Shown: positions 1 through 64,000 of the stretch, one piece after another
Numbering within the stretch: the first letter of the stretch is position 1
Layout of the letters: each line of letters begins with the position of its first letter
Assembly: GCA_964428495.1 (NCBI GenBank)
Contig: CAYRXY010000003.1
Location: 9,588 to 73,587 of the forward strand
Length of the DNA: 64,000 bases
Direction: 5' to 3'
Origin: an uncultured archaeon
Lineage (GTDB): Archaea; Aenigmatarchaeota; Aenigmatarchaeia; GW2011-AR5; JAHLMP01
Notes under the pieces: generated by a model
Told to the model about the DNA's origin: nothing
What the model saw: the letters and a program-made list of their open reading frames with translations, nothing else
Database searches by the model: none
Program-made: the position numbers and the translations under genes

Positions 1-1
1 A

Positions 2-127
2 ACGGATATACCAGACCCTATGAATATAAATATAAGAGAAAGATTATTAAAAGAACTGGAAGGAAAAGAAAAATATTACCTGTTTGTCACACCTCTTCAT
101 AGACCAAGATTTAGAAGAAGGTTTTAA
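2..127 (+). CDS. 3' end of an unidentified CDS (C-terminal fragment, ...[38 protein letters not shown])
   Basis: Open frame entering from the window edge and ending at TAA 125-127. It converges on the ABC ATPase gene. No recognisable motif. Confidence 0.3.
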   Translation, partial: TDIPDPMNINIRERLLKELEGKEKYYLFVTPLHRPRFRRRF

Positions 128-849
128 CCTGACCTAAGAAAAGATTTTCTGTGGTTCCTTTTTCCTCTTATCTCTTTAACAATCTTACCGTCCCCCAACT
201 TTATAATTCTATCCGCCCGCTTTGCTAAGTCAAGGTCATGAGTTACTATAACAAGAGTTGTGCCTTTCTTCTTATTAATCTTTTCTAACAGTTCAATGAT
301 CATTTTTCCTGTTTTTGAATCAAGATTTCCGGTAGGTTCATCTGCCAAAATAATCTTCGGGTCGTTTGCCAAAGCCCTTGCAATGGCAACACGTTGCCTC
401 TCACCACCAGAAAGTTCGAGTGGTCTATGATGCAAACGCTTTTCGAGTCCAACAAGTTTTAACAATTGCTTTGCCTTTTTGATTCTTTCGTTTCGCGGAA
501 CCCCCTGAAATATCATAGGTAAAGTAACATTTTCTAAGGTCGTTAAAGTTGTAATCAGATTAAAGGTTTGAAAAATGAATCCTATTGTTTTGCCTCTCAA
601 CTTTGCTAATTCTTTTTCATTCATTTTAGTAACATCTTTACCAATTAGCTTTACCTTACCGCTCGTTGGCAAATCTAAACAACCTGTTATACTTAGGCAC
701 GTACTCTTTCCAGAACCAGATTTACCAACAATAGCAAGAAATTCGCCCTTATAGATTTTCAAATCAATGTCACGAAGCGCAGGCACATCTACTTTTCCCA
801 ACTTATACACTTTCGTTACATTTCTCAATTCTATGATAGGTTTACTCAT
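124..849 (-). CDS. ABC transporter ATP-binding protein (MacB/LolD-like)
   Basis: Walker [13 protein letters not shown] signature [15 protein letters not shown], Walker [13 protein letters not shown]-loop VTHD. Overlaps the permease gene by 8 nt. Confidence 0.9.
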
Positions 850-2059
850 ACCTCAACGCCTCAGCAGGTTGTAACTTTGCGGCACGTCTGGCTGGAGCAA
901 AACCAGCAATAGTACCAACAAAAAATGAAAATAAAAGTGCGCCAACAATTAACACCGGATTCACATATGCTTTAAGCATTGGCAGATTTACGCTAGCAGC
1001 ATAAATTTCAACAATTTTTGCTAATCCAACTCCTATTATACATCCAATAGCACCGCCACTCAAACCAATTAATCCTGCTTCAATAAGAAAGATGAGCATA
1101 ATATCTCTGTTGCTTGCACCAATGGCCTTCATAATTCCGATTTCTCTTGTTCTTTCCAGGGCTGCAGTGTACTGTGTATTCATTATTCCGACCCCACCGA
1201 CGAGAAGAGATATGGCTGCAATTCCAATTAACATTATTTGAAACATTCCTAAAACCGTTTGAATTCTTTCTAAAAGCTGACGAGATGTTTCGACACTAAA
1301 ACTCTCTTCACCTTCTTTCTCTCCCTTCACTTTTCTTAACTTTTCTTTTATCTCTTCTGCTACCTTATCCACATCTGCACCTTTTTTGACCTCAACTAGA
1401 ATCATCGAAACCTCATCCTCGGCATCAAAGAGCTCTCTTGCCCGATCTATGCTTATAACAGCACTTGTATCATCCATTCGATTTCCTATTTTATCCAGAA
1501 TGCCAACGACTTTAAATTTTTTATATTCGATTTCTATTTCATCTCCCGGTCTTATATTCTTGTCAAAAAAATCATGAGCAAGATCATAACCAATTACCGC
1601 TTCTGCCTTTGTTTCAGATGTAAGATCTCGGCCTTTTATTATTTCAAATTGTTGCATCGTTTCTATAATTTCTTTTGTTTCGTCTATCGGAATCCCTGTT
1701 ACAAATATGTACTTTGTCTCGCCGTTAAATGTAAGTTTAGCACTATTGGATAAAATTCCTGCTGCCATATCTACACCCCGAATTTTCTTTATTTTATCTA
1801 CATCTTCTTCTGTGAGAGGTTTTGAAGCAAAACCCGTGGAAAAGAAACCCATTTGGTTACCACTGCCAGACATTACAATAATTTTGTCTGCTCCCATCTT
1901 TTCGAATTGTTCTTCAATAGCGACATTCATACCTTGACCGAGCGATATAAGAGAAACAACAGCAGCTATGCCTATAAATATACCTATTATAGTTAGCATG
2001 GAACGTAATCTGCGATGTGTAAGATTTGTTATCACAAGTTTTATGTAGTCTGTTAACAT
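842..2059 (-). CDS. ABC transporter permease, MacB/FtsX family
   Basis: 405 aa. One N-terminal TM, a large periplasmic-type domain, and three C-terminal TMs with an FtsX-like motif. Forms an operon with the ABC ATPase. Confidence 0.85.
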   Translation of the reverse strand: MLTDYIKLVITNLTHRRLRSMLTIIGIFIGIAAVVSLISLGQGMNVAIEEQFEKMGADKIIVMSGSGNQMGFFSTGFASKPLTEEDVDKIKKIRGVDMAAGILSNSAKLTFNGETKYIFVTGIPIDETKEIIETMQQFEIIKGRDLTSETKAEAVIGYDLAHDFFDKNIRPGDEIEIEYKKFKVVGILDKIGNRMDDTSAVISIDRARELFDAEDEVSMILVEVKKGADVDKVAEEIKEKLRKVKGEKEGEESFSVETSRQLLERIQTVLGMFQIMLIGIAAISLLVGGVGIMNTQYTAALERTREIGIMKAIGASNRDIMLIFLIEAGLIGLSGGAIGCIIGVGLAKIVEIYAASVNLPMLKAYVNPVLIVGALLFSFFVGTIAGFAPARRAAKLQPAEALRYE

Positions 2060-2065
2060 GAGGAA

Positions 2066-2719
2066 TCACCTATTTCTTTTAATATATAATAGGTAAGAAT
2101 AGAAAATTAAATAACCAACTGTTACTATGATTAAGAGAACGGTAAAATAAAATATTTCCCCGCTTTTTGTAAAGTAGTTAATAAACAAGGTAATAATAAG
2201 AAGAAGTGATGTGAATTTGAATAATTTTTCACCTTGCTTATGTGTCTTCTTCCATACGTAATCGCTACTAAGCGTCCATGGAGTTCTAATGCCGATGAAC
2301 CAATTTCTCCTTGTGTATTTACAAAGTTCTCCGCACGCATAAAGAATTATCGAAACCACGGGAATAACAAAATAATGAGCTTGCCTAACTACGTAAAGAT
2401 TTGCATAGATAACAAAAGCTGTGACGTAAAACATAAATCCAAGTGTTAGAACACAAAACTTTTCATAAGCGCCCTGGAATTTTTTTACATTCTTTTTTAG
2501 TGGATCAATACGAGGTATTAATAAGAAAAGTAGCCACAAACCAAGTGAAAACAAAGGAAATGAAAATAACCAAATCCTACTTACGTAGCGGTCTGGTCCT
2601 TCAATATTCCAGTGGATAGTGATTCTCTCCGAGAGTAAAGGATAATAATAAATAGTTAGAATGAATGATAACGCAACAATTGCTACGCCGATTACCCTCC
2701 ATTTCATTTTCTCCTCCAC
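2066..2719 (-). CDS. Polytopic membrane protein, DUF1648/SdpI-like
   Basis: Motif ITIHWNIEGPDRYVSR after the first TM, typical of DUF1648/SdpI-family proteins. At least 5 TM segments. Confidence 0.5.
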   Translation of the reverse strand: MEEKMKWRVIGVAIVALSFILTIYYYPLLSERITIHWNIEGPDRYVSRIWLFSFPLFSLGLWLLFLLIPRIDPLKKNVKKFQGAYEKFCVLTLGFMFYVTAFVIYANLYVVRQAHYFVIPVVSIILYACGELCKYTRRNWFIGIRTPWTLSSDYVWKKTHKQGEKLFKFTSLLLIITLFINYFTKSGEIFYFTVLLIIVTVGYLIFYSYLLYIKRNR

Positions 2720-3903
2720 TTTTTGTAAGCTAAGTAACCAACAATTATTACTACGATTATAAGAATGTATATAAGAGAACTAGACTCTCGAACATTCATT
2801 TTTGCAATTTCACTTGGACTGTAAAGGCGAAGTTCAATCACTCTGCTCTCGGTGTAAACATTATTATTCTCGTCTAAATATTCTAGAGTTACAGGAATCT
2901 CGAGCTTACCATTTCCACCAACAGCCCATAACTTGATTTCGAAAGTTTCATAATCATCTGAATCAAGAGAACCAATGTAAAATTCATTGGAAGGTGAAAG
3001 GAGTTTGAAGTCATTGGTCTGGTTTACAATAACCGTCAAAAACTTCACATCAATTAAGCCCTTGTTTGCAATGTCAACAATTACTGTACCAGAATCTCCC
3101 TGCTTTAGCACATCAGAACTTTCCACGCCAAGCTCGAGCCTTGGTTCAGATCCTACAACAACAGTTACATAGTAACTTTTTTCGTAACTATTTCCCAAGT
3201 AATCAGAATAACTAATAGAAACGGGTAGTTTGTAAATTCCACAAGAGGCATCTGGTTCGACAATCAGATTGAATGTGACATCGATCGAATCACCATTCCC
3301 TAATATCTTTATCGCCTTTTCATCTGTTCCATCAACCGGAGAAAGAGGAACAGACGAGAGGTCAAGTTTCACAATAATGTTTCTAAGGTCAGAATCGGCT
3401 AGGTTTTTTAGTGTAAGTGTGAGCTTACCTACCTTCCCAGGTTCGACTTTACTCGGCGTTGTTTTAGCGTTTTCTATTGAAATGATAGAATCCGAGGTTT
3501 GAACATAAATATCAAAGGTTTTTTCAATCCAAACGTTCCCACCAATCGAATATCTTAATTTGAGTTCGTTCCATCCTTCAACTGCATCAGGAGAAACGCG
3601 AAGTTTGTAATCAAAGTTTACATTATCTACAGCATCTATTTTTCCAAAATATCTTGTAGTATTTTCGCTCTCATCCAAAGAGAATGGAAACTCAGGCACA
3701 ATCTCAAATGTCACTTGCTCTGCATCTTTCAGACCCGTGTTTTCAACATTGAAGTAAACATGTAAGTATTGACCCAGTGCTGCTGGGTATGGTTCATATT
3801 TTAGGATTTGAATTTGAAGGTTGGCCCTATCAGAATAGTTTACTGCATTTGATATTGAAATTATTATCAGAAATACCGAAAATAGTAACTTAAAACGATT
3901 CAT
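2704..3903 (-). CDS. Cell-surface protein with signal peptide, repeated beta-sandwich (CARDB/COG1361-like) domains and C-terminal TM anchor
   Basis: N-terminal signal MNRFKLLFSVFLIIISISNA and C-terminal LIYILIIVVIIVGYLAYKKWRRK. Operon partner of the ABC exporter, a common archaeal arrangement. Confidence 0.6.
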   Translation of the reverse strand: MNRFKLLFSVFLIIISISNAVNYSDRANLQIQILKYEPYPAALGQYLHVYFNVENTGLKDAEQVTFEIVPEFPFSLDESENTTRYFGKIDAVDNVNFDYKLRVSPDAVEGWNELKLRYSIGGNVWIEKTFDIYVQTSDSIISIENAKTTPSKVEPGKVGKLTLTLKNLADSDLRNIIVKLDLSSVPLSPVDGTDEKAIKILGNGDSIDVTFNLIVEPDASCGIYKLPVSISYSDYLGNSYEKSYYVTVVVGSEPRLELGVESSDVLKQGDSGTVIVDIANKGLIDVKFLTVIVNQTNDFKLLSPSNEFYIGSLDSDDYETFEIKLWAVGGNGKLEIPVTLEYLDENNNVYTESRVIELRLYSPSEIAKMNVRESSSLIYILIIVVIIVGYLAYKKWRRK

Positions 3904-4008
3904 AGATATAAATTACTTGATAAGTTATTTAAATACTTTAAATTACTCTGTAATAGTTGTTACGATTGGCTTCTTCATTACAATAATTGTATGCTCGAAT
4001 TAACTCAT

Positions 4009-4325
4009 CTTACAGTTTTCAACATCTTTCAAAACCTTTCGTAACTCTTCCAATTCTTTTGGTTTCCTTTCTATGCTCGGTAAAATTGGTATAAATTTTT
4101 TCAACCGATCATCATCTTTAAATATCAAGACGAGAATACGTATTACTTTTTCGCTCACGTTATCGATATCATCAATCCTAATTCTGAAAGTTGAATGACA
4201 GTAGAAGATCGTAAACTTACCTTTTCAGGTAGGTCGAGTCCACGAACAAGCGTCCTATAATAGTAAGCTTTTCCGACTAAGTAATCGAGCTCTCCTTTTT
4301 CAAACAGTTCATATGTTATACTCAT
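4009..4325 (-). pseudogene. Small gene apparently split by a frameshift ([35 protein letters not shown]... then ...[60 protein letters not shown])
   Basis: ATG at 4325. Frame A stops at TGA 4155-4157 after 56 codons. An adjacent stop-free stretch in another frame continues to TAA ending at 4009. Neither piece is in the ORF track (each under 60 aa). Confidence 0.25.
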
Positions 4326-4363
4326 TGTCAAAAAATTAATAGAATAACAATGTAGAAAAACTT

Positions 4364-5545
4364 ATGTCATTTAAAGAAAATATAAAAAGACTATACATCT
4401 TCAATTTTGTTGCTTCATTCTGCTTAATTTGTGCAGTCATTGTACCATTTTACACAGAATGGGGTCACTTAAATTTCACGCAAATTATGATACTTCAATC
4501 ATGGTTCATGTTTTGGACATTTGTACTTCAAATACCTACCGGAGCCCTGGCTGACAAACTAGGTAGAAAGAAAGTTTTAGTCCTTGGTCTATTATCCGGT
4601 ATTTTGGCAAATATAATTTATGTTACAATTCCAAACTTCTTGGTCTTTATGATAGCTGAATTTTTCTTTGGATTGTCTGCTTCTTTGTTTACCGGATCGG
4701 AAGATGCGCTTCTTTATGATACGTTAAAGGCTACTGGAATGATTCACAGATCTAAATCCATTCTCGGCAGATTCGCAAGTTTTGGTCTTCTTAGTTTAGC
4801 TTTAGGATCTTTAACAAGTGGTATATTAGTCAAGTTCATTGGATTGAGATTATTAATGCTATTTTCAGCTGTGCCTTACGTCCTCTCACTCTTTATATTA
4901 ATTACTATAAAAGAGCCTCCAATCTACAGGAGAGAGATTATAAAAATTAAATCTATCATAAAAAATACTACGAAACTTCTTAGAGGGATTTACCCGCTAA
5001 AAATTATAGCAGTAGATTTCATAATCATATCAATAGTCTCATACTTCCTTTGGTGGTTATATCAGCCCCTACTTCAAAACATAAACATTGACTTGAAGTA
5101 CTTTGGAATAGCATTGTTTAGCATTTCGATTATTGAAATTATCCTGATGTTAAATTATGAAAGACTTGAAAAGATATTGGGCTCAAAAAAATCCCTAACG
5201 GTAATGACGTCTGCATTAACAGGATTGTTTGCAATCCTCTCAATAGGTTCTGCCTTTGTTGGACTAAGACTATTTGCGTTCGTATTCATAACTTTAGCTG
5301 CAGGTATAGGTCTGGGCCGGAGACCGTTGATGATAAATTACTTAAATAAGTATATTCCACCGGAGATAAGAGCAACAGCTCTCTCGACTTTTGGAATGAT
5401 TAGAACTTTAAGTCTGATGATACTAAATCCGGTCATAGGTTGGTTAGCAGATTGGTCTATAGAATTAACTATTCTTGCTATAGGTATCATTGCAGTAATA
5501 TTCTCAATTCTATCAAGAATTGAAGAAAAACACCTTTTAGATTGA
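4364..5545 (+). CDS. MFS-family transporter
   Basis: 393 aa with about 12 TM. Motif GALADKLGRKKVL between TM2 and TM3 is typical of the major facilitator superfamily. Confidence 0.8.
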   Translation: MSFKENIKRLYIFNFVASFCLICAVIVPFYTEWGHLNFTQIMILQSWFMFWTFVLQIPTGALADKLGRKKVLVLGLLSGILANIIYVTIPNFLVFMIAEFFFGLSASLFTGSEDALLYDTLKATGMIHRSKSILGRFASFGLLSLALGSLTSGILVKFIGLRLLMLFSAVPYVLSLFILITIKEPPIYRREIIKIKSIIKNTTKLLRGIYPLKIIAVDFIIISIVSYFLWWLYQPLLQNINIDLKYFGIALFSISIIEIILMLNYERLEKILGSKKSLTVMTSALTGLFAILSIGSAFVGLRLFAFVFITLAAGIGLGRRPLMINYLNKYIPPEIRATALSTFGMIRTLSLMILNPVIGWLADWSIELTILAIGIIAVIFSILSRIEEKHLLD

Positions 5546-7138
5546 TTCAGCTTTTTTAAATAAAATCTTCGGTTTCTTTACCTTGTGATTCTCATCAAGA
5601 AGAATATTTCCAACATTTTTCCACTTTAGCTCTTTGTCACTTAAATTAAGTAATCTCCATATTTCTTTTACCGAGAATGGAATAAACGGATAGAGAAGAA
5701 TTGATATGTTTGCTATAGCGTTTGCACAGATAAATAGGCAATCTTTATCTCCTGTCTTCCAAGGTTCTTTTTCTTGAAAATAAGCATTACAAAATTTAGA
5801 AAAGTTCATAATCTCCTTTAATGCTTGATTAAATTTAAGTTCTATCATTAATTTGTAAACTCTTTCTTTTAGTTTTTGGATATTTTCAATTACAAGACTA
5901 TCTACTTCATTTGGTTTTGGTATTTTACCATCAAAATTCTTCCATATGAAACTCAGAACCCTAAACACAAAATTACCAAAATTTGCAATCAGCTCGTTAT
6001 TTATTCTATCTTCAAATTCCTCCCAATCAAAATTTATATCCTTTTGAGAGTATGGAGTCAAGCCGGAGAGATAATATCTCAGATAATCTGCAGGGTACTT
6101 CTCTAAAAATTCTTTTATGCTAATATACCAATTTCTACTTTTTGATAATTTTTTACCTTCTAAGAGAAAGTACCCTCTTGTTGGTATATAGTCTGGTAGT
6201 TTAAACGTTCCTTCAGCTATTCTCATTGCTGGTAAAAATATGTAGTGATGATAAACTATGTCTTTTCCTATAAAATGATATATCTTCGATGAATTCCAAA
6301 ACTCAACCGGATCGATTCCTTTTTTCTTCAAATATTCCATTATAAAAGAGATATAACCGAGATGATTATCGAACCATCCATAAAGTACCTTTCCTTTTGC
6401 TTCTTTCAATGGAACTGGAACTCCCCACTCTATATCTCGAGTTATATCCCAATCTTTCAGACCTTCTTTAATCCATGACAACACGTAGTTTTTTACATCA
6501 TCCTGTAGATTTTCATTTTCTTCAAGCCACTTTTTCAGCTCATTAGTAAATTCAGATAACTTAAAAAAGTAGTGAGCACTTTTTCTAATTACTGGTTTTG
6601 CCCCACAGATAGCACAATATGGATCAATCAGTTCTAATTGTGAATAAGTTCGACCACAAACCTCACAACTATCTCCATATTGGTCTTTAGCTCCACAATA
6701 CGGACAGGTCCCTTTAACATATCTGTCCGGTAGGAATTTCTTATCATTCTCACAGTAATACTGTTCTATTTCTTTCTTGTATATCAAATTTTTCTCCCAT
6801 AAAACTTTGAAGAAATGTTGAACAAGTTCCCTATGACTCTTAGAATGTGTATGACCAAAAACATCAAAGTCTATTCCAACGCCTCTCAAGTCCTTTTCAT
6901 CTCTCTCCCACCAAATCTTAACAAACTCTTCTGGGGTCATTCCTCTTTTTTCGGCATTCAAAACAACAGGAACTCCATAGTCATCTGTACCACATACATA
7001 TATGACTTCATTATCAAGAATTCTTTGAAATTTTACAAATATATCCGCAGGTAAGTAAGTTGATGCAATATGACCTAGATGAAGCTCACCATTACTATAA
7101 GGTAAAGCTGCAGTAACTATTATTCTTTCCTTCTCCAT
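5537..7138 (-). CDS. metG: Methionyl-tRNA synthetase
   Basis: Class I HIGH-type motif PYSNGELHLGH, KMSKS-type motif KLSKSRNW, and a Zn knuckle CPYCGAKDQYGDSCEVCG. Confidence 0.95.
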   Translation of the reverse strand: MEKERIIVTAALPYSNGELHLGHIASTYLPADIFVKFQRILDNEVIYVCGTDDYGVPVVLNAEKRGMTPEEFVKIWWERDEKDLRGVGIDFDVFGHTHSKSHRELVQHFFKVLWEKNLIYKKEIEQYYCENDKKFLPDRYVKGTCPYCGAKDQYGDSCEVCGRTYSQLELIDPYCAICGAKPVIRKSAHYFFKLSEFTNELKKWLEENENLQDDVKNYVLSWIKEGLKDWDITRDIEWGVPVPLKEAKGKVLYGWFDNHLGYISFIMEYLKKKGIDPVEFWNSSKIYHFIGKDIVYHHYIFLPAMRIAEGTFKLPDYIPTRGYFLLEGKKLSKSRNWYISIKEFLEKYPADYLRYYLSGLTPYSQKDINFDWEEFEDRINNELIANFGNFVFRVLSFIWKNFDGKIPKPNEVDSLVIENIQKLKERVYKLMIELKFNQALKEIMNFSKFCNAYFQEKEPWKTGDKDCLFICANAIANISILLYPFIPFSVKEIWRLLNLSDKELKWKNVGNILLDENHKVKKPKILFKKAESI

Positions 7139-7173
7139 AAGTTTCTATTCGGTGAGAAATTTAAAAACGATTT

Positions 7174-8118
7174 CTACTCTATGAATTTTTTCAACCCATT
7201 CCCATTGATTGTACTATCTCTAAGTGTAAATTCACCACTTCTAAATCTTTTCATTACCGATTCAATTTTTGCATCTTCTAATTTAAACTTCTTAAGATCT
7301 TTCACGGGGCATGAAATCAAGTATGTTTTATAGTGAATAGAATAAGGAATTCGTACGATTCCATTAATTCGATTTATTGCATAATCTATTTTAACACTAC
7401 TCGGTACTTTTACCTGTTTACTAATTTCTTTTATAAATTCTCGTGCTCGCTCAAATTCAATCGGTTTAGAAGGTTTGATCCAAATATGAAATCCGCGAGA
7501 ACCTGAAAATTTTGTAGCAAAGTTTATTTTTTCATCCTTCAAAATCTTTTCTATTTCTATTGTGACCTTCTTAGTTTTTTCTAGCTCACCATCAATGTCA
7601 AAAACAATCCAGCTTGCTCTATTACTACCAATTTCATTTAGATATGCACCAAAATCGAGACCGTGCATATTTATCCAGAAGAAAAGTTCTTTTTTGTCTC
7701 TTATTTGAATTAATTTGCCTTTGAATTTCCTTCGAAAAATTACCTGCGCTGTAAATATCTGACGGACAGCAACGTATCGATTAGACAAAAATTTCAGTAT
7801 CTCATTAGAGACAACTTTGTAATATTTCTTTGCTTTCCAAACAAGTAAGTATGTAGGATTTAACTTTTCTTCATCAATCTCATTGTACCTCTTCTCCCAT
7901 TCTTTCCTTCCCTTTTCAGTAGCACGATATGTATCATTTTTCCATTCAACAAATCCTTCTTTTACTATCCTATCAAGTATATTCCTAAGCTCCTCTTCAG
8001 TAACTTTTCCGTAATCTCTCTGCAATTTTTCAAGAATATGTTTGAACGTAACAAACTTCGTTTCCCTCTTCATTGAAAGCATGAGAAGAATGTGATCCTC
8101 GATTGTTGGCTCACGCAT
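7174..8118 (-). CDS. Archaeo-eukaryotic primase (AEP) superfamily protein with N-terminal winged-helix domain (PriS/prim-pol-like)
   Basis: Motifs IVFDIDGE and FSGSRGFHIWIKP resemble the catalytic DxD and SGxRGxH motifs of PriS and LigD-Pol primase-polymerases. The N-terminal 90 aa are wHTH-like. Overlaps XPF by 8 nt. Confidence 0.5.
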   Translation of the reverse strand: MREPTIEDHILLMLSMKRETKFVTFKHILEKLQRDYGKVTEEELRNILDRIVKEGFVEWKNDTYRATEKGRKEWEKRYNEIDEEKLNPTYLLVWKAKKYYKVVSNEILKFLSNRYVAVRQIFTAQVIFRRKFKGKLIQIRDKKELFFWINMHGLDFGAYLNEIGSNRASWIVFDIDGELEKTKKVTIEIEKILKDEKINFATKFSGSRGFHIWIKPSKPIEFERAREFIKEISKQVKVPSSVKIDYAINRINGIVRIPYSIHYKTYLISCPVKDLKKFKLEDAKIESVMKRFRSGEFTLRDSTINGNGLKKFIE

Positions 8119-8755
8119 AGTCCTCGCCTATTACCTGGCGAATCTTTTTTGCAAGCTCTTTACCTATTCCCCTTACCTTTCTCAGCTCCTTTTCAGATGC
8201 TGTAAACACAAACTCAGGACATTTGAAGTACTCCAGCAGTGCTTTTGCTTTAACAGTATCAACACCAGGAAGACCAGCAATTAAATATTCCTGCAACTCC
8301 TTTATTGTTTTAGGCTTTTTCTCTATTCTCAGGCGTATGCTTCTTTTTTCCTTGAACTGCTCTCGCTTTGCTAAGAGAATTATGTATTCAGCAGTTTCCC
8401 TTGGTGTTTTAGTCCATATCAAAGGCATGGAAAAGTCAACAGCAACTGCTGCTAACGCACCTCTGATTGCGTTTGGATTCACATTTTCATTAGAATAAAG
8501 ACCATTTCCCTCCACTACCAAGATAGGTGCCTCAAAGTTATCTTTTAGATTTTTCAACTGCTCAAATAGTCTCCCATCGATTATTGATGTTACGAAGTCT
8601 TTGGTAGTTTTTCTCTCAACAGCTACACGATCTGATAAAATATAATCTCCTACTTCAAGCATTTTCTTTTCTAGCTCACACTTCTCTTTTAGAAAATTTA
8701 CAACTAACGATTTCTCTTCTCGAGAATCGAAAACAATCTTAGGTCTCTGCTCCAT
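8111..8755 (-). CDS. xpf: Short XPF/ERCC4-family structure-specific nuclease
   Basis: ERCC4 nuclease motif VGDYILSDRVAVERKTTKDF followed by a C-terminal HhH2 motif (LIAGLPGV...VRGIGKELAKKI). 214 aa, with no helicase domain. Confidence 0.8.
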   Translation of the reverse strand: MEQRPKIVFDSREEKSLVVNFLKEKCELEKKMLEVGDYILSDRVAVERKTTKDFVTSIIDGRLFEQLKNLKDNFEAPILVVEGNGLYSNENVNPNAIRGALAAVAVDFSMPLIWTKTPRETAEYIILLAKREQFKEKRSIRLRIEKKPKTIKELQEYLIAGLPGVDTVKAKALLEYFKCPEFVFTASEKELRKVRGIGKELAKKIRQVIGEDYA

Positions 8756-8789
8756 ATAGAATAGTTAAGATTATTACACTTTAAATTCA

Positions 8790-8936
8790 TGCGGGGGGCC
8801 GGACTCGAACCGGCGAACCCACTAAGGGAGTAGGTTCCTCCCTTAATTTCAACTCGTCTTGAGCTTCGTCGTCATGAGCCCAAACGGCTTCCGAGCTCAA
8901 TGACTCTACCGCCTTTGACCGCTTGGCTACCCCCGC
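8790..8936 (-). tRNA. tRNA of unresolved identity, about 147 nt, intron-containing
   Basis: Acceptor stem 5'-GCGGGGG/3'-CCCCCGC, D-arm GCC-AAGCGGUCAAA-GGC, T-arm GCCGG-UUCGAGU-CCGGC. About 60 extra nt between the D-arm and T-arm include a 9-bp hairpin (UUAAGGGAG/CUCCCUUAG). Consistent with an archaeal bulge-helix-bulge intron and/or a long variable arm. A possible CAU triplet is present, but the anticodon could not be resolved by eye. Confidence 0.55.
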
Positions 8937-8993
8937 TCACTAATGGATATTATGGTTCATCTTTTTATCCTTTATTCGGAAGAGTTATTATAT

Positions 8994-10202
8994 ATGTATA
9001 AATTTGCTCATATAGCTGATTGTCATTTAGGGGCATTTAGAGACCAAACGCTTCGAAAACTTAATCTTGATGCATTCAAGTTAGCCATGGATAAATGTAT
9101 AGAAGAAAATGTGGACTTTATAATAATAGCTGGAGATTTGTTTGATATACATTTACCTGATACAAAGGTTCTTGACGAAGCTGCAAGAAAGATGAGAGAA
9201 GTGAAACAAAAAGGAATAAACATTTATGTTCTTTATGGATCCCACGATTATTCTCCAACCCAGACATCCATGATAGACGTCTTAGCAAGCGCGGGACTTT
9301 TTGAGAAAATTGGGACCAAATTTATAACAGATGAAAAGACTAGAGCAAAAATAGTTGGAATTAAGGCAAGAACGATGGGTCTCGAGAGAAAGGAATATGA
9401 GACATTAGACCTAAAAAAATTTGAGAATGAGAAGGGGTTTAAAATTTTTGTGTTTCATTCTGCTGTAACAGAAATTCATCCACAGTTTACACAAATATCA
9501 GTACCACTTGCAAACTTTCCAAAAGGATTTGATTATTATGCGGGTGGTCACATCCATGAGAAAGCAGTAGAAAAGTTTGATTCTTATGGATTGTTTGCAC
9601 TTCCTGGAACACTCTTTGGAGCAAGTTACAAGGACCTGGAGTATGTTGCAATGGGAAATGATCCGGGATTTTTCATAATAGAATTTAATGAATCGGGAAT
9701 AAAATCTCATAGATTTATTTCCACAAAGATTTGTGATGTAGAATATGTTGAATATGATGCTACTGGAAAAACATCATCCCAGGCAGAAGAAGAAATAAAA
9801 GATCTTATAAATGGTATCGATCCTTCAGAAAAAATCATTTTGTTTAAAGTAAAAGGTGAATTAAGTGCTGGTAATCCAAGTGACATTCCGTTTTCTGGGA
9901 TAAAGTCCATGATACTGGAGAAAGGAGCAAAAGTTGTTTATCTAAATCGAAATAAATTGAAGACAAAGGAAAAGGAAGAAGTAAAAGTGGAAGGAGAGAC
10001 CAAAGAAGAAGTCGAGAAGAAGCTGTTTGAAAATGTACTGAATGAATTAAAATTAAATCATGAGGAGCTCATAGGAGAAAAGGGAGTTGAACTGGCCATT
10101 AGATTACTAAATATATTAAAGGAGGAAAAAAGGGGAGAAACAAAATCGGATTATGAGAGAAAAATTTTGACACGTGCATTACATGAAATGGGATTATTAT
10201 GA
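8994..10202 (+). CDS. mre11: DNA double-strand break repair nuclease Mre11
   Basis: Phosphoesterase motifs FAHIADCHLG, IIAGDLFD, GSHD and GGHIHE. The upstream in-frame ATG at 8943 lies only 7 nt from the tRNA 5' end on the other strand, so 8994 (MYKFAHIADCH) is preferred as the start. Confidence 0.85.
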   Translation: MYKFAHIADCHLGAFRDQTLRKLNLDAFKLAMDKCIEENVDFIIIAGDLFDIHLPDTKVLDEAARKMREVKQKGINIYVLYGSHDYSPTQTSMIDVLASAGLFEKIGTKFITDEKTRAKIVGIKARTMGLERKEYETLDLKKFENEKGFKIFVFHSAVTEIHPQFTQISVPLANFPKGFDYYAGGHIHEKAVEKFDSYGLFALPGTLFGASYKDLEYVAMGNDPGFFIIEFNESGIKSHRFISTKICDVEYVEYDATGKTSSQAEEEIKDLINGIDPSEKIILFKVKGELSAGNPSDIPFSGIKSMILEKGAKVVYLNRNKLKTKEKEEVKVEGETKEEVEKKLFENVLNELKLNHEELIGEKGVELAIRLLNILKEEKRGETKSDYERKILTRALHEMGLL

Positions 10203-12220
10203 GATTAAAAAGACTTGAGTTAAAAAATTTCAGATCATATAAGGATGCGGTATTAGAATTCCCACTAGGTAAAATTCTTTTTGAAGGAGATATAGGTTCT
10301 GGTAAATCTTCAATTCTTTATGCAATAGAATTCGCACTATTCGGTCTCGGAGATCTAAAGGGAGATAGTTTAATTCGTGTAGCTGAGAAGAAATGCTCCG
10401 TTGAGTTAACGTTTGAAATTAATGGTAAAGAATACAGGGTAGGCAGAACACTTGAAAAAAAGGGAAGAGGAATTTCTCAAACGGAAGGTTATCTGATAGA
10501 AGATGGAGTAAAAAATTATTACTCCTCAACAGAGCTCAGAGCAAAAATATTAGATCTCCTAAAGTTCAAGGAAAGTGTAAAAACCAAATCATCTTCTGTA
10601 ATATTCAGATATGCAATATTTACACCACAAGAAGAAATGAAGGAGATACTAAACTTGAAAGCTGAAGATCGACTTCAGACATTACGTCGCGCGTTTGGAA
10701 TAGAAGACTATAAAATTGCAAAAGATAACGCAAAAATACTTCTCAATGAATTGAAGAATAGAATTAAATTTATAGAAGGTGAGGTAGCTGACTTAGAAGA
10801 AGTAAAAAAAGAACATAAAGAAACGGTAGAAAAAATAGCGGAATACAAAACAGAACTAAATAAATCTGAAGAAGAGAAAAAGATCTATGAGAAAAAAATA
10901 CTTTCAATAGATGAAAAGTTAATTTCGATGGAAGAAAAAATATTAGAAGTCAATAAGCTAAAAAGTGAAATTCCGTTACTTGAAAAAGAAATGGAAGAAA
11001 AAAATGAAGAAGTTAAAATTCTGAAATCGGAAATTGAAACAATTGAGAAAAGAATTAAAGAAGTTGTGAAAGAAATTGATGAGTATAGATCTAAAATAGA
11101 AAAACCTAAAAGTAGTTTAGAAGAACTAGAAAAAAGAGAGAAAGAGTTGGAAGATGAAAAAGAAAAACAAAGAGAATTACTAACTTCTACAAGAGTTGAG
11201 TTAAGTAATATCAAAAAGTTACTTGATGAGAAGGTGTGTCCTACCTGTAAGCGTCCAGTCGAAAAGGCTGAATTCAAGGATAAAATTGAAGTCCTTCAAT
11301 CTGAATACGAAAAGATTGGGAACAAGATCTTGGAAATAAACAAGGAATTAGAAAAAATAAAGATAGAAAAGGAGAAAGTTAGGGAAATTGAACAACAAAA
11401 GAAAGAATTGGAACGACTTGAAAAAGAAATAAGCGAATTAGAAGAGAGAAGGATGAAGAATGAAACTAAAATAAGAGAGCTTGAAGAAAGATTAGAAAAA
11501 TTGGAGAAGGAAATTCCAGAGAAGAAAAAGAAGGTAGATGAATATCATTCTATTATGCAGAGAGTCGAGGAATTGAAAAAGGAGAAACAAACTCTCGAAT
11601 CTAATTTAAGGGAATGGATCTCAAAAATAAGCACGCTGGAAGGTAAGATAAAAACGCTAACAGAAATAAAAGATAGGCTGGAAGATAAAATCAATGAAAA
11701 GGAGAAGCTGAAGAAAGATAAAGCAGTATTAGAGGAGTATCTATTCTGGATTCAAGATTATTTCGTTCCTGCTTTAGACCAAATAGAGAAGCATGTTCTA
11801 CAAAATATCAACGAGGAGTTTAATGCACTATTTCAAAGATGGTTTAATATGCTTTTAGAGGGAAGTGATATAAACGTGTATGTAGATGAAACATTTACCC
11901 CTATTGTAGAGCAGAACGGTTATGAGTTAGATATAAAATCGTTATCAGGTGGGGAAAGAACATCTGTAGCTCTTGCGTATAGACTTGCACTAAACATGAT
12001 GGTCAGAAAAGTCTGTACTTCTCTAAAGTCAAATTTACTTATTCTTGACGAGCCAACAGATGGATTCTCAAAGGAGCAGCTGCAAAAAGTTAGAGATGTT
12101 CTAAATGAAATAGAGACCGATCAATTAATTTTAGTTTCTCACGAAAGGGAATTGGAAGGATTTGTAGACAAGATATTCTACGTGAGAAAAGAAGATGGAA
12201 TTTCAAGAATTGAAGAATAA
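10199..12220 (+). CDS. rad50: DNA double-strand break repair ATPase Rad50
   Basis: Walker A GDIGSGKSSILYAIEFALFG. Long E/K-rich coiled coil with a zinc-hook CPTC. ABC signature LSGGERTSVALAYRLAL, Walker B LLILDEPTDGF, H-loop VSHE. ATGA overlap with mre11. Confidence 0.9.
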   Translation: MRLKRLELKNFRSYKDAVLEFPLGKILFEGDIGSGKSSILYAIEFALFGLGDLKGDSLIRVAEKKCSVELTFEINGKEYRVGRTLEKKGRGISQTEGYLIEDGVKNYYSSTELRAKILDLLKFKESVKTKSSSVIFRYAIFTPQEEMKEILNLKAEDRLQTLRRAFGIEDYKIAKDNAKILLNELKNRIKFIEGEVADLEEVKKEHKETVEKIAEYKTELNKSEEEKKIYEKKILSIDEKLISMEEKILEVNKLKSEIPLLEKEMEEKNEEVKILKSEIETIEKRIKEVVKEIDEYRSKIEKPKSSLEELEKREKELEDEKEKQRELLTSTRVELSNIKKLLDEKVCPTCKRPVEKAEFKDKIEVLQSEYEKIGNKILEINKELEKIKIEKEKVREIEQQKKELERLEKEISELEERRMKNETKIRELEERLEKLEKEIPEKKKKVDEYHSIMQRVEELKKEKQTLESNLREWISKISTLEGKIKTLTEIKDRLEDKINEKEKLKKDKAVLEEYLFWIQDYFVPALDQIEKHVLQNINEEFNALFQRWFNMLLEGSDINVYVDETFTPIVEQNGYELDIKSLSGGERTSVALAYRLALNMMVRKVCTSLKSNLLILDEPTDGFSKEQLQKVRDVLNEIETDQLILVSHERELEGFVDKIFYVRKEDGISRIEE

Positions 12221-12253
12221 GTTTTAAGTTTCGAATACATCTTTATTATAGAT

Positions 12254-12392
12254 GGGCCGGTAGTCTAGTGGAAGGACGCCGCCTTCGCAAGGCGGAGATC
12301 CTGGGTTCAAAGGTACATTAGTGGGTTTGACATACAGAATATGTTAATTATCATTTTACTCCACTAATGATCTGAAAGTCCCAGCCGGTCCA
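12254..12392 (+). tRNA. tRNA-Ala (CGC) with a 67-nt non-canonical intron in the T-loop
   Basis: Acceptor GGGCCGG/CCGGUCC with the G3:U70 alanine identity pair. Anticodon arm CCGCC-UUCGCAA-GGCGG. T-stem CUGGG...CCCAG is interrupted after UUCA(A) by an insert containing a 9-bp hairpin (CAUUAGUGG/CCACUAAUG). Discriminator A; CCA not encoded. Confidence 0.7.
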
Positions 12393-12408
12393 TCAAAAAT
12401 AAGAAGTA

Positions 12409-12483
12409 TGGGCAGGGCCGGATTTGAACCGGCGACCTCCACGTTATCAGCGTGGCGCTCTAACCAGGCTAAGCTACCCGCCC
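12409..12483 (-). tRNA. tRNA-Ile (GAU)
   Basis: GGGCGGG-UA-GCUUAGCCUGGUUAGAGC-G-CCACG-CUGAUAA-CGUGG-AGGUC-GCCGG-UUCAAAU-CCGGC-CCUGCCC-A. Canonical cloverleaf with no intron. Confidence 0.85.
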
Positions 12484-12527
12484 ATTAACAAGAATTCTAT
12501 AGAATAAAAAATATTAAAGTTTTGGGT

Positions 12528-13232
12528 TTAAGAGCTAAATTTTTGAGAGAATGTTGATTCTGACTTTTCTTTCATTTTATTTACAAGTTCCGAAAGTGTT
12601 CGAATATTCTGAATCAGTGATGGTAGAAACTGCTTAAATGCCTTTTCCAATCCAGAAACACGAGCGTCAATATTCTCAATCTTTCTATCAAATAACATGA
12701 GCTTTCGCTCTATCTCTGGATTCTTCTTTTCTTCACTTATCCTATATATTGCCTTTCTCATTTCGTCTAATTCTTTAATCATCTTTTCATAATCGTATTT
12801 TATGTTTCGAAGTTCTTTCTCAAATATTTCCCATTTTTCATTAACAACTCCTTCCACTAATTCCTCTATAGAAAGTTCTGCATCTCCTTCGTCGAAAAGT
12901 CCAACCGCAGAGGAAGGCTCCACGATAGTCTCTGGTGGTATATCAGATTCTGTCTCTTCGGGTTTCTCTTCATATATTTCTCCAACACTTGGTTCAGCTG
13001 TCTTTGCCTCAGGCGCATCCGGCTTCGCCTGCATTAATGTTTCAGTAGCAGGTGAGACTTCACCCTTAAGAGATTCTATCATTGCCTTTTCAATTTCATC
13101 ATAGGAGTAACCCATCTCTTTTAACTTCTTTATTATGTCTTTATCACTAATTCCAGAAGATCTCATAGAAACAATTTCATCAACTGGTAGTTTTCTTGAC
13201 TTAGATTTAGATTTGAATGTAAATAATGGCAT
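12528..13232 (-). CDS. Hypothetical acidic protein with an N-terminal small helical domain and C-terminal coiled coil
   Basis: 234 aa. Acidic low-complexity middle region. C-terminal heptad-like region (EELVEGVVNEKWEIFEKELRNIKYDYEKMIKELDEMRK...). No recognisable catalytic motif. Confidence 0.4.
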   Translation of the reverse strand: MPLFTFKSKSKSRKLPVDEIVSMRSSGISDKDIIKKLKEMGYSYDEIEKAMIESLKGEVSPATETLMQAKPDAPEAKTAEPSVGEIYEEKPEETESDIPPETIVEPSSAVGLFDEGDAELSIEELVEGVVNEKWEIFEKELRNIKYDYEKMIKELDEMRKAIYRISEEKKNPEIERKLMLFDRKIENIDARVSGLEKAFKQFLPSLIQNIRTLSELVNKMKEKSESTFSQKFSS

Positions 13233-13310
13233 TTAAATCACAATATTTATTTCTCTTGGCTACTTTTAAAATTTAAAAGATATAAATTCTTAAAAAGGTT
13301 TCACTCAATA

Positions 13311-13318
13311 TTTATACA
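13311..13318 (+). promoter_or_regulatory. TATA-box-like element (TTTATACA) upstream of the L11 gene
   Basis: AT-rich hexamer-plus about 15-22 nt upstream of ATG 13333. Consistent with a leaderless or short-leader archaeal promoter, but the spacing is not ideal. Confidence 0.25.
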
Positions 13319-13332
13319 ATCAGGTGTTATTC

Positions 13333-13827
13333 ATGAAAACTGTTGAAGCTCTTGTAGAAGGGGGGAAGGCAACCGCAGGACCACCTTTAGGTCCAGCTCT
13401 CGGACCATTAGGCGTACCAATACCCAAGGTCATCGAGGAAATCAACAAGAAGACGAAGGCATTTGAAGGAATGAAGGTTCCTGTTAAGGTTATCATTGAT
13501 GAAAAAACTAAAGAGTTTAAGGTCGAGGTTGGGACACCACCAGTAAGTGCAATGATTAAAAAGGAGCTGGGTGTCGAAAAGCTTGCAGGTTTAGGTAAAG
13601 ATGAATCTGGCCGACCAGCACCGACTGTTGGTAACCTAACTATTGATCAAGTAATCAAGATCGCTGAGGCAAAAGGTGATTCACTTGCAGGCGATTTGAA
13701 AGCAAAAATAAAACAAGTTGTTGGTACATGCCTATCTGTTGGTGTGACTGTCGAAGGAAAAGATCCACGAGAAGTTCAAAAGGAAATTGATGAAGGGAAA
13801 TATGATGATAAGTTGAAGGGAGAATAA
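13333..13827 (+). CDS. rpl11: 50S ribosomal protein L11 (uL11)
   Basis: [21 protein letters not shown]...[24 protein letters not shown]...[13 protein letters not shown]...[22 protein letters not shown]. The listed ORF begins at GTG 13324; ATG 13333 is preferred. Confidence 0.85.
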
Positions 13828-13828
13828 A

Positions 13829-14746
13829 ATGATCTACGTCATCGGTCACAAAAATCCCGATACTGATTCGATATGCTCGGCAATAGCTTATGCGAGACTG
13901 AAGAACAAACTTGGAGAAGGTGAGTTTGCCCCTGCAAGGTGCGGCGCCATAAACCCAGAGACAAAATTCGTCTTGGAAAAGTTTGGCGTTGAAGCACCAG
14001 AAGTTTTAGAAAATGCTTCTGGTAGAGAGTTAATCCTTGTTGATCATAACGAATTTTCTCAAGCAGTTGATGGGATTGAGAACGCTAAAATAGTTGAGGT
14101 TGTCGATCACCACAAAGTCAACTTCAACTACAGCGAGCCAATTTACTTTCTTGTTAAACCGCTTGGTTCAACTGCAACAATAATAGCGGAGAAGTACTTT
14201 GAAGCAGGCATTGAACCAGAGAAAGAGATAGCTGGTATACTTTTAGGTGCAATCCTCTCTGATACGGTCGTGTTTAAATCACCAACAACAACAGAAAAGG
14301 ATAAGGAAATAGCGAAAAAACTTGCTGAAATTGCTGGCATCGATGATATTGAAAAGTTCGGTATCGAAGTCAAGAAGGCAAAATCGAATCTTGAAGGAAT
14401 GAGCGAAGAAGAGATTATCAAAGGGGATTTCAAGGAGTTTACTTTCGGTGATAAGAAGGTTGGCATCGGTCAAGTTGAGATTGTGGATTATGATCAGGTC
14501 AAAGGGAGAGAAGATGAAATCATTAGTGAGATGGAGAAAATGACAGGAGAAGGTTATGATTTGGTCATGTTAATGGTTACTAACATCATGGATGAAAGTT
14601 CACTATTATTAGTAGCTGGTAATATTGTTAAGGTTGAAGAAGCATTTGGTAAGAAGGTGGAGAATGATCGTGTATTGTTACCAGGTGTAATGTCAAGAAA
14701 GAAGCAGGTTGTACCAAAAATAGAGGAAGCATATAAAACTCGATAA
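13829..14746 (+). CDS. ppaC: Manganese-dependent inorganic pyrophosphatase (family II, DHH/DHHA2)
   Basis: N-terminal MIYVIGHKNPDTDSICSAIAYA and DHH motif VVDHHK. 305 aa. Confidence 0.85.
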   Translation: MIYVIGHKNPDTDSICSAIAYARLKNKLGEGEFAPARCGAINPETKFVLEKFGVEAPEVLENASGRELILVDHNEFSQAVDGIENAKIVEVVDHHKVNFNYSEPIYFLVKPLGSTATIIAEKYFEAGIEPEKEIAGILLGAILSDTVVFKSPTTTEKDKEIAKKLAEIAGIDDIEKFGIEVKKAKSNLEGMSEEEIIKGDFKEFTFGDKKVGIGQVEIVDYDQVKGREDEIISEMEKMTGEGYDLVMLMVTNIMDESSLLLVAGNIVKVEEAFGKKVENDRVLLPGVMSRKKQVVPKIEEAYKTR

Positions 14747-14821
14747 TCAATAGGAAGAAATATTAGCTGAGATGGAAAATTGGCTTATGCTTGGTTGGTC
14801 CACTAATGGTTTGGTGATTCC

Positions 14822-15124
14822 ATGGAAATGAAGAAAATTCAAGAATTCATACAAAAAAATAAAATTACGCCACGAGACTCATTATATCATACATGGCGTG
14901 AGGTGAAGAACAAGGAAGGAAAATATACTGGAAAGATTCGAATTATTGTTCTCAAAAAAGATAAGATTGCTCGCTGCGAGTACACATGCCCTGAATGCAG
15001 TTATTATGGCTATGTCGAGAAGCCATGGAAAAGACCATTTTCCGTTAAATGTGAACACTGTGGATTTTTGATCCGTGTACCAAGGCTGAGAGATGAGGTA
15101 AAGAAAGATAGGAAAGCTAAATAA
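14822..15124 (+). CDS. Small Zn-ribbon protein (two CxxC pairs), function unknown
   Basis: CPEC...CEHC within 100 aa, with a basic C-terminus. Confidence 0.4.
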   Translation: MEMKKIQEFIQKNKITPRDSLYHTWREVKNKEGKYTGKIRIIVLKKDKIARCEYTCPECSYYGYVEKPWKRPFSVKCEHCGFLIRVPRLRDEVKKDRKAK

Positions 15125-15126
15125 AT

Positions 15127-15936
15127 TTATAGTTCACTCCTAAACTTCTCCAACGCCTTCTCTTCGAGCTCAACTTCCTCTTTAGAAATTTCTTTTATTT
15201 CCTTACTATCAATGATCGTGAAATATCTTATCGGCTTGCCAAGTTGCTTTGCAAGTTTTATCTCTGCTAATACGCCATCACTGACCGGACCAAAGACCCA
15301 GAACTCATCAGAGACTCTTAACAAATTATTGTTCGCATTTCTAATTCTATCTCTATCGACCGTATCAAGAAGAAAATAATCAAAAATTCCATATTGAGAT
15401 ATTGGAGTGTATCCCTGTTCCAATACAAACTTTACTGCATGCCTTCTAAAGTAGAAGTAATGTTTAGATAAGCCGATGAAGACAATTTTAGTTTCTTTAT
15501 TTTGATTCAATGCTGGATGAAAAAACGAAGATTTATATACTTCTATAATCTTTTTACTAGGTGTATATAGATCTTCAGGCAATTCATCTATTTTAAACCA
15601 TCTCCACTCAATAATTTCATCAGACTCCATTATCTTTGCTTCTCCTTCAAAATCGTCGCAAACATAACCAAAGGTTATGAAATGGGCGTCTGGTAAAATT
15701 TCTTCTGTAATGCTTATCCTCCTTAACCTTTCTTTATTAATTCTTATTCCTGTCTCCTCTAAAACTTCTCGAAAGCAAGCATCGATCAAACGTTCACCAA
15801 ATCTTACTTTCCCACCAGGCAAAGTCCATGTATTTTCTCCATGTAGTGCGGTTTTTGAAGGGTCCGGACTTCTTTTCCCTAGTAGTATTTTTCCGTTTTT
15901 TACGAGAAGAATTCCAACCCCTACACCGAATTTCAT
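15127..15936 (-). CDS. Nudix hydrolase fused to a nucleoside 2-deoxyribosyltransferase-like (SLOG/Rossmann) domain
   Basis: N-terminal Nudix box GGKVRFGERLIDACFREVLEETGI. C-terminal about 120 aa has the pattern IVFIGLS...DEFWVFGPVSDGVLAEIKLAKQLGKPIRYF, typical of NDT/DNPH1-like domains. Confidence 0.6.
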   Translation of the reverse strand: MKFGVGVGILLVKNGKILLGKRSPDPSKTALHGENTWTLPGGKVRFGERLIDACFREVLEETGIRINKERLRRISITEEILPDAHFITFGYVCDDFEGEAKIMESDEIIEWRWFKIDELPEDLYTPSKKIIEVYKSSFFHPALNQNKETKIVFIGLSKHYFYFRRHAVKFVLEQGYTPISQYGIFDYFLLDTVDRDRIRNANNNLLRVSDEFWVFGPVSDGVLAEIKLAKQLGKPIRYFTIIDSKEIKEISKEEVELEEKALEKFRSEL

Positions 15937-15978
15937 AAAAGCACCTTATTTAAAGGTTCTCTTTATAAATTTAAATTC

Positions 15979-17229
15979 ATGCATAAAACATTAACTATTA
16001 TTGCAATTCTCTTGATAGTAGCAGTAGGTGGAGCGATATTATTCTTTTTCCCATACAATCCATTACAACCACCAAAAGCAGATGATACAGGTTCAACATC
16101 GGAGGGCGTCCAACAGGTAGTGAACGCAAACAATAAATTTGCCTTTGAGTTATACAAGCAACTTTCGGACGAAGAAGGCAATCTATTCTTCTCACCATAC
16201 AGCATTTCCTCAGCGTTAGCAATCACATATGAAGGAGCAAGGGAAAAAACAGCGGAAGAAATAAAAAATGTATTTCACTTTCCTGATTATACTACTCTAC
16301 GACCAAACTTTGCAGCAATATACAATGAGATAAACAAAGGTTATAGAGACTACACCATTAGAACCGGAAATGCTCTCTGGGTTCAAAAAGACTTTCCTTT
16401 GCTTGAGAACTATACAACAACAGTTGAAAGGTATTATGGAGCTAAAGCAGCAAATTTAGATTTTGTAAATGAACCAGAGAAATCTAGGCAAACGATAAAC
16501 AGCTTTATCGAGAAGCAGACAAATGGAAAGATCGAAGACTTGATTCCTAAAGATTTTATAACTTCGTCAACAGGAATTGTCATCACAAATGCAATCTATT
16601 TTAAAGGTACATGGAAAGTTGAGTTTGATCCTAAAGAAACAAAAGAAATGGACTTTCACATGGATTCAAACAAGGCAATAAAGGTTCAAATGATGCACAT
16701 GAAACCAAATGAAAAGACGTTCAATTACACAGAAACAGAAGATGTACAGATTCTTGAGCTTCCTTACAAAGGCGATGATATTTCAATGTTGATCATATTA
16801 CCAAAATTTGGTAAACTATCTGAGATCGAGAAAAAGTTAACTATAGAAAAGCTGAAAGAATGGAAAAGTAAAATGAGAGAAACAGAGCTAAGTGAAATTT
16901 ACCTTCCAAAGTTTGAGATTGAGACAAAATACTTTCTAGAAGACACACTCCCTGATATGGGAATGCCAACTGCTTTCAGCCCTGATGCAGACTTTTCAGG
17001 AATGACTGGAAGAAGAGATCTTTTTATAAGTCATGTGATTCATCAGGCTTATGTAAAAGTCTATGAGAAGGGAACGGAGGCAGCAGCCGCTACAGCGGTA
17101 ATATTCGAAAAAAGTATGCCAGCGCCAGAAATAATTTTTAAGGCAGATCATCCATTCATCTTCATAATTCAGCAGAAAAGTACAGGGAACATCTTGTTCA
17201 TTGGAAGGGTTGTTGAACCAAAGATCTGA
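15979..17229 (+). CDS. Serpin (serine protease inhibitor) with N-terminal membrane anchor/signal
   Basis: N-terminal hydrophobic LTIIAILLIVAVGGAILFFF, then a serpin core NKFAFELYKQL...FSPYSISSALAITYEG. Reactive-loop region GTEAAAATAV and C-terminal signature FKADHPFIFIIQQKSTGNILFIGRVVEP. Confidence 0.85.
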   Translation: MHKTLTIIAILLIVAVGGAILFFFPYNPLQPPKADDTGSTSEGVQQVVNANNKFAFELYKQLSDEEGNLFFSPYSISSALAITYEGAREKTAEEIKNVFHFPDYTTLRPNFAAIYNEINKGYRDYTIRTGNALWVQKDFPLLENYTTTVERYYGAKAANLDFVNEPEKSRQTINSFIEKQTNGKIEDLIPKDFITSSTGIVITNAIYFKGTWKVEFDPKETKEMDFHMDSNKAIKVQMMHMKPNEKTFNYTETEDVQILELPYKGDDISMLIILPKFGKLSEIEKKLTIEKLKEWKSKMRETELSEIYLPKFEIETKYFLEDTLPDMGMPTAFSPDADFSGMTGRRDLFISHVIHQAYVKVYEKGTEAAAATAVIFEKSMPAPEIIFKADHPFIFIIQQKSTGNILFIGRVVEPKI

Positions 17230-17322
17230 TTTTCTTTTTGTTTTTCGTTATAGAATTAAGTTAGAAGTTTATCATTGTCAATTTCATACACAAACCTTTA
17301 AAAACCCATTTAAATACTTCCT

Positions 17323-17335
17323 TTTTATATATTAA
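17323..17335 (+). promoter_or_regulatory. Candidate TATA box (TTTTTATATATTA) plus GAGGT Shine-Dalgarno at 17355-17359 upstream of tbp
   Basis: AT-rich element about 32-44 nt upstream of ATG 17367. GAGGT lies 8 nt before the ATG. Confidence 0.3.
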
Positions 17336-17366
17336 AATGTAACTTTTTGAAAAGAGGTAAGATAAA

Positions 17367-17915
17367 ATGGTAAAAATACCAAAAATGCATATAGAAAACG
17401 TTGTTGCTTCTACAGGCATCAATAAAACAATACCATTGGAAAAACTTCTCGGTGTTTTAGAGTCGAGTGAGTACGAACCTGAACAGTTTCCTGGGCTAGT
17501 ATTCCGCCTCGACGAGCCAAAGGTAGCATCACTAATTTTTAGATCAGGGAAAATAATTTGCGTCGGTGCAAGATCGATATCAGAGGCGAAGAGAGCGTTG
17601 AGGGAAATAGTAAGAAGAATAAAGAAAGTTGGTATTAGAGTAGACGAGAATAAAATAAGGGTAAAAATTGAGAACATAGTAGTTGCAATAGATCTAGAAA
17701 AAGAATTGAACCTTGACTCCCTAGCGTTCAATTTAGAGTCGAGTGAGTACGAACCTGAACAGTTTCCTGGATTGGTCTACAGGCTTACCAGTCCAAAAGT
17801 AGCATTTTTATTGTTCTCATCAGGAAGGATAATATGCGCAGGTGCAAAGACACTTGATGAAGTAAAGAAGGCTGTCACTATTCTTCAAAAAAATCTAAGA
17901 AAGGTTGGATCTTAA
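17367..17915 (+). CDS. tbp: TATA-box binding protein
   Basis: Two direct repeats of about 90 aa (IENVVASTGINKTIPLEKL...EYEPEQFPGLVFRL and IENIVVAIDLEKELNLDSL...EYEPEQFPGLVYRL). 182 aa. Confidence 0.9.
   Translation: MVKIPKMHIENVVASTGINKTIPLEKLLGVLESSEYEPEQFPGLVFRLDEPKVASLIFRSGKIICVGARSISEAKRALREIVRRIKKVGIRVDENKIRVKIENIVVAIDLEKELNLDSLAFNLESSEYEPEQFPGLVYRLTSPKVAFLLFSSGRIICAGAKTLDEVKKAVTILQKNLRKVGS
17456..17494 (+). repeat. 39-nt perfect direct repeat, copy 1 (inside tbp repeat 1)
   Basis: TTTAGAGTCGAGTGAGTACGAACCTGAACAGTTTCCTGG is identical to 17732-17770 and encodes LESSEYEPEQFPG in both TBP halves. Confidence 0.8.
17732..17770 (+). repeat. 39-nt perfect direct repeat, copy 2 (inside tbp repeat 2)
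   Basis: Identical to 17456-17494. The flanking sequence has diverged. Confidence 0.8.
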
Positions 17916-17940
17916 TTTTTTCTTTTTCTTATCTATCATT
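17916..17940 (+). terminator. T-rich tract after tbp (candidate archaeal terminator)
   Basis: TAATTTTTTCTTTTTCTTATC immediately after the stop codon. Confidence 0.3.
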
Positions 17941-18021
17941 TTATGATTTTTATTTCGACAATTAACGAAAGGTAATTTTTATATAGAAAGTCTTACGATA
18001 ATTCATTTAGGTGAACAAAAA

Positions 18022-18300
18022 ATGTTTGGAACAGGAATAGATGTTGCAATCGGTGTATTGATAGCACTAGTATTCATACACTACATAGCACTAGACAAGA
18101 AGATCAAGAAGGCATTTACATGGATGACAGCAGGAGCAATCTCCTTTGTATTGGCCGGTGTATTTGAGAAGACACCATTCGTAGCAGAGTATGTAACACA
18201 GAACGGAATCAACTACGGTCTAGGATTATTCGCAGTAATTGGTTGGATCTTGGTTTTGGTAGGATCTCTTTGGACAATGTACCAGCTAATTGCTGAGTAA
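18022..18300 (+). CDS. Small membrane protein (3 predicted TM), unknown function
   Basis: 92 aa, hydrophobic throughout. Preceded by AGGTG at about -10. Confidence 0.4.
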   Translation: MFGTGIDVAIGVLIALVFIHYIALDKKIKKAFTWMTAGAISFVLAGVFEKTPFVAEYVTQNGINYGLGLFAVIGWILVLVGSLWTMYQLIAE

Positions 18301-18368
18301 TTTTTTTGATTTTTCCTTTTCTCATTTTTTATTTTTCTTTAAAAAGTTTTCAAGCTAAGAACTTTGTT

Positions 18369-18806
18369 ATGAATACCAAAGAAGATTTCGAAGAAGCCCA
18401 AGAAAAGATAGAAAATGGTTGGATACATGTTTGGTTCATATTTGAAGTAATGGCTGTTACGAAGGAAGCAGCCGAAGAAGCTATAAAGAAACATATTGAA
18501 AGACTAGATCATGTGAAGAACGTGAAGATATATGAAGTAACGTATCATGATGCAGTTAAGGTTGATAATCCACCAGCCAACGTCAAGGAGGCATGGTCTC
18601 AGGTCTCTGAGGTCAAACTCGTTGTAAAGAGTCTGTTCGACCTTGTGAATATCACGATTCTCTATGCCCCATCTGCAATAGAGATAATCGAGCCTAAAGA
18701 ATATAAGATAAAGATAGATGAGGTTCAGAACATGGTTAATATTATCGCTGGTCTTGTTCATAGATTTGCAGCGGCAGGAGTAGGGGGAGTTGTGATTAGG
18801 TCATAA
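18369..18806 (+). CDS. Hypothetical protein
   Basis: The listed ORF begins at TTG 18306 in a hydrophobic leader. The in-frame ATG 18369 (MNTKEDFEE...) is preferred. No recognisable motif. Confidence 0.35.
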   Translation: MNTKEDFEEAQEKIENGWIHVWFIFEVMAVTKEAAEEAIKKHIERLDHVKNVKIYEVTYHDAVKVDNPPANVKEAWSQVSEVKLVVKSLFDLVNITILYAPSAIEIIEPKEYKIKIDEVQNMVNIIAGLVHRFAAAGVGGVVIRS

Positions 18807-18846
18807 ATTTCTACCAATTTTAAATACAAGTGTAACACTAAATAAA

Positions 18847-19239
18847 TTGTTGGTAGAAATGATAGACAGTAAAAAACTCGAGCTTATACTTCAAGAATTG
18901 ATAAGAAGGGCTAATCGTGGTGATAGAAGACTTAGAGAATTAGAGCAAAGAACTCAAGCACTAGAATCTAGAGTAAGTTCTCTGGAGGATTCTTTATTCA
19001 AACAGACAAAGGAATTAAAAAAGAGAATAATAGATCTAAGCATCGATATAAAATCTATTTCTGAGCAAGTAAACAAGATAGAAGAAAATATAGCAAGACT
19101 CAATGATCAAGCAAAGAATTTTGCTAGAAGAAAGGAATTGAAGGAATTGGAAAATATGTTTGAACTTCTAAATCCAATTCAACAAGAATTCGTCACAAAG
19201 GAAGAAGTTAGAAAGATGATAAGAGAATGCATGGAATAG
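18847..19239 (+). CDS. Hypothetical coiled-coil protein
   Basis: 130 aa with heptad periodicity (LRELEQRTQALESRVSSLEDSLFKQTKELKKRIIDL...). Confidence 0.35.
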   Translation: MLVEMIDSKKLELILQELIRRANRGDRRLRELEQRTQALESRVSSLEDSLFKQTKELKKRIIDLSIDIKSISEQVNKIEENIARLNDQAKNFARRKELKELENMFELLNPIQQEFVTKEEVRKMIRECME

Positions 19240-19240
19240 T

Positions 19241-20152
19241 TTATCCAAAAGAAGAGAGTACTATGATTATCAACGTGTAAATAGACAGCATCACCATACC
19301 AACCATTCGGTCCATTTTATACTTCATAAACAACAAGGCTAAACCATAAGTTAATAATAGGGACGCCAAAAGGGCTATTTCTCTAACACCAATACCAATA
19401 GTTGATATCGTAGCGCTTAGTCCGAGAATCAGCGCTATGTTAACAAAACACGAACCAAACACCGTACCAAAAATAATTCCCATCTCTTTCTTTCTAGCTG
19501 CAGACAAAGCAACCATAAGTTCTGGAAATGATGTTGTGATACCAACTACCGTAGCTCCAAGAAGTGTCTCAGAAATTCCTAGAATTTTCGAAAGTTCTAT
19601 AGAAGATCTTGTGACAACTTCTGCTGAAATAAGGATCATTACAATGATTAAAATCAATTTTCCAAGAATGATCAAAATTTCAATCGTACTACCTTTTTCT
19701 TTTCCATCCTTGTACTTTTGGTGTAGTAAAGAGTCTGAAAGGAAGAAGAATATTAAAAGGCTCATTAGACCAAAAGTGCTGTCATATCCATAGAACAGAC
19801 CGTAGAGAAGTAACAGTGAAGTTATGATAATTATCTCCTTAGCCCTTTTCAAATACTTCTCTCCTACACCAATGCCATAGACTAGAGCAGTGCCCCCCAT
19901 AACGAGTAATATGTCAGCTATGTTAGATCCGACCATAGTACCATAAATAAGATTCTGGGCATTACTGAGACTGGCTGTAATTGAAACCGAAAGTTCAGGA
20001 AGAGAGGTCATAATAGCTATTATAATAATCCCAATTGTCATCTTCATTATTCCCGTCAATTTAGAAAGCTTGATAGAATAGTCTACAGCGTAATCACTAA
20101 ACTTCATCATAAGTATCATTCCAACGAAAAACGTAAAGAGCCATATCCACAT
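19241..20152 (-). CDS. Na+/Ca2+ exchanger (CaCA family) membrane antiporter
   Basis: Two alpha-repeat signatures: GTMVGSNIADILLVMGG and LGATVVGITTSFPELMVAL. Start set to MWIW (ATG at 20152), because the first 24 codons of the listed ORF overlap tRNA-Ser. Confidence 0.8.
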   Translation of the reverse strand: MWIWLFTFFVGMILMMKFSDYAVDYSIKLSKLTGIMKMTIGIIIIAIMTSLPELSVSITASLSNAQNLIYGTMVGSNIADILLVMGGTALVYGIGVGEKYLKRAKEIIIITSLLLLYGLFYGYDSTFGLMSLLIFFFLSDSLLHQKYKDGKEKGSTIEILIILGKLILIIVMILISAEVVTRSSIELSKILGISETLLGATVVGITTSFPELMVALSAARKKEMGIIFGTVFGSCFVNIALILGLSATISTIGIGVREIALLASLLLTYGLALLFMKYKMDRMVGMVMLSIYTLIIIVLSSFG

Positions 20153-20154
20153 AA

Positions 20155-20239
20155 CGCCGGGGGCAGGATTCGAACCTGCGCGGAGCAAAGCTCCACCGGC
20201 TCTCAAGGCCGGCCCGTTGGCCAACTTCGGTACCCCGGC
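20155..20239 (-). tRNA. tRNA-Ser (UGA)
   Basis: GCCGGGG-UA-CCG-AAGUUGGCCAA-CGG-G-CCGGC-CUUGAGA-GCCGG with a 16-nt variable arm UGGAGCUUUGCUCCGC, then GCAGG-UUCGAAU-CCUGC-CCCCGGC-G. Confidence 0.85.
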
Positions 20240-20289
20240 CTAATGATTTCTATAAGCTTTTTATAATTATAAGTGAATTAATTCTTAAA

Positions 20290-20820
20290 ATGGGAATCAG
20301 CAAGGTAATATTAATATTAATTCAGATATTCTGGTTTATCCTTCCAGCCTATGCCGCAAACGCGTTTCCTCCTCTTCTAAGAGGTAAAAGACCATTAGAT
20401 TTTGGTAAGTCATGGAGGGGGAAACCAATTTTAGGTAAAGGTAAGACTATGGAGGGGACTATTGGTGGTATAATATTTGGTTGTCTTGTCGGATTCTCTC
20501 AACTCTACTTCCAATCTTATGTAGAAACTTATCTCCCATTAATTGAATTGACACCAATACTCGTGGTTCTACTGAGTGCTGGAGCGATTCTTGGAGATAT
20601 AGTAGCTAGTTTTTTTAAGCGCAGAGCTGGAATAAAAAGAGGTGAACCAGTTCCATTAATGGATCAATTGGATTTCATATTAGGCGCTCTTCTCCTTTCC
20701 TCAATATTCAAAAGACTACCACTTCTTCATTTTTCACTGATCATCGTCCTGACGCCTTTAATCCATCTTCTGGCAAATGGAATATCTTATTTATTAAAAA
20801 TTAAGAGCGTTCCATATTAG
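20290..20820 (+). CDS. carS: CDP-archaeol synthase
   Basis: LPAYAANAFPPLLRGKRPLDFGK...GKGKTMEGTIGG...GDIVASFFKRRAGIKRGEPVPLMDQLDF is characteristic of the CarS (DUF46) family. 5 TM. Confidence 0.75.
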   Translation: MGISKVILILIQIFWFILPAYAANAFPPLLRGKRPLDFGKSWRGKPILGKGKTMEGTIGGIIFGCLVGFSQLYFQSYVETYLPLIELTPILVVLLSAGAILGDIVASFFKRRAGIKRGEPVPLMDQLDFILGALLLSSIFKRLPLLHFSLIIVLTPLIHLLANGISYLLKIKSVPY

Positions 20821-20851
20821 TTTAAAAATCTAAAAACTAATTATCTTTCTT

Positions 20852-21337
20852 ATGATACATCTACCGATAACAGGTTTTGTTTCGGTTTTATTTAGTCCAT
20901 TGCTCTCGCTAAATCCAGCTCTAGCTATATTCATACTTTCAACGATTATCAGCTTTCTTGTAACCCTTCCCTACAGATTCTTAATACATCATGAAAAGAT
21001 GAAAGAAATTAAGGAAAGAGTGAATGCGTTGAATGAAAGGGCTAAGGAAGAGCAAAAAAATGGTAATACAGAAAAGGCAAATGAATTAATGATGGAAGTT
21101 ATGAAGCTTCAGGGACAAATGATGAAGCATATGTCCAAGCCGTTACTCCTTGGATGGATTGTTGTATTTATATTTCTTCCATGGATATCCCAACAATATG
21201 GCCATGTCACAATTCTTTTACCGTTCTCTCTTCCAATAATCGGAAATGTATTTCCATTTAATTGGATGGGTTGGTATTTTGTAACTTCCTATACAATGAC
21301 CAAAATATTCAGGGTCATACTTGGTGTAGAGATATGA
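20852..21337 (+). CDS. Membrane protein, possibly DUF106/archaeal YidC-Oxa1-like
   Basis: TM1, then a cytoplasmic coiled hairpin (KEIKERVNALNERAKEEQ...MMEVMKLQGQMMKHM), then two more TMs. This topology resembles DUF106 insertase-like proteins. Weak call. Confidence 0.4.
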   Translation: MIHLPITGFVSVLFSPLLSLNPALAIFILSTIISFLVTLPYRFLIHHEKMKEIKERVNALNERAKEEQKNGNTEKANELMMEVMKLQGQMMKHMSKPLLLGWIVVFIFLPWISQQYGHVTILLPFSLPIIGNVFPFNWMGWYFVTSYTMTKIFRVILGVEI

Positions 21338-21501
21338 ATCTGAATAAATCAATACTAAAGATTCTCGCATGTCCTAGATGTAAAGGTGAGTTAGAATACA
21401 ATGAAAAAGAGGAGGCTTTGATATGTAAAAATTGTAGATTAAAATTTAAGATCATAGATGGCATTCCAGATCTTCTATTAGAAGATGCAGAAAAATTTTA
21501 A
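21334..21501 (+). CDS. Trm112-like small zinc-finger protein
   Basis: MNLNKSILKILACPRCKGELEYNEKEEALICKNCRLKFKIIDGIPDLLLEDA matches the Trm112/DUF343 pattern. ATGA overlap with the preceding gene. The listed ORF starts upstream at 21262 with an alternative start. Confidence 0.55.
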   Translation: MNLNKSILKILACPRCKGELEYNEKEEALICKNCRLKFKIIDGIPDLLLEDAEKF

Positions 21502-21533
21502 ACAATAAAAGCTTTCTTTATTGATAATAAGAT

Positions 21534-21854
21534 ATGGACTATAAGAAACAATCTTTTAAGGATAAAACAATTAAGGATCTTAATACCGAAAAAGATGTTA
21601 ATGTTTCTGTGATTGGAAAAATAATAGACATTAAAGACGATATAGCAATAATCGATGATGGAACCGGAACAATTAGAGTAATATTTGAAAATTCTGCTAA
21701 AGATTTAAAAGTAGGTGATATAATAAAAGTATTTGGACAGTTAATTACAGTTCAAGGAAGTCCAGAAATAAGGGTAGAGGTTTACAGCGTGATGAAGGGA
21801 CTTGACCTGAACTTATATAAAAAATACTTAGAACTGAGGGATGAAAATGTTTAA
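21534..21854 (+). CDS. OB-fold nucleic-acid-binding protein
   Basis: 106 aa with an alternating beta pattern (VNVSVIGKIIDIKDDIAIIDDGTGTIRVIFE...IIKVFGQLI). Immediately upstream of, and overlapping, the pcna start. Confidence 0.45.
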   Translation: MDYKKQSFKDKTIKDLNTEKDVNVSVIGKIIDIKDDIAIIDDGTGTIRVIFENSAKDLKVGDIIKVFGQLITVQGSPEIRVEVYSVMKGLDLNLYKKYLELRDENV

Positions 21855-22590
21855 GGCCGTTTTGGAGGACGTCGCACTACTAAGAGATTCTATTGCAACG
21901 ATATCAGAATTAATCGAAGAGGCAAAGTTTAAGATAAAAAAAGATGGAATAGAGCTTCTTGCTGCGGATCGGGCGGTAGTCGCCGTTGTGGACTTCAAAT
22001 TTTCTGCTAAGAATTTCAAAGAATATGATCTAAAATCTGATGCTACGATTGGTATAAACTTGAATAATTTTTTACAAATACTTAAGAGAGCTAAAAGCTC
22101 TGAAATATTACGACTAGAATTAAGTGATGATTCATTTTCACTTATTTTCGAAGGTCGTTCTAAGAGAAAATTTACGCTACCATTAATAGAGATAAGGGAG
22201 GAAGTCCCAACCGGAATTGAAAAATTGAGCTTCCCTTCAAAGGTTGAGATCAGCTCTGGGGTTCTATCGGACGGAATAGATGATGCTGATTTAGTATCTG
22301 ATTCCATTGTGATGGAAGTTGAAAAGGATAAGTTCATGCTAAAAGCTCATGGAGATTCGACTTCTGCAGAGCTTGAGTTAAAAGCTGGTGAAGATTGTAA
22401 GATAGAAACTAAGGAACCAGTTAGAGCAAGATATTCAATAGATTATCTAAAGAAGATGCTTAAAGCCAAAAAACTATCCGAAAGAGTAACTATTGCCCTA
22501 AATACAAACTACCCATTAAAGATGAGTTTCAAATATCAGGAAGGACTTATAACACTAAGTTTCATTCTTGCTCCAAGAGTTGAAGAATAA
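21847..22590 (+). CDS. pcn: DNA polymerase sliding clamp PCNA
   Basis: MFKAVLEDVALLRDSIATISELIEEAKFKIKKDGIELLAADRAVVAVVDF... 247 aa. An alternative start at 21841 would add MK. Confidence 0.9.
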   Translation: MFKAVLEDVALLRDSIATISELIEEAKFKIKKDGIELLAADRAVVAVVDFKFSAKNFKEYDLKSDATIGINLNNFLQILKRAKSSEILRLELSDDSFSLIFEGRSKRKFTLPLIEIREEVPTGIEKLSFPSKVEISSGVLSDGIDDADLVSDSIVMEVEKDKFMLKAHGDSTSAELELKAGEDCKIETKEPVRARYSIDYLKKMLKAKKLSERVTIALNTNYPLKMSFKYQEGLITLSFILAPRVEE

Positions 22591-22622
22591 AGTTTTTTAT
22601 ATCGTCTAAAACCAATATTTAT

Positions 22623-23048
22623 TTGATAGATATGAAAGCGATAACTCCGGTAATTGCTATTGTACTCTTACTAGCAATAACAATTTCGATAGTAGCTTTT
22701 TCAATAACATATTTTCAGAGATTAACATCATCTGGACTTAAGAAAAGTACAGAGCAAATGGAAAATATCGAATATGGCAAGAATGTTGTTATAGATTCTG
22801 TAAGTACCAGTGGAAATCTAAAAGTCTATTTGAGATGGATTGGACCAAAATCGGTAAATGCAAGTGAGATTGCACTGTATGTAGATGGAAATGCAGTTGA
22901 ATGCAATCTCAAAGATCTCAGTGGAAACACTCTTTCAGAACTTTCTTCATCAAACCAGCTCGGTTATTGCAATACAACACTTACAACATGCAATAGTGTA
23001 AAGATAACTACTCCGACAAACATAGATGAAAGAAGTTGCAAATCGTGA
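22623..23048 (+). CDS. Putative archaeal type-IV-pilin-like protein (class III signal peptide)
   Basis: N-terminus MKAITPVIAIVLLLAITISIVAFSITYF resembles the prepilin/DUF361 N-terminal helix. 141 aa. Confidence 0.5.
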   Translation: MIDMKAITPVIAIVLLLAITISIVAFSITYFQRLTSSGLKKSTEQMENIEYGKNVVIDSVSTSGNLKVYLRWIGPKSVNASEIALYVDGNAVECNLKDLSGNTLSELSSSNQLGYCNTTLTTCNSVKITTPTNIDERSCKS

Positions 23049-23053
23049 TTGAT

Positions 23054-23281
23054 ATGAAGACAAAATCTAAAATAAAATCTGGAGAAAGGGCGACGTACAT
23101 AGAGTCAGTGACAATAGTAATTCTAGTTATTTTAGTAGCGATCAGCTTCATATTCGCTGGGTATGGCATGAATTCCCCAGCTGGAGTTTCAGGAAGCACT
23201 CTGACAAATATGTTGTTACTATTTTTAATTGCAGAAGTAGCAGTCATAATTCTGATGCTCTCCAGAATATACCACAAGTAG
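23054..23281 (+). CDS. Small membrane protein (2 TM)
   Basis: The listed ORF starts at TTG 23036. ATG 23054 (MKTKSKIKSGER...) is preferred. Confidence 0.3.
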   Translation: MKTKSKIKSGERATYIESVTIVILVILVAISFIFAGYGMNSPAGVSGSTLTNMLLLFLIAEVAVIILMLSRIYHK

Positions 23282-23321
23282 TTTATTTTTCTTTTTAATT
23301 TTCATTCTCAATATTATTACT

Positions 23322-24581
23322 ATGAAAAACGTACGTGGAACTAGGGATATTTTACCTCCCGAATCTATCATAAGAAAGGAAATAATAGATATTATTAGAC
23401 GTACCTATGAAGAGTTTGGATTTCTTCCTATGGAAACCCCTGCACTAGAAAAGTGGGAAGTTCTTTCAAAAAAGGGAGCTGGTGGATCAGAAGTATTAGA
23501 GGAGTCTTTCAAATTTAAAGATAGAAAAGGGAGAGAAATAGGGCTAAGATATGACATGACTGTTCCTCTTGCCCGGTTCATTTCTGAAAATAGATCAATA
23601 GTTCTCCCGTTTAAGAGGTACCAAATTGATCGTGTATGGCGTTACGGAGATGTAACTCGTGGTCGATTACGTGAGTTCTGGCAAGCAGATATTGATGTAA
23701 TAGGGAGCAAGGAGATAGAGGCAGATGCTGAGGTTGTTTCATGTGCAGTTGTAGCTATGAGAAGATTAGGATTTAGAAAATTCTTCGTAAGAATAAACAA
23801 CAGAAAGGTTTTGAATGATATAATGAATTATGCTGGTGTTTCTGAATCAAAGAGATTGGATGTCATCAGAACAATCGATAAGTTAGATAAAATAGGTGAA
23901 AAAGGAGTAGAAGAAGAGCTGAAAAAAATCATTGAAATAGATGTAGTAAAAAGACTTATGAAGGTTTTGAAGATATCTGGAAAAGATGTTTTGAAAAAGG
24001 TGGGGACCATAATTGGTAATACAGAAGGGCTCAAAGAACTGAAAAAACTTTCTGAAATATTGAATATGATTGGAATAAGTGAGTATAAAATAGACTTAAG
24101 CTTGGCAAGGGGGCTTGATTATTATACTGGTCCTATTTTTGAAATCTTCGCTGAAGAAGGTGTTGGAAGTGTTGGAGGGGGTGGGCGATATGACAACCTT
24201 ATCGAGCTCTTTTCCGGTAGAAAAATGCCAGCTACCGGAATCAGCCTTGGGATAGAAAGAATATTCGAAGTTCTGAAAGATAAATTCAAGGTAAAAGATA
24301 ATATTAAAGTTTATGTAGCAATTGCAAATGAAGAAGTTAGAGTGGAAGGAATGAAAATTACACTCTTACTCCGTGAAAATGGAGTTGCATGTGATATAGA
24401 CCTTATGAAGAGAAAACTTAACAAACAACTCGAGTATGCTGGAAAAATGAAAATTCCTTACGTACTAATCATAGGCTTAAATGATTTGAAAAAGAACATA
24501 GTAACATTAAGAGATATGAGTTCTGGTAAGGAGAGAAAGATAAGGCTAGATGATGTCATAAATGAATTGAAAAAACTCTAA
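23322..24581 (+). CDS. hisS: Histidyl-tRNA synthetase
   Basis: Class II motifs MKNVRGTRDILP, RYDMTVPLAR, FWQADIDVIG and GGGRYDNL, plus a C-terminal anticodon-binding domain. Confidence 0.95.
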   Translation: MKNVRGTRDILPPESIIRKEIIDIIRRTYEEFGFLPMETPALEKWEVLSKKGAGGSEVLEESFKFKDRKGREIGLRYDMTVPLARFISENRSIVLPFKRYQIDRVWRYGDVTRGRLREFWQADIDVIGSKEIEADAEVVSCAVVAMRRLGFRKFFVRINNRKVLNDIMNYAGVSESKRLDVIRTIDKLDKIGEKGVEEELKKIIEIDVVKRLMKVLKISGKDVLKKVGTIIGNTEGLKELKKLSEILNMIGISEYKIDLSLARGLDYYTGPIFEIFAEEGVGSVGGGGRYDNLIELFSGRKMPATGISLGIERIFEVLKDKFKVKDNIKVYVAIANEEVRVEGMKITLLLRENGVACDIDLMKRKLNKQLEYAGKMKIPYVLIIGLNDLKKNIVTLRDMSSGKERKIRLDDVINELKKL

Positions 24582-24700
24582 CCATAAAATCTTCTTCCGT
24601 TCCATCTTTCATGTATTACTGTTCCACAATTTCTACAAAACTTCAGACCACTACTATCCAAACCAAGGTTCGTGGAACCACAAACTGGGCACTTATTCAT
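24578..24700 (-). CDS. Possible 40-aa Zn-ribbon protein (MNKCPVCGSTNLGLDSSGLKFCRNCGTVIHERWNGRRFYG)
   Basis: Two CxxC pairs. Not in the ORF track (under 60 aa). Converges on the hisS stop. Confidence 0.3.
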   Translation of the reverse strand: MNKCPVCGSTNLGLDSSGLKFCRNCGTVIHERWNGRRFYG

Positions 24701-24796
24701 GATTAGCGTTTCTCTTAAAAGATAAAAATTGATTTCGGAATTTGAAAATCTAAATTCAAAACTAATATAGATAAACTATAAAATGAAAAGTATCTT

Positions 24797-25441
24797 CTAA
24801 TTCATAGAAATCTTTTTATTTAACCCTTTGTAGTATTTACACCACTCTCTTACAGGACAAATTTCACATTTTGGTTTTTGAGTTCTACAAATTTCCTTTC
24901 CAAACTCTACAAGAAGGAAGTTGACAAGTTTTCTTTTATTCTTTGGAGTAATTTTAAACAAATCTTCCTGTATTTGATCGTAGTCATTACTATTTGTAAT
25001 TCCGAGCCTCCTTGATATTATGGCCACATGAACATCAACAGCTATCATTGGTTTATTGAATGAGAATGCAAGAACACAATCTACGGTTTTCTTTCCAACA
25101 CCTGGAAGTAAGAGCATTTCATCTCTAGAAATCGGTACCTTACCATTATATTTTTCGATTAAAATTTTTGATATCTCCTTTATCCTTCTTGCCTTCACTT
25201 TGTAAAAACCCACTGGTTTTATTAAGTTTTCAATCTCCCTTACACTCAGACTAAGCAACTTATCCGGAGTATCGGCCTTAGAAAATAAACGTTCAGCAGC
25301 TTTATCTGTAACTTCATCTTTCGTTCTCTGAGAAAGGACTGTCCTTATTAGGACTCTAAACGGATCGTCTTTCTTCTTTTCCCAGTAATCGTATCTTTTC
25401 TCCAATATGTTTAGTATTTTTTGAAATGTTTTTTTATCCAT
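24797..25441 (-). CDS. nth: Endonuclease III (HhH-GPD DNA glycosylase)
   Basis: HhH-GPD region LLLPGVGKKTVDCVLAF and a [4Fe-4S] ligand cluster CRTQKPKCEICPVREWC. Confidence 0.85.
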   Translation of the reverse strand: MDKKTFQKILNILEKRYDYWEKKKDDPFRVLIRTVLSQRTKDEVTDKAAERLFSKADTPDKLLSLSVREIENLIKPVGFYKVKARRIKEISKILIEKYNGKVPISRDEMLLLPGVGKKTVDCVLAFSFNKPMIAVDVHVAIISRRLGITNSNDYDQIQEDLFKITPKNKRKLVNFLLVEFGKEICRTQKPKCEICPVREWCKYYKGLNKKISMN

Positions 25442-25490
25442 AAAAATTTATTTAAGTAAACAAAATAAAAGTAAAGAAGAGGGGAAGAAA

Positions 25491-25766
25491 ATGAACGCAG
25501 GAGTAAAATTGATAATAGGAATCTTGATCTTCCTTGTAGGGTTGTATTGGTATACAGTAGATTATATACCAGGAGCAGCAGGTTGGACAACTATAATCGG
25601 TAAAAAAGCGGTAGATCTTTTCATAGATGTATTTGTAGGAACGTTCGGTCTATTCTTGATAATATTCGGTCTACTAGTAGCCTGGGTAGAATACGAGGAC
25701 TTAAAATGGGGAATGGAAGAAAAGAAACAGCGAACAAAAACTAAGAGAAGGAAGAAAAGAAAATAA
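25491..25766 (+). CDS. Small membrane protein with a basic C-terminal tail
   Basis: 91 aa, 2-3 TM, ends KQRTKTKRRKKRK. Confidence 0.35.
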   Translation: MNAGVKLIIGILIFLVGLYWYTVDYIPGAAGWTTIIGKKAVDLFIDVFVGTFGLFLIIFGLLVAWVEYEDLKWGMEEKKQRTKTKRRKKRK

Positions 25767-25768
25767 AT

Positions 25769-26344
25769 TTACTTAGATTTTTTGGTTTCTTTCTTTTTTG
25801 ATTTTAATTTTCTCTTATCCGTTTCTATCCATGATATAGAGCCTAGCCAAGGCTGTCTCATTGTTAGACTTATCTTTGTACGATTCTTACCAAGAGAAAC
25901 ACCAACGATTCTTGCACGCACGACATCTCCAATCTGAAGTTTTCTCTTAGTTCTCTTTCCCATAAAAGTGCTGTTCTTTGGATCATAGGAAATTCTATCA
26001 TTCAATATTTGACTTACATGAACCAAAGCATCTAAAGGTCCTATTCTTACAAATGCACCAAACTCTGAAATATCGACAACCTCTCCAAGAACCACTTCTT
26101 GATTTTCTGGTTGAAATATCAAGACTTCATATGTGGCTGGGTAATGAATTGCTGGATCTTCAGGGACGATTTCTCCTTCACCAACGTTTAGAACCTTCGT
26201 AACTACTAAGAAAACTCCGATATTTGGATCTATTTTACCTTCAACTTCATCCCTGAGACTTTCTATGATTGCATCTTCTAGATCGAGGTCAAAATACTTC
26301 GGATGGACACGAACCTCATCTTCAATGGTTGCAAGTTTGAACAT
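25769..26344 (-). CDS. rpoE: DNA-directed RNA polymerase subunit E' (Rpo7)
   Basis: MFKLATIEDEVRVHPKYF... with a C-terminal S1 domain (GEVVDISEFGAFVRIGPLDALVHVSQI). Start taken at Met6 of the listed ORF, just after the stop of the upstream PIN gene. Confidence 0.8.
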   Translation of the reverse strand: MFKLATIEDEVRVHPKYFDLDLEDAIIESLRDEVEGKIDPNIGVFLVVTKVLNVGEGEIVPEDPAIHYPATYEVLIFQPENQEVVLGEVVDISEFGAFVRIGPLDALVHVSQILNDRISYDPKNSTFMGKRTKRKLQIGDVVRARIVGVSLGKNRTKISLTMRQPWLGSISWIETDKRKLKSKKKETKKSK

Positions 26345-26345
26345 T

Positions 26346-26690
26346 TCAATCCTCCACAAGATATTTTCTTTGTCTAAGACGTATAACCTTAATATTCTTC
26401 TCTTTTAACGCTTTTATAAGTTTTTTGTCATTTGTAACAACTGCATCTCCAGGCTTCACAATATTAAGAATAGCCTTATCAGCACTTTTCTCTGAAGTCT
26501 GAATAATTTTGATAGGTTGTGAAGCTATTATGTCAAGAGCTAGTTTTGCGTTTTTGTTCTTTATATTTTTTAGCTCTTCTATTGTAGAAGAGAGTACAAC
26601 AGGCTCTCCATATTTTAGAAAATCTATTAAATGATCAAATATATCCACATTCTTTAATTCAAGTAGTATATTAGTATCAATGATTATCAT
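26346..26690 (-). CDS. PIN-domain protein (Fcf1/COG1412-like)
   Basis: MIIIDTNILLEL begins a PIN fold. 114 aa. The position upstream of rpoE' matches the conserved archaeal PIN-rpoE' neighbourhood. Confidence 0.6.
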   Translation of the reverse strand: MIIIDTNILLELKNVDIFDHLIDFLKYGEPVVLSSTIEELKNIKNKNAKLALDIIASQPIKIIQTSEKSADKAILNIVKPGDAVVTNDKKLIKALKEKNIKVIRLRQRKYLVED

Positions 26691-26742
26691 AATGATTCTT
26701 TTAAAATTCTAATTTAAAAAACTCTGTCCAGAACTAAGAATT

Positions 26743-27867
26743 ATGAGCTTCGAAATCATTGAAAAGTTAGAATACGGAAAACTTGCAACATTTATACCTA
26801 ATAAAAACCTTCCGATATATAACTGGTTCTACTTCAAGGAGGGATTCTCTAGAGATTTGGCTGTGGAGTTATTCAGAATGTTTAATTTAAGGAAAGGTTC
26901 GTGGGTAATGGATCCATTCTGTGGAAGTGGTACAACGCTATTAGCTGGAAAAGAAAAGGGAATAAACTCAATTGGTTTTGATGTTTTACCTATATCAGTC
27001 TTTGTATCAATAGTAAAAACCAGAGACTATAATATTGAAAAACTTGAGAGAATTTCTAAAGAAATTTTAAAAATTAAATTCGTAAAACAAAAGTTTAGTA
27101 TATCAAAGAATGTAAAAAAATATTTCTCTCCGTACACATTAGAAGACATAATATTTTTCAAGAGATTGATTTTATCTCTAGAAAATCCGGAGAGAGATTT
27201 CTTTCTTCTTGCGTTAATAAATGCATCTATGAAATGTAGCTATGCTTTCAAGGATGGTGGGTTCGTCAAAGTGAGGGCCAAGAATGTACCTCCACTAAGG
27301 CAAATGTTTAGAAGACAAATAAAGAAAATGATAAAAGATCTTAAGGAATTCGAGGTGCAGAAGTGTAAAGTTATTGTAGAGGAAAGAGATGCAAGGACTA
27401 TAGACGTAGAGGATTCGGTAGATGCAATAATAACTTCACCTCCGTATTTGAACAAAATAGAATATCAAAATGTTTACAAAATAGAGCATGAGTTATTTTT
27501 TGGTAGGAAGAGTTCAACAACGATAAGATCATTCATAGGTACAATAAAAGAAAAGGACGAAGAATTTGGACATATAGACAAAATCGTTAAAGAAGAACAA
27601 GCAAAGAGATACTTTAAGGACATGTACATAGTAATAGAAAATTTATACAGAGCTTTGAAAAAAGGGGGGTGGGTAGGGATGGTCGTCGGTAATGGATGCT
27701 TCCCATCCAGTGTTATTGAATCTGACATTATTTTATCAAAAATTGCTGAAGAGATTGGCTTCACTGTGAAAAAAGTAATAGTACTAAATAAAAGATTTTG
27801 TACAACCCCGTCAAGGAGAAAGATAGGAACAGCTAGAGAAAGTCTATTGATCTGGGTGAAAGAATGA
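26743..27867 (+). CDS. DNA amino-methyltransferase (N6-adenine or N4-cytosine)
   Basis: Motif I VMDPFCGSGTTLLAG and motif IV IITSPPY. Confidence 0.8.
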   Translation: MSFEIIEKLEYGKLATFIPNKNLPIYNWFYFKEGFSRDLAVELFRMFNLRKGSWVMDPFCGSGTTLLAGKEKGINSIGFDVLPISVFVSIVKTRDYNIEKLERISKEILKIKFVKQKFSISKNVKKYFSPYTLEDIIFFKRLILSLENPERDFFLLALINASMKCSYAFKDGGFVKVRAKNVPPLRQMFRRQIKKMIKDLKEFEVQKCKVIVEERDARTIDVEDSVDAIITSPPYLNKIEYQNVYKIEHELFFGRKSSTTIRSFIGTIKEKDEEFGHIDKIVKEEQAKRYFKDMYIVIENLYRALKKGGWVGMVVGNGCFPSSVIESDIILSKIAEEIGFTVKKVIVLNKRFCTTPSRRKIGTARESLLIWVKE

Positions 27868-28373
27868 AAATTTTTATATCGGGAATGCCCAGAGTTGGTA
27901 AGAGTACGTTAGTTAGAAGATTGGTAGAAGAATTCAAGGATAAAAAGATCTGTGGATTTTTTACACCAGAAATAATTGAAAATGGTAAAAGAGTTGGATT
28001 TTTTATAGAAAATATTTCTACCGGTAGTAAAAAGGTTTTTGCGCATGTTTCCCTTAATGGAGTTAAATTTGGAAAATACAAAATTGATGTAAAAGTCCTA
28101 AACGAGATTCTTAAGAACACAGAAGAGTGTCTGGAAGGCGCAGACATAATCTTCATAGATGAAATAGGTAAGATGGAATTTTTTAGTGAAAAATTCCGGA
28201 TGTTTTTGAATAAAATTCTTGAGACAAAAATATCTGTCGTAGCTACAGTTCATAGAGCGTTAACAAATGAGGTCAGAGGTAAAGGGAAACTTATCTGGCT
28301 GACTCGAGAAAAACGAGATGAAAAATTTGAAGAAATAAAAAATTACTTAAAAAATTCATCTATCACTTCTTGA
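27864..28373 (+). CDS. THEP1-family nucleoside-triphosphatase
   Basis: MKIFISGMPRVGKSTLVRRL (Walker A) and IIFIDEIGKMEFFSEKF, as in Aquifex THEP1 and COG1618 proteins. ATGA overlap with the methyltransferase. Confidence 0.7.
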   Translation: MKIFISGMPRVGKSTLVRRLVEEFKDKKICGFFTPEIIENGKRVGFFIENISTGSKKVFAHVSLNGVKFGKYKIDVKVLNEILKNTEECLEGADIIFIDEIGKMEFFSEKFRMFLNKILETKISVVATVHRALTNEVRGKGKLIWLTREKRDEKFEEIKNYLKNSSITS

Positions 28374-28984
28374 ATTCTGTCAGAAATTCTTTCCGCAACT
28401 TTTAAGGCATCATCACTTGCTTCTATATACTCCATATTAAATTCTCGAATAAGTTCTGTCGGAAGATTATAATATATTTCACACTGCTTTCTTATGTGTT
28501 GTTCAACTTCGAATCTATCAAATCCTCTTTTTTCCAGTCGCATCCTCTCCAACAGCTCGTTCTGACTAACCTTTAGAATCAATGTCAAATGAGGACGAGT
28601 TCTGCAATATTTGTTTATTTCTTTTATCCATAAAATGTCGGTTTTTCCGATCAAACTTTGATATATATATGTCGAGAGTAGAGACCGTTCTAAAATCATT
28701 ATAATTTTTTTATCAGATTCTTCTAAAGGTTTTATGACATTTATATAATGGTGCAGATGATCTAGAGCATAGACAAGTGCGTATTCCTCCGCTGTAATTT
28801 TGTCTTTAGAATTTCTTAAAATCTTTGTAAAACTACCTGTTATTAGCTCACTTGGAACTGAAGTTCTCTTGAAAATAATATCTCGACCTTTATTTTTTCT
28901 TCGTAAAAATTCTACAACAAGATTTGCTATTGTACTTTTTCCTGAGAAATCTGGACCATCAATACTTATAACCAAAAGACTCAT
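28343..28984 (-). CDS. Thymidylate-kinase-like P-loop nucleotide kinase
   Basis: ISIDGPDFSGKSTIANLV P-loop in a 213-aa NMP-kinase-like protein. Confidence 0.6.
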   Translation of the reverse strand: MSLLVISIDGPDFSGKSTIANLVVEFLRRKNKGRDIIFKRTSVPSELITGSFTKILRNSKDKITAEEYALVYALDHLHHYINVIKPLEESDKKIIMILERSLLSTYIYQSLIGKTDILWIKEINKYCRTRPHLTLILKVSQNELLERMRLEKRGFDRFEVEQHIRKQCEIYYNLPTELIREFNMEYIEASDDALKVAERISDRIQEVIDEFFK

Positions 28985-29179
28985 GATTAAATTTTGAAAG
29001 AAAAGTTATTTTAAGTTTTTTTCGTCCAAAATTGGTGTTTGAAATATCTTAATACGAAGATTTCGCAAAATTCTTGAAATTCAAAGTATCGATGAGTTCT
29101 ATACCTTGGTATCGTTCATCGCTATTTAGAATGAAGACAATTTAACGGACGAAGATACATAGTTTTCAAGTCCAAAGAA

Positions 29180-31195
29180 TTAAACCTTTCTAACATATCC
29201 TGGTTTTGGTTGAAATATTAATCCATCATTCTTTAATCTATCTAAAACTTCATCAACATCTGTTATTCCTTTCTCTTCCGCAGCAGCTTTAACATCCTCT
29301 ATAGAAACGTTCTTACTATCCATCTCCTTTGCAAGTTCATCTATTATCTCGAGGATTACCCTTATTTTACTTCTCTGGGATGTCGTAATACCACTTTCAA
29401 TTTTATCGATGTCTATCTTTCCAGTTTCCATATCAATTCCTAATTGTTGAAGAGAGAATTTCATAAGTCGTATTGCTCTTTCAGAATCTTCCTTTCTTAC
29501 ATATTTATCTAATCTAACTTTTGCACTAGCTTCAGATAATCTCATTAACGCTTCAAATTGTCTCAGAGTTATAGGAACTGTTGGAGTTCCCTCTCCCGAA
29601 TAATATTTGTTTCTTAAATCTACATAGAATTTCTTCAACATCTCAGCCGCCTCTTCAGTCATCTTTATATCTGTACATGTCTTTCTTGCATAAACAATAT
29701 ACTTTCGTAGAAAGTGTAGATCGAGAGGTGGTTTGAGTGTTTCAGGCTTTATTCTACTTCTTGTTACATGATCCACAAGTTCCTGATCTCTTTTAGCATC
29801 TGGGATATCCTTTAGGGCAAACTTCAAGTCAAATCTTGTCAAAAGTGTTTCTGGAATTTGAATTTGCTTAAGGATGGGGACAAAGGTATCAAATCTTCCA
29901 AGCTTAGGATTTGCAGCGGCAAGAATAGCAGTTCTTGCTGGTAGTGACGCTACGATATTTGCCTTAGCAACGCTTACTGTTTCCAAACTCATTGCCTCAT
30001 GCATTGCAACCTGATCATCTTTGCTCATCTTGTCAAATTCGTCTATAGCGAGTATTGAGTTGTTTGATAGGATCAATGCCCCAGCCTCCAAAACCCAGGA
30101 ACCCATCATTTCGTTTTTTACAACAGTAGTCGTTAGTCCGGCACCTGTAACTCCCTTACCGCTTACATATCTTCCACGCGGTAAAGCCTTTACAGCCAAC
30201 GAAATTAGCTGCGATTTTGCAGTAGAAGGATCACCAGTGATTAGAATGTGTATATTTCCCCTTATATGAGTACCATCCTCATATTCTCTTCTTACACCAC
30301 CAAAGAGCTGAAGAAGAATTGCTTCCTTGATCTCATCATGACCATAAATTCCAGGAGCTATGGAATCTATAAGCTTTTTGTAAATGTTTGGATCCTTTGC
30401 AAGCTCCATTATCCTTTCCTTGTCTTCATCTGTAATCTTTATCTCTTCGAATGATTCTTCTCTTGGCTCAGCATAATTTGCTTCAAAATATATATCTGGC
30501 CTCGTTGAGAGTTTTCCACCAATCTTTTTTGGAATCTCCTTTAAAATACCCACAATTCGAAGTTCATTACCTGGATCTGTTCTTCTTTGAAATCCAGGAC
30601 TTGTTAAATCCTCTTTTAGAAGTACATTTATCTTCTCAGGAGGTTCACCTTGAGTTATCTCAAATGGTTCATTGATCGTTATCCATCGAGTATCATACAT
30701 TCTTTTCTCTATAAGTTTGAAAATACCTCGACGACCACACTCAGGACAAATTATGGGCTGCTTTAAAACATTACCATCCTGATCTACAATTATTTTAGCT
30801 TTACATTCAGGACATCGAAAAACAGCTTCGTATATTTGAGGTCTTATCTCACTCGCTGCCCTGACGACTCCTTCAATCTCAACAAGCTTACCTATGTGTT
30901 CTGCTCTCAATCGTCTTATTCTTATTTTTCTATGCTTAGGTAAGTTCCTAACCCTTACATTTATTTTTTCATGCTCGGGTAGCTCTATTCTATCTATAGC
31001 ATTTTGAAATATTTTTAAGACCATCTCTGGTTGGTCAAGAAGCATTTCTGAAAGGATTGGGTCGAACCTATCAAGGCGCACAAAATCTATAACAACCGCA
31101 CCCGTCTGACAAGCCTCTATCAAAGCCTTCATATCACTACGCAAAAACTCTTCAGCCTTTTCTTCGAGTAGAATATTCTCCCGATTCTCTTCCAT
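29180..31195 (-). CDS. mcm: MCM replicative helicase
   Basis: Zn finger CPECKAKIIVD...CPECG, Walker A ILITGDPSTAKSQL, Walker B LAIDEFDKM, and an arginine finger in SLETVSVAK...LAAANP. Confidence 0.95.
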   Translation of the reverse strand: MEENRENILLEEKAEEFLRSDMKALIEACQTGAVVIDFVRLDRFDPILSEMLLDQPEMVLKIFQNAIDRIELPEHEKINVRVRNLPKHRKIRIRRLRAEHIGKLVEIEGVVRAASEIRPQIYEAVFRCPECKAKIIVDQDGNVLKQPIICPECGRRGIFKLIEKRMYDTRWITINEPFEITQGEPPEKINVLLKEDLTSPGFQRRTDPGNELRIVGILKEIPKKIGGKLSTRPDIYFEANYAEPREESFEEIKITDEDKERIMELAKDPNIYKKLIDSIAPGIYGHDEIKEAILLQLFGGVRREYEDGTHIRGNIHILITGDPSTAKSQLISLAVKALPRGRYVSGKGVTGAGLTTTVVKNEMMGSWVLEAGALILSNNSILAIDEFDKMSKDDQVAMHEAMSLETVSVAKANIVASLPARTAILAAANPKLGRFDTFVPILKQIQIPETLLTRFDLKFALKDIPDAKRDQELVDHVTRSRIKPETLKPPLDLHFLRKYIVYARKTCTDIKMTEEAAEMLKKFYVDLRNKYYSGEGTPTVPITLRQFEALMRLSEASAKVRLDKYVRKEDSERAIRLMKFSLQQLGIDMETGKIDIDKIESGITTSQRSKIRVILEIIDELAKEMDSKNVSIEDVKAAAEEKGITDVDEVLDRLKNDGLIFQPKPGYVRKV

Positions 31196-31221
31196 AATTG
31201 TAGTTAGATAGCCAAAGCTTT

Positions 31222-32601
31222 TTAACTTAAGCCAGTTTCCAATGGAGGAAGTGGAACACCATACTCAAAAAGAACACTACTAAACATATCATATATTTTT
31301 TTCATATCTTCTGGTGTTTTCCCCTCGAACCGCGCAATTAAATAAGGTGATGTGTTGGAAGCCCTCAAAAGACCCCATCCGTTCTTAAGCTCCAGACGAA
31401 TACCGTCTATATCGATAATCTTTGCCCCTTGAGCAATACTGAGAATTTCCTTCTTTACATTCTCTATTATTTCAAATTTCTTCTCATCGTCCACTGGAAG
31501 TCTAAGCTCTGGAGTAGAAAAGTAATGAGGAAGTTCATTTACTAAGTCTGAAAGGCTTTTCTGTTGGGAAGTAAGAAACGAAACCAGTCTTATAGCAGCG
31601 TGTGTTCCATCATCTATAGAGTAGAAGTCCTTGAAATATAGATGGCCGGACATTTCACCAGCAAGCAGAATTGCTGGATCTTCCATCATTTTTTTCATTA
31701 TGAAAGAGTGCCCCGTCTTGTACATAATTGGTTCTCCACCATGCTTTCTTATCCATTCTTCCAATAGTCGTGAACATTTGACCTCATAGAGAACCTTTTC
31801 CTTTTTAGATTGAAGAACATCCTCTGATAATATTGCTAGAGCTTGGTCCCCGCGAATGATTCTACCAGTCTCGTCTAAGAAAAATGTCCTGTCACCATCG
31901 CCATCAAATGCAATACCCATATCTGCTTTTTCCTCTTTGATAATCCTTCTAAGTTCCTTTAGGTTTTCCTCTTCTGCCGGATCAGGCCAATGATTAGGAA
32001 ACGATGAATCTGGTTCGTCAAAAAGGAATATTGGTTCAATATTTTCATTTTCAAGTATTTTTTTCATAACAGGACCTACAGTTCCGTTACCAAAGTCGAA
32101 CACAACCTTTAATTTTTTTCGAAAATTTATTTTTTCCTTTATTTCTTTTACGTATTCTAGAACGATATCGTACTTTTCAATGGTCCCTGGAGCTTCAATA
32201 AAATTTTCATTTTCAACAAGTTTTCTAACTTCTTGTATTTCTTCTCCTGCTAGTGCTACGGCATTTCGTCGACATAGTTTGAAACCGTTCCACTCTCCCG
32301 TCAAATGTGACGCTGTGATCATGATTCCTCCACTTGCACCAAGTTTGATTATCGCATAGTACAAGACAGGAGTTGGGACCATTCCTACATCGATAACACG
32401 CACGCCGGAAGAAACTAGACCTTCTATGATCGATTTCTTTATTACAGGAGAACTTTCTCTGTTGTCATGACCAACAACAACTGTTTTTGGCTTCAAAAAC
32501 GTTGCAAACGCCTTACCGATTCGTTCAGCGTCTTGACTATCGAAGTCTTTTCCGTAAATTCCTCGAATATCATATGCACGAAAAATCAGTGGATTCATCA
32601 C
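31222..32601 (-). CDS. Phosphohexomutase (phosphoglucosamine/phosphomannomutase family)
   Basis: GIMITASHLTGEWNGFK is a variant of the TASHNP active-site loop. Metal site FDGDGDR. Sugar-binding GEMSGH. Confidence 0.8.
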   Translation of the reverse strand: MMNPLIFRAYDIRGIYGKDFDSQDAERIGKAFATFLKPKTVVVGHDNRESSPVIKKSIIEGLVSSGVRVIDVGMVPTPVLYYAIIKLGASGGIMITASHLTGEWNGFKLCRRNAVALAGEEIQEVRKLVENENFIEAPGTIEKYDIVLEYVKEIKEKINFRKKLKVVFDFGNGTVGPVMKKILENENIEPIFLFDEPDSSFPNHWPDPAEEENLKELRRIIKEEKADMGIAFDGDGDRTFFLDETGRIIRGDQALAILSEDVLQSKKEKVLYEVKCSRLLEEWIRKHGGEPIMYKTGHSFIMKKMMEDPAILLAGEMSGHLYFKDFYSIDDGTHAAIRLVSFLTSQQKSLSDLVNELPHYFSTPELRLPVDDEKKFEIIENVKKEILSIAQGAKIIDIDGIRLELKNGWGLLRASNTSPYLIARFEGKTPEDMKKIYDMFSSVLFEYGVPLPPLETGLS

Positions 32602-32659
32602 ATCACTTAATTTTGTTTTAGGAATAATGATTTAATAATTTTCTTTCGAACTTTATTTC

Positions 32660-33391
32660 ATGTTATACCTAATAAGCATCGGTCTAAACTCGGAAGAGGA
32701 TATGAGCTTAAAGGCATTAGAAGCAGCTAAAAAATGTGATGTGCTGCTGTGGGAAAATTATACCACACGGTTGGACACCACTGCTGAAAAGCTCAACAAG
32801 TTGATAGGGCATGAGGTTAAGGAAGTGGATAGGAGTGATATTGAAGATAGAATGGATGAAATCATTAAGCAAGCGAAGGAAAAGAATGTAGGCATTCTGG
32901 TTGGTGGAGATGCTCTGACCGCGACGACGCACATTTCCCTAGTATTAGAAGCGAAAAAACAGAACATTGCTGTTAAAATAATTCATAGCTCATCAATTCT
33001 AACGGCAGTAGCCGAGACTGGTCTACAAGTTTACAAGTTTGGGCGCGTGGTCACACTACCCGCTAGCGGTTTTACCGATTCAATAATCGAGATGATTAAA
33101 ATGAACCTATCTAATGGTCTACATTCACTAATTCTTCTTGACATTGATTTATCACCATTATTGGCAGTAAAGATGTTGGTCAAAAACGTAGAAAAGTTAG
33201 GGCTAAATAAAGAAACGAAAATTGTTGTTGCATGCAGGCTTGGTAGTGAGGAAGGTATTATAAGATATGGCACGATCGAGCGTCTCATCAATGACAATGA
33301 CATCGACAAAGTACCAGGCATTCTTATAATTCCTGGTAAACTCCATTTCATGGAGGAGGAGGTGTTAAAATTCTTCAAAAATAGAAGTTAA
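32660..33391 (+). CDS. dphB: Diphthine synthase
   Basis: MLYLISIGLNSEEDMSLKALEAAKKCDVLLWENYT, a tetrapyrrole-methylase fold. 243 aa. Confidence 0.85.
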   Translation: MLYLISIGLNSEEDMSLKALEAAKKCDVLLWENYTTRLDTTAEKLNKLIGHEVKEVDRSDIEDRMDEIIKQAKEKNVGILVGGDALTATTHISLVLEAKKQNIAVKIIHSSSILTAVAETGLQVYKFGRVVTLPASGFTDSIIEMIKMNLSNGLHSLILLDIDLSPLLAVKMLVKNVEKLGLNKETKIVVACRLGSEEGIIRYGTIERLINDNDIDKVPGILIIPGKLHFMEEEVLKFFKNRS

Positions 33392-33420
33392 ATTCTTTTT
33401 AAAAATTCTGGCGCAAACTA

Positions 33421-34515
33421 TTGATTATGAACGCTGACGAGAAAGTAAAGATTGTCGAATCTGTTGCGGAGGAAATCGTGACAAAGGATGAGCTAAGAAA
33501 ACTCTTTGAAGAGAAGAAGCACCCTGTTGCTTACGATGGATTTGAACCAAGTGGTCTTGCTCATCTTCCGTTCGGTGTGTTTCGCCCTCTTATTCTCGAA
33601 AGGTTAATGAAGGCTGGTATTCATTTTAAACTCTATCTCGGTGATTGGTTCGCATGGATCAACAATAAACTTAGTGGCGATCTAGACACCATAAGAAAAT
33701 GTGGTGAATACTTTGTTGAAGTCTGGCACGCGGCTGGTGTTGATTTAAGTAAAGTTGAAATCGTTTGGGCGAGCGATCTGGTAGCAAGGAAAGAATATTG
33801 GCAGCGCGTTTTAACTGTGGCAAAGCACTGCACCATAGCGAGAACTGAACGTGCCTTGACAATCATGGGTAGAAAAAAAGGAGAACTTAAAGAAGTAGCA
33901 CAATACTTTTACCCGATGATGCAAGTTGCGGATATATTCGAGCTGGGAGTTGATATTTGCCAACTTGGTCTAGATCAGCGTCGTGCAAACATGCTTGCCC
34001 GAGATATTGCAGAGAAGTTAAAATGGCGAAAACCAGTTGCGGTAAGCCATCACATGCTTCTCGGTCTCACAGGAATGAAAGAGCCGGAAGGTTTCGATGA
34101 AAACAAAAAAATCGATGCTATGATTGCATCGAAGATGAGCAAATCAAAACCAGAGTCGTCAATATTTGTACATGATAGTGAAGGGGAAATAAGGAAAAAA
34201 ATTAGTAAAGCATACTGTCCCGCAAAACAAGTTGATGGAAATCCAATACTTGAATACACAAAGTACATCATCTTTCCAAAGTTCGATAAGATGAAGATCG
34301 AACGGGATAAAAAGTATGGTGGTAATTTAGAGGTCGAAAGCTATGAAGAGCTTGAGAATTTGTTTAAACGTGGTGAATTACACCCACTTGATCTGAAAAG
34401 TGCTGTTGCATCTTATTTAAATGAAATAATCAAACCGATAAGGGAACACTTCGAGAAAAATAAGAGGGCACGGGAATTGTACGAGATCGTCAAAAAAGCG
34501 AGGATAACAAGATAG
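33421..34515 (+). CDS. tyrS: Tyrosyl-tRNA synthetase
   Basis: GFEPSGLAHL, YPMMQVADIFELGVD, KMSKS and KAYCPAKQVDGNPILEYTKY. Collinear with archaeal TyrRS. Confidence 0.9.
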   Translation: MIMNADEKVKIVESVAEEIVTKDELRKLFEEKKHPVAYDGFEPSGLAHLPFGVFRPLILERLMKAGIHFKLYLGDWFAWINNKLSGDLDTIRKCGEYFVEVWHAAGVDLSKVEIVWASDLVARKEYWQRVLTVAKHCTIARTERALTIMGRKKGELKEVAQYFYPMMQVADIFELGVDICQLGLDQRRANMLARDIAEKLKWRKPVAVSHHMLLGLTGMKEPEGFDENKKIDAMIASKMSKSKPESSIFVHDSEGEIRKKISKAYCPAKQVDGNPILEYTKYIIFPKFDKMKIERDKKYGGNLEVESYEELENLFKRGELHPLDLKSAVASYLNEIIKPIREHFEKNKRARELYEIVKKARITR

Positions 34516-34528
34516 GTGGTGATTAAGA

Positions 34529-35809
34529 ATGATCGATCCAAAGCTGATAAGAGAAAATCCGGAGTTTGTAAAGGAAAATCTAAAGAAGAGACAGGATCCT
34601 CAAGTATTGAAACTTGTAGATGAGTTTCTCGAAGTGGATAAGAAGAAGAGAGAGATTGAAACTAAAATAAACAAACTCAGACACGAAAGGAATGAAGCAT
34701 CGAGAAAAGTAGCAGAGTTAAAAAAGAAGGGAGCTAACGCAACGAAAGAGATAAAGAAAATGGGACAGATCAGTGATGAGATCGAGAAACTTCAAACGAA
34801 GTTAGAAAAATACAAGACCGAACTCGATGAAATCCTTTATAAGATTCCAAACTTGCTTCACGAGACTGTTCCATTCGGTAAAGACGAGCATGATAACGTT
34901 GAAATAAGACGATGGGGTTCTCCTCCGAAATTTGATTTTGAACCAAGGGGCCATCTAGAGTTAGCAATGCAACTTAATCTGCTTGATCGTGATCGTGCAG
35001 CAAAGGTTGCTGGGCATGGATTTTATTATATCAAGGGTAAACTTGTGCTTCTCGATCTAGCGTTGATACGTTTTGCTATAGATGAACTAATAAAAAAGGG
35101 ATACAGCCTCGTTGAACCACCGTTTATGCTAAACGAAAGAGCATACAGAGGTGCTGAGGACTTTGAGTTTCTTCGTGATCAGGCATATAAGATTGAAGGT
35201 GATGATCTATTCTTGATTGGTACTGCAGAGCATCCACTTGCTACCATGTTCATGAACGAGACCTTGCTTAAAGGGCAATTGCCAATGAAGTTTATCGGTG
35301 TTTCACCGTGCTTCCGTCGAGAGGTCGGTTCCCATGGAAAATATACAAAGGGTCTTTACAGAATGCATCACTTTAACAAGATAGAGATGTTCGTAATTTC
35401 GAAACCTGAAGAAAGCTGGCAAATATTCGAACAGGTTCAAGGAGATGCTGAGGAACTTTTTCAGAAACTTGGTCTTCATTATCGTGTTGTTAACGTCTGT
35501 ACTGGCGATATTGGATACAAGGCAGCAAAAAAATATGATATTGAAGCATGGATGGCTGATGGTAAGTTTCGAGAGATTGGTTCGAACTCCAACTGCACGG
35601 ACTATCAAGCAAGAGCTCTGAATATCAAGTATAGGGAAAAAGAAGGGCAAAGACCTGCCGGTTTTGTTCATATGATAAACAACACAGCAATCGCAACGAG
35701 TAGAACGATGATTACAATCATGGAACAATATCAACAGAGAGACGGAACGATAAAGATTCCAAAGGTTTTGTGGAAATATACTGGGTTCAAGAAGATTGAA
35801 AGGCAGTAA
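34529..35809 (+). CDS. serS: Seryl-tRNA synthetase
   Basis: N-terminal coiled-coil arm, then class II motifs FRREVGSHGKYTKGLYRMHHFNKIEMF and GFVHMINNTAIATSR. Confidence 0.95.
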   Translation: MIDPKLIRENPEFVKENLKKRQDPQVLKLVDEFLEVDKKKREIETKINKLRHERNEASRKVAELKKKGANATKEIKKMGQISDEIEKLQTKLEKYKTELDEILYKIPNLLHETVPFGKDEHDNVEIRRWGSPPKFDFEPRGHLELAMQLNLLDRDRAAKVAGHGFYYIKGKLVLLDLALIRFAIDELIKKGYSLVEPPFMLNERAYRGAEDFEFLRDQAYKIEGDDLFLIGTAEHPLATMFMNETLLKGQLPMKFIGVSPCFRREVGSHGKYTKGLYRMHHFNKIEMFVISKPEESWQIFEQVQGDAEELFQKLGLHYRVVNVCTGDIGYKAAKKYDIEAWMADGKFREIGSNSNCTDYQARALNIKYREKEGQRPAGFVHMINNTAIATSRTMITIMEQYQQRDGTIKIPKVLWKYTGFKKIERQ

Positions 35810-35855
35810 TTTACTTATAACGAAATTTTTATTTTTTATTTCATAATTAATTCTC

Positions 35856-36119
35856 ATGATAGATCAAAGACTGAAAGAAGAAACAGAAAAATGGATCGAT
35901 AAGATAGAAAAAGAGTTGGAATCAACAGGTTTCTACGATGAGAAAGGTAAAGAGTTCTTATTGAATATACATGCCTACGTTGACGATTCCAAGTATTGGT
36001 TGGATCGGGGTGATTTGATAAAGGCTTTCGAAGCGATTATATGGGCTTGGGCATGGTATGAGATCTGTCTCAGATTGGAAATTCTAAAAAATATAAATAA
36101 GCCCGAGGAGGAAGAATAA
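35856..36119 (+). CDS. Hypothetical small protein
   Basis: 87 aa. Ends 3 nt before the pilin-like gene, so likely co-transcribed. Confidence 0.3.
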   Translation: MIDQRLKEETEKWIDKIEKELESTGFYDEKGKEFLLNIHAYVDDSKYWLDRGDLIKAFEAIIWAWAWYEICLRLEILKNINKPEEEE

Positions 36120-36121
36120 TT

Positions 36122-36412
36122 ATGAAGGGTTTAAGTTTACCAATAAATGCAATTGTTATAATCGCAATTGGAATAATTGTTCTTCTTGCATTGACCATGT
36201 TTTTCACAAGTCAATTTTCCAATGCATCATCTAGTATGTCTAAAACCGAAGAAATTCAAAGAGCATGTGCTACTTGGAGAATGACCAACTGTGATGATAA
36301 TTATTGGAATAATAAAAATATATTTAACAGTAAAAATATGTCCGCTATTTGTACATCTGCAGGTTATCCGAATGATAAAGCCCTTTGTAAGGATATTTGT
36401 GGTTGTAGCTAA
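36122..36412 (+). CDS. Prepilin-like protein with class III signal peptide and Cys-rich C-terminus (paralog A)
   Basis: MKGLSLPINAIVIIAIGIIVLLAL, with a KG|L cleavage-type motif. C-terminal 50 aa contain 8 Cys (CATWRMTNCDD...CTSAGYPNDKALCKDICGCS). Confidence 0.55.
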   Translation: MKGLSLPINAIVIIAIGIIVLLALTMFFTSQFSNASSSMSKTEEIQRACATWRMTNCDDNYWNNKNIFNSKNMSAICTSAGYPNDKALCKDICGCS

Positions 36413-37447
36413 TCACATTCTATACTTTTTGTAATATGTAGAATCTTCTAATGGTGCTATCCATCTGTCAACGTATCTTTTCTTGTTTTGAATTATGATA
36501 ATTCTCGATTCCTTGTGTTCGTCCATAAGCTCGAAATCCGGAAGGTATTTTAGAAGCTTGTTCATCCACTCGACAACTTCCTTATGGTCTAACATATGAT
36601 CCTCTTTGAGTCTTACCGTTGAATATCCAACATGCATATATGATTTTGCCTCCACAAAGTGTGGATTCGCTCTTTTGATAAGTTCTGCAATAGCCTTTAT
36701 CTCTTCTTCATGAGTATTCATACCTCTTATAAGCGTTATTCTTATCACAGTCCTCGTGTTGGTCTCCTTAATGAAGTTAAGACTCTCCATAATCTTGTTC
36801 CATCCATCTCTCACAACAGGACAGGATATTTTTTCAAAGGTTTTCTTAGTACCAGCATTTAAAGATAGATAAACTTGTGTGGGTAGTGCGTCTTCTCTTT
36901 CAAGTCTCCACAACATTTCTGGCTCTTCTCCATTAGTTACCAAGAATATAGATTTAGTTTCTGGAAGTGATTTTAGATATTTTATGAGCTCAGGAAGCTT
37001 TGGATAAAGTGTCGGCTCACCACTAAGCGAAATTGCAAAGTGAGATGGTTTAAAAGCTTCTTTCAGAATCTCTTTATCCACCTTTTCATTTCCTCCGAAG
37101 CCGGATAAAAGTTTTCTTCTTTCTTCCAGAAGATGGTTTATAATATCTTCGGATTCATCAACCTCATCCGACTTCATCTCTACTTTATTGTAGAATTCAG
37201 TAGGTCTCCAGCAGTATATACACCTATGATGACAGTACATACCAGCTGGAGAGAATTCCATACATCTATGTGTTTCTATACCAAAAAACTTCCTCTTATA
37301 GCAAATTCCTTCACCTTTCAACGCCTTCTTTGTCCAGTGACAAACATCAACAGTGGAATGATTCCAAACACCATACTGAGCATTTCTAAGCTTTTCTTCT
37401 GTCTTCTTATATATCGCCAGCTTTCCGTTTTCCTTATGAATTGTCAT
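36413..37447 (-). CDS. taw1: tRNA 4-demethylwyosine synthase Taw1 (radical SAM)
   Basis: YKRKFFGIETHRCMEFSPAGMYCHHRCIYCWRP contains the radical-SAM CxxxCxxC and a Tyw1-specific upstream Cys. Confidence 0.8.
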   Translation of the reverse strand: MTIHKENGKLAIYKKTEEKLRNAQYGVWNHSTVDVCHWTKKALKGEGICYKRKFFGIETHRCMEFSPAGMYCHHRCIYCWRPTEFYNKVEMKSDEVDESEDIINHLLEERRKLLSGFGGNEKVDKEILKEAFKPSHFAISLSGEPTLYPKLPELIKYLKSLPETKSIFLVTNGEEPEMLWRLEREDALPTQVYLSLNAGTKKTFEKISCPVVRDGWNKIMESLNFIKETNTRTVIRITLIRGMNTHEEEIKAIAELIKRANPHFVEAKSYMHVGYSTVRLKEDHMLDHKEVVEWMNKLLKYLPDFELMDEHKESRIIIIQNKKRYVDRWIAPLEDSTYYKKYRM

Positions 37448-37499
37448 AACTTTTTGTTATTTGTGAAAAAATTTAAACAAGCTAAAATAATCAATAAGT

Positions 37500-37796
37500 A
37501 TGAAAGGTACAAGTCTACCGGTAAATTCTATAGTAATAATAGCATTGGCAGTAATTGTACTTGTTGCGATCGCCGTTTGGTTTTCGTCAGAAATGCTTCA
37601 CGGACAGAAACAGGTTAACGCCGAGCAGGCATGGGTAAGTGCGTGCAATCAATGGAAAGCTACAAACTGTGATGCAGGACATTTTAACAACACATTAACA
37701 GGATTTCCAGGTATTTCTACTATAAAGGAAGCATGTAAAGCTGCAAGAGGATCAGATGATGCTGACCTATGTAAAAAGCTTTGTTGTGGAGAGTAA
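37500..37796 (+). CDS. Prepilin-like protein with class III signal peptide and Cys-rich C-terminus (paralog B)
   Basis: MKGTSLPVNSIVIIALAVIVLVAIAVWF. C-terminus CNQWKATNCDAGHF...CKAARGSDDADLCKKLCCGE. Clear paralog of 36122-36412. Confidence 0.55.
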   Translation: MKGTSLPVNSIVIIALAVIVLVAIAVWFSSEMLHGQKQVNAEQAWVSACNQWKATNCDAGHFNNTLTGFPGISTIKEACKAARGSDDADLCKKLCCGE

Positions 37797-37829
37797 TTTC
37801 TATTTAATTTTTTCTTATCTATTTATTTC

Positions 37830-38363
37830 ATGGAGATAGTCTTTGTAACTTCTAACCCAAACAAGGTAAGGGAGGTTGAAGAGATACTAGGTATGAAGGT
37901 AAAACAAGTCAGTATCGATGTGAAAGAGATTCAGTCATTGGATGTTAAAGATGTTGTAAGAGAGAAAGTTATCGAGGCGTACAAGATTGTTAATAAGCCT
38001 GTTATAGTAGAAGACACGGGTTTGTACATAGAATCGTTGAATGGTTTTCCCGGTGCATTGATCAAATGGGTGATGAAGACTATAGGAAATGAGGGAATAT
38101 GTAGAATTACAACTGGGGACAGAAGAGCCGTAGCGAGAACGTATGTTGGATACTATGATGGAAACGATCTAAATCTATTTGTTGGTGAAATATCGGGTAG
38201 AATTTCTGATGTACCACGTGGCGATGGATTTGGATGGGACGCCGTTTTTATACCGGATGGATATGAAAAAACATTTGGAGAACTTGGACCAGAAATTAAA
38301 AACAAAATATCGATGAGAAAGATAGCATTTGAAAAGTTAAGAAACTATCTTAAACAAGAGTAA
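37830..38363 (+). CDS. Non-canonical purine NTP pyrophosphatase (Ham1/ITPase)
   Basis: MEIVFVTSNPNKVREV...VEDTGLYIESLNGFPGALIK. Confidence 0.85.
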   Translation: MEIVFVTSNPNKVREVEEILGMKVKQVSIDVKEIQSLDVKDVVREKVIEAYKIVNKPVIVEDTGLYIESLNGFPGALIKWVMKTIGNEGICRITTGDRRAVARTYVGYYDGNDLNLFVGEISGRISDVPRGDGFGWDAVFIPDGYEKTFGELGPEIKNKISMRKIAFEKLRNYLKQE

Positions 38364-38616
38364 CACTTTCCGTTTCTACTTCTCCAACGCCTTCAATCTT
38401 TTTTATTTTTTCCTCAATCTCCGAAGGACTTACAGTCTTATCAGGCATGACAAAAAGAACCTTTATTGCTTTTAATCCAAAGGCTACGTCCTCTATTGAA
38501 ATATCACTTACCTTAACTACATCGGTCTCTAGTTCCTTGATTTCATTAACAATCTTGTTAACATCAATATCTGGAGATTCCGGCATTACTTTTAGCGTAA
38601 GTGCTACTTGACCCAT
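38350..38616 (-). CDS. Elongation factor 1-beta (aEF-1beta)
   Basis: MGQVALTLKVMPESPDIDVNKIVNEI...AFGLKAIKVLFVM...VGEVETESVTLV. 88 aa. Confidence 0.8.
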   Translation of the reverse strand: MGQVALTLKVMPESPDIDVNKIVNEIKELETDVVKVSDISIEDVAFGLKAIKVLFVMPDKTVSPSEIEEKIKKIEGVGEVETESVTLV

Positions 38617-38625
38617 TTAACCACC

Positions 38626-38793
38626 TCAAGGACCTTCAAACCCACATTTTGGACAAATATACGGAACGCTAAGCTTTCTACATCTTTCACAACGAACAAT
38701 TATTTCCTCTCCACAGTTTGGGCACTTAAATTTTACCCAGTTCTCCTCCGTAGCAACATTCCTTTTACATGAGGTACAAAGTATCTCTACCAT
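38626..38793 (-). CDS. Zn-ribbon protein (COG2888-like), [55 protein letters not shown]
   Basis: 55 aa with four CxxC pairs. Lies immediately upstream of aEF-1beta on the same strand, the usual archaeal arrangement. Not in the ORF track (under 60 aa). Confidence 0.6.
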
Positions 38794-38921
38794 ATACCTT
38801 TGTTTTAGGGAGAGAAAATATAAAAAGTTTCATCATCCAAAAGGACTGAAAACTTTGAGAAAATCTAAACTATTTAAGTTTTAAAACCAATTATTGATAA
38901 GCTTAATATATAGGTGATATT

Positions 38922-40190
38922 ATGGCAAGTAACAAGCCACACTTAAATCTTGTAACGATTGGTCACGTAGACCATGGTAAATCGACCTTGGTAGGTCGAT
39001 TGCTCTTCGACAGTGGTGCAATCAGAGAAGACCAAGTAAGAAAGCTAAAGGAAGAAGCAAAGGAGAAAGGAAAGGAAACCTTTGAGTTCGCCTTCGTCAT
39101 GGACCGACTCAAAGAGGAAAGAGAGCGTGGTCTAACAATCGACATCATGCATCAGAAGTTTGAGACAAACAAATACTACTTTACAATCATAGATGCACCA
39201 GGTCACAGAGACTTTATCAAGAACATGATTACAGGTACATCTGAGGCAGACGGTGCGATACTCGTCGTGTCTGCAAAAGAAGGTCCACAAGAACAGACAA
39301 AAGAGCACATATTCTTAGCAAAGATTTTGGGTGTAGAACAGCTCATTATAGCAATCAATAAGATGGATACAGTAAACTACGAAGAGAAGAGATTCAACGA
39401 GGTAAAGGAAGAGGTTTCAAAGCTTTTGAGGGCAGTGGGTTATAAACCAGAGGAAATAACATTCATTCCTATCTCCGCATACAATGGAGATAATGTAGTA
39501 AAGAAGAGTGATAAGACACCTTGGTACAATGGCCCTACTATCGTAGAGGCATTGGATCAATTCAAGGAACCTGAAAGACCAATAGACAAGCCATTGAGAA
39601 TTCCTATTCAGGATGTTTACTCCATCAGTGGAGTAGGTACGGTTCCTGTAGGAAGGGTGGAAACAGGAGTATTAAAAAAAGGTGACAAGGTAGTATTTGT
39701 ACCATCAAACGTTACTGGTGATGTAAAGTCCATCGAGATGCATCACGAAGAGATTGCAGAGGCGAAGCCTGGAGACAATATTGGTTTCAACGTACGTGGT
39801 GTAGGTAAGGATCAAATAAAGAGAGGGGATGTAGCAGCTCATCCAGATTCTGCACCAAAGCCTGTTAAGGAATTTGTAGCTCAGATTGTAGTATTGAACC
39901 ATCCTACCGTAATCTCTAAGGGATACACTCCAGTAGTTCATGCACACACTTCACAGGTAGCTTGTAGATTCGTAGAGATTCAGAAGAAACTTGATCCAAA
40001 GACAGGTCAAGTAGTCCAGGAAAATCCTGATTTCATCAAGACAGGAGATGCAGCTATCGTAAAACTTCAACCAACAAAGCCATTCATCATTGAAAAACAG
40101 AAGGACATTCCACAGTTGGCACGATTCGCAATCAGAGATATGGGTATGACAGTTGCAGCAGGTATCTGCATTGATACCGTGACCGAGTAA
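38922..40190 (+). CDS. tuf: Elongation factor 1-alpha (aEF-1alpha)
   Basis: G1 [10 protein letters not shown]3 DAPGH and G4 NKMD motifs. 422 aa. Confidence 0.95.
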
Positions 40191-40240
40191 ATTTTGATTT
40201 TTCTATTGTTTTCATTTTTCCATTTTAATTCTTTCGTTAA
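40191..40240 (+). terminator. T-rich tract after aEF-1alpha (candidate terminator)
   Basis: ATTTTGATTTTTCTATTGTTTTCATTTTTCCATTTT directly after the stop codon. Confidence 0.3.
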
Positions 40241-40280
40241 AATGGCTTAGAATTATAAGTCTTCTCGATAAATTTATATT

Positions 40281-40356
40281 GCCCCCGTGGTGTAGTTTGG
40301 ATTAACATGCCACCCTGCGGAGGTGGAGATCCTGGGTTCGAATCCCAGCGGGGGCA
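40281..40356 (+). tRNA. tRNA-Arg (GCG)
   Basis: GCCCCCG-UG-GUGU...ACAU-G-CCACC-CUGCGGA-GGUGG-AGAUC-CUGGG-UUCGAAU-CCCAG-CGGGGGC-A. Confidence 0.85.
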
Positions 40357-40372
40357 TGAAGAGATTAATACC

Positions 40373-40918
40373 TCAAGATTTCCTATGATAAGTTTTTTTA
40401 TTTTTGTTTCTTATTTTAATTAGGTATCGGTTCAATTCTTCGTAAAACTTTAGCAGTTCATTCATATTTTTTGTTTTTGACTTAACATATTCTATTCTTT
40501 CTTGAACCGTATGATGCTCTATTTTATCTACATAAACAACCGAAACTTCACAATTTTCAAACTCATTTACAGGAAATATAGGAGCCAAAAATTTATCAAA
40601 GGTAGCATCTATTAACTCATTATCTACTTTTAATGCAAGATGATATCGCTCTGGAAGATTTTTTGAGAGATTTTTCAAGTGCCTATTAAGAAATTCCTGA
40701 TCTTCCCAGTAAAAAATATAAGTTAGATATAAGACCTTCGATCCTAATTTTTCATAAAAATTCCCAAGATATAAATGTTTAGAAGTACAACCAGCTTTTT
40801 TGTGTATTTTTAAACTTTCAATAGCTTTTTGATAGTCTATAGATGCTCCAAACACAATTTCAAAAGGTATATCTCTCACTTCTTCGAACATCTTCTTTTT
40901 ATATTCATATGTATTCAA
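40373..40918 (-). CDS. Hypothetical protein
   Basis: 181 aa with no recognisable motif. First gene of the AT-rich segment after tRNA-Arg. Confidence 0.35.
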   Translation of the reverse strand: MNTYEYKKKMFEEVRDIPFEIVFGASIDYQKAIESLKIHKKAGCTSKHLYLGNFYEKLGSKVLYLTYIFYWEDQEFLNRHLKNLSKNLPERYHLALKVDNELIDATFDKFLAPIFPVNEFENCEVSVVYVDKIEHHTVQERIEYVKSKTKNMNELLKFYEELNRYLIKIRNKNKKTYHRKS

Positions 40919-40996
40919 TTTTTACACCTTTAATGGGTGTAAAGTGTCAGATGTATTCTATAAATAATAAGTATGCAATAAAATAAAATTTTATTT

Positions 40997-41650
40997 ATGA
41001 GAATCATCAAAAATGCCTGGAATATGGAGTTTAAAAGAAAAGGGAAAATTTGGGTTAAACCTCAAGAGGATATTCCCAAAATTATTAAAAAATGGAAAAA
41101 GGAAGGAATAAAAAAAATTCTAGACTTGGGATGTGGTACAGGCAGGCATCTGGTTTACCTAGCTAAGAATGGTTTTGAAACCTATGGATTCGATATTTCA
41201 CGTGAAGGTATAAGAATTGCTAGTAAATGGCTAAGAGAGGAGAGACTAAATGCTAATCTAAAAGTAGGTGATATTTGCAGAAGATTGCCGTATAAAGATG
41301 ATTTTTTTGATGCAATAATTTGTATTAAAACATTAAATCATGGAAAAATAGAATGGATAAGAAGAACCATTCAAGAAATGTATAGGGTTTTGAAACCAGG
41401 AGGATATGTATTTGTTACTGTTCATAAACATAAAAGTAAAAAACAAATACCAAAAAATAGATTATATGGAATAAAATGGATTGCGCCAAGGACTTATATC
41501 ATATTAGACGGCCCTGAAAAGGGGCTTCCTCATTATAGATTTAACAAAAAAATTTTAATTAAAGAATTTAGAAAATCAAAGTTCAAAATTTTAGATTTAT
41601 GGCTAGATTCAACTAATTATTATTGTTTATTAGCTAGAAAATTATCCTAG
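40997..41650 (+). CDS. SAM-dependent methyltransferase (class I Rossmann)
   Basis: Motif I ILDLGCGTGRHLVYLAKNGFETYGFDIS, with post-I and motif II following. Confidence 0.7.
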   Translation: MRIIKNAWNMEFKRKGKIWVKPQEDIPKIIKKWKKEGIKKILDLGCGTGRHLVYLAKNGFETYGFDISREGIRIASKWLREERLNANLKVGDICRRLPYKDDFFDAIICIKTLNHGKIEWIRRTIQEMYRVLKPGGYVFVTVHKHKSKKQIPKNRLYGIKWIAPRTYIILDGPEKGLPHYRFNKKILIKEFRKSKFKILDLWLDSTNYYCLLARKLS

Positions 41651-42112
41651 TACGTCTTTTAGCTTAAATTCATTTCCATTAATAAAATAGAACGAACTTC
41701 TATCCTGCGATAAAATTCCCACAAATTTTACATTTTTATAAATAGAAAATATTTTTGCTACATAAAAACGAACTCCTCTTTTCTCATTTGGTCGAAGATC
41801 AACCTTTTTAACTAATAAAACTCTACAAATTCCTATAAAGTTTGATTTTTTATCTAGAAAATGAAAACCATCATGAAAATTATTTGAGGTAGATAATTTT
41901 ACAAGCATTCTAGCAACATAATCAATAGTTGTATTCTTATTTATTTCCTTTAGAAATTTAGATTCCATTGATGGTCTTAACGAAAGAGTCAATTTTTTCA
42001 TTACATCTTTTGTAGATATTACAAATCCTAATCCGTGAAAATTTTTTGAATGCTTCTTAGAGAGTTGTGTACACTTTTTAAGTATTTTTATTCCAATTTC
42101 TTCAATTACCAT
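41642..42112 (-). CDS. Hypothetical protein with weak resemblance to DisA_N/diadenylate-cyclase fold
   Basis: FHDGFHFLD and GVRFYVAKIFS line up loosely with the DAC motifs hDGAvii and GtRHRAAlgiS. The resemblance is speculative. 156 aa. Confidence 0.3.
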   Translation of the reverse strand: MVIEEIGIKILKKCTQLSKKHSKNFHGLGFVISTKDVMKKLTLSLRPSMESKFLKEINKNTTIDYVARMLVKLSTSNNFHDGFHFLDKKSNFIGICRVLLVKKVDLRPNEKRGVRFYVAKIFSIYKNVKFVGILSQDRSSFYFINGNEFKLKDVLG

Positions 42113-42678
42113 TTCTCCAACACCTTTCTAATTTCGAGATAAAACTTACTCAAATTTTTAGGTCTAGGAAGCTTTCTTTTTCCCTTTGGCTCTATAAATA
42201 CTCTCATAAAAATTGGTCCTTCTTTATTTAAAGCCTGTTCTAATCTTTTTTCAAAGACTTCTCTATTTTTTACTGAGTTATAAACTTTGTATCCAGCTAA
42301 TTTTGCCATTTTTTCTAATTCTATATTAGAAGAATAAGTTTTCATTCCCCCGGTAGAAAAATATACCCCATTATCCAAAACTATGTGTACAAGATTTTTT
42401 GGTTTTGTGCTTCCTATGGTACAAGACCCACCGAGATTCATCAAAAAACTTCCATCACCATCTATGCTGATAATTTTAACATTTGGTTTAGAAAAGGCTA
42501 TACCTAATCCAATAGACGCTACCAGTCCCATAGAACCAGCCATATAGAAATGTTTATCATATTTAGCTATTTCAAACGCTTCTCTACCTATTAATCCAGT
42601 TGTTGTTATGACTATTGCCTTCATTTTTTTAATTTTACTAAAAATGATCTTTAATACCTCTCTACGTTTCATCATCAA
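42106..42678 (-). CDS. TPP-dependent decarboxylase beta subunit (ComE / sulfopyruvate-phosphonopyruvate decarboxylase C-terminal-half-like)
   Basis: TPP-binding motif GSMGLVASIGLGIA...IDGDGSFLMNLGGSCTIG...LDNGVY. 190 aa. Confidence 0.7.
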   Translation of the reverse strand: MMMKRREVLKIIFSKIKKMKAIVITTTGLIGREAFEIAKYDKHFYMAGSMGLVASIGLGIAFSKPNVKIISIDGDGSFLMNLGGSCTIGSTKPKNLVHIVLDNGVYFSTGGMKTYSSNIELEKMAKLAGYKVYNSVKNREVFEKRLEQALNKEGPIFMRVFIEPKGKRKLPRPKNLSKFYLEIRKVLEKW

Positions 42679-43214
42679 AATACACCTCTCTTTATTATTA
42701 GAGCTACTGGCCTATTTTTTTTCTCCAGGCTTTTATTAGCCCTATAAACAGAACTTTTTATTGTAGTTGGTGAAATAATGTAATATTTTATATTTAGCAG
42801 TGACAAGATTGGAAGTGTAATTTTCCCATCAATTAAATGATGGGTCGCATCTTCTCCTTTACATCCTCTCCAGGTTATCAGAAATATAACTGGTATTTTA
42901 TATGAAAGAAGTAATGATGAAATATCATGTATTGAATTTAAGAAACCAGAGTTCTGCATATAGATGACAACTTTATTTCCAGCCATTGCTGCTCCCGCCG
43001 CAATTCCTATGGCCTCTCCTTCTCTAATCGCTGGTATATGGAAAATATTCTTATTTTTTTCAATTTCCCTGATAATATATTTTTGTACTGCGCACGGTAC
43101 ACCTGTTGCGAAGTTCACATTCACTTTAACTAAACTCCTTACAAGCTCTTTTGCCCTTTTCTTCCTAATAACCCCTGATAAAGGTTTGTAGGTGACTCCC
43201 TTCAATTTTTTCAC
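42675..43214 (-). CDS. TPP-dependent decarboxylase alpha subunit (ComD-like, pyrimidine-binding half)
   Basis: VNFATGVPCA...IPAIREGEAIGIAAGAAMAGNKVVIYMQNSG. 179 aa, with a 4-nt overlap to the beta subunit. The first M overlaps the upstream gene by 50 nt, so the start is uncertain. Confidence 0.7.
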   Translation of the reverse strand: MKKLKGVTYKPLSGVIRKKRAKELVRSLVKVNVNFATGVPCAVQKYIIREIEKNKNIFHIPAIREGEAIGIAAGAAMAGNKVVIYMQNSGFLNSIHDISSLLLSYKIPVIFLITWRGCKGEDATHHLIDGKITLPILSLLNIKYYIISPTTIKSSVYRANKSLEKKNRPVALIIKRGVF

Positions 43215-44262
43215 CTTTAAATTTTGTATACCATAATCCTCTATAATTTTCCCATAATTTTGGTCTTAAATCAGTATCCTCAAAAATATTCTCGAATATC
43301 ATTCTAGCATTTAAAAAATAATCTAACCTTTTAGCGTCTTCATGTCTTAAAAGTTCAAATGATGGGTGATATGCTTGGAATATATTAATTACAGGAAATC
43401 GTGTCAATACCTTCTTAAATTTTTGAAATGCATGAGAAATACTAGAAAGACTATCCAATCCAAGTACATATAGTAATGACGTCTCAATTCCTTTTTTTCT
43501 TAAATTGTTTAGAAATTTAACCGTCTTCTCTACATTAAAGGCTGCGAAATATTTTTTTCTTTTGTCAATAAAATCTCTTCGTTCAAGAGTTTCCAATGTA
43601 AAATAATAAGAAAATTTTGGAATGATTTTAGATATTTCCTTTAAATTACTTTTATTTCTTAGCTGGGCCCCAATATATTTAATTTCACCTTTAAAGTTCA
43701 TGAGTGAAGCAGCTTTATAAATTGAAATTAAATGTGTAAATAACTTTTTTTCATTCTCAAACAAACCAGTATTAAGACATATCTCTTCCAGCTTTGAAAA
43801 TTTTATTTTGGCTGTTTCTTCAATTTTTTCAAATAATTTCAAAATTTCTTTAAACTCTAAAAATTTTCTTTTAGACCTAGGTGTTTGATATTGAGTACCA
43901 CAAAATGTACATTTTCCTATACAATGACTTCTATCATTAGTATTTAATACTAGAACCTTTTTTTTCTTTCTAAAATAATATAGTTCAACTAGATCATTTT
44001 CAAATTTCTTCAAACTTCCAATCATATATTCTCCTAAATGTATTTTTGACTTAGTTAAGTAAAATGGAGTTTGAGATGTATTCAAACATATCATTAAATA
44101 AAAAGTTTTATTTATAAAATTTGGAGTGAAATACGACCTTATTCTTAAGAATTTTAGAGAACTCTTTGCTCCTAAGGTATTTAGTGATATTAAGCAAGTA
44201 TCAGTATCGGGAACGTTATATTTCTGTGAATAGTATTTAAGATTCTTTATATTATCTATCAC
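43165..44262 (-). CDS. Radical SAM enzyme, unknown specificity
   Basis: CIGKCTFCG (CxxxCxxC) at residues about 114-122 of the listed ORF. The true start is probably at an internal Met (about 44025). Confidence 0.6.
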   Translation of the reverse strand: MIDNIKNLKYYSQKYNVPDTDTCLISLNTLGAKSSLKFLRIRSYFTPNFINKTFYLMICLNTSQTPFYLTKSKIHLGEYMIGSLKKFENDLVELYYFRKKKKVLVLNTNDRSHCIGKCTFCGTQYQTPRSKRKFLEFKEILKLFEKIEETAKIKFSKLEEICLNTGLFENEKKLFTHLISIYKAASLMNFKGEIKYIGAQLRNKSNLKEISKIIPKFSYYFTLETLERRDFIDKRKKYFAAFNVEKTVKFLNNLRKKGIETSLLYVLGLDSLSSISHAFQKFKKVLTRFPVINIFQAYHPSFELLRHEDAKRLDYFLNARMIFENIFEDTDLRPKLWENYRGLWYTKFKGEKIEGSHLQTFIRGY

Positions 44263-44306
44263 ACTTAATATATGCCAAAAAATTTTATATTTTTATTAGA
44301 AATTTA

Positions 44307-46346
44307 TCAGGACAAATTCACAGATCCAAATATCATTAATGTAAAGCCGAGAGTTAGAAAGTACATAATGGAGCCGAACCAAAGAATATGAAATATTAAA
44401 TTGTTCTTTCCGATTTTATCCTCACCATTTTGAATCCCGTTTATTAGAGTCCCTACGATATAGGAAGTTAGAATGAAATATATAGAAGACACGAGCTGAA
44501 ATTCCCCTTGTGTAATTTCTAGTTTACCCCACGGTAGAATTAACATGCTAGAAGCATATGTTCCCATAAGTTCTTGTCCGGTAAACTTTGTTGCTATTTG
44601 ATTTATTATATTTATCATAAGGTTTGAAAGCGTTACAATAACACCAGAAACTAATGGAGTCAAAATGTATCCCTGAAGCTTTAGAGCACTGACTATATCC
44701 TCTAAGAGATCGCTTATTCTTTCTTGTGTCTGATGTACATCATAGAGATATCTAGAAATACTCAACATCGCAGAGGCTGCAGCCTGTACACCTTTAGACG
44801 AAACATCAGCAACAGTCCTCATTATTGAATTGATTAGAGTAGATGGATAATAAAGAATAGCACCATATTCTGGATCAAATATAGCCTGTCGAAAAGTCAT
44901 TCCAAGTCTTTTTATGTTTCTAAGAATAATAACAAAGAATTTTTTTATGCTAAGGTTACCTATTGCGTGTATCAGCCTTTCTATTGCAACCTCTAATGGC
45001 ATTCCGGTAGAAAGATAATTTCCAAGTTGAAATAGAGCCTCTGTGAATTCTTCTTCTATTTTCCTTATTTCATTTCTCAATTCTATTCTTTGGAACGATG
45101 AAAGATAAAAATAAGATATTGATCCAACAATAAGACCAAAAGAAATTACTATAGATTGAAATAGATTATTCTCATCGGCCGCTGTAGCATTTATATAGAG
45201 ATGAGAACCGAAAATTATGAAAGGTAAAGCAACCAAAATTGAAAATGGTAGGACGGGAACAAAGTATTTCTTTTTTCCAATTCTTAAGGCAAAGGTCCCT
45301 TCTGGCGGCATATCAGGATGATGAACCGGTCTTATCTCACTAAACGTTGTCGGTCTTCTAGAAAGAATTTCAGAAACAAAAAACATAAGTGCAATTGGGA
45401 GAATTCCATCAAAACCTATGAATAGTATGGATGATTTTATCTTCATAAATATACCCAATACAGGAAATAGAACCATTCCTATGACTGGCAATAGAATTCC
45501 AAGAGCATGAAGAAGCATCACAGGTATTTTAAGTTCTTGTGAATAATGCTTGGCTTTTTCACTTGTTCCATCAAGCACTATCTTAACAGCTTCATCCAGC
45601 ATCTTTAGTCTTCTTTCCTCGGGTTGTGCTAATGCATTCCTTAGTGTTTGAACTGCCTCTATTATATACCGCTCTTCCTTCCATCTAGACAAATATTTCA
45701 TTAGTGCTTCATCAATATTTTCATACTTACCAACTTCAACATCCCATAAAATTTTTCTCATATCATTTGCTAATGGCCCTACGAGATTTCGAGCAGCGAA
45801 ATCAACTGCTCCTTCAAGATTTGGCGACTGTCTTAAATAAACAACCATATACAAAATAAGGAATGGAATTTCTGTTCCTATCTTAGTCATGTATTTTCTT
45901 TTATAGGTTATAGGATAGGTGTACAGATAGTAAGAGAACAACAATTCAAATAATATTATTATAAGTGCATGATTCAACGTAATACCAAGCTTCAGTATGT
46001 TTGATACTACCACAACAACTAAGGTTAAAATAATTGAACTTAAAAGAAAGAGCATAGCAAGAGATGTTGCACCTTCAGGTGTAATCTTCATCTTGGTTAT
46101 CTTTATTGCATCTATCATCTTCTTTTTAGTTTTTTCATCTGGTTGAACTTTCATTATCTTCTCTGCAAATTCACAAGCCTTCTCGTAAACTGTGTCCTTC
46201 TTCTTTAACATCTCTTCCTCTTCTAAAAAGAGCTTGTATTCTCGAGAAGCAAACTTATATGCAGGGACTTCTAACTTAACGTCTGATTTTTTCTTCTCCT
46301 TTTTCTTTTTGAAGAACTTCTTAAACCAATCAAGCATGTTTACCAC
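44307..46346 (-). CDS. Polytopic membrane protein of type IV pilus/archaellum assembly platform type (FlaJ/TadC-like)
   Basis: 679 aa with several TM clusters separated by two large cytoplasmic loops. Overlaps the upstream secretion ATPase by 17 nt. Confidence 0.6.
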   Translation of the reverse strand: MVNMLDWFKKFFKKKKEKKKSDVKLEVPAYKFASREYKLFLEEEEMLKKKDTVYEKACEFAEKIMKVQPDEKTKKKMIDAIKITKMKITPEGATSLAMLFLLSSIILTLVVVVVSNILKLGITLNHALIIILFELLFSYYLYTYPITYKRKYMTKIGTEIPFLILYMVVYLRQSPNLEGAVDFAARNLVGPLANDMRKILWDVEVGKYENIDEALMKYLSRWKEERYIIEAVQTLRNALAQPEERRLKMLDEAVKIVLDGTSEKAKHYSQELKIPVMLLHALGILLPVIGMVLFPVLGIFMKIKSSILFIGFDGILPIALMFFVSEILSRRPTTFSEIRPVHHPDMPPEGTFALRIGKKKYFVPVLPFSILVALPFIIFGSHLYINATAADENNLFQSIVISFGLIVGSISYFYLSSFQRIELRNEIRKIEEEFTEALFQLGNYLSTGMPLEVAIERLIHAIGNLSIKKFFVIILRNIKRLGMTFRQAIFDPEYGAILYYPSTLINSIMRTVADVSSKGVQAAASAMLSISRYLYDVHQTQERISDLLEDIVSALKLQGYILTPLVSGVIVTLSNLMINIINQIATKFTGQELMGTYASSMLILPWGKLEITQGEFQLVSSIYFILTSYIVGTLINGIQNGEDKIGKNNLIFHILWFGSIMYFLTLGFTLMIFGSVNLS

Positions 46347-48564
46347 TTGATTTCAGCCATTCTAACCATCTCTTATATATTTCATTCGAGTCCAACTCCT
46401 CAAACTCTTCCAGAACTTTACTGGAAATCAAATGAAACTGATCATTAGACTTAACAACAAACTCTGCTTCCAAAATTTCTGGATTTTTCTTTCCATATTC
46501 TGCAAGTGTTTTCATTATTTTAGACCTCAACATTATATTGTCCCAGACCTTATCCCATCTTCCTTTCCATTCCCTGACACGGGAGGCTATCTCATTCAAT
46601 ACAAATGATTCGCCGATACTCAATGTTTCGGTTGGTCTCAGTTCATCCTCTTTTGCATGATACTCGAGCAAATCAACAAATCCCCCTTCAGTAAGAGGGT
46701 CTTCCTTCCAATGTTTTCTAACCTCTGTAAGTTGTATTACTCTTCTAAATGTTGTTAAGCCATCAGGAGATCTAAGTCTGTTAGCAATGACTATAATGTC
46801 CGTCGCCTTAAAGCTGGTGGGAGGTACCCCCAAATCATTAACAACTCTATCGTATACACCATAGGGAGAGTCACCGTGTATGGTACCTGCCACTACGTTT
46901 GCTAATGCACCAATACGCATAGCCTCATATAGCGCCTTTGCCTCCACACTTCGAACCTCACCGACAATCAAACACGAATCTCCTAAACGAAGTGCAGTTC
47001 TCAACGCCTCATCTGCAGGAAGTTCTATTTCTACTTGAGTTATAACACTTCGTGATTTCAATTGCTCAATATTATATCCAAGCTCTCTCAACTTTCTTAC
47101 TGGAAGTTCTAATGTATCTTCTAATGTTACGATTCTTGATTTTCTCATTATTTGAAGCATCATCGCACCTAACAATGAAGTCTTACCACTTGAACGAGTA
47201 CCAGCAATTAATATACTCCTTCCATTGTCAACTAAAAACCAAAGTAATCCAGCTGTAAATGGATTTATCATCCTATTTGATACGAATAGAGGAAATGTCC
47301 AAGGTCTTTCTCTATGTCGTCTTAAAGCAAATGCCAAACCTGTTGGTGAAAGTGTTCTCGTAATTGAACAGACTCTTGCATGACCTCCGGGTATAAAAAG
47401 CTCTGTATCGAGAACTGGGTTCGCCTCGTCCAATGGCCTTCCTGATAAAAGTCTCAATCTTGTCGCCCAAGATTCAGCATCCTCTCTACTAGGTATTAGA
47501 TTCGTCTCACACTCCTCAAAGTCGTTGTGAAAGATATATATTGGCGATCTACCTATAGGAGAGTTTACGGAAATATCCTGAATCTTTTCATCTGCAAGTA
47601 AAAGCTCTAAGATACCAAAACCAGCTGTATATCTAGTAAGTATTCGTGCAAGCAAATCTATCTTATCAGATGAAAGCCTTACACCATGTCTATTTGCCAG
47701 ATCAGATACCAAGTCCTTTGAAATGTTGTAAAAGGTTTCCCTCATCGTTTTTGGATCAGATAGTTCCGGTCTTCGTGGCTGGTGAGCTGCAAGATATCTC
47801 CTTGCAGCATCAAGTATTGTATATTCATCCTCTTCCAACCTAAATTCTGGTGGTAACATATGATAAAGATATCGAACCTTTCCAGGTAATCTAAAGATTT
47901 CTACGATTGATTCTCCAACCTTATAACGATAAACAAGCTCTGCATTTTCTGGTGGTATTGCAAGATAATAAGTGTACATAAAGTTCGGTCGAATTGTTGG
48001 ATGAAATATTTCTCGGTAGAATGATCTGTCCTTTATTGGTTTATCTAACACATCCTTAGCCAGTTCAAATATTTCACATCGATCGAGAATTTCCTTCATA
48101 GGAAGTAGAGCTTTTCTTAAGTACTTTGAATAACATTCTTGACATATACCTTTAGACCTTTCTAATCTCACTTTGACATGTCGAATTTCACGTATCAACT
48201 GTTTGTATGCATTCAAAGGATCATACTTAATTTGATCTACTAAATTTCTCAAAAAAGCATATCTAGTGGGAACACACTTATCACATCCTTTTACAGAAAT
48301 ATTTTCTAAAGAAATTAAACGCTTTCTCATTATCTCTTGAATTGCATCTGCAAGTTGAACTAGTAATTTTACTTGGGGATAGTCATACTCATATTCTCTT
48401 GTTTCAGCGAGGACGATTTTAGAAACCTTTTTTACTTCAAATAGCTTCTCAATTATTCTTCCCATACATACTTCGCTATCCTCTATACTTGCTCCATATA
48501 TGCAACCCAGACAGTTAATTCTCATCGTCTGGTTTTTATCATCGTAAGTATAATCACAAACCAT
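46330..48564 (-). CDS. Type II/IV secretion-family ATPase (FlaI/TadA/VirB11-like)
   Basis: Walker A LIAGTRSSGKTSLLGAMM, Asp box, Walker B/His box region DSCLIVGEVRSVEAKALYEAMRIGA...GTIHG. 744 aa. Confidence 0.85.
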   Translation of the reverse strand: MVCDYTYDDKNQTMRINCLGCIYGASIEDSEVCMGRIIEKLFEVKKVSKIVLAETREYEYDYPQVKLLVQLADAIQEIMRKRLISLENISVKGCDKCVPTRYAFLRNLVDQIKYDPLNAYKQLIREIRHVKVRLERSKGICQECYSKYLRKALLPMKEILDRCEIFELAKDVLDKPIKDRSFYREIFHPTIRPNFMYTYYLAIPPENAELVYRYKVGESIVEIFRLPGKVRYLYHMLPPEFRLEEDEYTILDAARRYLAAHQPRRPELSDPKTMRETFYNISKDLVSDLANRHGVRLSSDKIDLLARILTRYTAGFGILELLLADEKIQDISVNSPIGRSPIYIFHNDFEECETNLIPSREDAESWATRLRLLSGRPLDEANPVLDTELFIPGGHARVCSITRTLSPTGLAFALRRHRERPWTFPLFVSNRMINPFTAGLLWFLVDNGRSILIAGTRSSGKTSLLGAMMLQIMRKSRIVTLEDTLELPVRKLRELGYNIEQLKSRSVITQVEIELPADEALRTALRLGDSCLIVGEVRSVEAKALYEAMRIGALANVVAGTIHGDSPYGVYDRVVNDLGVPPTSFKATDIIVIANRLRSPDGLTTFRRVIQLTEVRKHWKEDPLTEGGFVDLLEYHAKEDELRPTETLSIGESFVLNEIASRVREWKGRWDKVWDNIMLRSKIMKTLAEYGKKNPEILEAEFVVKSNDQFHLISSKVLEEFEELDSNEIYKRWLEWLKSSGKHA

Positions 48565-48614
48565 AATTATCTCTTATAGTTTTTCCATTTATAATTTGAA
48601 AAGAAAAAAGAAAA

Positions 48615-49580
48615 TCATCTAACTAAGAATGCCCACCAAGGTCTTCTTATGTGAATTACATCTCCTGTAACTACGTCGGCACTACTTTCCACTGGAACGT
48701 TAACGTTAAACACACCGAGAAATTTTCCTGGTTTCAATGCTCTTACCTTGTAAACGACTTTGTTCCCTTCACTATCTATCTCAATTCGTTCAAGCTTCTT
48801 AAATTTGACTTGTTGCCTTATCTTGTTTATTACATCATCTGGAAGCGCCTTTATTTGAGCCGTAACGTTTCTTTCTGTTCGCACTACAACTGTTCCGTTT
48901 TCTATTTCGATATTTCTTCTCGTCACGACTGTTAGATTTCCTATTCTCATTTCAACTTCCCCCTTACTCTCGTTCACTGTCATATTCACTACTCTTTCTC
49001 GTATCCTCGCTCTAATTCTTGCTAACCTTGCAGGAATAGCTGTCTCGTTTGTCATATTTTTCATTCTTAACCATGCAGAAATTCTTGCTTTTCTAGGATT
49101 AATCACGAACCTTTCTATACCCTCTGTGTGATTAAGCGCATTTTCCACTTCAGTCTCATTTCCTGTTTTCACAATAGATATCTCAGTATTAGGAGCTATT
49201 ATGTGAATCTCCTTAGTATGATTTTCATTATTCTGACTAATTTCTATCACTGCCCTTGGAGTTGTTATGTATGTTTCCTTTGTTTCATTAGAGATTACCA
49301 TCGTTCTGTTTACCCCTCTACTACTCATAGAAATGATTTTCGACCCGTTAACAATCTCTCTAGTTATGTTAACCTTTCCCTCTGGTGTTTTTATTTGAAT
49401 CAATTTTGTACCGTTAATATCGACAACAGTTTTGTTCTTAAGTAAGTGGGATAACGCAACTGGTCTCATCTTGTTCATTATGTGAAGAGTCCCCGGTGCT
49501 GCGTTCTGACTCTGTGGAAATACTGCAAAGCCCACTGAAGCTACTAACAGAACTGATAATAAAATCAATAGTTTCTTCAT
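48615..49580 (-). CDS. Secreted N-glycosylation-sequon-rich protein, possibly pilus-associated
   Basis: Signal peptide MKKLLILLSVLLVASVGFAVF. More than 20 N-x-S/T sequons. Sits between the secretion ATPase and the ParA-like gene. Confidence 0.5.
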   Translation of the reverse strand: MKKLLILLSVLLVASVGFAVFPQSQNAAPGTLHIMNKMRPVALSHLLKNKTVVDINGTKLIQIKTPEGKVNITREIVNGSKIISMSSRGVNRTMVISNETKETYITTPRAVIEISQNNENHTKEIHIIAPNTEISIVKTGNETEVENALNHTEGIERFVINPRKARISAWLRMKNMTNETAIPARLARIRARIRERVVNMTVNESKGEVEMRIGNLTVVTRRNIEIENGTVVVRTERNVTAQIKALPDDVINKIRQQVKFKKLERIEIDSEGNKVVYKVRALKPGKFLGVFNVNVPVESSADVVTGDVIHIRRPWWAFLVR

Positions 49581-49584
49581 AGCA

Positions 49585-50325
49585 TCACCTAAACCATCTT
49601 CTTATAAATAAGAACATTGGCTCTTTATATTCTTTTCCTGTGAGTTTGGAGGCTAGTCGGAAAAATGCCACGCTCGCAGGAGCGTACGGATGATATTCAA
49701 CAACAGGTTTCTTTGCTGCCAAACTCCTCAAAACGTTCTTATCAAAAGGTATTTTACCTATCACAGGAGCCCCTAGGGTTGCTTCAACTTCAGCATCCCC
49801 AATCTCGTGTTTCTCCCTCATTACCCTGTTCAAAACTATACCCTTAATCTTCACGCCCATATCCTTGGCTACTTCCACTGTCTTTAATGCATCCGTAACA
49901 TCTGGAAGGTATGGCGATGTCACAACCAGTATTTCATCGCATGCTTCCAACACATTAATTGCCGTCTTATCTAGCCCAGGGGGTGAATCTATTAGAACTT
50001 TTGTATCAAACTCCTTTAGAGCCTGCTTTAGACCTGATGAGTCAATATTAAGATACCTAAGAGAAAGATGAGCTGGAATAAATCTAAGTCCTGTTTCATG
50101 TATATGAAGAGCTTCTAGAAGGGAAAGATTCTGATTAAGAACCTCATGAACCGTTTTATCATAATCAAAGATTCCCAAGTGTAGACCGAAGTTTGGATTT
50201 TTTAGGTCTCCGTCCATAACAACAACTTCCTCTCCAAGCTTGTGCATTGCTAGTCCAAGATTAACAGAAACCGTAGTCTTCCCAACACCTCCTTTACCAG
50301 ATACGATGCCAACGACATTCCTCAT
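49585..50325 (-). CDS. ParA/MinD-family ATPase (TadZ/CpaE-like position)
   Basis: Deviant Walker A GIVSGKGGVGKTTVSVNL. 246 aa. 4-nt overlap with the regulator gene. Confidence 0.85.
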   Translation of the reverse strand: MRNVVGIVSGKGGVGKTTVSVNLGLAMHKLGEEVVVMDGDLKNPNFGLHLGIFDYDKTVHEVLNQNLSLLEALHIHETGLRFIPAHLSLRYLNIDSSGLKQALKEFDTKVLIDSPPGLDKTAINVLEACDEILVVTSPYLPDVTDALKTVEVAKDMGVKIKGIVLNRVMREKHEIGDAEVEATLGAPVIGKIPFDKNVLRSLAAKKPVVEYHPYAPASVAFFRLASKLTGKEYKEPMFLFIRRWFR

Positions 50326-50705
50326 TTTTCAATCACTTTTACTTTATAATATTTTTTCTTTTCTTTTATTTCTCCTTCAAGTATTCCTTGAGATTCCAAA
50401 AATCTTAGATATTGATTTGCACGCGTTCGTGAAATACCAAGCTTCTTTCCAGCTTCTTTGGCTGTCATTGGTTTTTGCTTTAATAAAAATAATATTTGTT
50501 TTTCCTTCTTCGGATTGAGATCGTTCTTACCCTCTTTCAATCTCTTCTCTAAGCGCTCCACACGATGGCCAAGCTCTTTAAGCATTATTACAATTTCCTC
50601 TTTAACCTCTCTTACCTGAATTTTTCTTGGTTCACCAACAAGATTTTTTACCTTCAGTAAATCTTCAGAGACTTCAATCCTTCTCATTTCAATTATTATT
50701 ATCAC
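50322..50705 (-). CDS. Winged-helix transcriptional regulator
   Basis: C-terminal HTH MTAKEAGKKLGISRTRANQYLRFLESQGIL. First gene of the minus-strand pilus-assembly operon. Confidence 0.6.
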   Translation of the reverse strand: MIIIIEMRRIEVSEDLLKVKNLVGEPRKIQVREVKEEIVIMLKELGHRVERLEKRLKEGKNDLNPKKEKQILFLLKQKPMTAKEAGKKLGISRTRANQYLRFLESQGILEGEIKEKKKYYKVKVIEK

Positions 50706-50783
50706 TTAACCTCTTTATAAATTTGATGGCCAACAGTTTTTTAGAAAAATGGCTGAAAATTGCAAATTTTTTGATATATGAAT

Positions 50784-50797
50784 GTGTTTGCAAACAC
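50784..50797. promoter_or_regulatory. Perfect 14-bp palindrome GTGTTTGCAAACAC in a divergent promoter region
   Basis: Lies between the divergent operons (50705 on the minus strand, 50876 on the plus strand). A TATA-like TTATAAAA (50799-50806) follows on the plus strand, and TTTATAAA (50711-50722) on the minus side. Confidence 0.35.
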
Positions 50798-50875
50798 GTT
50801 ATAAAAGCTTATACTTCCCAACACTTATATTCTAATAGACAATTGGCGTCGGTAGTTAACATTAGGTGAAGTTAG

Positions 50876-51910
50876 ATGAAACAAGTAATTTTATTTTCGC
50901 TCTTAGTATTGTTATGTATATTTCCAGCTCAGTCCTTTGGCGGTTCAGTGCAAACGTGGCCAAAAAATGGAATATTAAATACGATCAATGATTTGATCGG
51001 AGGGGTCGTTAACTTTTTTGAAGGAATTGGAAGTAGCATTACGGGTATGATTACAGCAGTTCCAAAGGGTAGTATCCCATCTAGTGGTACAAAAATCCCA
51101 ACCACACCTACTTCACCAGAACCTATGACAACTCTATCTACAACAACGTCTACAAGCACTTCAACGTCTACCACTACATCGATCGCTACAACAACTACCA
51201 TTCCGACAACAAGCACTTCGACAACCACTACAAGCACTGTTGAGACAACTATACCTACAACTACAACCATAGAACCAACCACTACTGTCAATGAAACAAC
51301 GACAACGATCGAACCTAATACAACAACTACAGTGAACGAAACGACAACTACCATCAATGAAACTACTATCCTTCCTGTAGAAGCTCAGACAAAGAATATA
51401 ACTAGTAATGAAACCACTACCACAGTGGAAACGACTACCACGATAAATCAAACCTTGAACAATGCATTAAACCAAAATAATACCCTAAATGAAACAAATA
51501 TCACACTCACTACTCTACCTTCGACAACTAGTACAATCCTGACTACGACTAGTACGATACCGACAACTACAAGCACTCTGGAAACTACAACCGTGCCAAC
51601 AACGTTGGAAACAACAACTACGTTAAATGAAACCGAACTTCCAAACCTTGTGATTGGTGTTGCTATGCCCAAGAAGATAACAAGAGGACAAAAGTTTTCC
51701 ATAACTGTTAGCGTAAACAATCTAGGAGGTCCGGCTTCGGGACTTGATGTATCATTACTGCTTCCGGATGGATTTGAGGTAATAAGTTATGACTCTGATT
51801 GTTCGTCATTATCATATGGTCAAACCTGTTCAGCGTTGTTCGTTGTGAACAGCTCCCTATCTGCATCTCTGGGGGCAAATAATTTTGGTGTGTTGGTGAG
51901 ATATGAATAA
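50876..51910 (+). CDS. Secreted Thr-rich mucin-like protein with C-terminal CARDB/DUF11-like beta-sandwich domain
   Basis: Signal peptide MKQVILFSLLVLLCIFPAQSFG. About 200 aa of T/S/N-rich low complexity (TTTSTSTSTSTTTSIATTTTIPTTSTSTTTT...). C-terminal ITRGQKFSITVSVNNLGGPASGLDVSLLLPDGFEV. Confidence 0.7.
   Translation: MKQVILFSLLVLLCIFPAQSFGGSVQTWPKNGILNTINDLIGGVVNFFEGIGSSITGMITAVPKGSIPSSGTKIPTTPTSPEPMTTLSTTTSTSTSTSTTTSIATTTTIPTTSTSTTTTSTVETTIPTTTTIEPTTTVNETTTTIEPNTTTTVNETTTTINETTILPVEAQTKNITSNETTTTVETTTTINQTLNNALNQNNTLNETNITLTTLPSTTSTILTTTSTIPTTTSTLETTTVPTTLETTTTLNETELPNLVIGVAMPKKITRGQKFSITVSVNNLGGPASGLDVSLLLPDGFEVISYDSDCSSLSYGQTCSALFVVNSSLSASLGANNFGVLVRYE
51100..51620 (+). repeat. Low-complexity ACN-codon (Thr) tract
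   Basis: Repeated acaac/actac motifs encode poly-Thr/Ser. They generate several spurious antisense ORFs (50929-52114). Confidence 0.7.
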
Positions 51911-53969
51911 AGGAGTAAGTAGTGTAATAGCTGCTGTAATATTGGCATCGGTAATAGCTGTATCTGGACTTGCAGCTGTAAAGCTTTCGACTACAGGACT
52001 TCTCACAGCTGGAAAGATGAAGCAGCAAACATTACCTATGGAAGTGTTTGCTAATACGAATCTAAAACTTTGGTTAGAAAACGATACTCTAAAGGCAAAA
52101 TTAATATTAGACAATGAAACACCAGTCTCTGGTGAAACCGTCTATTTCTCATTTGATCAAAGTAAATACTCCGCCACCACAGATAAGAGTGGTGTCGCTT
52201 CTGTTAAAATAGGAAACTATTCCGGCGCCATTGTCGCATCCTATCCGGGAAATGGTAAGAAATACCTGAATGGGGTAGAGGAAAGTATTAGCACAGAGGA
52301 ACTGGATCTAAGTCAGATTCTTCCTCCTGAAGCAAAGAATGTAGTAGTTAAGGAAAAGGAAACGAGGAAGGTATTAAAGACATTCACGAGAGTAAAAAAT
52401 GTAAAACTGAAGATAATTACACCGAAAACTTCTCTTTTAACAGGGTTTGCTACAAAATCTGAATCATCTAAAATAATAGTTAAGAAACAAATTAGAGCCG
52501 TACTGAATCAACCTGTAAAGTGGAAAATAGATACCGGAAATTACGAAATCGAATATGAAACATCAAAACCAATTGCGAAGGAAATTATGCTGGGAAAAAG
52601 AAAGAAGATAATCGTAGAGTCGAATGCATCAGATCATTATTATAATATTTCCGCATTTACCACGATACCAGAACTCAGCTTTCAACCCCGTCTTTACCAC
52701 ATCGTAAATGGTCAGCGCATCGACGTGACAAATGATCCAAGGTACAACGTCTCCTACTGGGATACGAATGGTAACGGCTTATATGACAAGATTACGTGGA
52801 TTGTTCCGATGTTGAGTAACGATACATACGAAATCGATCTAACAATTCTTAATCTTCAATCTTACCCTACCGTCGGTGGAAACTGGACTGTTAAATTCAC
52901 AACACAAGGTACTGCCGACCTATGGATCAGACCTGTTAACGGAACTACATGGTCGCTCTCTTCCTCAGACAATACCGATCTTCAATTCTTAGATATTCGT
53001 TGTGGTAACGAATCAGTCAACTACCAATGGATTAACGGCTCTGTTTATGTATTGGGCTGGTCATGTAATGAAACAGGATATGAAATTAGTCATGTAAAGA
53101 CTCATGGTCATCATTACTTAGAATTCAAATTTGGTAATACAACAAAGTATGCAGAAAATTTTGCCAGTGGTCAAACAATCTGCGGTGTGACATTTAGTAA
53201 TATTACATACGAATTTTTGAACCCATATGGTAATACAATTTTAGCAGTGGATGACAACGGAAATGTCTTGATCAAAAGTACAAATGTTCATACAAGTACT
53301 GCACCGTCATCTGCACCAGTAAATGGTTTTGGAATTCAAATAAATGGTGTCTGGAATTGGACATTTAATGCAAGTGATGCCTACATTTCTGGTAATATTC
53401 AACGATCAATAATATTACCAACATCGGCGGGAGCGAACGATGTTCTCATAGTAAACGCTAGCAATGGCGTTCCACTCCTTTACTTTAATGGATCTTCTGG
53501 TGATCTATTAGCAAAAGGAGTTGTAGTTTATCAGGGAGCACAACTAAATTGTCCATCTGATGGATATTATTGCTATGCGACATATTATAGGGAACATAGA
53601 AATTATTATTGTAATGTATCATCTGGCGACTGTGATTATACCTACTCAAATCGAATAGATTGTAGAAAATACTGTAAAGATATTTGTCATAGATATACCG
53701 GATGTTCTAGTGGTGCATGTAGTGGATCTACTGCTTGTGCAGATAACTATCATTGTAAAGTTGGTTCAGGATGTATATCAGGTGATGGGTGTAGTGGATA
53801 TAAATTATGTTCATGCTCAGGTGGATCAGCAACATGTGTCTGTAACAAAGCGACATGTCATGCACCATGTGCAACTCATTCAGATTGCCCTTCAGGGTAT
53901 TGCTGTGACATGGGTACTTGTACTTGTTATAAATCTGATGGTAGTCTTTGTCCGGGTATGAACATATAA
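51903..53969 (+). CDS. Large prepilin-like surface protein (class III signal peptide) with extremely Cys-rich C-terminal domain
   Basis: N-terminus MNKGVSSVIAAVILASVIAVSGLAAV matches the archaeal prepilin KG|x hydrophobic-helix pattern. 688 aa. The last about 130 aa contain about 45 Cys (CKDICHRYTGCSSGACSGSTACADNYHCKVGSGCISGDGCSGYKLCSCSGGSATCVCNKATCHAPCATHSDCPSGYCCDMGTCTCY). ATGAATAA overlap with the upstream gene. Confidence 0.6.
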   Translation: MNKGVSSVIAAVILASVIAVSGLAAVKLSTTGLLTAGKMKQQTLPMEVFANTNLKLWLENDTLKAKLILDNETPVSGETVYFSFDQSKYSATTDKSGVASVKIGNYSGAIVASYPGNGKKYLNGVEESISTEELDLSQILPPEAKNVVVKEKETRKVLKTFTRVKNVKLKIITPKTSLLTGFATKSESSKIIVKKQIRAVLNQPVKWKIDTGNYEIEYETSKPIAKEIMLGKRKKIIVESNASDHYYNISAFTTIPELSFQPRLYHIVNGQRIDVTNDPRYNVSYWDTNGNGLYDKITWIVPMLSNDTYEIDLTILNLQSYPTVGGNWTVKFTTQGTADLWIRPVNGTTWSLSSSDNTDLQFLDIRCGNESVNYQWINGSVYVLGWSCNETGYEISHVKTHGHHYLEFKFGNTTKYAENFASGQTICGVTFSNITYEFLNPYGNTILAVDDNGNVLIKSTNVHTSTAPSSAPVNGFGIQINGVWNWTFNASDAYISGNIQRSIILPTSAGANDVLIVNASNGVPLLYFNGSSGDLLAKGVVVYQGAQLNCPSDGYYCYATYYREHRNYYCNVSSGDCDYTYSNRIDCRKYCKDICHRYTGCSSGACSGSTACADNYHCKVGSGCISGDGCSGYKLCSCSGGSATCVCNKATCHAPCATHSDCPSGYCCDMGTCTCYKSDGSLCPGMNI

Positions 53970-53984
53970 ATACGTGTGAGTAAT

Positions 53985-56900
53985 ATGATAAAAAAAATAA
54001 TATCGGCCGCGATTTTAATGTTATTTATATTATCCACTATAGCCTTTTCTTTACCCATATCTTCATCTTACATAGAATCTGGGAATAGTGCGACAGTTCA
54101 AATGAACTCTGGTTCTGTATTTTATGGAGAGGTTGATGCTGGTCAGGTCGTTTCTTGGAAATATCTGAAGTATCAAATTTCTGGAACTGGTATTACTGCA
54201 CAAGCTATGGTTAATGTTTCTGACTATGAAAACTTTGCCTCTGTAAAAGGTAGTACTGGTTGGTTTTCTATTAACGCAGATGGCGTACTTGATATTAAAG
54301 AATTATCATCAACATTTAACCTTCCATATGCACGATATGCTCGATTCGCAATAAAAGGAACTGGAGGAGCCTGGCAAATTGATCAATCATGGTTAGAAAT
54401 TTCCACCGGTCCTGATGTATTTCAACCAAAAACGTATTCTACTACAGGAACAGAAAAAACAACATTTAATGATGGTGATAATGTTGTAATAAAAGTGAAC
54501 GTTACAGATCCTGATGGGGCATCTGACATAGGTAGTGTATTGATAAACATAACTGATCCAAACGGTGTTTCAAGAGTTATAAATGGAGTAATGAGTGTTG
54601 ACTCTTCTATAAGTTACGGAAAAACGTATAGATATAACTTTTCAACTACAAATGTAAATGGGACTTGGTCCTTTACAATAGTGGCAAAAGATTCTACTGA
54701 AAAAACCGATTCAAAAGCTGGATCCTTTGTTATAGTTGATACACATGCACCAACCATTACTCTAAATTCTCCAGCTAACAATGATTGGACAAACAATAAT
54801 AAACCCACATTCTACTTTACACCTGATGATTATATTGATCCGGTTTTGGATTGTAGTCTTTACATTGATGGAAATGCCTGCGGTTCAACAACTGCAGATA
54901 GAGGACAACAATCAAGTATAACATCTACATGTACATTAACTGTTGGAGCTCACAATTGGTATATCAAATGTACAGATGATAAGGGTAATACCGGCCAATC
55001 ATCAGAAACGTGGACGATAAACATTGACACCACTCCACCAACCTATACTTGGCTTTCTCCATTGAGTGGAAGTTGGTATAAAGATGGAGATTCAATTAGT
55101 ATTGATGTTGATGTTTCTGATGGAACAGGTGTCGGAATAAATGATGGGGAAAATTGTAATGTAGAGATAGATGATTCAACGACATCGTTTACGGGGACAG
55201 TTACTTATAGTAGTGCGACAGGTAAATGTACTGGAACGATAAAGCTGAATAATCCATCAAATCTAGCAGAAGGTTCAAATTCTCATTCGATAACTGTTAG
55301 TGTTCCTGACAAGTTAGATAATGTACAGACATCTTCAGGACTGTTAATTTCGATTGATAATACTCCACCAACGATAACTTATGTAACTCTAAGTGATTAT
55401 GATGTTCAACCGGGGACAACAATCACGGTAACTACGGATGGCTCTGATTCACTTAGTAGCATAAATACTTGTCATGCTTATCTTGATGATGACACAAACT
55501 ATGGAAATGGATATCTAGATGACTTGGGTGAGTTAGGAACCGACTGTAGTGGACCTGTAACATTACCTTCTGTTAGCAACGGAATCTATTATATAGTCGT
55601 TAGACCAGTGGATAATGTGGGTCTTTCAAACACGAAGGCAAGTAGTGCGCTTAAAATCGATTCAACTTCCCCATCTTGTTTAATCAAATCAATAAAAGAA
55701 GTTTCTGGAACTGATTATTCTTATGTAAGTGGAACCACGATATGGTACAATAATGTAAGTAGTGGTTCATTCATGGTCAATGTATCTGCAAGTGACGATC
55801 TTGCAGGAGTAAGTAGGGTGGTGTTTCCTGCTACAACATCATCTGGTACAACCGACTATTCATCGCCATATAACCACACATACACCTGGTCTATTGGTTC
55901 GAGTTATTCCAGTACAGCAAATGTAACGTGTTATGATAAGGCAGAAAATTCCGCTACTACTTCATTTACCATAACTTTAGACAATACTCCTCCATCTGAT
56001 GGTTCAATAACTTACACTGATGGTTACTACACAACAAAGAGCGTTTCCATATCATATTCATTAGGTTCTGATAATGTGGGTGGTGTCGGCCTTAACACTG
56101 CAACTGGTAGGATTGAGAGAAACTCAGCACCACTAAGTGGTGGTGTTTGTGGTTCTTGGTCTGGATGGACAACGCTCTTATATGATTCTGATGGAACTCA
56201 TGTAGATGAAACCGTCCAAGATAATTATTGCTATCAGTATATATACAGAATCTGTGACGAAGTAAGCAATTGTAAAAATTACACTTCTACCAATATCGCT
56301 AAAGTGGATTCCGTATTACCAACAATTTCATATATTGAACCACCGACTGAAACAAACAACAGTATTATTCATGAACCATTCATAGAAGTGAAGGTTTCAA
56401 CAAGCGATGCTGGTGCTGGTGTTGATAAGATTACCATCTACCTCTACAGAGCAGATACAAAAGCCGGACCTTACACACTAAATGCGACCAAGACATTATA
56501 CTACTCTGGTCAAACCTCTGCTTCACTCTTGGCAAACTTCACGGGATTGGGAGATGGATTTTACAAGTTCAACGCAACAGTCTGGGATCAAGCAGGAAAC
56601 AAACAATCAACAATGACAAGAACCGTTTCAATAAGTCTTAACCCAACAAACTTAACAGATCTTTCGTATTCCTGTGAAGATGATTGTGGATGGGGTGAAG
56701 CATGGAACTTCACCGCCAACATCACCGACAAAGACAATAATCAACGGCTGAATCTCACGTTGCAGTTGTTTAATAGATCAGGATCCGGAATGTGGGAAAA
56801 CATCGACTCTAAAATAGTGTACAGCAACGGAGATAGTTTTGCCGAGACATTCTCGTTAGATCCTGCCTGGACTAATATAGATTCTAACAAAACAAGGGAG

Positions 56901-59900
56901 TTTAGATTTATGGCCACTGATAACTGGGATGCTACATTCTATAGCGATCCTATAACTGTCGATGTCAAGAGAGATGATGTGCTGTTAAGTATCACAAAAG
57001 GTATTAATGAAATTGTAAACAGGGATGACAGTACCGACTACTCAAATGTAACACTTGAAGCAAGGTTATACGATGTGGATAAAGACGGATACGTAGCTGG
57101 AGAAAACATAGATTTCTTGTTCTTAAATGCTAATGGTTGGATCAAAATAGGATCGTCCACTACAAATGGAAATGGTTACGCTGAATTTATATGGAACCCA
57201 GATTGTACTATCTCACCATTAGGAGAACATCAATGGAGTGTGAACCATTCAACAAGTTCATTATACAAATTTACATCTAACAGTAGTCAAGTAACAATTA
57301 GAGAAAAGCTTCATGTAACCATTTTACAGCCAACTAATGGTGAAATAGTACATAGAAATAAGATATATCAATACTTACGTGCTAGCATTGCCGATTCTTG
57401 TGGGAATGACTTAACATCTAGCTCTACGATAGATTGGTCAACAGGAGCAAAGGGTCCTAGCGTGGAATGGTCAGTACCAGATCAACTAGGGAATTTCACT
57501 ATAACCGTCAATGGAAGTATTTCTGATTCATTTTATGATCCAGGGGACTCGAGTGTCATCGTGAAAATATTTGGATATTCTAAAACCACCGACTTACAAA
57601 CATATGCTCTATGGTCTCATAACGAAACATCAGCAATTAAAGGCGAACCTGTTAAGATAAATTGCAACGTAAATGATGAAAAAGACTCTCCTATATCTAG
57701 CTATCCGGTGAATTTCTCTGTATTCAATTCCACTGGTTCACTAATCTCATCTTATGTAAACTATACCAATTCATCTGGTGTTGCAACGTGGATATGGAAT
57801 ACAAGTGGAAAATCCGTTGAGACTTACACGATAAAATGTTCAATAGATAATATCGAAGATCCTCAAAACCAACTATATTATAGTATTACTAGCGATTATA
57901 ACCAACTACAGAAGAGCTTTGATGTAAAATATCAAGATCGATTACTCCTTGAAACTGATAATAGCTGGATATATAGAAACAACACGTTTAACCCTCACGT
58001 AGCAACAATAACTGCAAAATTCATGAAATCATATGAGGATATGCAAAGTGGATATATAGAATTCACATATAAGAATGGAACACATATAGCCAGTTGTTCA
58101 GCCGATTCATCAGGTACATGTTCAATAACATACGATGAGTCAGACTCCGCAACTCCTGAGGAATATTTAATAAAAGTGGGTGCTGCAAAAGATCTCGATA
58201 ATTTCCTTGATAAAAATTATACTGCAACATCTAATATATCCATAGAAGTAAGAGGTAAATTAAGTCCTGTAACTTTAATCAAACCAATTTCAGAGGCTAA
58301 ATTCAATAAAACGAACTATATAAACTTTTCTTCATCTGTTGAAGATGAAAACGGTAATGTTGTAAATGCTAATGTTTCATATATTCTTTCTGGAAACAAT
58401 AAAGGTGACTTTAGAATAGTAAAGGACGTATCATCTGAAGAGACTAGATGGAAAATATTTAATGATCTAAAACCTGATTCATACTCAATAACTGTAAATG
58501 CAACAAGACCATATTATACAGGTAGTAGTACGCTTGGTTCGAGGAGTATTTACATTTACGGTTTTGCTAACGTCACGAATCTAACATTAGATTATCCTCT
58601 TTACAATGCACCAACAAAGGTAAGCTGTAAGGTAATTGATAGAGACTCATCTGAGCTTCCAATAAGTAAATATAATGTAAGCTTCTGGTATGAGAAGTTG
58701 GGTATATGGACTCTAATAGGGTCTAATCTGACAGACACCAATGGTACTGCTACGATGTGGTGGATTCCTGATATTGTAGGCACAACCAAACTAAAATGTA
58801 ATATTTCTGATCAATTAAAGATATTTTACTATGCAAATCCTTTAGCAAGTGAAGTGATCAATGACACTGTGTCTGTTGGCGATAACGAATCGCCAGAAAT
58901 TCATTCATTTGAAAAAATTGGAACTACACCGTTAGAGGCAAACCATCAGAGCTTGACATTCAAAGCAAACGTAAGCGATAATGTAGAGATAAGTAGTGTA
59001 CGGGTTGAGATTACCGGAGTTGAGAGTGATATTGTTATCTTAAACCCCGAGTCCATAGATGATAGAGGAAATGGAATTTATTCGATAGTTTATACACCAA
59101 AGAAGGGTGGATTTCACTATGCTACATTGTATGTAAATGACACGACTAACAATACCAACTCCAGTGAATCAATTAGCTTTAATGTAATTGGTACTGCTAA
59201 TGAGAGCATGAGTATTACACCAACCTCCGTAACAACGGATGATAACATAACGAGGGATAATCCTTACAACTTTACGCTAAATATTATTGTCAATAACACA
59301 GGATCATCAGATATTATTAACAATGGAACAATGTACAATGTCAACATGTCTCTTGATCTTCCAACCGGTTTCACAACAAAAAATATAACTAAAATATGTG
59401 AATCCGTTCCTGTTGGTGGAACGTGTGAATGGAACCCTGAAATTCAGGTAACGAATATTGTGGATCTCGGTACAAACACAATAACTATTAATGCTAAATG
59501 GAATAACCCAGATAACAGTATATCGACAGATTCTAAATCAATTTCAGTAGATGTTTTGGAACACCCAGAAATATCTATAGAACCTAACCCAGTAATAGGT
59601 ACAGCTAATCACGGAGAGACGATAGAAATACCTATAAATGTTTCAAACTTTGGAAACACAATTCTATATGCAATAGGTTCTTCCTGTTTAACATATACAT
59701 ATCCACTTAATTGTAGCTACATAACTCCATCGATTCCATATAGTTTAAATAAAAATGATACTCAAAGTGGTAATATTGTTGTTAAAATACCAAAAGGTAC
59801 TGATCCTAAACAGTACGAGTGGAAGCTTAGAATTAATTCAACAAAATATGTAAATAGTTATGGTGAATATGTCTCTTGTACTTCACAAGGATGTTATAAA

Positions 59901-62900
59901 GATATTACCGTAGATGTTAATGTAAATGAGGATAAAAGTTGGAGCATCTCACCTAATAAAACAAATCTTTTAGTTCCTATAGAAGATTATAGATCAATAA
60001 ACATAACATTAAACAATACCGGTAATGTTGATAGAAATTGGACTATTTCCACATCGGGCTGTGGTAACATAATTGGTCTAGTTGTATCTCATCCACAGTC
60101 TATATATGTTCCAAAAATCAGTAGCAAGATCATTCCTATAACCATAGATGCAACAAATGCCGAAAATGGTGGAAATTGCACGATAATTATTTCATTCAGT
60201 AATTCTAGTGCAGAACCACAAGCCAATAGCACGGTGATTAACTTAACTGTAGAGGACACCCCACCTAATTTTAATGTTCAGATTCTTCCATACGATTATA
60301 TAGATATGGGCAAAGAGGATGTTACAATAAACGCAACCGTGGGTGATAATAAATTAGTTATCTATGATGGTATCAATCTTACAAAACCAGACGGATCAAC
60401 TATAGTTCTAGTTGGAAAGAAAAGTGTTAGTCGACCATCTGATACAATGACACATGTCATCTTAAGTTCAGAATTAGACCAGCCAGGAGAATATAAAGTA
60501 AAGGTCTATGCATGGGATAATGCCAATCCAAGTAAATATAATGAAACTATTATAACTTTCCATGTATACCCAACAACATCTTTAGCATTAAAGACTAACT
60601 ATACGTCAACTACTATGTTGAATACTGTAGAAGTAAATGGAATAACAGCAGAGGATTCAAAGACTGTATCAGTTAACGTGACTATTAATAACACAAAGAG
60701 GATTGGAGCTTATAATGTTAATCTAACAGGAATCAATGGTCCATTGAATAAAAAATTCACTTTAACACCATCATCACAATACTACAATAAAATAAAGATA
60801 CCTCCTGTTATAAGTAAGGTATTCAATATAACGATACCCGCAGGTACACCACCTTCAGGCTCTACAGAATACTATGTTACATTCGGAGCTCGATGGGAGA
60901 ATCCGGATGGAACAATTGACTCTACTTCAACCCCCTTCTATATTAAAGTAAACCCGACGAAAATATTAGAGATCACATCCAATTCATCGACCTATACCGT
61001 TCCTCACGCATCAAAGAAAACAATAAATATTACTTTATATTCAAGAGGTAATGCTCCTATCGATAACATAAAATTATCATGTGTACCAGTCGGATTGATA
61101 GATTATTGTAAGAATTTCAGCGTATCTATTACACCATCAAGCACAAGTTTAGGAGCCGGAGAAAAGACAATAGCTAAAATGACATTAAATGTCCCATTCA
61201 CATATCCTCCTGGAGACTATAATATAAAAATCGTTGCAAATTCATCAGACTTAAATGACGTAGTAAGTCTTCCTTTAACTATTCACGTACCTGTAGACAC
61301 AACTTGGAACTTAACTCCAACACAATACAACTTCACAACAGGTAGTGGAAGCTATGGATACTTCTATGTCAACGTTTCATCATACGCAAACGTTAACTTA
61401 AGCTTTACAACATCTTACACCAATCCAAACATAACGGCTTCTGAAACAACCTTCACACTCAAAAAAGGCACACTTCGCCTCCTAAAAATTAATTATACGG
61501 CACCAGAACTTGCTGAGAATGAAAATGAAAGAAATATTACTGGAAATGTAACTGTTTCATGTACTGATTGTGGACCTCTACAAAATCAAATACAATCCTC
61601 CACTCTCAATGCAAACATGAGAGTACTTCCATTCAAGCTTTATATAGAAAATATTGAACCGACTAATGATATAAGAGCTGGAGACGAAATTCAGGCAATA
61701 GTAAATGTTACATTTGCGGGTCAAATCTTAACAGATCCAAAACTCGTAGCATTCAATGCATATATAGGAGATAAACCATGTGAAACTACAAGTGAATTAT
61801 TCAATATAAGTAAATGGAAGGTAAGATTCAAAGCACCAACACTCCCAGACGGGAAGAATTACACGTTGAGAATAGAAGCTATTCAACTACAATACAATGC
61901 AAGAACTCCAAGATATTTCAATTACATCCATTATAAAGACGTGACCCCTCCTAACATAACATCTGTTAAAACGAGCTTCATAGAACCACAAAAACCTGAA
62001 GAAATATACGTTAATGTAACCGACAATGTTAAGGTAGACAAAGTCTGGATAGTAATATACCACAATGGATCCGTATTTGGAAGCTTTAATTTAACTAACC
62101 TTACAACTAACTTCGTAAATTCAAAATGGAAATGGAAATCACCAGCATTAACTCTCCCAGGAGATTATGATGTTGTAATTTATGCAAATGATACTACTGG
62201 TAATATAGCAAACCTAAGTACATGGTTCAGAGTTAATCAAAAGGTTAGAATAGAGGGAATTGTAAAAGATGTTAAAGAAAATCCAGTACCAGTAGAATTA
62301 GGAATTTATAAGAATACAAAAGCTGGAATAGGTTCGTACATGGTTACAAAAATCATGAATCATACTGGAAGTTACAACGTAAGTATACCTAAAGGAAAAT
62401 ATGACATCACGATTAAGGCATTAGGTAATGAATTCACATTCAGAGATGTGAATGTTGAATCCAACTTAACAAATATAACCAGAGTGAGTGATGTTGATCT
62501 AAGTGTTGTAACTTCACAACTACCTCTAGAGGGGGGACAATTACTAGGAGCGATAGGAATTGAACATAACATTTCATATTCATCTGCAGATGTTATCTTG
62601 AACTTTTCATCAGAAAATCTGATTCCAGGAGATCTCGGACTGAAGAATATTGAGGTATATAGATGTGATGATTGGGACTTTGATAATCAAACATGTAATG
62701 GTGAATGGACCAAGGTAGAAAATACTGAGGTTGATGTGGCAAACTTACTCATAAAGGTACCGTCAACAAAGCTTTGTGCATTTGTAATTGTAAAACCAGC
62801 TGTTGCACCTTCTACAGTTACAGTTCCGCCACAGCAACCGACATCACCTGGAGGTGGCAGCACAGGCATATCATCTCAGTTAGAAGAGGCTTTAGAGAAA

Positions 62901-64000
62901 TTAGTTAATCAGAGCCAATTACCACCAATATCAGCAGAAACCGATTTAATTGAGGCGACACTTCATCCAGGAGAATCTAAACTATTCTCGTTATATCTTT
63001 CGAACAATCTCAACAAACCGGTTACGGCCCATATAAAAATACTTGGAAGTATTTGGCAGTTTGTCCAGTTAGAGAAGGATAATGTCACTATACCTGGAGG
63101 TGGTTCTGAATCTGTCCAGATGAAAGTCTACACATTACCAACAACACCTGTAGGAACATATACAGGCGATATCATAATTTCAACAGACAAGTATACAAGA
63201 ACGATACCAATAACGTTGATGGTTGTACCACCTAAAGAAGCTTTACTTGATCTAAAGGTCAATGCAATAACTAAAGAAGTTCCAATTAATGGAAGTTTGA
63301 AATACTATGTAACACTCTATAACTTGGGTACAAAGAAGAGATTTGATGTCACACTAATATACAGGATCAAATCTGCTACAACAGAGGAAATTCTTGATTA
63401 CAAAGAAGAGACTTTGGCAATAGAAACATCTCTTGCATTTGTCAGAGTTTATGATTTGTCTAAAGTAAAGGGAATAGTTCTAGGAAAATACTTTATTGAA
63501 GTAATAGCAAAATATGATAATAAAACAGCTAGTGCAGTAGACATATTCGAAATTAAGAAGCCGTTCTGGACCAAGGAAAGAATTATGTTGCTTGGTATAC
63601 TAGCAGCATTGATAATAAGCGTTTTGGTTGGTTGGAAAGGTAAACAGTACTATGACAAATGGAAGTTAAAGAAGATGAGATACTTACATCCCGTTGATAT
63701 GAAGAGTCTTCCAAAGGGTGAAGTATGGCTCGGTAAATTAGCAGAGATGAATGTAAGAGCTGAATTCAAGATGGATGATTTAACAACTCACGCAATAGTC
63801 GCAGGTGCAACAGGTTCCGGTAAATCTGTTGCTGCAATGGCCATTGCAGAAGAAGTATTGAAACAAGATATTCCTGTTGTCGTATTCGATCCAACAGCAC
63901 AATGGACAGGATTTGTAAGACCATGCAGAGATAAGAAGATGTTATCATTCTACAAGAAGTTTGGTCTAAGAGAGGAAGATGCAAGACCATTCAAAGGTAT
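53985..64000 (+). CDS. Giant surface protein (at least 3,338 aa, 3' end beyond window): signal peptide, many Ig-like/beta-sandwich modules, C-terminal TM helix and cytoplasmic FtsK/HerA-type P-loop ATPase domain
   Basis: Hand translation shows an uninterrupted ORF from ATG 53985 to the window end. Sec signal MIKKIISAAILMLFILSTIAFSLP. Repeated modules are bounded by D-x-T-P-P-T/S linkers. N-x-S/T sequons occur throughout. TM helix IMLLGILAALIISVLVGW (about 63584-63645). Walker A HAIVAGATGSGKSVAAMAIAEEVL...VVVFDPT (63801-63829). Confidence 0.85.
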   Translation, partial: MIKKIISAAILMLFILSTIAFSLPISSSYIESGNSATVQMNSGSVFYGEVDAGQVVSWKYLKYQISGTGITAQAMVNVSDYENFASVKGSTGWFSINADGVLDIKELSSTFNLPYARYARFAIKGTGGAWQIDQSWLEISTGPDVFQPKTYSTTGTEKTTFNDGDNVVIKVNVTDPDGASDIGSVLINITDPNGVSRVINGVMSVDSSISYGKTYRYNFSTTNVNGTWSFTIVAKDSTEKTDSKAGSFVIVDTHAPTITLNSPANNDWTNNNKPTFYFTPDDYIDPVLDCSLYIDGNACGSTTADRGQQSSITSTCTLTVGAHNWYIKCTDDKGNTGQSSETWTINIDTTPPTYTWLSPLSGSWYKDGDSISIDVDVSDGTGVGINDGENCNVEIDDSTTSFTGTVTYSSATGKCTGTIKLNNPSNLAEGSNSHSITVSVPDKLDNVQTSSGLLISIDNTPPTITYVTLSDYDVQPGTTITVTTDGSDSLSSINTCHAYLDDDTNYGNGYLDDLGELGTDCSGPVTLPSVSNGIYYIVVRPVDNVGLSNTKASSALKIDSTSPSCLIKSIKEVSGTDYSYVSGTTIWYNNVSSGSFMVNVSASDDLAGVSRVVFPATTSSGTTDYSSPYNHTYTWSIGSSYSSTANVTCYDKAENSATTSFTITLDNTPPSDGSITYTDGYYTTKSVSISYSLGSDNVGGVGLNTATGRIERNSAPLSGGVCGSWSGWTTLLYDSDGTHVDETVQDNYCYQYIYRICDEVSNCKNYTSTNIAKVDSVLPTISYIEPPTETNNSIIHEPFIEVKVSTSDAGAGVDKITIYLYRADTKAGPYTLNATKTLYYSGQTSASLLANFTGLGDGFYKFNATVWDQAGNKQSTMTRTVSISLNPTNLTDLSYSCEDDCGWGEAWNFTANITDKDNNQRLNLTLQLFNRSGSGMWENIDSKIVYSNGDSFAETFSLDPAWTNIDSNKTREFRFMATDNWDATFYSDPITVDVKRDDVLLSITKGINEIVNRDDSTDYSNVTLEARLYDVDKDGYVAGENIDFLFLNANGWIKIGSSTTNGNGYAEFIWNPDCTISPLGEHQWSVNHSTSSLYKFTSNSSQVTIREKLHVTILQPTNGEIVHRNKIYQYLRASIADSCGNDLTSSSTIDWSTGAKGPSVEWSVPDQLGNFTITVNGSISDSFYDPGDSSVIVKIFGYSKTTDLQTYALWSHNETSAIKGEPVKINCNVNDEKDSPISSYPVNFSVFNSTGSLISSYVNYTNSSGVATWIWNTSGKSVETYTIKCSIDNIEDPQNQLYYSITSDYNQLQKSFDVKYQDRLLLETDNSWIYRNNTFNPHVATITAKFMKSYEDMQSGYIEFTYKNGTHIASCSADSSGTCSITYDESDSATPEEYLIKVGAAKDLDNFLDKNYTATSNISIEVRGKLSPVTLIKPISEAKFNKTNYINFSSSVEDENGNVVNANVSYILSGNNKGDFRIVKDVSSEETRWKIFNDLKPDSYSITVNATRPYYTGSSTLGSRSIYIYGFANVTNLTLDYPLYNAPTKVSCKVIDRDSSELPISKYNVSFWYEKLGIWTLIGSNLTDTNGTATMWWIPDIVGTTKLKCNISDQLKIFYYANPLASEVINDTVSVGDNESPEIHSFEKIGTTPLEANHQSLTFKANVSDNVEISSVRVEITGVESDIVILNPESIDDRGNGIYSIVYTPKKGGFHYATLYVNDTTNNTNSSESISFNVIGTANESMSITPTSVTTDDNITRDNPYNFTLNIIVNNTGSSDIINNGTMYNVNMSLDLPTGFTTKNITKICESVPVGGTCEWNPEIQVTNIVDLGTNTITINAKWNNPDNSISTDSKSISVDVLEHPEISIEPNPVIGTANHGETIEIPINVSNFGNTILYAIGSSCLTYTYPLNCSYITPSIPYSLNKNDTQSGNIVVKIPKGTDPKQYEWKLRINSTKYVNSYGEYVSCTSQGCYKDITVDVNVNEDKSWSISPNKTNLLVPIEDYRSINITLNNTGNVDRNWTISTSGCGNIIGLVVSHPQSIYVPKISSKIIPITIDATNAENGGNCTIIISFSNSSAEPQANSTVINLTVEDTPPNFNVQILPYDYIDMGKEDVTINATVGDNKLVIYDGINLTKPDGSTIVLVGKKSVSRPSDTMTHVILSSELDQPGEYKVKVYAWDNANPSKYNETIITFHVYPTTSLALKTNYTSTTMLNTVEVNGITAEDSKTVSVNVTINNTKRIGAYNVNLTGINGPLNKKFTLTPSSQYYNKIKIPPVISKVFNITIPAGTPPSGSTEYYVTFGARWENPDGTIDSTSTPFYIKVNPTKILEITSNSSTYTVPHASKKTINITLYSRGNAPIDNIKLSCVPVGLIDYCKNFSVSITPSSTSLGAGEKTIAKMTLNVPFTYPPGDYNIKIVANSSDLNDVVSLPLTIHVPVDTTWNLTPTQYNFTTGSGSYGYFYVNVSSYANVNLSFTTSYTNPNITASETTFTLKKGTLRLLKINYTAPELAENENERNITGNVTVSCTDCGPLQNQIQSSTLNANMRVLPFKLYIENIEPTNDIRAGDEIQAIVNVTFAGQILTDPKLVAFNAYIGDKPCETTSELFNISKWKVRFKAPTLPDGKNYTLRIEAIQLQYNARTPRYFNYIHYKDVTPPNITSVKTSFIEPQKPEEIYVNVTDNVKVDKVWIVIYHNGSVFGSFNLTNLTTNFVNSKWKWKSPALTLPGDYDVVIYANDTTGNIANLSTWFRVNQKVRIEGIVKDVKENPVPVELGIYKNTKAGIGSYMVTKIMNHTGSYNVSIPKGKYDITIKALGNEFTFRDVNVESNLTNITRVSDVDLSVVTSQLPLEGGQLLGAIGIEHNISYSSADVILNFSSENLIPGDLGLKNIEVYRCDDWDFDNQTCNGEWTKVENTEVDVANLLIKVPSTKLCAFVIVKPAVAPSTVTVPPQQPTSPGGGSTGISSQLEEALEKLVNQSQLPPISAETDLIEATLHPGESKLFSLYLSNNLNKPVTAHIKILGSIWQFVQLEKDNVTIPGGGSESVQMKVYTLPTTPVGTYTGDIIISTDKYTRTIPITLMVVPPKEALLDLKVNAITKEVPINGSLKYYVTLYNLGTKKRFDVTLIYRIKSATTEEILDYKEETLAIETSLAFVRVYDLSKVKGIVLGKYFIEVIAKYDNKTASAVDIFEIKKPFWTKERIMLLGILAALIISVLVGWKGKQYYDKWKLKKMRYLHPVDMKSLPKGEVWLGKLAEMNVRAEFKMDDLTTHAIVAGATGSGKSVAAMAIAEEVLKQDIPVVVFDPTAQWTGFVRPCRDKKMLSFYKKFGLREEDARPFKG

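Follow-up and report, generated by a model that had tools for sequence, protein, structure and literature searches.

[quoted passage not shown] The intron described here, which interrupts a tRNA-Ala(CGC) gene, is also of the BHB type, but it is found in a non-canonical position and is devoid of C/D boxes. The motif to which the archaeal endonuclease responds has a 3-nt bulge on either strand, with a 4-bp helix in between, and cleavage takes place behind the second nucleotide of both bulges (PMC4090602). Positions 59/60 and 30/31 are listed among the non-canonical archaeal intron positions (PMC4090602), and an intron at 59/60 in tRNA-Ala is therefore of a kind already known. Indeed, to judge from the summary given in PMC4090602, non-canonical BHB introns have been described in Thermoproteales and in nanoarchaeal tRNAs (Marck & Grosjean 2003; Sugahara et al. 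2007/2008). Like these, the tRNA-Ala intron lies outside position 37/38, has junctions that can be folded into two 3-nt bulges around a 4-bp helix (3-4-3), is short and AT-rich and is flanked by intact exons, but its host belongs to the Aenigmarchaeota, its central helix is weak and its intron-side helix is imperfect.

For DPANN lineages, numerous disrupted tRNA genes are furthermore reported, along with endonucleases whose inserts broaden their specificity (PMC5829648, PMC3239211), and the broad-specificity EndAs include the epsilon2 enzyme of Candidatus Micrarchaeum (ARMAN-2) and alpha4 enzymes with an L3 loop (PMC3239211, PMC5829648). The organism studied here is of the same superphylum, its tRNA set is likewise incompletely detected by standard predictors, and a single genome contains several motifs that are non-canonical or relaxed, in this case those at Ala 59/60 and Leu 30/31. 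It differs from the DPANN systems with a typed EndA in that no EndA, be it of the alpha4 + L3, (alpha-beta)2 or epsilon2 type, was detected among the 50 window ORFs scanned. A search of the open-access literature returned no description of tRNA introns for Aenigmarchaeota. As far as it is characterised by its citation in PMC4090602, a system of 2010 is comparable in that close relatives differ in whether they have a given intron and in that one intron family appears to occur in two tRNAs, which here are tRNA-Leu (position 37/38, locus L013) and tRNA-Ile (D-loop, locus L007); it differs in that the tRNA-Ala intron is without a detectable relative and in that a handful of loci rather than whole genomes is compared here. 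With a probability of roughly 0.85, we consider the present locus to be a functional aenigmarchaeotal tRNA-Ala(CGC) gene with a 67-nt BHB intron in the T-loop at 59/60, which was gained recently and in one species.

The interrupted tRNA-Ala gene and its host

The gene is found in the window, by which we mean the whole 64-kb stretch of DNA that was analysed, and its parts are collected in the table. The 5' exon reads GGGCCGG UA GUCU AGUGGAA GGAC G CCGCC UUCGCAA GGCGG AGAUC CUGGG UUCAAA and comprises the acceptor 5' strand with G3, the D arm, the anticodon arm, the variable loop, the T-stem 5' strand and U54-A59. The G3:U70 pair is present, U70 being found within the acceptor 3' strand CCGGUCC, and CCA is not encoded. 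Reading of the sequence bears out the original prediction in its coordinates, in the insert length of 67 nt and in the hairpin of 9 bp, as well as in the G3:U70 pair, the anticodon loop UUCGCAA and the T-stem halves CUGGG and CCCAG that it had named. The G+C content is 31% in the insert, 64% in the exons and 35% in the whole window. The window holds a single match to the exon pattern and none of 100 shuffles holds one, and the unspliced region folds far better than its shuffles (z = -4.9).

Features of the interrupted tRNA-Ala gene and of the neighbouring tRNA-Leu gene in the window (arrows mark predicted cuts)
Feature	Position	Strand	Basis
tRNA-Ala(CGC) gene, split by insert	12254-12392	+	read from sequence
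5' exon, tRNA positions 1-59 (58 nt, no position 17)	12254-12311	+	sequence, ARAGORN, alignment
Anticodon CGC, in anticodon loop UUCGCAA	12286-12288	+	
T-stem 5' strand CUGGG	12301-12305	+	
BHB central 4-bp helix, exon strand UUCA (U54-A57)	12306-12309	+	4/4 pairs with UGAA
5' bulge AA↓G, predicted cut 12311/12312	12310-12312	+	BHB scan
Intron, 67 nt, tRNA position 59/60	12312-12378	+	orthologue-matching excision and BHB cut sites
Intron hairpin 5' arm CAUUAGUGG, 9 bp (extended intron-side helix h')	12316-12324	+	
Intron hairpin 3' arm CCACUAAUG, 9 bp	12361-12369	+	
BHB central 4-bp helix, intron strand UGAA	12373-12376	+	BHB scan
3' bulge AG↓U, predicted cut 12378/12379	12377-12379	+	BHB scan
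3' exon U CCCAG CCGGUCC A (U60, T-stem 3' strand, acceptor 3' strand, discriminator A73)	12379-12392	+	
T-stem 3' strand CCCAG	12380-12384	+	
Hidden tRNA-Leu(CAA), two introns, between ERCC4-type nuclease gene and mre11	8790-8936	-	
tRNA-Leu intron, 41 nt, position 30/31, relaxed BHB, 3/4 central helix	8865-8905	-	
tRNA-Leu intron, 22 nt, canonical position 37/38	8836-8857	-	

The unspliced gene is not called by ARAGORN, be it with or without the intron option, which fails here since it models introns of the anticodon loop only. Nor is it called by Rfam at the gathering threshold, and in E-value mode a partial tRNA match of 26.2 bits is obtained (cut-off 29) in which the T arm is skipped. Removal of 12312-12378, on the other hand, leaves a 72-nt sequence that folds into a normal cloverleaf, is called tRNA-Ala(cgc) by ARAGORN and equals intron-less orthologues across the T arm. 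But for the insert the tRNA gene is thus complete, and excision of the insert restores the canonical cloverleaf. The fact that standard tRNA finders overlook both this gene and the neighbouring tRNA-Leu is on its own mainly a matter of annotation, in that the genome would seem short of two tRNAs. Because tRNA finders miss genes of this type, small DPANN genomes often come out as incomplete.

The gene is convergent with a tRNA-Ile gene on the minus strand, the two being 16 nt apart (12392-12408). This spacer holds a T-run for the minus-strand tRNA-Ile and none for tRNA-Ala on the plus strand, and the tRNA-Ala transcript would therefore run into tRNA-Ile antisense.

As to the host, the window encodes TBP, MCM, PCNA, EF-1alpha, CDP-archaeol synthase, Tyw1, several aminoacyl-tRNA synthetases and Mre11-Rad50, and relatives of two window proteins are named Candidatus Aenigmarchaeota or Aenigmatarchaeota. 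Judging from these proteins, the host is a DPANN archaeon of the phylum Aenigmarchaeota. The intron had been expected to be informative about the lineage, but it was the proteins and not the intron that revealed it. A Pfam scan of 50 ORFs of the window detected neither tRNA_int_endo (EndA) nor RtcB. The far end of the window is taken up by a single open frame on the plus strand (53970-64000), which has its first ATG near 53985, spans at least 3343 codons and runs off the window end; it has a signal-like hydrophobic stretch at its start and, near the window end, a Walker-A ATPase motif (AGATGSGKS) following a transmembrane segment, and it resembles the giant surface proteins that are common in DPANN genomes.

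Predicted excision site and bulge-helix-bulge motif

Taken alone, the sequence leaves the boundary of the insert ambiguous, since AAAG is found at both junctions. The motif ranked first in a BHB scan was CUGGG UUCA (AA↓G) G opposite C UGAA (AG↓U) CCCAG, where arrows mark the predicted cuts; its central helix is complete (4/4), its exon-side helix is the 5-bp T-stem and both bulges measure 3 nt. Cutting after the second bulge base would join 12311 to 12379 (…GGGUUCAAA followed by UCCCAG…), which gives the junction A59-U60 and the T-loop UUCAAAU, as found in orthologues. Furthermore, of the possible 67-nt excisions, the one between A59 and U60 is alone in giving the T-loop of the orthologues. 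BHB cut sites and orthologues thus agree that the intron sits at 59/60, and the original prediction was right in placing it outside 37/38, but its choice of 57/58 or 58/59 has to be corrected in view of the bulges and of the orthologous T-loop. A second BHB register, GUUC/GAAA, in which the intron would measure 69 nt, has 3/4 pairs and yields a T-loop seen in no orthologue, and was rejected.

Among shuffled introns, a 4/4 helix in register is found in 1.7%, or in 0.7% when one flanking pair is required as well, and the motif by itself is therefore moderate evidence; the case is strong because the BHB cuts coincide with the insertion boundaries set by orthologues. The rule for placing the cuts has a positive control in locus L007, where a tRNA-Ile gene has an intron of its own and the predicted splice reproduces the intron-less tRNA-Ile of the window. 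The BHB helix of that tRNA-Ile is fully populated, with a probability of about 1.0, as compared to 0.07-0.15 for the tRNA-Ala intron. The junctions of the latter can form two opposite-strand 3-nt bulges around a 4-bp helix, but this helix is AU-rich and absent from the minimum-free-energy fold, the values of 0.07-0.15 being its predicted pair probabilities and hence its occupancy. Enforcing cloverleaf and central helix together gives -53.4 as against -55.4 kcal/mol, a cost of 2 kcal/mol, and the local scores are -21.1 kcal/mol for the strict 3-nt-bulge register, -24.1 for a 2-nt-bulge register and -27.3 for the local optimum. The intron-side helix consists of one G:C pair, the mismatches U.U and A.A and then 9 bp in the strict register, and of 3 bp, a bulged A and then 9 bp in the 2-nt-bulge register; the strict hBHBh' form calls for a flanking helix of 2 bp or more on either side.

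At the junctions, whose fold the original prediction had proposed to check, the standard core motif thus comes out first in the BHB scan, and the intron-side flanking helix is imperfect. The further notion that such an intron requires an endonuclease of relaxed specificity does not follow from the tRNA-Ala intron, since the core can be drawn as a standard 3-nt bulge, 4-bp helix and 3-nt bulge and only the intron-side helix departs from the standard form.

Gene, motif, boundaries and distribution are read from the sequence, and the steps of a processing pathway can be proposed by analogy with established archaeal tRNA splicing. A precursor transcript of approximately 139 nt would be made, in which U54-A57 would pair with a UGAA close to the intron's 3' end. 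The 4-bp central helix formed in this way would have the T-stem (CUGGG/CCCAG) on one side and the hairpin of the intron on the other. EndA would cleave after the second base of each 3-nt bulge, that is AA↓G and AG↓U, and an RtcB ligase would join A59 to U60, giving a 72-nt tRNA with the T-loop UUCAAAU. CCA would then be added to the spliced tRNA-Ala, a step that is proposed because CCA is not encoded.

Distribution among relatives and alternative readings

The intron is found in three assemblies of a single species, and the three copies are identical. Apart from the window, the same 139 nt are present in L001, an independent Logan assembly from another sequencing run, and the identical intron occurs in L013, which belongs to a separate NCBI MAG (GCA_021160745.1, 'Candidatus Aenigmarchaeota archaeon'). 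The Rad50 of this MAG is 99% identical to that of the window, with 8 amino-acid differences, and the sole change in its tRNA-Ala is C25 to U, by which the D-stem pair G10:C25 becomes G:U and pairing is kept.

Outside the species, L007 has the same synteny as the window, namely L11, a hypothetical protein (72% identical), tRNA-Ile and a convergent tRNA-Ala, and its tRNA-Ala reads ATCCTGGGTTCAAATCCCAGCCGGTCCA, which is exactly the window exons joined at 59/60 over the 28 nt that can be compared before the contig ends. An uninterrupted 7-nt T-loop is likewise found in the tRNA-Ala(CGC) genes of L002 (Rad50 70% identical, the first 47 nt of the tRNA-Ala identical to the window), of L011 and L012 (Rad50 53% identical), of L006, which is a Nanobdellati MAG and the sole GTDB genome matching the exon pattern, and of L005, a distant metagenome contig; in L007, L002, L006, L011 and L012 this T-loop reads UUCAAAU. 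In the window, L011 and L012 the tRNA directly follows rad50, and in L002 it comes one gene further on, a 332-codon gene without Pfam match (5373-6371, minus strand) being placed between rad50 and the intron-less tRNA-Ala.

On this comparison the intron is not ancestral, and since it is missing from all other relatives examined, parsimony would place its gain in the window's species, so that it looks like a recent, species-level gain. Intron-less orthologues that both date an intron to species level and fix its boundaries to the base are rarely available. Searches of the 64-kb window, of 13 related loci and of viral contigs yielded no second copy of the 67-nt intron, and in a comparison with 7 other collected introns there was no similarity to five (shuffle fractions 0.23-0.97). 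The near-matches are the intron of the tRNA-Leu(UAG) of L011, with a shuffle fraction of 0.056, and the short tRNA-Leu intron of L002, which resembles the 3' end of the tRNA-Ala intron (ACCGCTCTGAGAT versus ATGATCTGAAAG).

In the first place, the same distribution may be read as that of a pseudogene, made by a very recent 67-nt inactivating insertion that is never spliced, with GCG being read by another tRNA-Ala. The confinement of the insertion to one species, the thermodynamic weakness of the BHB helix and the lack of a terminator-like T-run after the gene are all in agreement with this, splicing is here a prediction from the sequence, and a tRNA-Ala with the anticodon CGC could be dispensable if a UGC isoacceptor exists. 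The insert, however, brings with it an in-register 4/4 complement to U54-A57 together with two 3-nt bulges that put the cuts precisely on the insertion boundaries, the exons are otherwise intact and the sole difference between strains keeps pairing. In addition, BHB introns in other tRNAs of the clade interrupt conserved genes and so have to be spliced. We therefore regard inactivation as unlikely and a functional, intron-containing tRNA-Ala gene as the better reading.

It is very unlikely that the insert arose when a miniature transposable element bearing terminal inverted repeats, or what remains of an integrated element, happened to land in the T-loop. tRNA genes are common integration targets, the insert has 9-bp inverted repeats and AAAG is found at both junctions. 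Miniature inverted-repeat elements are however recognised by inverted repeats at their termini, by a duplication of the target site and by the presence of multiple copies in the genome, and the insert fits none of these: comparison with the orthologues reveals no target-site duplication but exactly 67 nt between A59 and U60, retention of one AAAG copy would give an 8-nt T-loop found in no orthologue, the inverted repeats are internal rather than terminal, and the insert is present as a single copy across the window, the 13 related loci and the viral contigs.

A role as carrier of a small RNA, for instance a C/D-box guide as in the tRNA-Trp intron of Euryarchaeota, for the sake of which the intron would be kept, seems equally improbable. 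C/D-box sRNAs have a C box (RUGAUGA) and a D box (CUGA) at opposite ends and internal C'/D' boxes. The intron does contain one CUGA beside an AUGAU-like string near its 3' end, but it has no RUGAUGA or UGAUGA box, the CUGA is the only one, and the two strings are adjacent instead of at opposite ends. Furthermore, no Rfam family matches at E <= 10 except for a 13.5-bit noise match, and the intron is missing from all relatives outside the species. Self-splicing introns of group I or group II have a ribozyme core of hundreds of nucleotides that covariance models recognise, and this candidate was rejected for an insert of 67 nt with no Rfam intron family at E <= 10.

Finally, although the sources are metagenome assemblies, an assembly artefact or chimera is next to inconceivable, since three assemblies of the species share the split gene, one of them from a different sequencing run and another being a different MAG with 8 amino-acid changes in Rad50 and one changed exon base.

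Introns in other tRNA genes of the clade

The tRNA-Leu(CAA) gene of the window is likewise hidden, being missed by ARAGORN and by Rfam at the gathering threshold; the E-value mode of Rfam gives it 37.6 bits with a 72-nt insertion. When spliced twice it measures 84 nt and is called tRNA-Leu(caa), and its anticodon arm, GUAGG-CUCAAGA-CCUAC, is the same as in L011 and L012, where the orthologues are intron-less. For this gene, scoring every single deletion with ARAGORN was abandoned, as it gave 1165 spurious calls, and comparison with orthologues was used instead. With its 3/4 central helix, the intron at 30/31 would be a better argument for a broad specificity of EndA than the tRNA-Ala intron.

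The tRNA-Leu of L002 retains both introns with diverged sequence. The 41-nt intron at 30/31 is also found in L002 (1891-1930), L003 (199-239), L004 (69-107) and L013 (538-578), and it is 92-100% conserved across lineages in which Rad50 is only 60-70% identical, which hints at a constraint on its sequence or structure. The intron at 37/38, on the other hand, varies at the strain level, since it measures 63 nt in L013 (481-531, minus strand) versus 22 nt in the window, at 99% identity of Rad50, and the extra 41 nt, which include a 9-bp hairpin, are flanked by a GACGAG direct repeat.

In L007, the closest relative outside the species, the situation is reversed relative to the window, in that the tRNA-Ala is intron-less and the D-loop of the tRNA-Ile(GAU) (2531-2656, plus strand) is interrupted after G19 by a 51-nt intron that shows a full BHB motif, UUA GCCU (GG↓A) CGA opposite UCG AGGC (AA↓U) UAG, whereas the tRNA-Ile of the window (12408-12484, minus strand) is intron-less. 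ARAGORN mis-calls the interrupted gene as a 76-nt tRNA at 2582-2657. The long 37/38 intron in the tRNA-Leu of L013 is significantly similar to this tRNA-Ile intron, with a local alignment score of 29 that is reached by 0 of 2000 shuffles; the first 10 nt of the two are identical and two hairpin pairs have compensatory changes. This suggests that one intron family is present in two different tRNAs by way of transposition between them.

Three tRNA genes thus vary in intron content among relatives at 50-99% protein identity. The intron at Ala 59/60 occurs only in the window's species and the D-loop intron of tRNA-Ile only in L007, and the introns at Leu 30/31 and 37/38 are, among the loci compared, confined to the subclade of the window, L002 and L003. 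This handful of loci suggests active gain, loss or transposition of introns in the clade. Taken together, the reciprocal tRNA-Ile intron, the family shared by tRNA-Leu and tRNA-Ile and the gain in tRNA-Ala point to active intron turnover in a DPANN lineage, and the chances are about even that BHB introns are currently mobile in this clade of Aenigmarchaeota and that the one at Ala 59/60 is one of several very recent gains. Active intron turnover has so far been documented mainly in Thermoproteales. Should the turnover hold genome-wide, the clade would be a natural system in which to catch the mechanism by which BHB introns are gained outside Thermoproteales, and turnover among close aenigmarchaeotal relatives is indeed a more interesting lead than the tRNA-Ala intron itself.

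Two further observations concern the tRNA-Leu locus. In L002, the sequence GGCGAUGAUGACGUUUGACCGCUGCUGAUGCCC (1966-2000, minus strand) is found directly upstream of the tRNA-Leu and fused to its 5' end; it has a C-box-like AUGAUGA, a D-box-like CUGA and complementary ends, and does not occur in the orthologous leader of the window. In L003, the end of contig JBPCZG010000014.1 (1-270) holds the start of the ERCC4-type gene and a tRNA-Leu that has both introns. Its sequence there is almost the same as that of the window, whereas the adjacent mre11-rad50 of the same contig is only about 60% identical, and this stretch could be a chimeric contig end or mark a recombination breakpoint at the tRNA gene.

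Follow-up and report, generated by a model that had tools for sequence, protein, structure and literature searches.

Two short genes on the forward strand of the 64-kb stretch of DNA analysed here (the window), P1 (36122-36412, 96 aa) and P2 (37500-37796, 98 aa), probably encode type IV pilin-like filament subunits that diverged anciently from a common gene, and they are more likely to be major than tip pilins; we put the probability of this reading at roughly two in three. Each product starts with an MKG leader, which is followed by a hydrophobic helix and a small cysteine-rich head, and the proteins begin MKGLSLPINAIVIIA (P1) and MKGTSLPVNSIVIIA (P2). An earlier note on this DNA had proposed both ORFs, in these positions and on this strand, as paralogues. 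Alignment bears this out: the two proteins align end to end with 38% identity (E 4e-22), a likeness that, judged from the sequences, lies far beyond chance. The note had credited each protein with eight cysteines, but there are six in each, at positions 49, 57, 77, 89, 93 and 95 of P1 and 49, 57, 79, 91, 95 and 96 of P2; the shared motif is A-C-x2-W-[RK]-x-T-N-C-D, with two residues rather than four between C and W. P1 has orthologues at L006:2955-3242 (52% identity) and in P0005 (49%), and P2 in P0003 (65%), P0004 (50%) and P0007 (45%). The P1 and P2 types form separate orthologous groups that are older than these species, and the genes are old paralogues.

The protein family and its predicted structure

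When 1.84 billion proteins were searched with a P1/P2 profile, 642 cluster representatives matched at E<=1e-3, 71 of which remain at E<=1e-10. The matches are full-length, in archaeal proteins of about 100 aa, and the named members are almost all from Aenigmarchaeota, each labelled 'hypothetical protein'. The paralogues are therefore conserved well outside this genome and not confined to it, as the earlier note had allowed that they might be. Only an exhaustive profile search makes the family visible, since word-indexed searches with P1 or P2 singly returned nothing except P1 and P2 themselves. One match was rejected as spurious: P0082 (1899 aa, with six stretches matching profile positions 43-71) contains no more than 7 Cys, and what matches is a repeated motif rich in W and G. 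No Pfam pilin family is matched by P1 or P2 at E<=1, nor does P1 match any NCBIfam model at E<=0.01. Among the 116 members compared with NCBIfam, matches were sporadic only, at E about 1e-3 to 6e-3 (NF007660 in 2 of the 116, at about 1e-3; TIGR02537 in one, E 0.006; TIGR01710 in one), and none of the curated pilin or archaellin N-terminal models (TIGR02537 arch_flag_Nterm, Pfam) reaches threshold for the family. Our literature searches found no description of it. The family had gone unannotated, and neither a Pfam nor an NCBIfam model covers it.

Members of the family begin with a basic leader that varies, followed by a near-invariant K-G↓[LIVM]-[SE]-L-P-[IV]-N (the arrow marks the predicted cleavage site) and then about 20 hydrophobic residues that end in FF. 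Of 148 members, 141 carry K at -2, 137 G at -1, 139 L at +3 and 141 P at +4, and 186 of 192 have I, L, V or M at +1. Archaeal class III signal peptidase sites are set by the residues at -2 (positively charged), -1 (Gly or Ala) and +1 (PMC3387779), and the family agrees with this in its Lys at -2, its Gly at -1, a suitable +1 residue and the hydrophobic stretch that follows. The predicted cleavage contexts are MKG↓LSLPINAIVIIAIGIIVLLALTMFF for P1 and MKG↓TSLPVNSIVIIALAVIVLVAIAVWF for P2, which would leave mature proteins of 93 and 95 aa; the Thr at +1 of P2 is atypical and is seen in only 2 of the 192 members. Leaders are K/R-rich and range from 3 to about 35 residues in length. Since some of the long ones contain no internal Met, this variation is not an artefact of start-codon choice, and the distance from the K-G motif to the hydrophobic helix is fixed although leader length varies. 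The prepilin-like, class III reading of the N-terminus that had been put forward in the earlier note fits this pattern.

AlphaFold2 predicts for both proteins an N-terminal helix of about 47 residues followed by a small two-helix head of about 40 residues (P1: pLDDT 90.8, helix 8-54; P2: pLDDT 92.9, helices 8-54, 75-83 and 88-96). A long alpha-1 helix of about 50 residues carrying a C-terminal head is thus present in the prediction, as in type IV pilins; the small, all-helical head is atypical and lacks the beta-sheet usual in most of them. Three disulfides, C49-C93, C57-C95 and C77-C89, probably staple the head to the end of the helix. This pairing is supported by joint losses: C77 and C89 are absent together in nine sequences, and two sequences retain only C49 and C93. 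Foldseek found no solved structure resembling either model. A sequence-profile search of the PDB likewise gave no significant match, and its top two were N-termini of filament subunits, namely an archaeal 'Flagellin' (8fk7, non-significant at E 0.077) and, more weakly, PilE1 (8pfb, E 0.84).

The locus and the position of taw1

The interval singled out in the earlier note opened at 35856, which is the ATG of a separate gene and not that of a pilin. This gene (35856-36119, forward strand) encodes a DUF357 protein of the arCOG01224 type (PF04010, E 6.7e-12), and its stop codon lies 2 nt upstream of the P1 ATG. A GGAGG-like stretch is found about 10 nt 5' to that ATG, and the DUF357-P1 junction, TAATTATG, is identical in two related loci, L006 and L007. 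The DUF357 gene and P1 are probably co-transcribed. Between P1 and P2, on the opposite strand as had been noted before, lies an ORF (36413-37447) whose product has a radical-SAM domain (PF04055, E 2.7e-17) followed by a C-terminal wyosine-base-formation domain (Wyosine_form, PF08608, E 8.2e-21), both above the Pfam gathering scores. This combination identifies it as taw1/TYW1, the radical-SAM tRNA wyosine enzyme. Its stop codon abuts that of P1, to which it is antisense. The divergent spacer between taw1 and P2 is 52 bp long (37448-37499); its sequence contains TTTAAA at 37472-37477, about 25 nt upstream of the P2 ATG, and no Shine-Dalgarno sequence. In L006, TTTATAAA is found at the equivalent distance upstream of the P2 orthologue. 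From these sequences we infer that P2 may have its own promoter and a leaderless mRNA. Counts from a scan for sigma-70 promoters and terminators equalled the shuffle expectation, the model of that scan not being applicable to archaea, and a tblastn check for phage origin gave no match in the phage collection. The same contig is also present in the sequencing runs SRR7051160, SRR7051159 and SRR35108318.

Comparison with related loci suggests how taw1 came to lie between the pair. In L006, whose flanks are collinear with the window, the order is DUF357-P1-P2-Ham1, with the pilin genes in tandem and without taw1, and nucleotide collinearity with the window restarts exactly at the P2 ATG. L007 also lacks taw1 at this position. 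Thus taw1 appears to have moved into a pre-existing pair, landing in the spacer of about 30 bp of a P1-P2 tandem, in what reads as a lineage-specific rearrangement. Of the two scenarios offered in the earlier note, the arrangement in L006 agrees with insertion of taw1 between two copies. Duplication of a pilin gene around taw1 does not agree with that same tandem or with the P1 and P2 groups, which predate the species, and was rejected. Pairs split by a different housekeeping gene, Alba, recur in L013-L015. Nor did synteny around more distant taw1 genes, which the note had suggested as a check, reveal a conserved link: no family member was found near taw1 in two Thaumarchaeota genomes and one metagenome contig (40-55% identity), in scans that reach only loci sharing exact peptide patterns and so sample poorly. 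We regard taw1 as an unrelated housekeeping gene with no functional link to P1 or P2.

A second kind of variation is seen in a close strain, in which 90-91% nucleotide identity ends inside the 5' end of P1, about 14 codons in; beyond this point the sequences are unalignable. Head sequences change fast between close strains, and the position of the break suggests exchange of heads by recombination at the conserved 5' region that encodes the signal and helix. From this breakpoint within the pilin gene there is a hint that the exposed head varies like a cassette. More speculatively, and in our view doubtfully, the family might form the main surface filament of Aenigmarchaeota for host contact, with the mini-head a swappable specificity cassette exchanged by such 5' recombination. 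If so, exchanged heads could confer host or surface specificity at the strain level, and the combination of a helix with a three-disulfide knob would represent a minimal pilin design that is new and without counterpart among solved structures.

Assembly genes and the choice between readings

Candidate assembly genes lie on the reverse strand 6.5 kb from P2. An ORF at 46330-48564 encodes a secretion/assembly ATPase of the T2SSE/VirB11 family (Pfam T2SSE, 1.3e-15) with a Cys-containing N-terminal extension. It is accompanied at 44307-46346 by a polytopic TadC/FlaJ-like protein with nine hydrophobic segments and a sub-threshold match to Pfam T2SSF (E 5.8e-4), which is a candidate assembly platform for P1 and P2. 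The machinery is about 5 kb away from the pair in L006. A closer association is found in L009 and L010, where a tandem pair of family members (P0165/P0187) is transcribed divergently from an orthologous operon for a T2SSE ATPase and a TadC-like protein; in L009 the ATPase is 58% identical to that of the window over its full length, and the platform, 41% identical, is two genes from the pair. A cognate ATPase and platform are thus present in the window, and their orthologues in L009 are linked to genes of the family. When the window was scanned for the class III pattern, P1 and P2 were the only small ORFs found. The only other ORF found (51903-53969, forward strand) encodes a 688-aa protein with the class III-like N-terminus MNKG↓VSSVIAAVILASVIAV, a very Cys-rich C-terminus and no Pfam match; it may belong to the same system, as an adhesin or as a minor pilin of large size.

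A plausible course of assembly would begin with entry of the precursor into the membrane via its hydrophobic N-terminal helix, after which a class III signal peptidase would cut off the short basic leader behind the conserved Lys-Gly. The ATPase and TadC-like platform (44307-48564) would then extract the mature subunits (about 93-95 aa) and build a filament from them. Its core would be made of the N-terminal helices of about 47 residues, and the two-helix heads of about 40 residues, held by the probable disulfides, would face outward. P1 and P2 could be alternative or co-polymerising subunits. The role of such a filament is likely to be attachment to a surface or host.

Some of the same evidence could be read as pointing to small type II membrane proteins, with an uncleaved signal-anchor and a disulfide-stapled ectodomain displayed unpolymerised on the cell surface, for instance as a receptor or as a component associated with the envelope or S-layer. 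One hydrophobic helix at the N-terminus, a head without beta-sheet and the silence of the curated pilin models would all suit such proteins. Likewise, no class III signal peptidase (PibD/FlaK/EppA, Peptidase_A24) was found among the multi-TM ORFs of the window, and family genes usually stand alone, as pairs or arrays adjoining housekeeping genes, most of them not beside machinery. However, nothing in a plain anchor calls for a near-invariant K-G-x-x-L-P whose spacing to the helix stays constant while leader length varies so much. The predicted helix also extends about 25 residues past the membrane span, like pilin alpha-1, and the L009 pair adjoins ATPase and platform genes; we therefore consider an uncleaved anchor unlikely. 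Release of the cysteine-stapled C-terminal domain as a secreted peptide (antimicrobial, toxin or signalling) would account for its small size and for its rapid evolution between close strains. It would also require loss of the hydrophobic N-terminus, and with it the N-terminal 28 residues that are the most strongly conserved part of the family. Two of the inferred disulfides tie the head to the long helix, at C49 and C57, no Sec-type cleavage motif follows the hydrophobic stretch, and matches to bacteriocin families were not above noise, all of which makes a freed peptide very improbable.

If P1 and P2 are pilin-like, they might still serve as pseudopilins or minor pilins (a short periplasm-like secretion piston, a bindosome-like scaffold, or priming or tip subunits), with the main filament built from another pilin encoded elsewhere in the genome, of which the window covers 64 kb. 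The earlier note had suggested minor or tip pilins, or else secreted peptides. A minor role gains some weight from a third paralogue, P0006, encoded on a separate contig of the same MAG beside large Cys-rich secreted proteins, and from L011-L014, in which members lie 3' to an operon encoding other prepilin-like proteins with KG-hydrophobic N-termini and a large M23/amidase hydrolase, a neighbourhood that also speaks for the pilin-like reading as such. Against this, the window has no other small class III-like ORF, and in L009 no pilin-like genes other than the pair adjoin the ATPase. Archaeal major pilins are reported to be small, abundant, multi-copy and often stand-alone (PMC4858521), a pattern that the family shares. 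A minor role is accordingly quite unlikely, and major filament subunits are favoured because P1 and P2 are the sole small class III-like ORFs of the window and genes of the family typically stand alone as pairs or arrays.

Significance and comparison with known systems

DPANN archaea, including Aenigmarchaeota, are mostly uncultured and apparently depend on physical contact with a host; the Aenigmarchaeota are tiny archaea and probably host-dependent. To our knowledge, few of the molecules that mediate this contact have been identified. The family described here, now annotated only as 'hypothetical protein', is a concrete and widespread candidate for filament subunits, recognisable by K-G-[LIVM]-[SE]-L-P-[IV]-N and six Cys. 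Its predicted fold is minimal, and an ATPase and a platform are its candidate partners. A family profile could improve the annotation of type IV filament systems in Aenigmarchaeota genomes.

With archaeal type IV pilins and other class III proteins (PilA/Aap/Ups/Epd-type) the family shares a short basic leader whose last two residues are K/R (-2) and G (-1), an N-terminal helix of about 20 hydrophobic residues running into a long alpha-1, several paralogues per genome, frequent stand-alone genes and, as associated machinery, an ATPase of the T2SSE family and a TadC/FlaJ-like platform. It differs from them in matching no curated model (TIGR02537, Pfam), in its own +1 to +6 sequence, [LIVM]-[SE]-L-P-[IV]-N, with near-invariant Pro at +4, and in having as its head a knob of two helices with six conserved Cys in place of a beta-sheet domain.

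A very small mature subunit dominated by one long helix, and a TadC-like platform in the assembly machinery, are features shared with the archaeal Epd major pilin (arCOG06620) and with bacterial Flp/Tad pilins. The Epd pilin is described as having no globular domain, like Tad pilins (preprint 10.64898/2026.04.22.720090), whereas the P1/P2 family retains its small disulfide-stapled head. No sequence similarity to Epd or Flp/Tad pilins was detected in NCBIfam and PDB profile searches, and no Flp family match in Pfam or NCBIfam. Flp/Tad pilins are marked by G↓xxxxEY and a headless mature peptide of about 50-60 aa; P1 and P2 have KG↓LSLPIN and KG↓TSLPVN, without EY, and the six-Cys head.

Bacterial type IVa pilins (PilE and PilA types) resemble the family in joining an alpha-1 helix to a disulfide-locked C-terminal region (their D-region) and in having fast-evolving heads, and in them pilin alleles are exchanged by recombination at the conserved 5' coding region. 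The N-methyl motif of these pilins, G↓F-T/S-L-x-E, is absent from the family, as is the broader bacterial type IV pattern G↓[FM]-[TS]-L-x-E: in place of Glu the family has I or V at +5, followed by N at +6. PF07963 and TIGR02532 find no match in it. Its three disulfides compare with one in type IVa pilins, and its head has no beta-sheet. In sum, P1 and P2 do not represent a novel type of system; the extreme diversity of archaeal pilins is well known, and DPANN genomes had already been expected to hold unrecognised ones (PMC6393860).

A pilin-like gene pair and its family

The two ORFs P1 (36122-36412, 96 aa) and P2 (37500-37796, 98 aa) align over their full length with 38% identity (E 4e-22). 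As the earlier note described, they lie on the same (+) strand on either side of an oppositely oriented gene (36413-37447, - strand), which is assigned to taw1/TYW1 because its Radical_SAM and Wyosine_form domains both exceed the Pfam thresholds. The source organism is a Candidatus Aenigmarchaeota MAG, the window has a G+C content of 35%, and P2 is annotated in the source as 'hypothetical protein J7L43_01495'. The paralogous pilin-like pair around taw1 is real, apart from its Cys count and motif spacing: each protein has six Cys, not eight, and the motif given as C-x4-W actually has the form A-C-x2-W-[RK]-x-T-N-C-D. Position 35856, taken earlier as the start of the element, is the ATG of a distinct DUF357 gene whose stop lies 2 nt 5' of the P1 ATG.

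When P1 or P2 was used as the query in a word-indexed protein search, only the query protein itself was returned. An exhaustive HMM search of 1.84 billion cluster representatives, using a two-sequence profile of P1 and P2, yielded 642 proteins with E<=1e-3, of which 71 reach E<=1e-10; most are 90-130 aa long and align end to end. In a 116-member alignment (A2), C49, C57, C93 and C95 are invariant, and C77, C89, K2, G3, L6, P7, V20, L21 and F28 are conserved in at least 90% of sequences. The family falls outside all Pfam and NCBIfam models, and matches to the prepilin or archaellin N-terminal models in these collections were sporadic and sub-threshold. All members named in their sources are 'hypothetical protein', from Aenigmarchaeota/Aenigmatarchaeota MAGs plus one 'Bathyarchaeum' bin, and small members are likely to be under-called in metagenome annotations. 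The literature searched, which included the principal surveys of type IV pili in archaea and a 2026 preprint about their type IV filament systems, contained no description of the family; one review expects DPANN genomes to include pilins that show no recognisable similarity to known ones (PMC6393860).

taw1, a strain-level breakpoint and putative expression signals

Two origins had been proposed for the arrangement, duplication of a pilin gene around taw1 or insertion of taw1 between two existing copies. The nearest relatives of P1 are an orthologue on a relative's contig, L006:2955-3242 (52% identity), and the family member P0005 (49%); those of P2 are P0003 (65%), P0004 (50%) and P0007 (45%). 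Since P1 and P2 share only 38% identity, their duplication predates these species, which argues against duplication around taw1. Insertion agrees with the gene order of L006, TyrRS-SerRS-DUF357-P1-P2-Ham1-EF1B-EF1A, in which P1 and P2 form a tandem with a 32-bp spacer and no taw1; the window has TyrRS-SerRS-DUF357-P1-taw1(-)-P2-Ham1-EF1B-EF1A, and nucleotide similarity between the two picks up again exactly at the P2 ATG. Judged from these gene orders, the most parsimonious account would be that taw1 entered the spacer of a pre-existing P1-P2 tandem in the window lineage. On other contigs the family generally occurs as pairs or arrays, with a tandem pair on L016 and three members plus a fourth on L015, and on L013-L015 the array is split by a different housekeeping gene, Alba. 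A conserved link between taw1 and the pilin-like genes was considered and dropped, since no family member lies near the more distant taw1 loci sampled (two Thaumarchaeota genomes and one metagenome contig); on the insertion account the gene has no functional connection to the pair, and the bracketing is an incidental rearrangement.

The P1 orthologue of L006, a Logan contig, is intact (95 aa, six Cys) and uncalled in the source annotation. Further along the window, a tRNA-Arg(GCG) gene (40280-40357, + strand) lies just 3' of EF-1alpha in surroundings 92% identical to L006, but with different neighbouring genes there; from this tRNA to the TadC-like gene, the window and L006 are not alike.

The contig L007 comes from a close relative of the window organism (SerRS 93%, DUF357 98% protein identity) and has the order DUF357-P1-Ham1(-)-P2(-). 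Nucleotide identity of 90-91% runs across DUF357 into P1 (window 35845-36163, L007:5724-6039) and ends at 36163, at about codon 14; the L007 P1 orthologue beyond this point has 49% identity overall. Ham1 of L007 is inverted, with 66% nucleotide identity to the window, and past it there was neither a match to the window nor synteny. Identity is thus lost some 14 codons into P1, and the conserved 5' end of the gene coincides with a breakpoint that separates close strains, produced by recombination or rearrangement; replacement of the head domain would fit the pattern in this one genome pair.

Three genomes share an identical TAATTATG junction between the stop of DUF357 and the start of the P1-type gene (window 36117-36124, L006:2950-2957, L007:5996-6003). 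The pilin-like gene is therefore stably coupled to DUF357, a conserved housekeeping gene whose product is cytoplasmic and of unknown function. There is a GGAGG-like stretch about 10 nt 5' of the P1 ATG, and P1 is probably co-transcribed with DUF357. No Shine-Dalgarno sequence precedes P2, but TTTAAA lies about 25 nt 5' of its ATG, so that P2 may have a promoter of its own and a leaderless mRNA; L006 has TTTATAAA at an equal distance from the ATG.

Putative processing site and predicted fold

The N-terminal consensus among 148 members is K(141)-G(137)-[LIVM]-[S/E]-L(139)-P(141)-[I/V]-N(119), followed by about 20 hydrophobic residues with FF at the end. The leader is exactly MKG in 83 of the 148, and the segment before the Gly ranges from MK alone to about 35 residues. 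Leaders are K- and R-rich; several long ones contain no internal Met and are therefore not start-codon artefacts. A fixed distance from K-G to the helix under variable leaders matches the prediction for a processing site, whereas a simple membrane anchor would have no need of it. Published criteria for substrates of the archaeal class III signal peptidase emphasise positions -2, -1 and +1; they ask for a positively charged residue at -2 but not for Glu at +5 (PMC3387779). The P1 N-terminus agrees with this description; P2 has Thr at +1, a residue found there in only 2 of 192 family members. No prepilin peptidase was found among the multi-TM ORFs of the window. The prepilin-like reading put forward earlier is probable, with good support from the conserved motif, the fold predicted for both proteins and the genes around them.

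AlphaFold2 models built with family alignments are confident (pLDDT 90.8 for P1, 92.9 for P2) and have a common architecture of non-helical residues 1-7, a continuous helix from 8 to 54, a loop and two short helices. Foldseek found no similar solved structure for either model. C77 and C89 are jointly missing in nine sequences, and C49 and C93 are the sole Cys retained in two; from these patterns of loss we infer the pairing C77-C89, C49-C93 and C57-C95. The last two bonds would staple the C-terminal helix to the end of the long helix.

Candidate assembly machinery and possible surface proteins nearby

A T2SSE-family ATPase (46330-48564, - strand, 744 aa) and a polytopic TadC-like platform protein (44307-46346, - strand) are encoded 6.5 kb downstream of P2. 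Orthologues of both on contig L009/L010 (ATPase 58% identity over full length, platform 41%) adjoin a tandem pair of family members, P0165/P0187, with divergent transcription; on the collinear contig L006, about 5 kb separates the platform gene from the pair. The window ATPase has a Cys-bearing N-terminal extension (C3, C18, C21, C33 and others) that is kept in the L009 orthologue and resembles the Cys-rich N-terminal domains described for certain subclades of pilus ATPases in archaea (PMC4858521). The earlier note had proposed minor or tip pilins. Major subunits seem more likely here, because P1 and P2 are the sole small class III-like ORFs of the window and just one further candidate, a protein of 688 aa, is present.

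This protein (51903-53969, + strand) has a class III-like N-terminus, MNKG followed by VSSVIAAVILASVIAVSG, no Pfam match and an extremely Cys-rich C-terminal segment of about 130 residues; a large, pilin-like adhesin belonging to this filament system is a possible role. Directly 3' of it, a giant ORF exceeding 3,338 aa (53985-64000, + strand) continues past the window end; its first 1,338 residues contain bacterial Ig-like and macroglobulin-type domains (Big_13 E 6.7e-16, Big_7 and MG2 weaker), and the product is probably a giant adhesin of the cell surface. At 50876-51910 (+ strand) lies the gene for a secreted 344-aa protein without a Pfam match, in which a long low-complexity region, rich in Thr and Ser, is mucin-like and made up of TTTS/TTTI repeats; the opposite strand carries spurious Val-rich ORFs.

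On L011-L014, family members follow a conserved operon, located upstream of the pilin pairs at L011:1-7930, L013:1-6481 and L014:1-6968. Its products are a protein of about 350 aa, two 40-50-aa membrane peptides, a membrane or secreted protein of about 540 aa, 130-160-aa proteins with KG-hydrophobic N-termini, Cys-rich proteins of about 380 aa and, last, a large hydrolase of the cell wall (Peptidase_M23, alone or together with Amidase_2 and SLT). The smaller proteins had no Pfam match, and the operon could be a module for host attack or for minor pilins. A third paralogue in the MAG of the window, P0006 (J7L43_02550, 94 aa; L008:232-516, GCA_021160745.1, JAGHBY010000087.1), is followed by genes for two proteins, one of 579 aa with Asp-rich repeats that are thrombospondin-type-3-like, the other of 918 aa, secreted and very Cys-rich.

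The predicted 'lollipop' layout of P1 and P2 is that of type IV pilins, but the predicted head is very small and all-helical, with no beta-sheet domain. As a probable new member of the archaeal type IV pilin-like proteins, already a known kind, the family is sizeable, and it is distinguished by its own N-terminal motif and an unusual, predicted three-disulfide mini-head.

Follow-up and report, generated by a model that had tools for sequence, protein, structure and literature searches.

In fosfomycin biosynthesis, where phosphonates are activated by a nucleotidyltransferase and are CMP-linked, the pathway comprises Fom1 (cytidylyltransferase/PepM), Fom2 (Ppd) and the radical SAM methylase Fom3, and in known phosphonate clusters pepM normally adjoins ppd. 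In futalosine-type logic, adenosyl-radical addition by MqnE is followed by deaminase and nucleosidase steps. A two-subunit alpha/beta thiamine-diphosphate (TPP) decarboxylase architecture is shared by ComDE, a sulfopyruvate decarboxylase, and RhiEF (PDB 9IZ3/9IZ4), the split phosphonopyruvate decarboxylase that Bacillus subtilis uses to make rhizocticin. The Panoptoo anti-phage system (PDB 37jy; Ragucci, Haley and Kranzusch, bioRxiv 2026) contains PanS, a protein of ~150 aa that consists of a diadenylate-cyclase (DAC) domain only; its catalytic motifs are DGF and GGR (bioRxiv 10.64898/2026.08.10.743927). We analysed a six-gene block whose parts resemble several of these systems, in a 64-kb stretch of archaeal DNA (64,000 nucleotides, hereafter the window). 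We consider, with a probability of about 0.5, that the block is a mobile biosynthetic module and that it acts on a small molecule derived from a nucleotide or a sugar phosphate. The pathway seems undescribed and to be present in tiny symbiotic archaea and in low-GC, probably bacterial, lineages, and its product looks to be neither coenzyme M nor a PEP-mutase-derived phosphonate.

The features of the locus are listed in Table 1. The six open reading frames and the tRNA-Arg(GCG) gene were all found at the coordinates and on the strands given in the initial annotation, which had also described three overlapping genes. The overlap holds but the number does not, since four genes are translationally coupled, including that of the 156-aa protein: the overlaps are 50 nt (rSAM/TPPalpha), 4 nt (TPPalpha/TPPbeta) and 7 nt (TPPbeta/unk156). 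The spacer upstream of the rSAM start is presumed, judging from its letters, to be the promoter of the four-gene rSAM-TPPalpha-TPPbeta-DAC operon. The divergent region presumably holds the promoters of the TGL and MTase genes; neither sigma-70 enrichment nor a terminator was found in it with a search tool that does not cover archaeal promoters.

Table 1 Features of the six-gene block and its borders. Column Position denotes coordinates in the window. Column Details denotes product length or other properties.
Feature	Position	Strand	Details
tRNA-Arg(GCG)	40280..40357	+	ARAGORN; Rfam 62.7 bits
TGL gene (unk181)	40373-40918	-	181 aa
Divergent intergenic region, TGL gene / MTase gene	40919..40996		78 bp, AT-rich; read from sequence
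MTase gene (MT1)	40997-41650	+	217 aa
DAC gene (unk156)	41642-42112	-	156 aa
TPP-C/beta gene	42106-42678	-	190 aa
TPP-N/alpha gene	42675-43214	-	179 aa
rSAM gene	43165-44262	-	365 aa; motif CIGKCTFCG
Spacer upstream of rSAM start	44263..44306	-	44 bp, AT-rich; TATA-like AAAATATAAAA inside

The impression that the six genes are more AT-rich than their flanks was confirmed by calculation. The GC content of 40373-44262 is 28.5% compared to a window mean of 35.4% (standard deviation of same-length windows 2.1%), and this is the minimum-GC segment of its length in the whole window. At the level of genes, GC is 0.291 in the block vs 0.361 and GC3 is 0.215 vs 0.306 (Mann-Whitney p ~3e-4 for both). 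The composition of the block is therefore supported as foreign. The 28.5% GC resembles that of relatives with ~30% GC and not that of the 35% GC host, which fits lateral acquisition.

The signature gene of the system encodes the 365-aa rSAM protein, from an uncharacterised radical SAM family. Its Pfam match lies under the gathering score (25.1 vs 29.5 bits), and the fold is borne out by the AF2 model (pLDDT 84.8, pTM 0.85). An N-terminal helix-plus-beta domain of ~106 residues with conserved Arg/Asn/Asp/Tyr precedes the CX3CX2C core, in which C114, C118 and C121 are invariant or nearly so. Foldseek returned generic rSAM cores only (LipA 5e-6, PFL-AE, SuiB, BioB, viperin and MqnE; TM ~0.45). 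The family profile had no match among PDB sequences, and distant relatives had none above threshold among the named NCBIfam families. The family is sparse, with only 12 relatives among 5.8e9 proteins in a word-indexed search and 319 representatives among 1.84e9 proteins in an exhaustive one.

The 190-aa and 179-aa proteins are, respectively, the TPP-binding C domain (beta) and pyrimidine-binding N domain (alpha) subunits of one split Ppd/ComDE-type thiamine-diphosphate decarboxylase. The beta subunit matches Pfam TPP_enzyme_C (7e-17) and, as its top NCBIfam model, Ppyr-DeCO2ase (174.9 bits, cut-off 312.5), followed by sulfopy_beta (143.6 bits, cut-off 221.5). The alpha subunit matches TPP_enzyme_N (2e-10), sulfopyru_alph (125.1 bits, cut-off 147.95) and Ppyr-DeCO2ase (121.5 bits). 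The initial annotation of a ComD/ComE-like split enzyme was sound, as the pair falls in the ComDE/Ppd clade of NCBIfam and not in the acetolactate-synthase clade. The closest resemblance is to a true phosphonopyruvate decarboxylase: among solved structures the best sequence match is RhiEF (RhiF 9iz3_B, E=7e-29; RhiE 9iz3_A, E=3e-26), but the pair stays below every equivalog cut-off. Unlike RhiEF and ComDE, it is coupled to rSAM and DAC; the cassette showed no PEP mutase or ComABC context, and a phosphoketolase-like enzyme stands in for the pair in sister systems.

The initial annotation had left the 156-aa and 181-aa proteins without assignment; these, the most informative of the six, can now both be given a fold. 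The 156-aa protein is a minimal DAC (DisA_N) domain of the PanS type, and a candidate nucleotidyl-transferase or cyclase. Its family profile gives a full-length match to the Panoptoo PanS synthase (PDB 37jy_A, E=4.3e-14); HDGFH and GGRY of PanS align with the invariant H80-D81-G82-F83 and G113-x-R115, so both catalytic motifs, DGF and G-x-R, are kept, and Pfam DAC matches three of five family members (E down to 7.5e-4). In contrast to PanS, the cassette DAC has V, T or A in place of G107 of the GGR motif, lacks the PanE S2TM-beta partner, has an archaeal host, and is encoded in an operon, frequently as one chain with MTase, HAD or TPPbeta. The assignment of the DAC-like family in phosphoketolase-type loci is weak: hhalign gives a probability of 36%, and the catalytic Arg is missing.

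MT1 matches Methyltransf_25 (4e-24) and Methyltransf_11 (2e-22) and is a class I SAM-dependent methyltransferase of small-molecule type, as had been proposed. For the 181-aa protein (TGL), no sequence-level match was found to Pfam and PDB families, and the family has only 19 members among 5.8e9 proteins. Its AF2 model (pLDDT 96.1) has a transglutaminase/arylamine-N-acyltransferase-like fold: the top 29 Foldseek matches in the PDB all belong to the NAT/TGase/GdmF/PNGase superfamily (best E 8e-3, probability 0.99), the single E-values being weak, at 8e-3 or worse. In 18 sequences C44, K47, H48, H93, D104 and D108 are invariant, and the Cys, His and Asp are in the order expected for this superfamily (NAT1/2, GdmF amide synthase, TglA), whose members are far larger at 250-380 aa. 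The model suggests a candidate acyl-transferase or amidase, which probably performs a tailoring or release step.

The cassette, of which the window carries the minimal six-gene version, recurs on Nanoarchaeota-type, Aenigmatarchaeota and low-GC bacterial contigs. It is kept at 38-69% rSAM identity with differing flanks (L002, L004, L007, L008, L011, L013, L014, L016, L017 and others), and, once repeat samplings of a contig are set aside, the neighbourhoods differ at every locus. A census of 63 distinct rSAM groups, labelled by BLAST against our own reference set, with many short contigs and unreliable MAG taxon labels, contains 25 Ppd-type and 14 phosphoketolase-type groups. MT1 is present in 22, TGL in 17, DAC in 15 and HAD in 10 of the Ppd-type cassettes, and HAD in 9 of the phosphoketolase-type groups. 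Relatives carry an additional second methyltransferase and HAD phosphatase, and in further lineages this rSAM family has a phosphoketolase-like enzyme as its TPP partner, along with phosphatases and enzymes acting on nucleotides or sugars. Fusions join DAC-MTase-HAD (L007), DAC-MTase (L011), TPPbeta-DAC (L016), HAD-DAC (L023/L024), MT1-FkbM methyltransferase (L023), GrpB-rSAM (P0164, P0169, P0175) and TPP alpha-beta (L013, L014), which indicates that the parts belong to one pathway. Recurrent neighbours are nucleotide, sugar or natural-product enzymes: adenosine deaminase, PRTase, LigT 2H phosphoesterase, thymidylate/dN-kinase-like and GTP-cyclohydrolase-II-like proteins, PHP, GrpB, a xylose-isomerase-like TIM barrel, the enolase superfamily, a GT1 glycosyltransferase and a PP-binding carrier.

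Beyond the folds and families given above, we infer the substrates, and the order of steps is conjectural. The coupled operon (radical SAM, Ppd-type TPP alpha and beta, PanS-like DAC) would form one sub-module, and the class I methyltransferase with the NAT/transglutaminase-fold Cys-His-Asp enzyme another. The Arg-rich N-terminal domain of rSAM may bind an anionic substrate, phosphorylated or nucleotide-linked, which a transformation initiated by the 5'-deoxyadenosyl radical would turn into a 2-oxo acid or ketone. The TPP enzyme would then cleave a C-C bond, here by decarboxylation to an aldehyde, a cleavage that the phosphoketolase-like enzyme would perform in other lineages. DAC would transfer a nucleotidyl group by reaction of a 3'-OH with an alpha-phosphate, either building a (di)nucleotide scaffold or nucleotidylating an intermediate, and the methyltransferase and the Cys-His-Asp acyl-transferase/amidase would tailor or release the product.

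The initial annotation read the block as a phosphonate or sulfonate pathway. In such a route phosphonopyruvate or sulfopyruvate would be decarboxylated by the split TPP enzyme, and the phosphono- or sulfo-acetaldehyde so formed would be tailored by rSAM and the methyltransferase and activated by a nucleotidyltransferase. We regard this reading as unlikely. The RhiEF match, the top rank of the Ppd model for TPPbeta and the summed TIGR03297 score of the pair (~296 bits, near the 312.5 cut-off) speak for it. By analogy, a nucleotidyl-transfer enzyme with a radical SAM enzyme and a Ppd-type decarboxylase may recall the logic of fosfomycin and other nucleotide-linked phosphonate pathways, where these three kinds of enzyme likewise occur together with methylation. 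However, neither the PEP-mutase motif (EDKx5NS) nor K[KR]CGH occurs in the window or the 97 related loci (~960 kb in total). The absence of PEP mutase from the window had been noted before; that of the motif from the loci as well, with both subunits under the ComD/ComE and Ppd equivalog cut-offs, argues against the proposed product. A PepM could lie elsewhere in the genome, beyond the 64-kb window. In contrast to fosfomycin, the cassette has no PepM, its rSAM has no B12-binding domain (Pfam gives the Radical_SAM match only) and its nucleotidyl-transfer fold is DAC and not that of the Fom1 cytidylyltransferase domain. Moreover, the same rSAM family accompanies phosphoketolase-like enzymes in the 14 groups above, and the genes nearby code for nucleotide and sugar enzymes instead of phosphonate enzymes. 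Decoration of surface proteins, also suggested at first, found no backing, as pilus and surface genes are not conserved neighbours and the cassette has no glycosyl- or phosphonotransferase.

Among characterised proteins, the one most closely related to DAC works in immune signalling and not in biosynthesis, which counts against the biosynthetic reading. We give a low chance to an immune system of the Panoptoo or CBASS kin that relies on a nucleotide second messenger, with DAC making a cyclic dinucleotide signal or decoy and the rSAM, TPP, methyltransferase and Cys-His-Asp proteins modifying the signal or acting as effectors against the viruses of the symbionts. For PanS-type minimal DACs, anti-phage decoy signalling is the one role that has been characterised; like defence islands, the cassette is rich in AT, patchily distributed and found in variable contexts; and viperins, one of which is among the rSAM fold matches, are radical SAM enzymes known to modify immune nucleotides. 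But PADLOC defence models are unmatched except for a generic methyltransferase match, no TM protein is among the six genes and thus no PanE-like or other TM effector, and no relative was found on the viral contigs searched. The fusion of DAC to metabolic enzymes (MTase, HAD, TPPbeta), its lack of detection in 10 of the 25 Ppd-type cassettes, and the GT1 glycosyltransferase, carrier protein and sugar isomerases of variant loci also argue against signalling.

Low-GC small-genome lineages such as DPANN and CPR depend on nucleoside salvage, and the carriers are mostly of this kind (DPANN, probable CPR). A salvage or catabolic route, in which host nucleosides or SAM by-products (5'-deoxyadenosine) lose base and phosphate and the TPP enzyme cleaves the freed sugar for the central metabolism of genome-reduced symbionts, would suit the recurring adenosine deaminase, PRTase, phosphatases, 2H phosphoesterase, phosphoketolase-like enzymes and sugar isomerases. 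We find it improbable, as the two to three methyltransferases, the NAT-like acyltransferase, GT1 and the carrier protein are tailoring and not catabolic enzymes, the family is too sparse for core salvage, and deaminase, PRTase and phosphatase are all missing from the copy in the window. In some variant loci the radical SAM enzyme is accompanied by adenosine-deaminase-like and base-salvage enzymes, which recalls the futalosine pathway, and MqnE is among the rSAM fold matches; this can serve as an analogy only, since the sequence relationship is limited to the radical SAM core and Mqn genes are absent.

As regards mobility alone, delivery of the block by a site-specific recombinase as a tRNA-Arg-targeted integrative island is very unlikely: tRNA-Arg(GCG) does form the left edge of the AT-rich, foreign block, with 15 nt between it and the stop of the TGL gene, and L035, L042 and L014 carry a tRNA within ~400 bp of the cassette border, but we found no repeat of the tRNA 3' end at the far boundary, no bracketing or att repeat and no integrase beside the cassette (EF-1alpha and pilus genes flank it directly), the tRNA identities vary from locus to locus, and tRNA adjacency is not significant (2/88 borders vs 0.8 expected, p=0.19). 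The use of the tRNA as an integration site, as first suggested, is also at odds with the conservation of the cluster in related genomes, where no cassette adjoins tRNA-Arg. The view of a horizontally acquired accessory segment is in turn upheld by the foreign composition; given its sparse distribution and its different neighbourhood at each locus, the six-gene block is a horizontally mobile, accessory cassette. One further locus (L098) carries MTase, MTase2 and TGL with rSAM, TPP and DAC absent within 10 kb, and the two sub-modules are thus separable.

Each enzyme of the six-gene cassette beside tRNA-Arg(GCG) is a member of a known superfamily, and the cluster is probably a biosynthetic gene cluster. 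The six ORFs were confirmed with the strands, lengths and CIGKCTFCG motif of the initial annotation, as was the position of the tRNA. AT-richness had been judged by eye, and computation agrees: GC is 28.5% in the cassette compared to a window mean of 35.4%, the minimum among same-size stretches of the 64 kb scanned (SD for equal-length windows 2.1%). At gene level, GC is 0.291 in the cassette versus 0.361 and GC3 is 0.215 versus 0.306 (Mann-Whitney p of about 3e-4 for each), so the claim of a compositionally deviant segment stands. Translational overlap is also present, but it takes in four genes and not three, namely those for the radical SAM enzyme (rSAM), the two decarboxylase subunits (TPPalpha and TPPbeta) and the 156-aa protein (DAC). 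The adjacent split-subunit genes TPPalpha and TPPbeta overlap by 4 nt. A 20-nt near-identical repeat (95%; coding strand TTAAAGGTG(T/A)AAAAATTGAA) spans the start regions of TPPalpha and of the 181-aa protein (TGL); it is probably the common GGTG ribosome-binding and start context and not a recombination site.

Coordinates of the cassette genes and of other features in the window and in loci of cassette relatives (L-numbers).
Feature	Sequence	Positions	Strand	Remark
Probable tRNA-Ala(CGC)	window	12254-12392	+	5' part ends at about 12309
tRNA-Ala(CGC), 3' part	window	12380-12391	+	CCCAGCCGGTCC
Cys-rich protein	window	37500-37796	+	98 aa
tRNA-Arg(GCG)	window	40280-40357
Cassette	window	40373-44262		six genes
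TGL	window			181 aa
Repeat, TGL copy	window	40914-40933		20 nt
MT1 (methyltransferase)	window	40997-41650	+
DAC	window	41642-42112	-	156 aa
TPPbeta	window	42106-42678	-
TPPalpha	window	42675-43214	-
rSAM	window	43165-44262	-
Repeat, TPPalpha copy	window	43201-43220		20 nt
Type IV pilus-type genes	window	44307-48564	-	T2SSF-like, T2SSE ATPase
Peptidase_A24 prepilin-peptidase match	L004	7453-7854		weak
Primase-like protein	L004	14054-15271	-	405 aa
TGL homolog group	L009	4430-7116
MT1 copy	L017	8473-9123		64% identical
MT1 copy, partial	L042	9040-9351		74% identical
Phosphoketolase-type cassette	L058	1-12514

The segment had also been read as a horizontally acquired island targeted to the tRNA gene. 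The cassette, at 28.5% GC, resembles the genomes of relatives of 30% GC and not its own 35% host, and this likeness together with a patchy distribution across domains supports lateral acquisition. In two of these relatives, cassette GC is 0.297 compared to 0.307 in the flanks (L002) and 0.309 compared to 0.29 (L004). The tRNA as integration target was not supported: no tRNA 10-mer or longer, as a repeated tRNA-Arg 3' end would give, occurs near 44.3 kb, no bracketing repeats were found around the cassette, Pfam scanning of the flanking genes (EF-1alpha, EF-1beta, Ham1, TYW1 and SerRS on one flank; T2SSF, T2SSE, ParA and an HTH protein on the other) gave no integrase, and tRNA-Arg lies beside the cassette in none of the relatives. 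Across loci, 2 of 88 cassette borders are adjacent to a tRNA, compared to 0.8 expected, which is not significant (p=0.19); Rfam adds the tRNA-adjacent loci L042 and L014, and the tRNAs differ. As a separate observation in two Nanoarchaeota-type loci, genes of type IV pilus type flank the cassette in the window and a weak prepilin-peptidase match lies near that of L004; pilus-type flank genes are absent from L002 and L098.

Contigs of the relatives carry the same cassette in unrelated neighbourhoods, and outside the cassette the window has no gene in common with L002, L004 or L017. They include Nanoarchaeota-type contigs of about 30% GC (L002/L012/L018 and L004/L005), an Aenigmatarchaeota MAG in which the cassette is rearranged (L017), a contig with bacterial-type flanks (Peptidase_S11 and a class II aaRS; L011), one with a bacterial tmRNA (L032), and others (L007, L008, L016); the taxa under which MAGs are filed (Methanosarcinales, Pseudomonadales, Bacilli) cannot be relied on. 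For the window itself, archaeal translation genes and a homolog of 57% identity that carries the label Nanopusillaceae point to a DPANN archaeon, probably one of the Nanoarchaeota. No relative was found among IMG/VR viral contigs, and no riboswitch in the window and 27 loci. A contig look-up with the exact TPPbeta sequence gave no match, probably since the start codon is called differently.

We then counted gene content in 63 distinct rSAM groups, with labels assigned by BLAST against our own reference proteins. The census gave 25 Ppd-type groups, 14 phosphoketolase-type groups, and 24 groups with no TPP gene in view, the last mostly on short contigs. MT1 is present in 22 of the Ppd-type cassettes, TGL in 17, DAC in 15, HAD in 10 and MT2 in 9. 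In the phosphoketolase type, rSAM is coupled to a TPP enzyme of the XFP family (Pfam XFP_N, 1e-52) and HAD is usual. Recurrent or variant-specific neighbours are adenosine deaminase, PRTase, LigT 2H phosphoesterase, PHP phosphoesterases, GrpB, thymidylate/dN-kinase-like and GTP-cyclohydrolase-II-like proteins, xylose-isomerase-like TIM barrels, an enolase-superfamily protein, a GT1 glycosyltransferase and a PP-binding carrier protein. L034 carries both DAC and GrpB, so that a model in which either one replaces the other to its exclusion was rejected. Gene fusions tie the cassette components together: DAC-MTase-HAD (L007), DAC-MTase (L011), TPPbeta-DAC (L016), HAD-DAC (L023/L024), MT1-FkbM (L023), TPP alpha-beta (L013, L014) and GrpB-rSAM (the individual relatives P0164, P0169 and P0175). 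They also offer an experimental handle, with two or three consecutive activities on one polypeptide. A close relative, L098, has MT1-MT2-TGL alone, beside GNAT, AMP-binding, CYTH, phosphodiesterase and HAD genes, which indicates that the cassette consists of two separable sub-modules.

The rSAM protein has the CX3CX2C motif and partial TIM-barrel core of the radical SAM superfamily. In C114-x3-C118-x2-C121, the first two cysteines are invariant and C121 is present in at least 90% of 57 sequences, and the Pfam radical SAM score is 25.1, below the gathering score of 29.5. The structure model is confident (pLDDT 84.8) and resembles only generic radical SAM cores (LipA, PFL-AE, SuiB, BioB, viperin; TM about 0.45). 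Ahead of the core lies a distinct N-terminal domain of ~106 residues, of helix-plus-beta type, in which Arg, Asn, Asp and Tyr residues are conserved. No curated model of a named subfamily (CofH, MqnE, viperin, QueE, B12-class and others) is exceeded, the best NCBIfam match being CofH with 16.6 against a cut-off of 426. Distant relatives are likewise without a named subfamily, and the profile has no meaningful match among PDB sequences. A word-indexed search recovered only 12 relatives in 5.8e9 proteins. An exhaustive profile search gave 319 representatives in 1.84e9 proteins. For the metagenome scan, the 57-sequence alignment was too diverse as seed and a 15-sequence subset worked. The 319 representatives define an rSAM family without a characterised member whose consistent partner is a TPP-dependent C-C lyase.

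That partner had been read as a decarboxylase of the ComDE/Ppd type, and the NCBIfam models agree, placing it in the ComDE/Ppd clade and not in the acetolactate-synthase clade. The assignment is below equivalog level for both ComD (TIGR03845; TPPalpha 125.1 bits, cut-off 147.95) and ComE (TIGR03846; TPPbeta 143.6 bits, cut-off 221.5); the pair thus shares with ComDE the arrangement of alpha and beta in adjacent genes but falls under both of its cut-offs. With the Ppd model TIGR03297, TPPbeta scores 174.9 and TPPalpha 121.5 bits, and their simple sum of about 296 narrowly misses the equivalog cut-off of 312.5, which applies to a fused enzyme. The nearest solved structure is RhiEF (RhiE E=2.7e-26, RhiF E=7.2e-29), the split phosphonopyruvate decarboxylase of rhizocticin biosynthesis (PMC12141560), so that the pair is closely similar to a Ppd of known biochemistry and structure. 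This likeness to a true phosphonopyruvate decarboxylase is an argument for a phosphonate or sulfonate pathway, the product class proposed by the initial annotation. The PEP mutase that accompanies Ppd was not detected, however: neither the PepM motif EDKx5NS nor the ICL-family motif occurs in any reading frame of the window or of 97 further loci (~960 kb in total). Moreover, the TPP slot can be filled by a phosphoketolase-like enzyme. We therefore consider this product class unlikely, and the proposal was not borne out.

The 156-aa protein, formerly of no assigned family, is by sequence homology a minimal diadenylate-cyclase domain of the PanS type. A five-sequence family profile matches PDB 37jy_A ('Panoptoo PanS synthase') with E=4.3e-14 over 141 of 154 positions, and three of the five members match Pfam DAC below the gathering score. 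Residues H80-D81-G82-F83, G113 and R115 are invariant in six sequences and line up with DGF and GGR, the catalytic motifs of PanS (Ragucci et al., bioRxiv 10.64898/2026.08.10.743927); in the cassette proteins V, T or A replaces the central G of GGR. The PanS homology would fit an immune-signalling system, which we nevertheless regard as improbable. PanS belongs to a two-gene operon with the S2TM-beta membrane effector PanE, whereas the partners of the cassette DAC are enzymes, and none of the six proteins is a membrane effector or has a TM-like segment. PADLOC matched no defence model and gave a generic methyltransferase match only. Furthermore, DAC is fused with metabolic enzymes, many cassettes are without DAC, and variant loci resemble natural-product clusters.

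TGL is predicted to belong to the transglutaminase/NAT-like Cys-His-Asp superfamily, based on its modelled fold (pLDDT 96.1) and the conserved C44, H93 and D104/D108, which like K47 and H48 are invariant across 18 sequences. Every one of its top 29 Foldseek PDB matches belongs to this superfamily (arylamine N-acyltransferases, transglutaminases, GdmF amide synthase, PNGase), with modest E-values (8e-3 to 0.5), and its profile has no meaningful match among PDB sequences. MT1 matches Pfam Methyltransf_25 (4e-24) and is a class I SAM enzyme of generic type. Across lineages it is much better conserved than its neighbours: in the Aenigmatarchaeota locus L017 and in L042, rSAM is just 33-36% identical. 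This suggests separate histories of the sub-modules. In L009, a Gram-negative-type contig of 45% GC, a TGL homolog adjoins a B12-binding radical SAM protein, a 53-aa ORF and YjbQ, downstream of a MacB/OEP exporter; TPP and DAC genes are absent there.

Since the phosphonate or sulfonate reading has no PepM partner and several results speak against immune signalling, we favour a biosynthetic module whose substrate is a small molecule derived from a nucleotide or sugar phosphate. From the observed families, folds and gene linkage we infer its substrate, step order and product. A radical SAM reaction would be followed by TPP-dependent C-C cleavage, DAC-type nucleotidyl transfer, methylation, and acyl transfer or hydrolysis by the Cys-His-Asp enzyme, with a phosphatase added in relatives. 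To our knowledge, the DAC fold has so far been known only as a maker of c-di-AMP or cUA signals; that the cassette reveals a new biosynthetic role for it is a tentative suggestion. More specifically, we give a probability of roughly 0.3 to the reading in which DAC has been recruited as a biosynthetic nucleotidyl-transferase and the rSAM/TPP pathway leads to a new class of methylated, chain-shortened (di)nucleotide, exchanged laterally by episymbiotic DPANN archaea and CPR-like bacteria and perhaps used on hosts or competitors. Should the product prove to be a modified nucleotide, it could act between symbiont and host as a new signal, antimetabolite or cofactor. DPANN archaea, like other symbionts of very small size, are credited with almost no biosynthetic capacity, and a conserved, laterally exchanged cassette of six enzyme genes is therefore unexpected in them. 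Literature searches found no description of the six-gene combination; the rSAM family, its consistent pairing with a TPP enzyme and the presence of DAC within a metabolic operon do not seem to have been described before, and no earlier example appears to be known of a PanS-type DAC that lies among metabolic enzymes and is fused to them.

Several further features were observed. The Cys-rich protein in the window has an N-terminal hydrophobic segment, MKGTSLPVNSIVIIALAVIVLVAIAVWF, like an archaeal pilin-type signal, and has no Pfam match. The probable tRNA-Ala(CGC), missed by ARAGORN and below threshold in Rfam (26.2 bits), has an intron of ~65-70 nt within the T-loop. Its 5' part comprises the acceptor GGGCCGG, the D-arm and the anticodon arm CCGCC-TTCGCAA-GGCGG, the 3' part yields a G3:U70 wobble pair, and the intron contains a perfect 9-bp helix (CATTAGTGG/CCACTAATG). 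On the Guaymas contig L004, the cassette lies amid many small unannotated ORFs and the 405-aa protein has a primase-like motif (weak RepB_primase match, E=0.0075); the surroundings may be a plasmid, a virus or an integrated element. In L058, a cassette of the order rSAM-HAD-XFP-MT2 lies inside a split rRNA operon, flanked by a bacterial 16S rRNA gene with tRNA-Ile/Ala and by a 23S rRNA gene.
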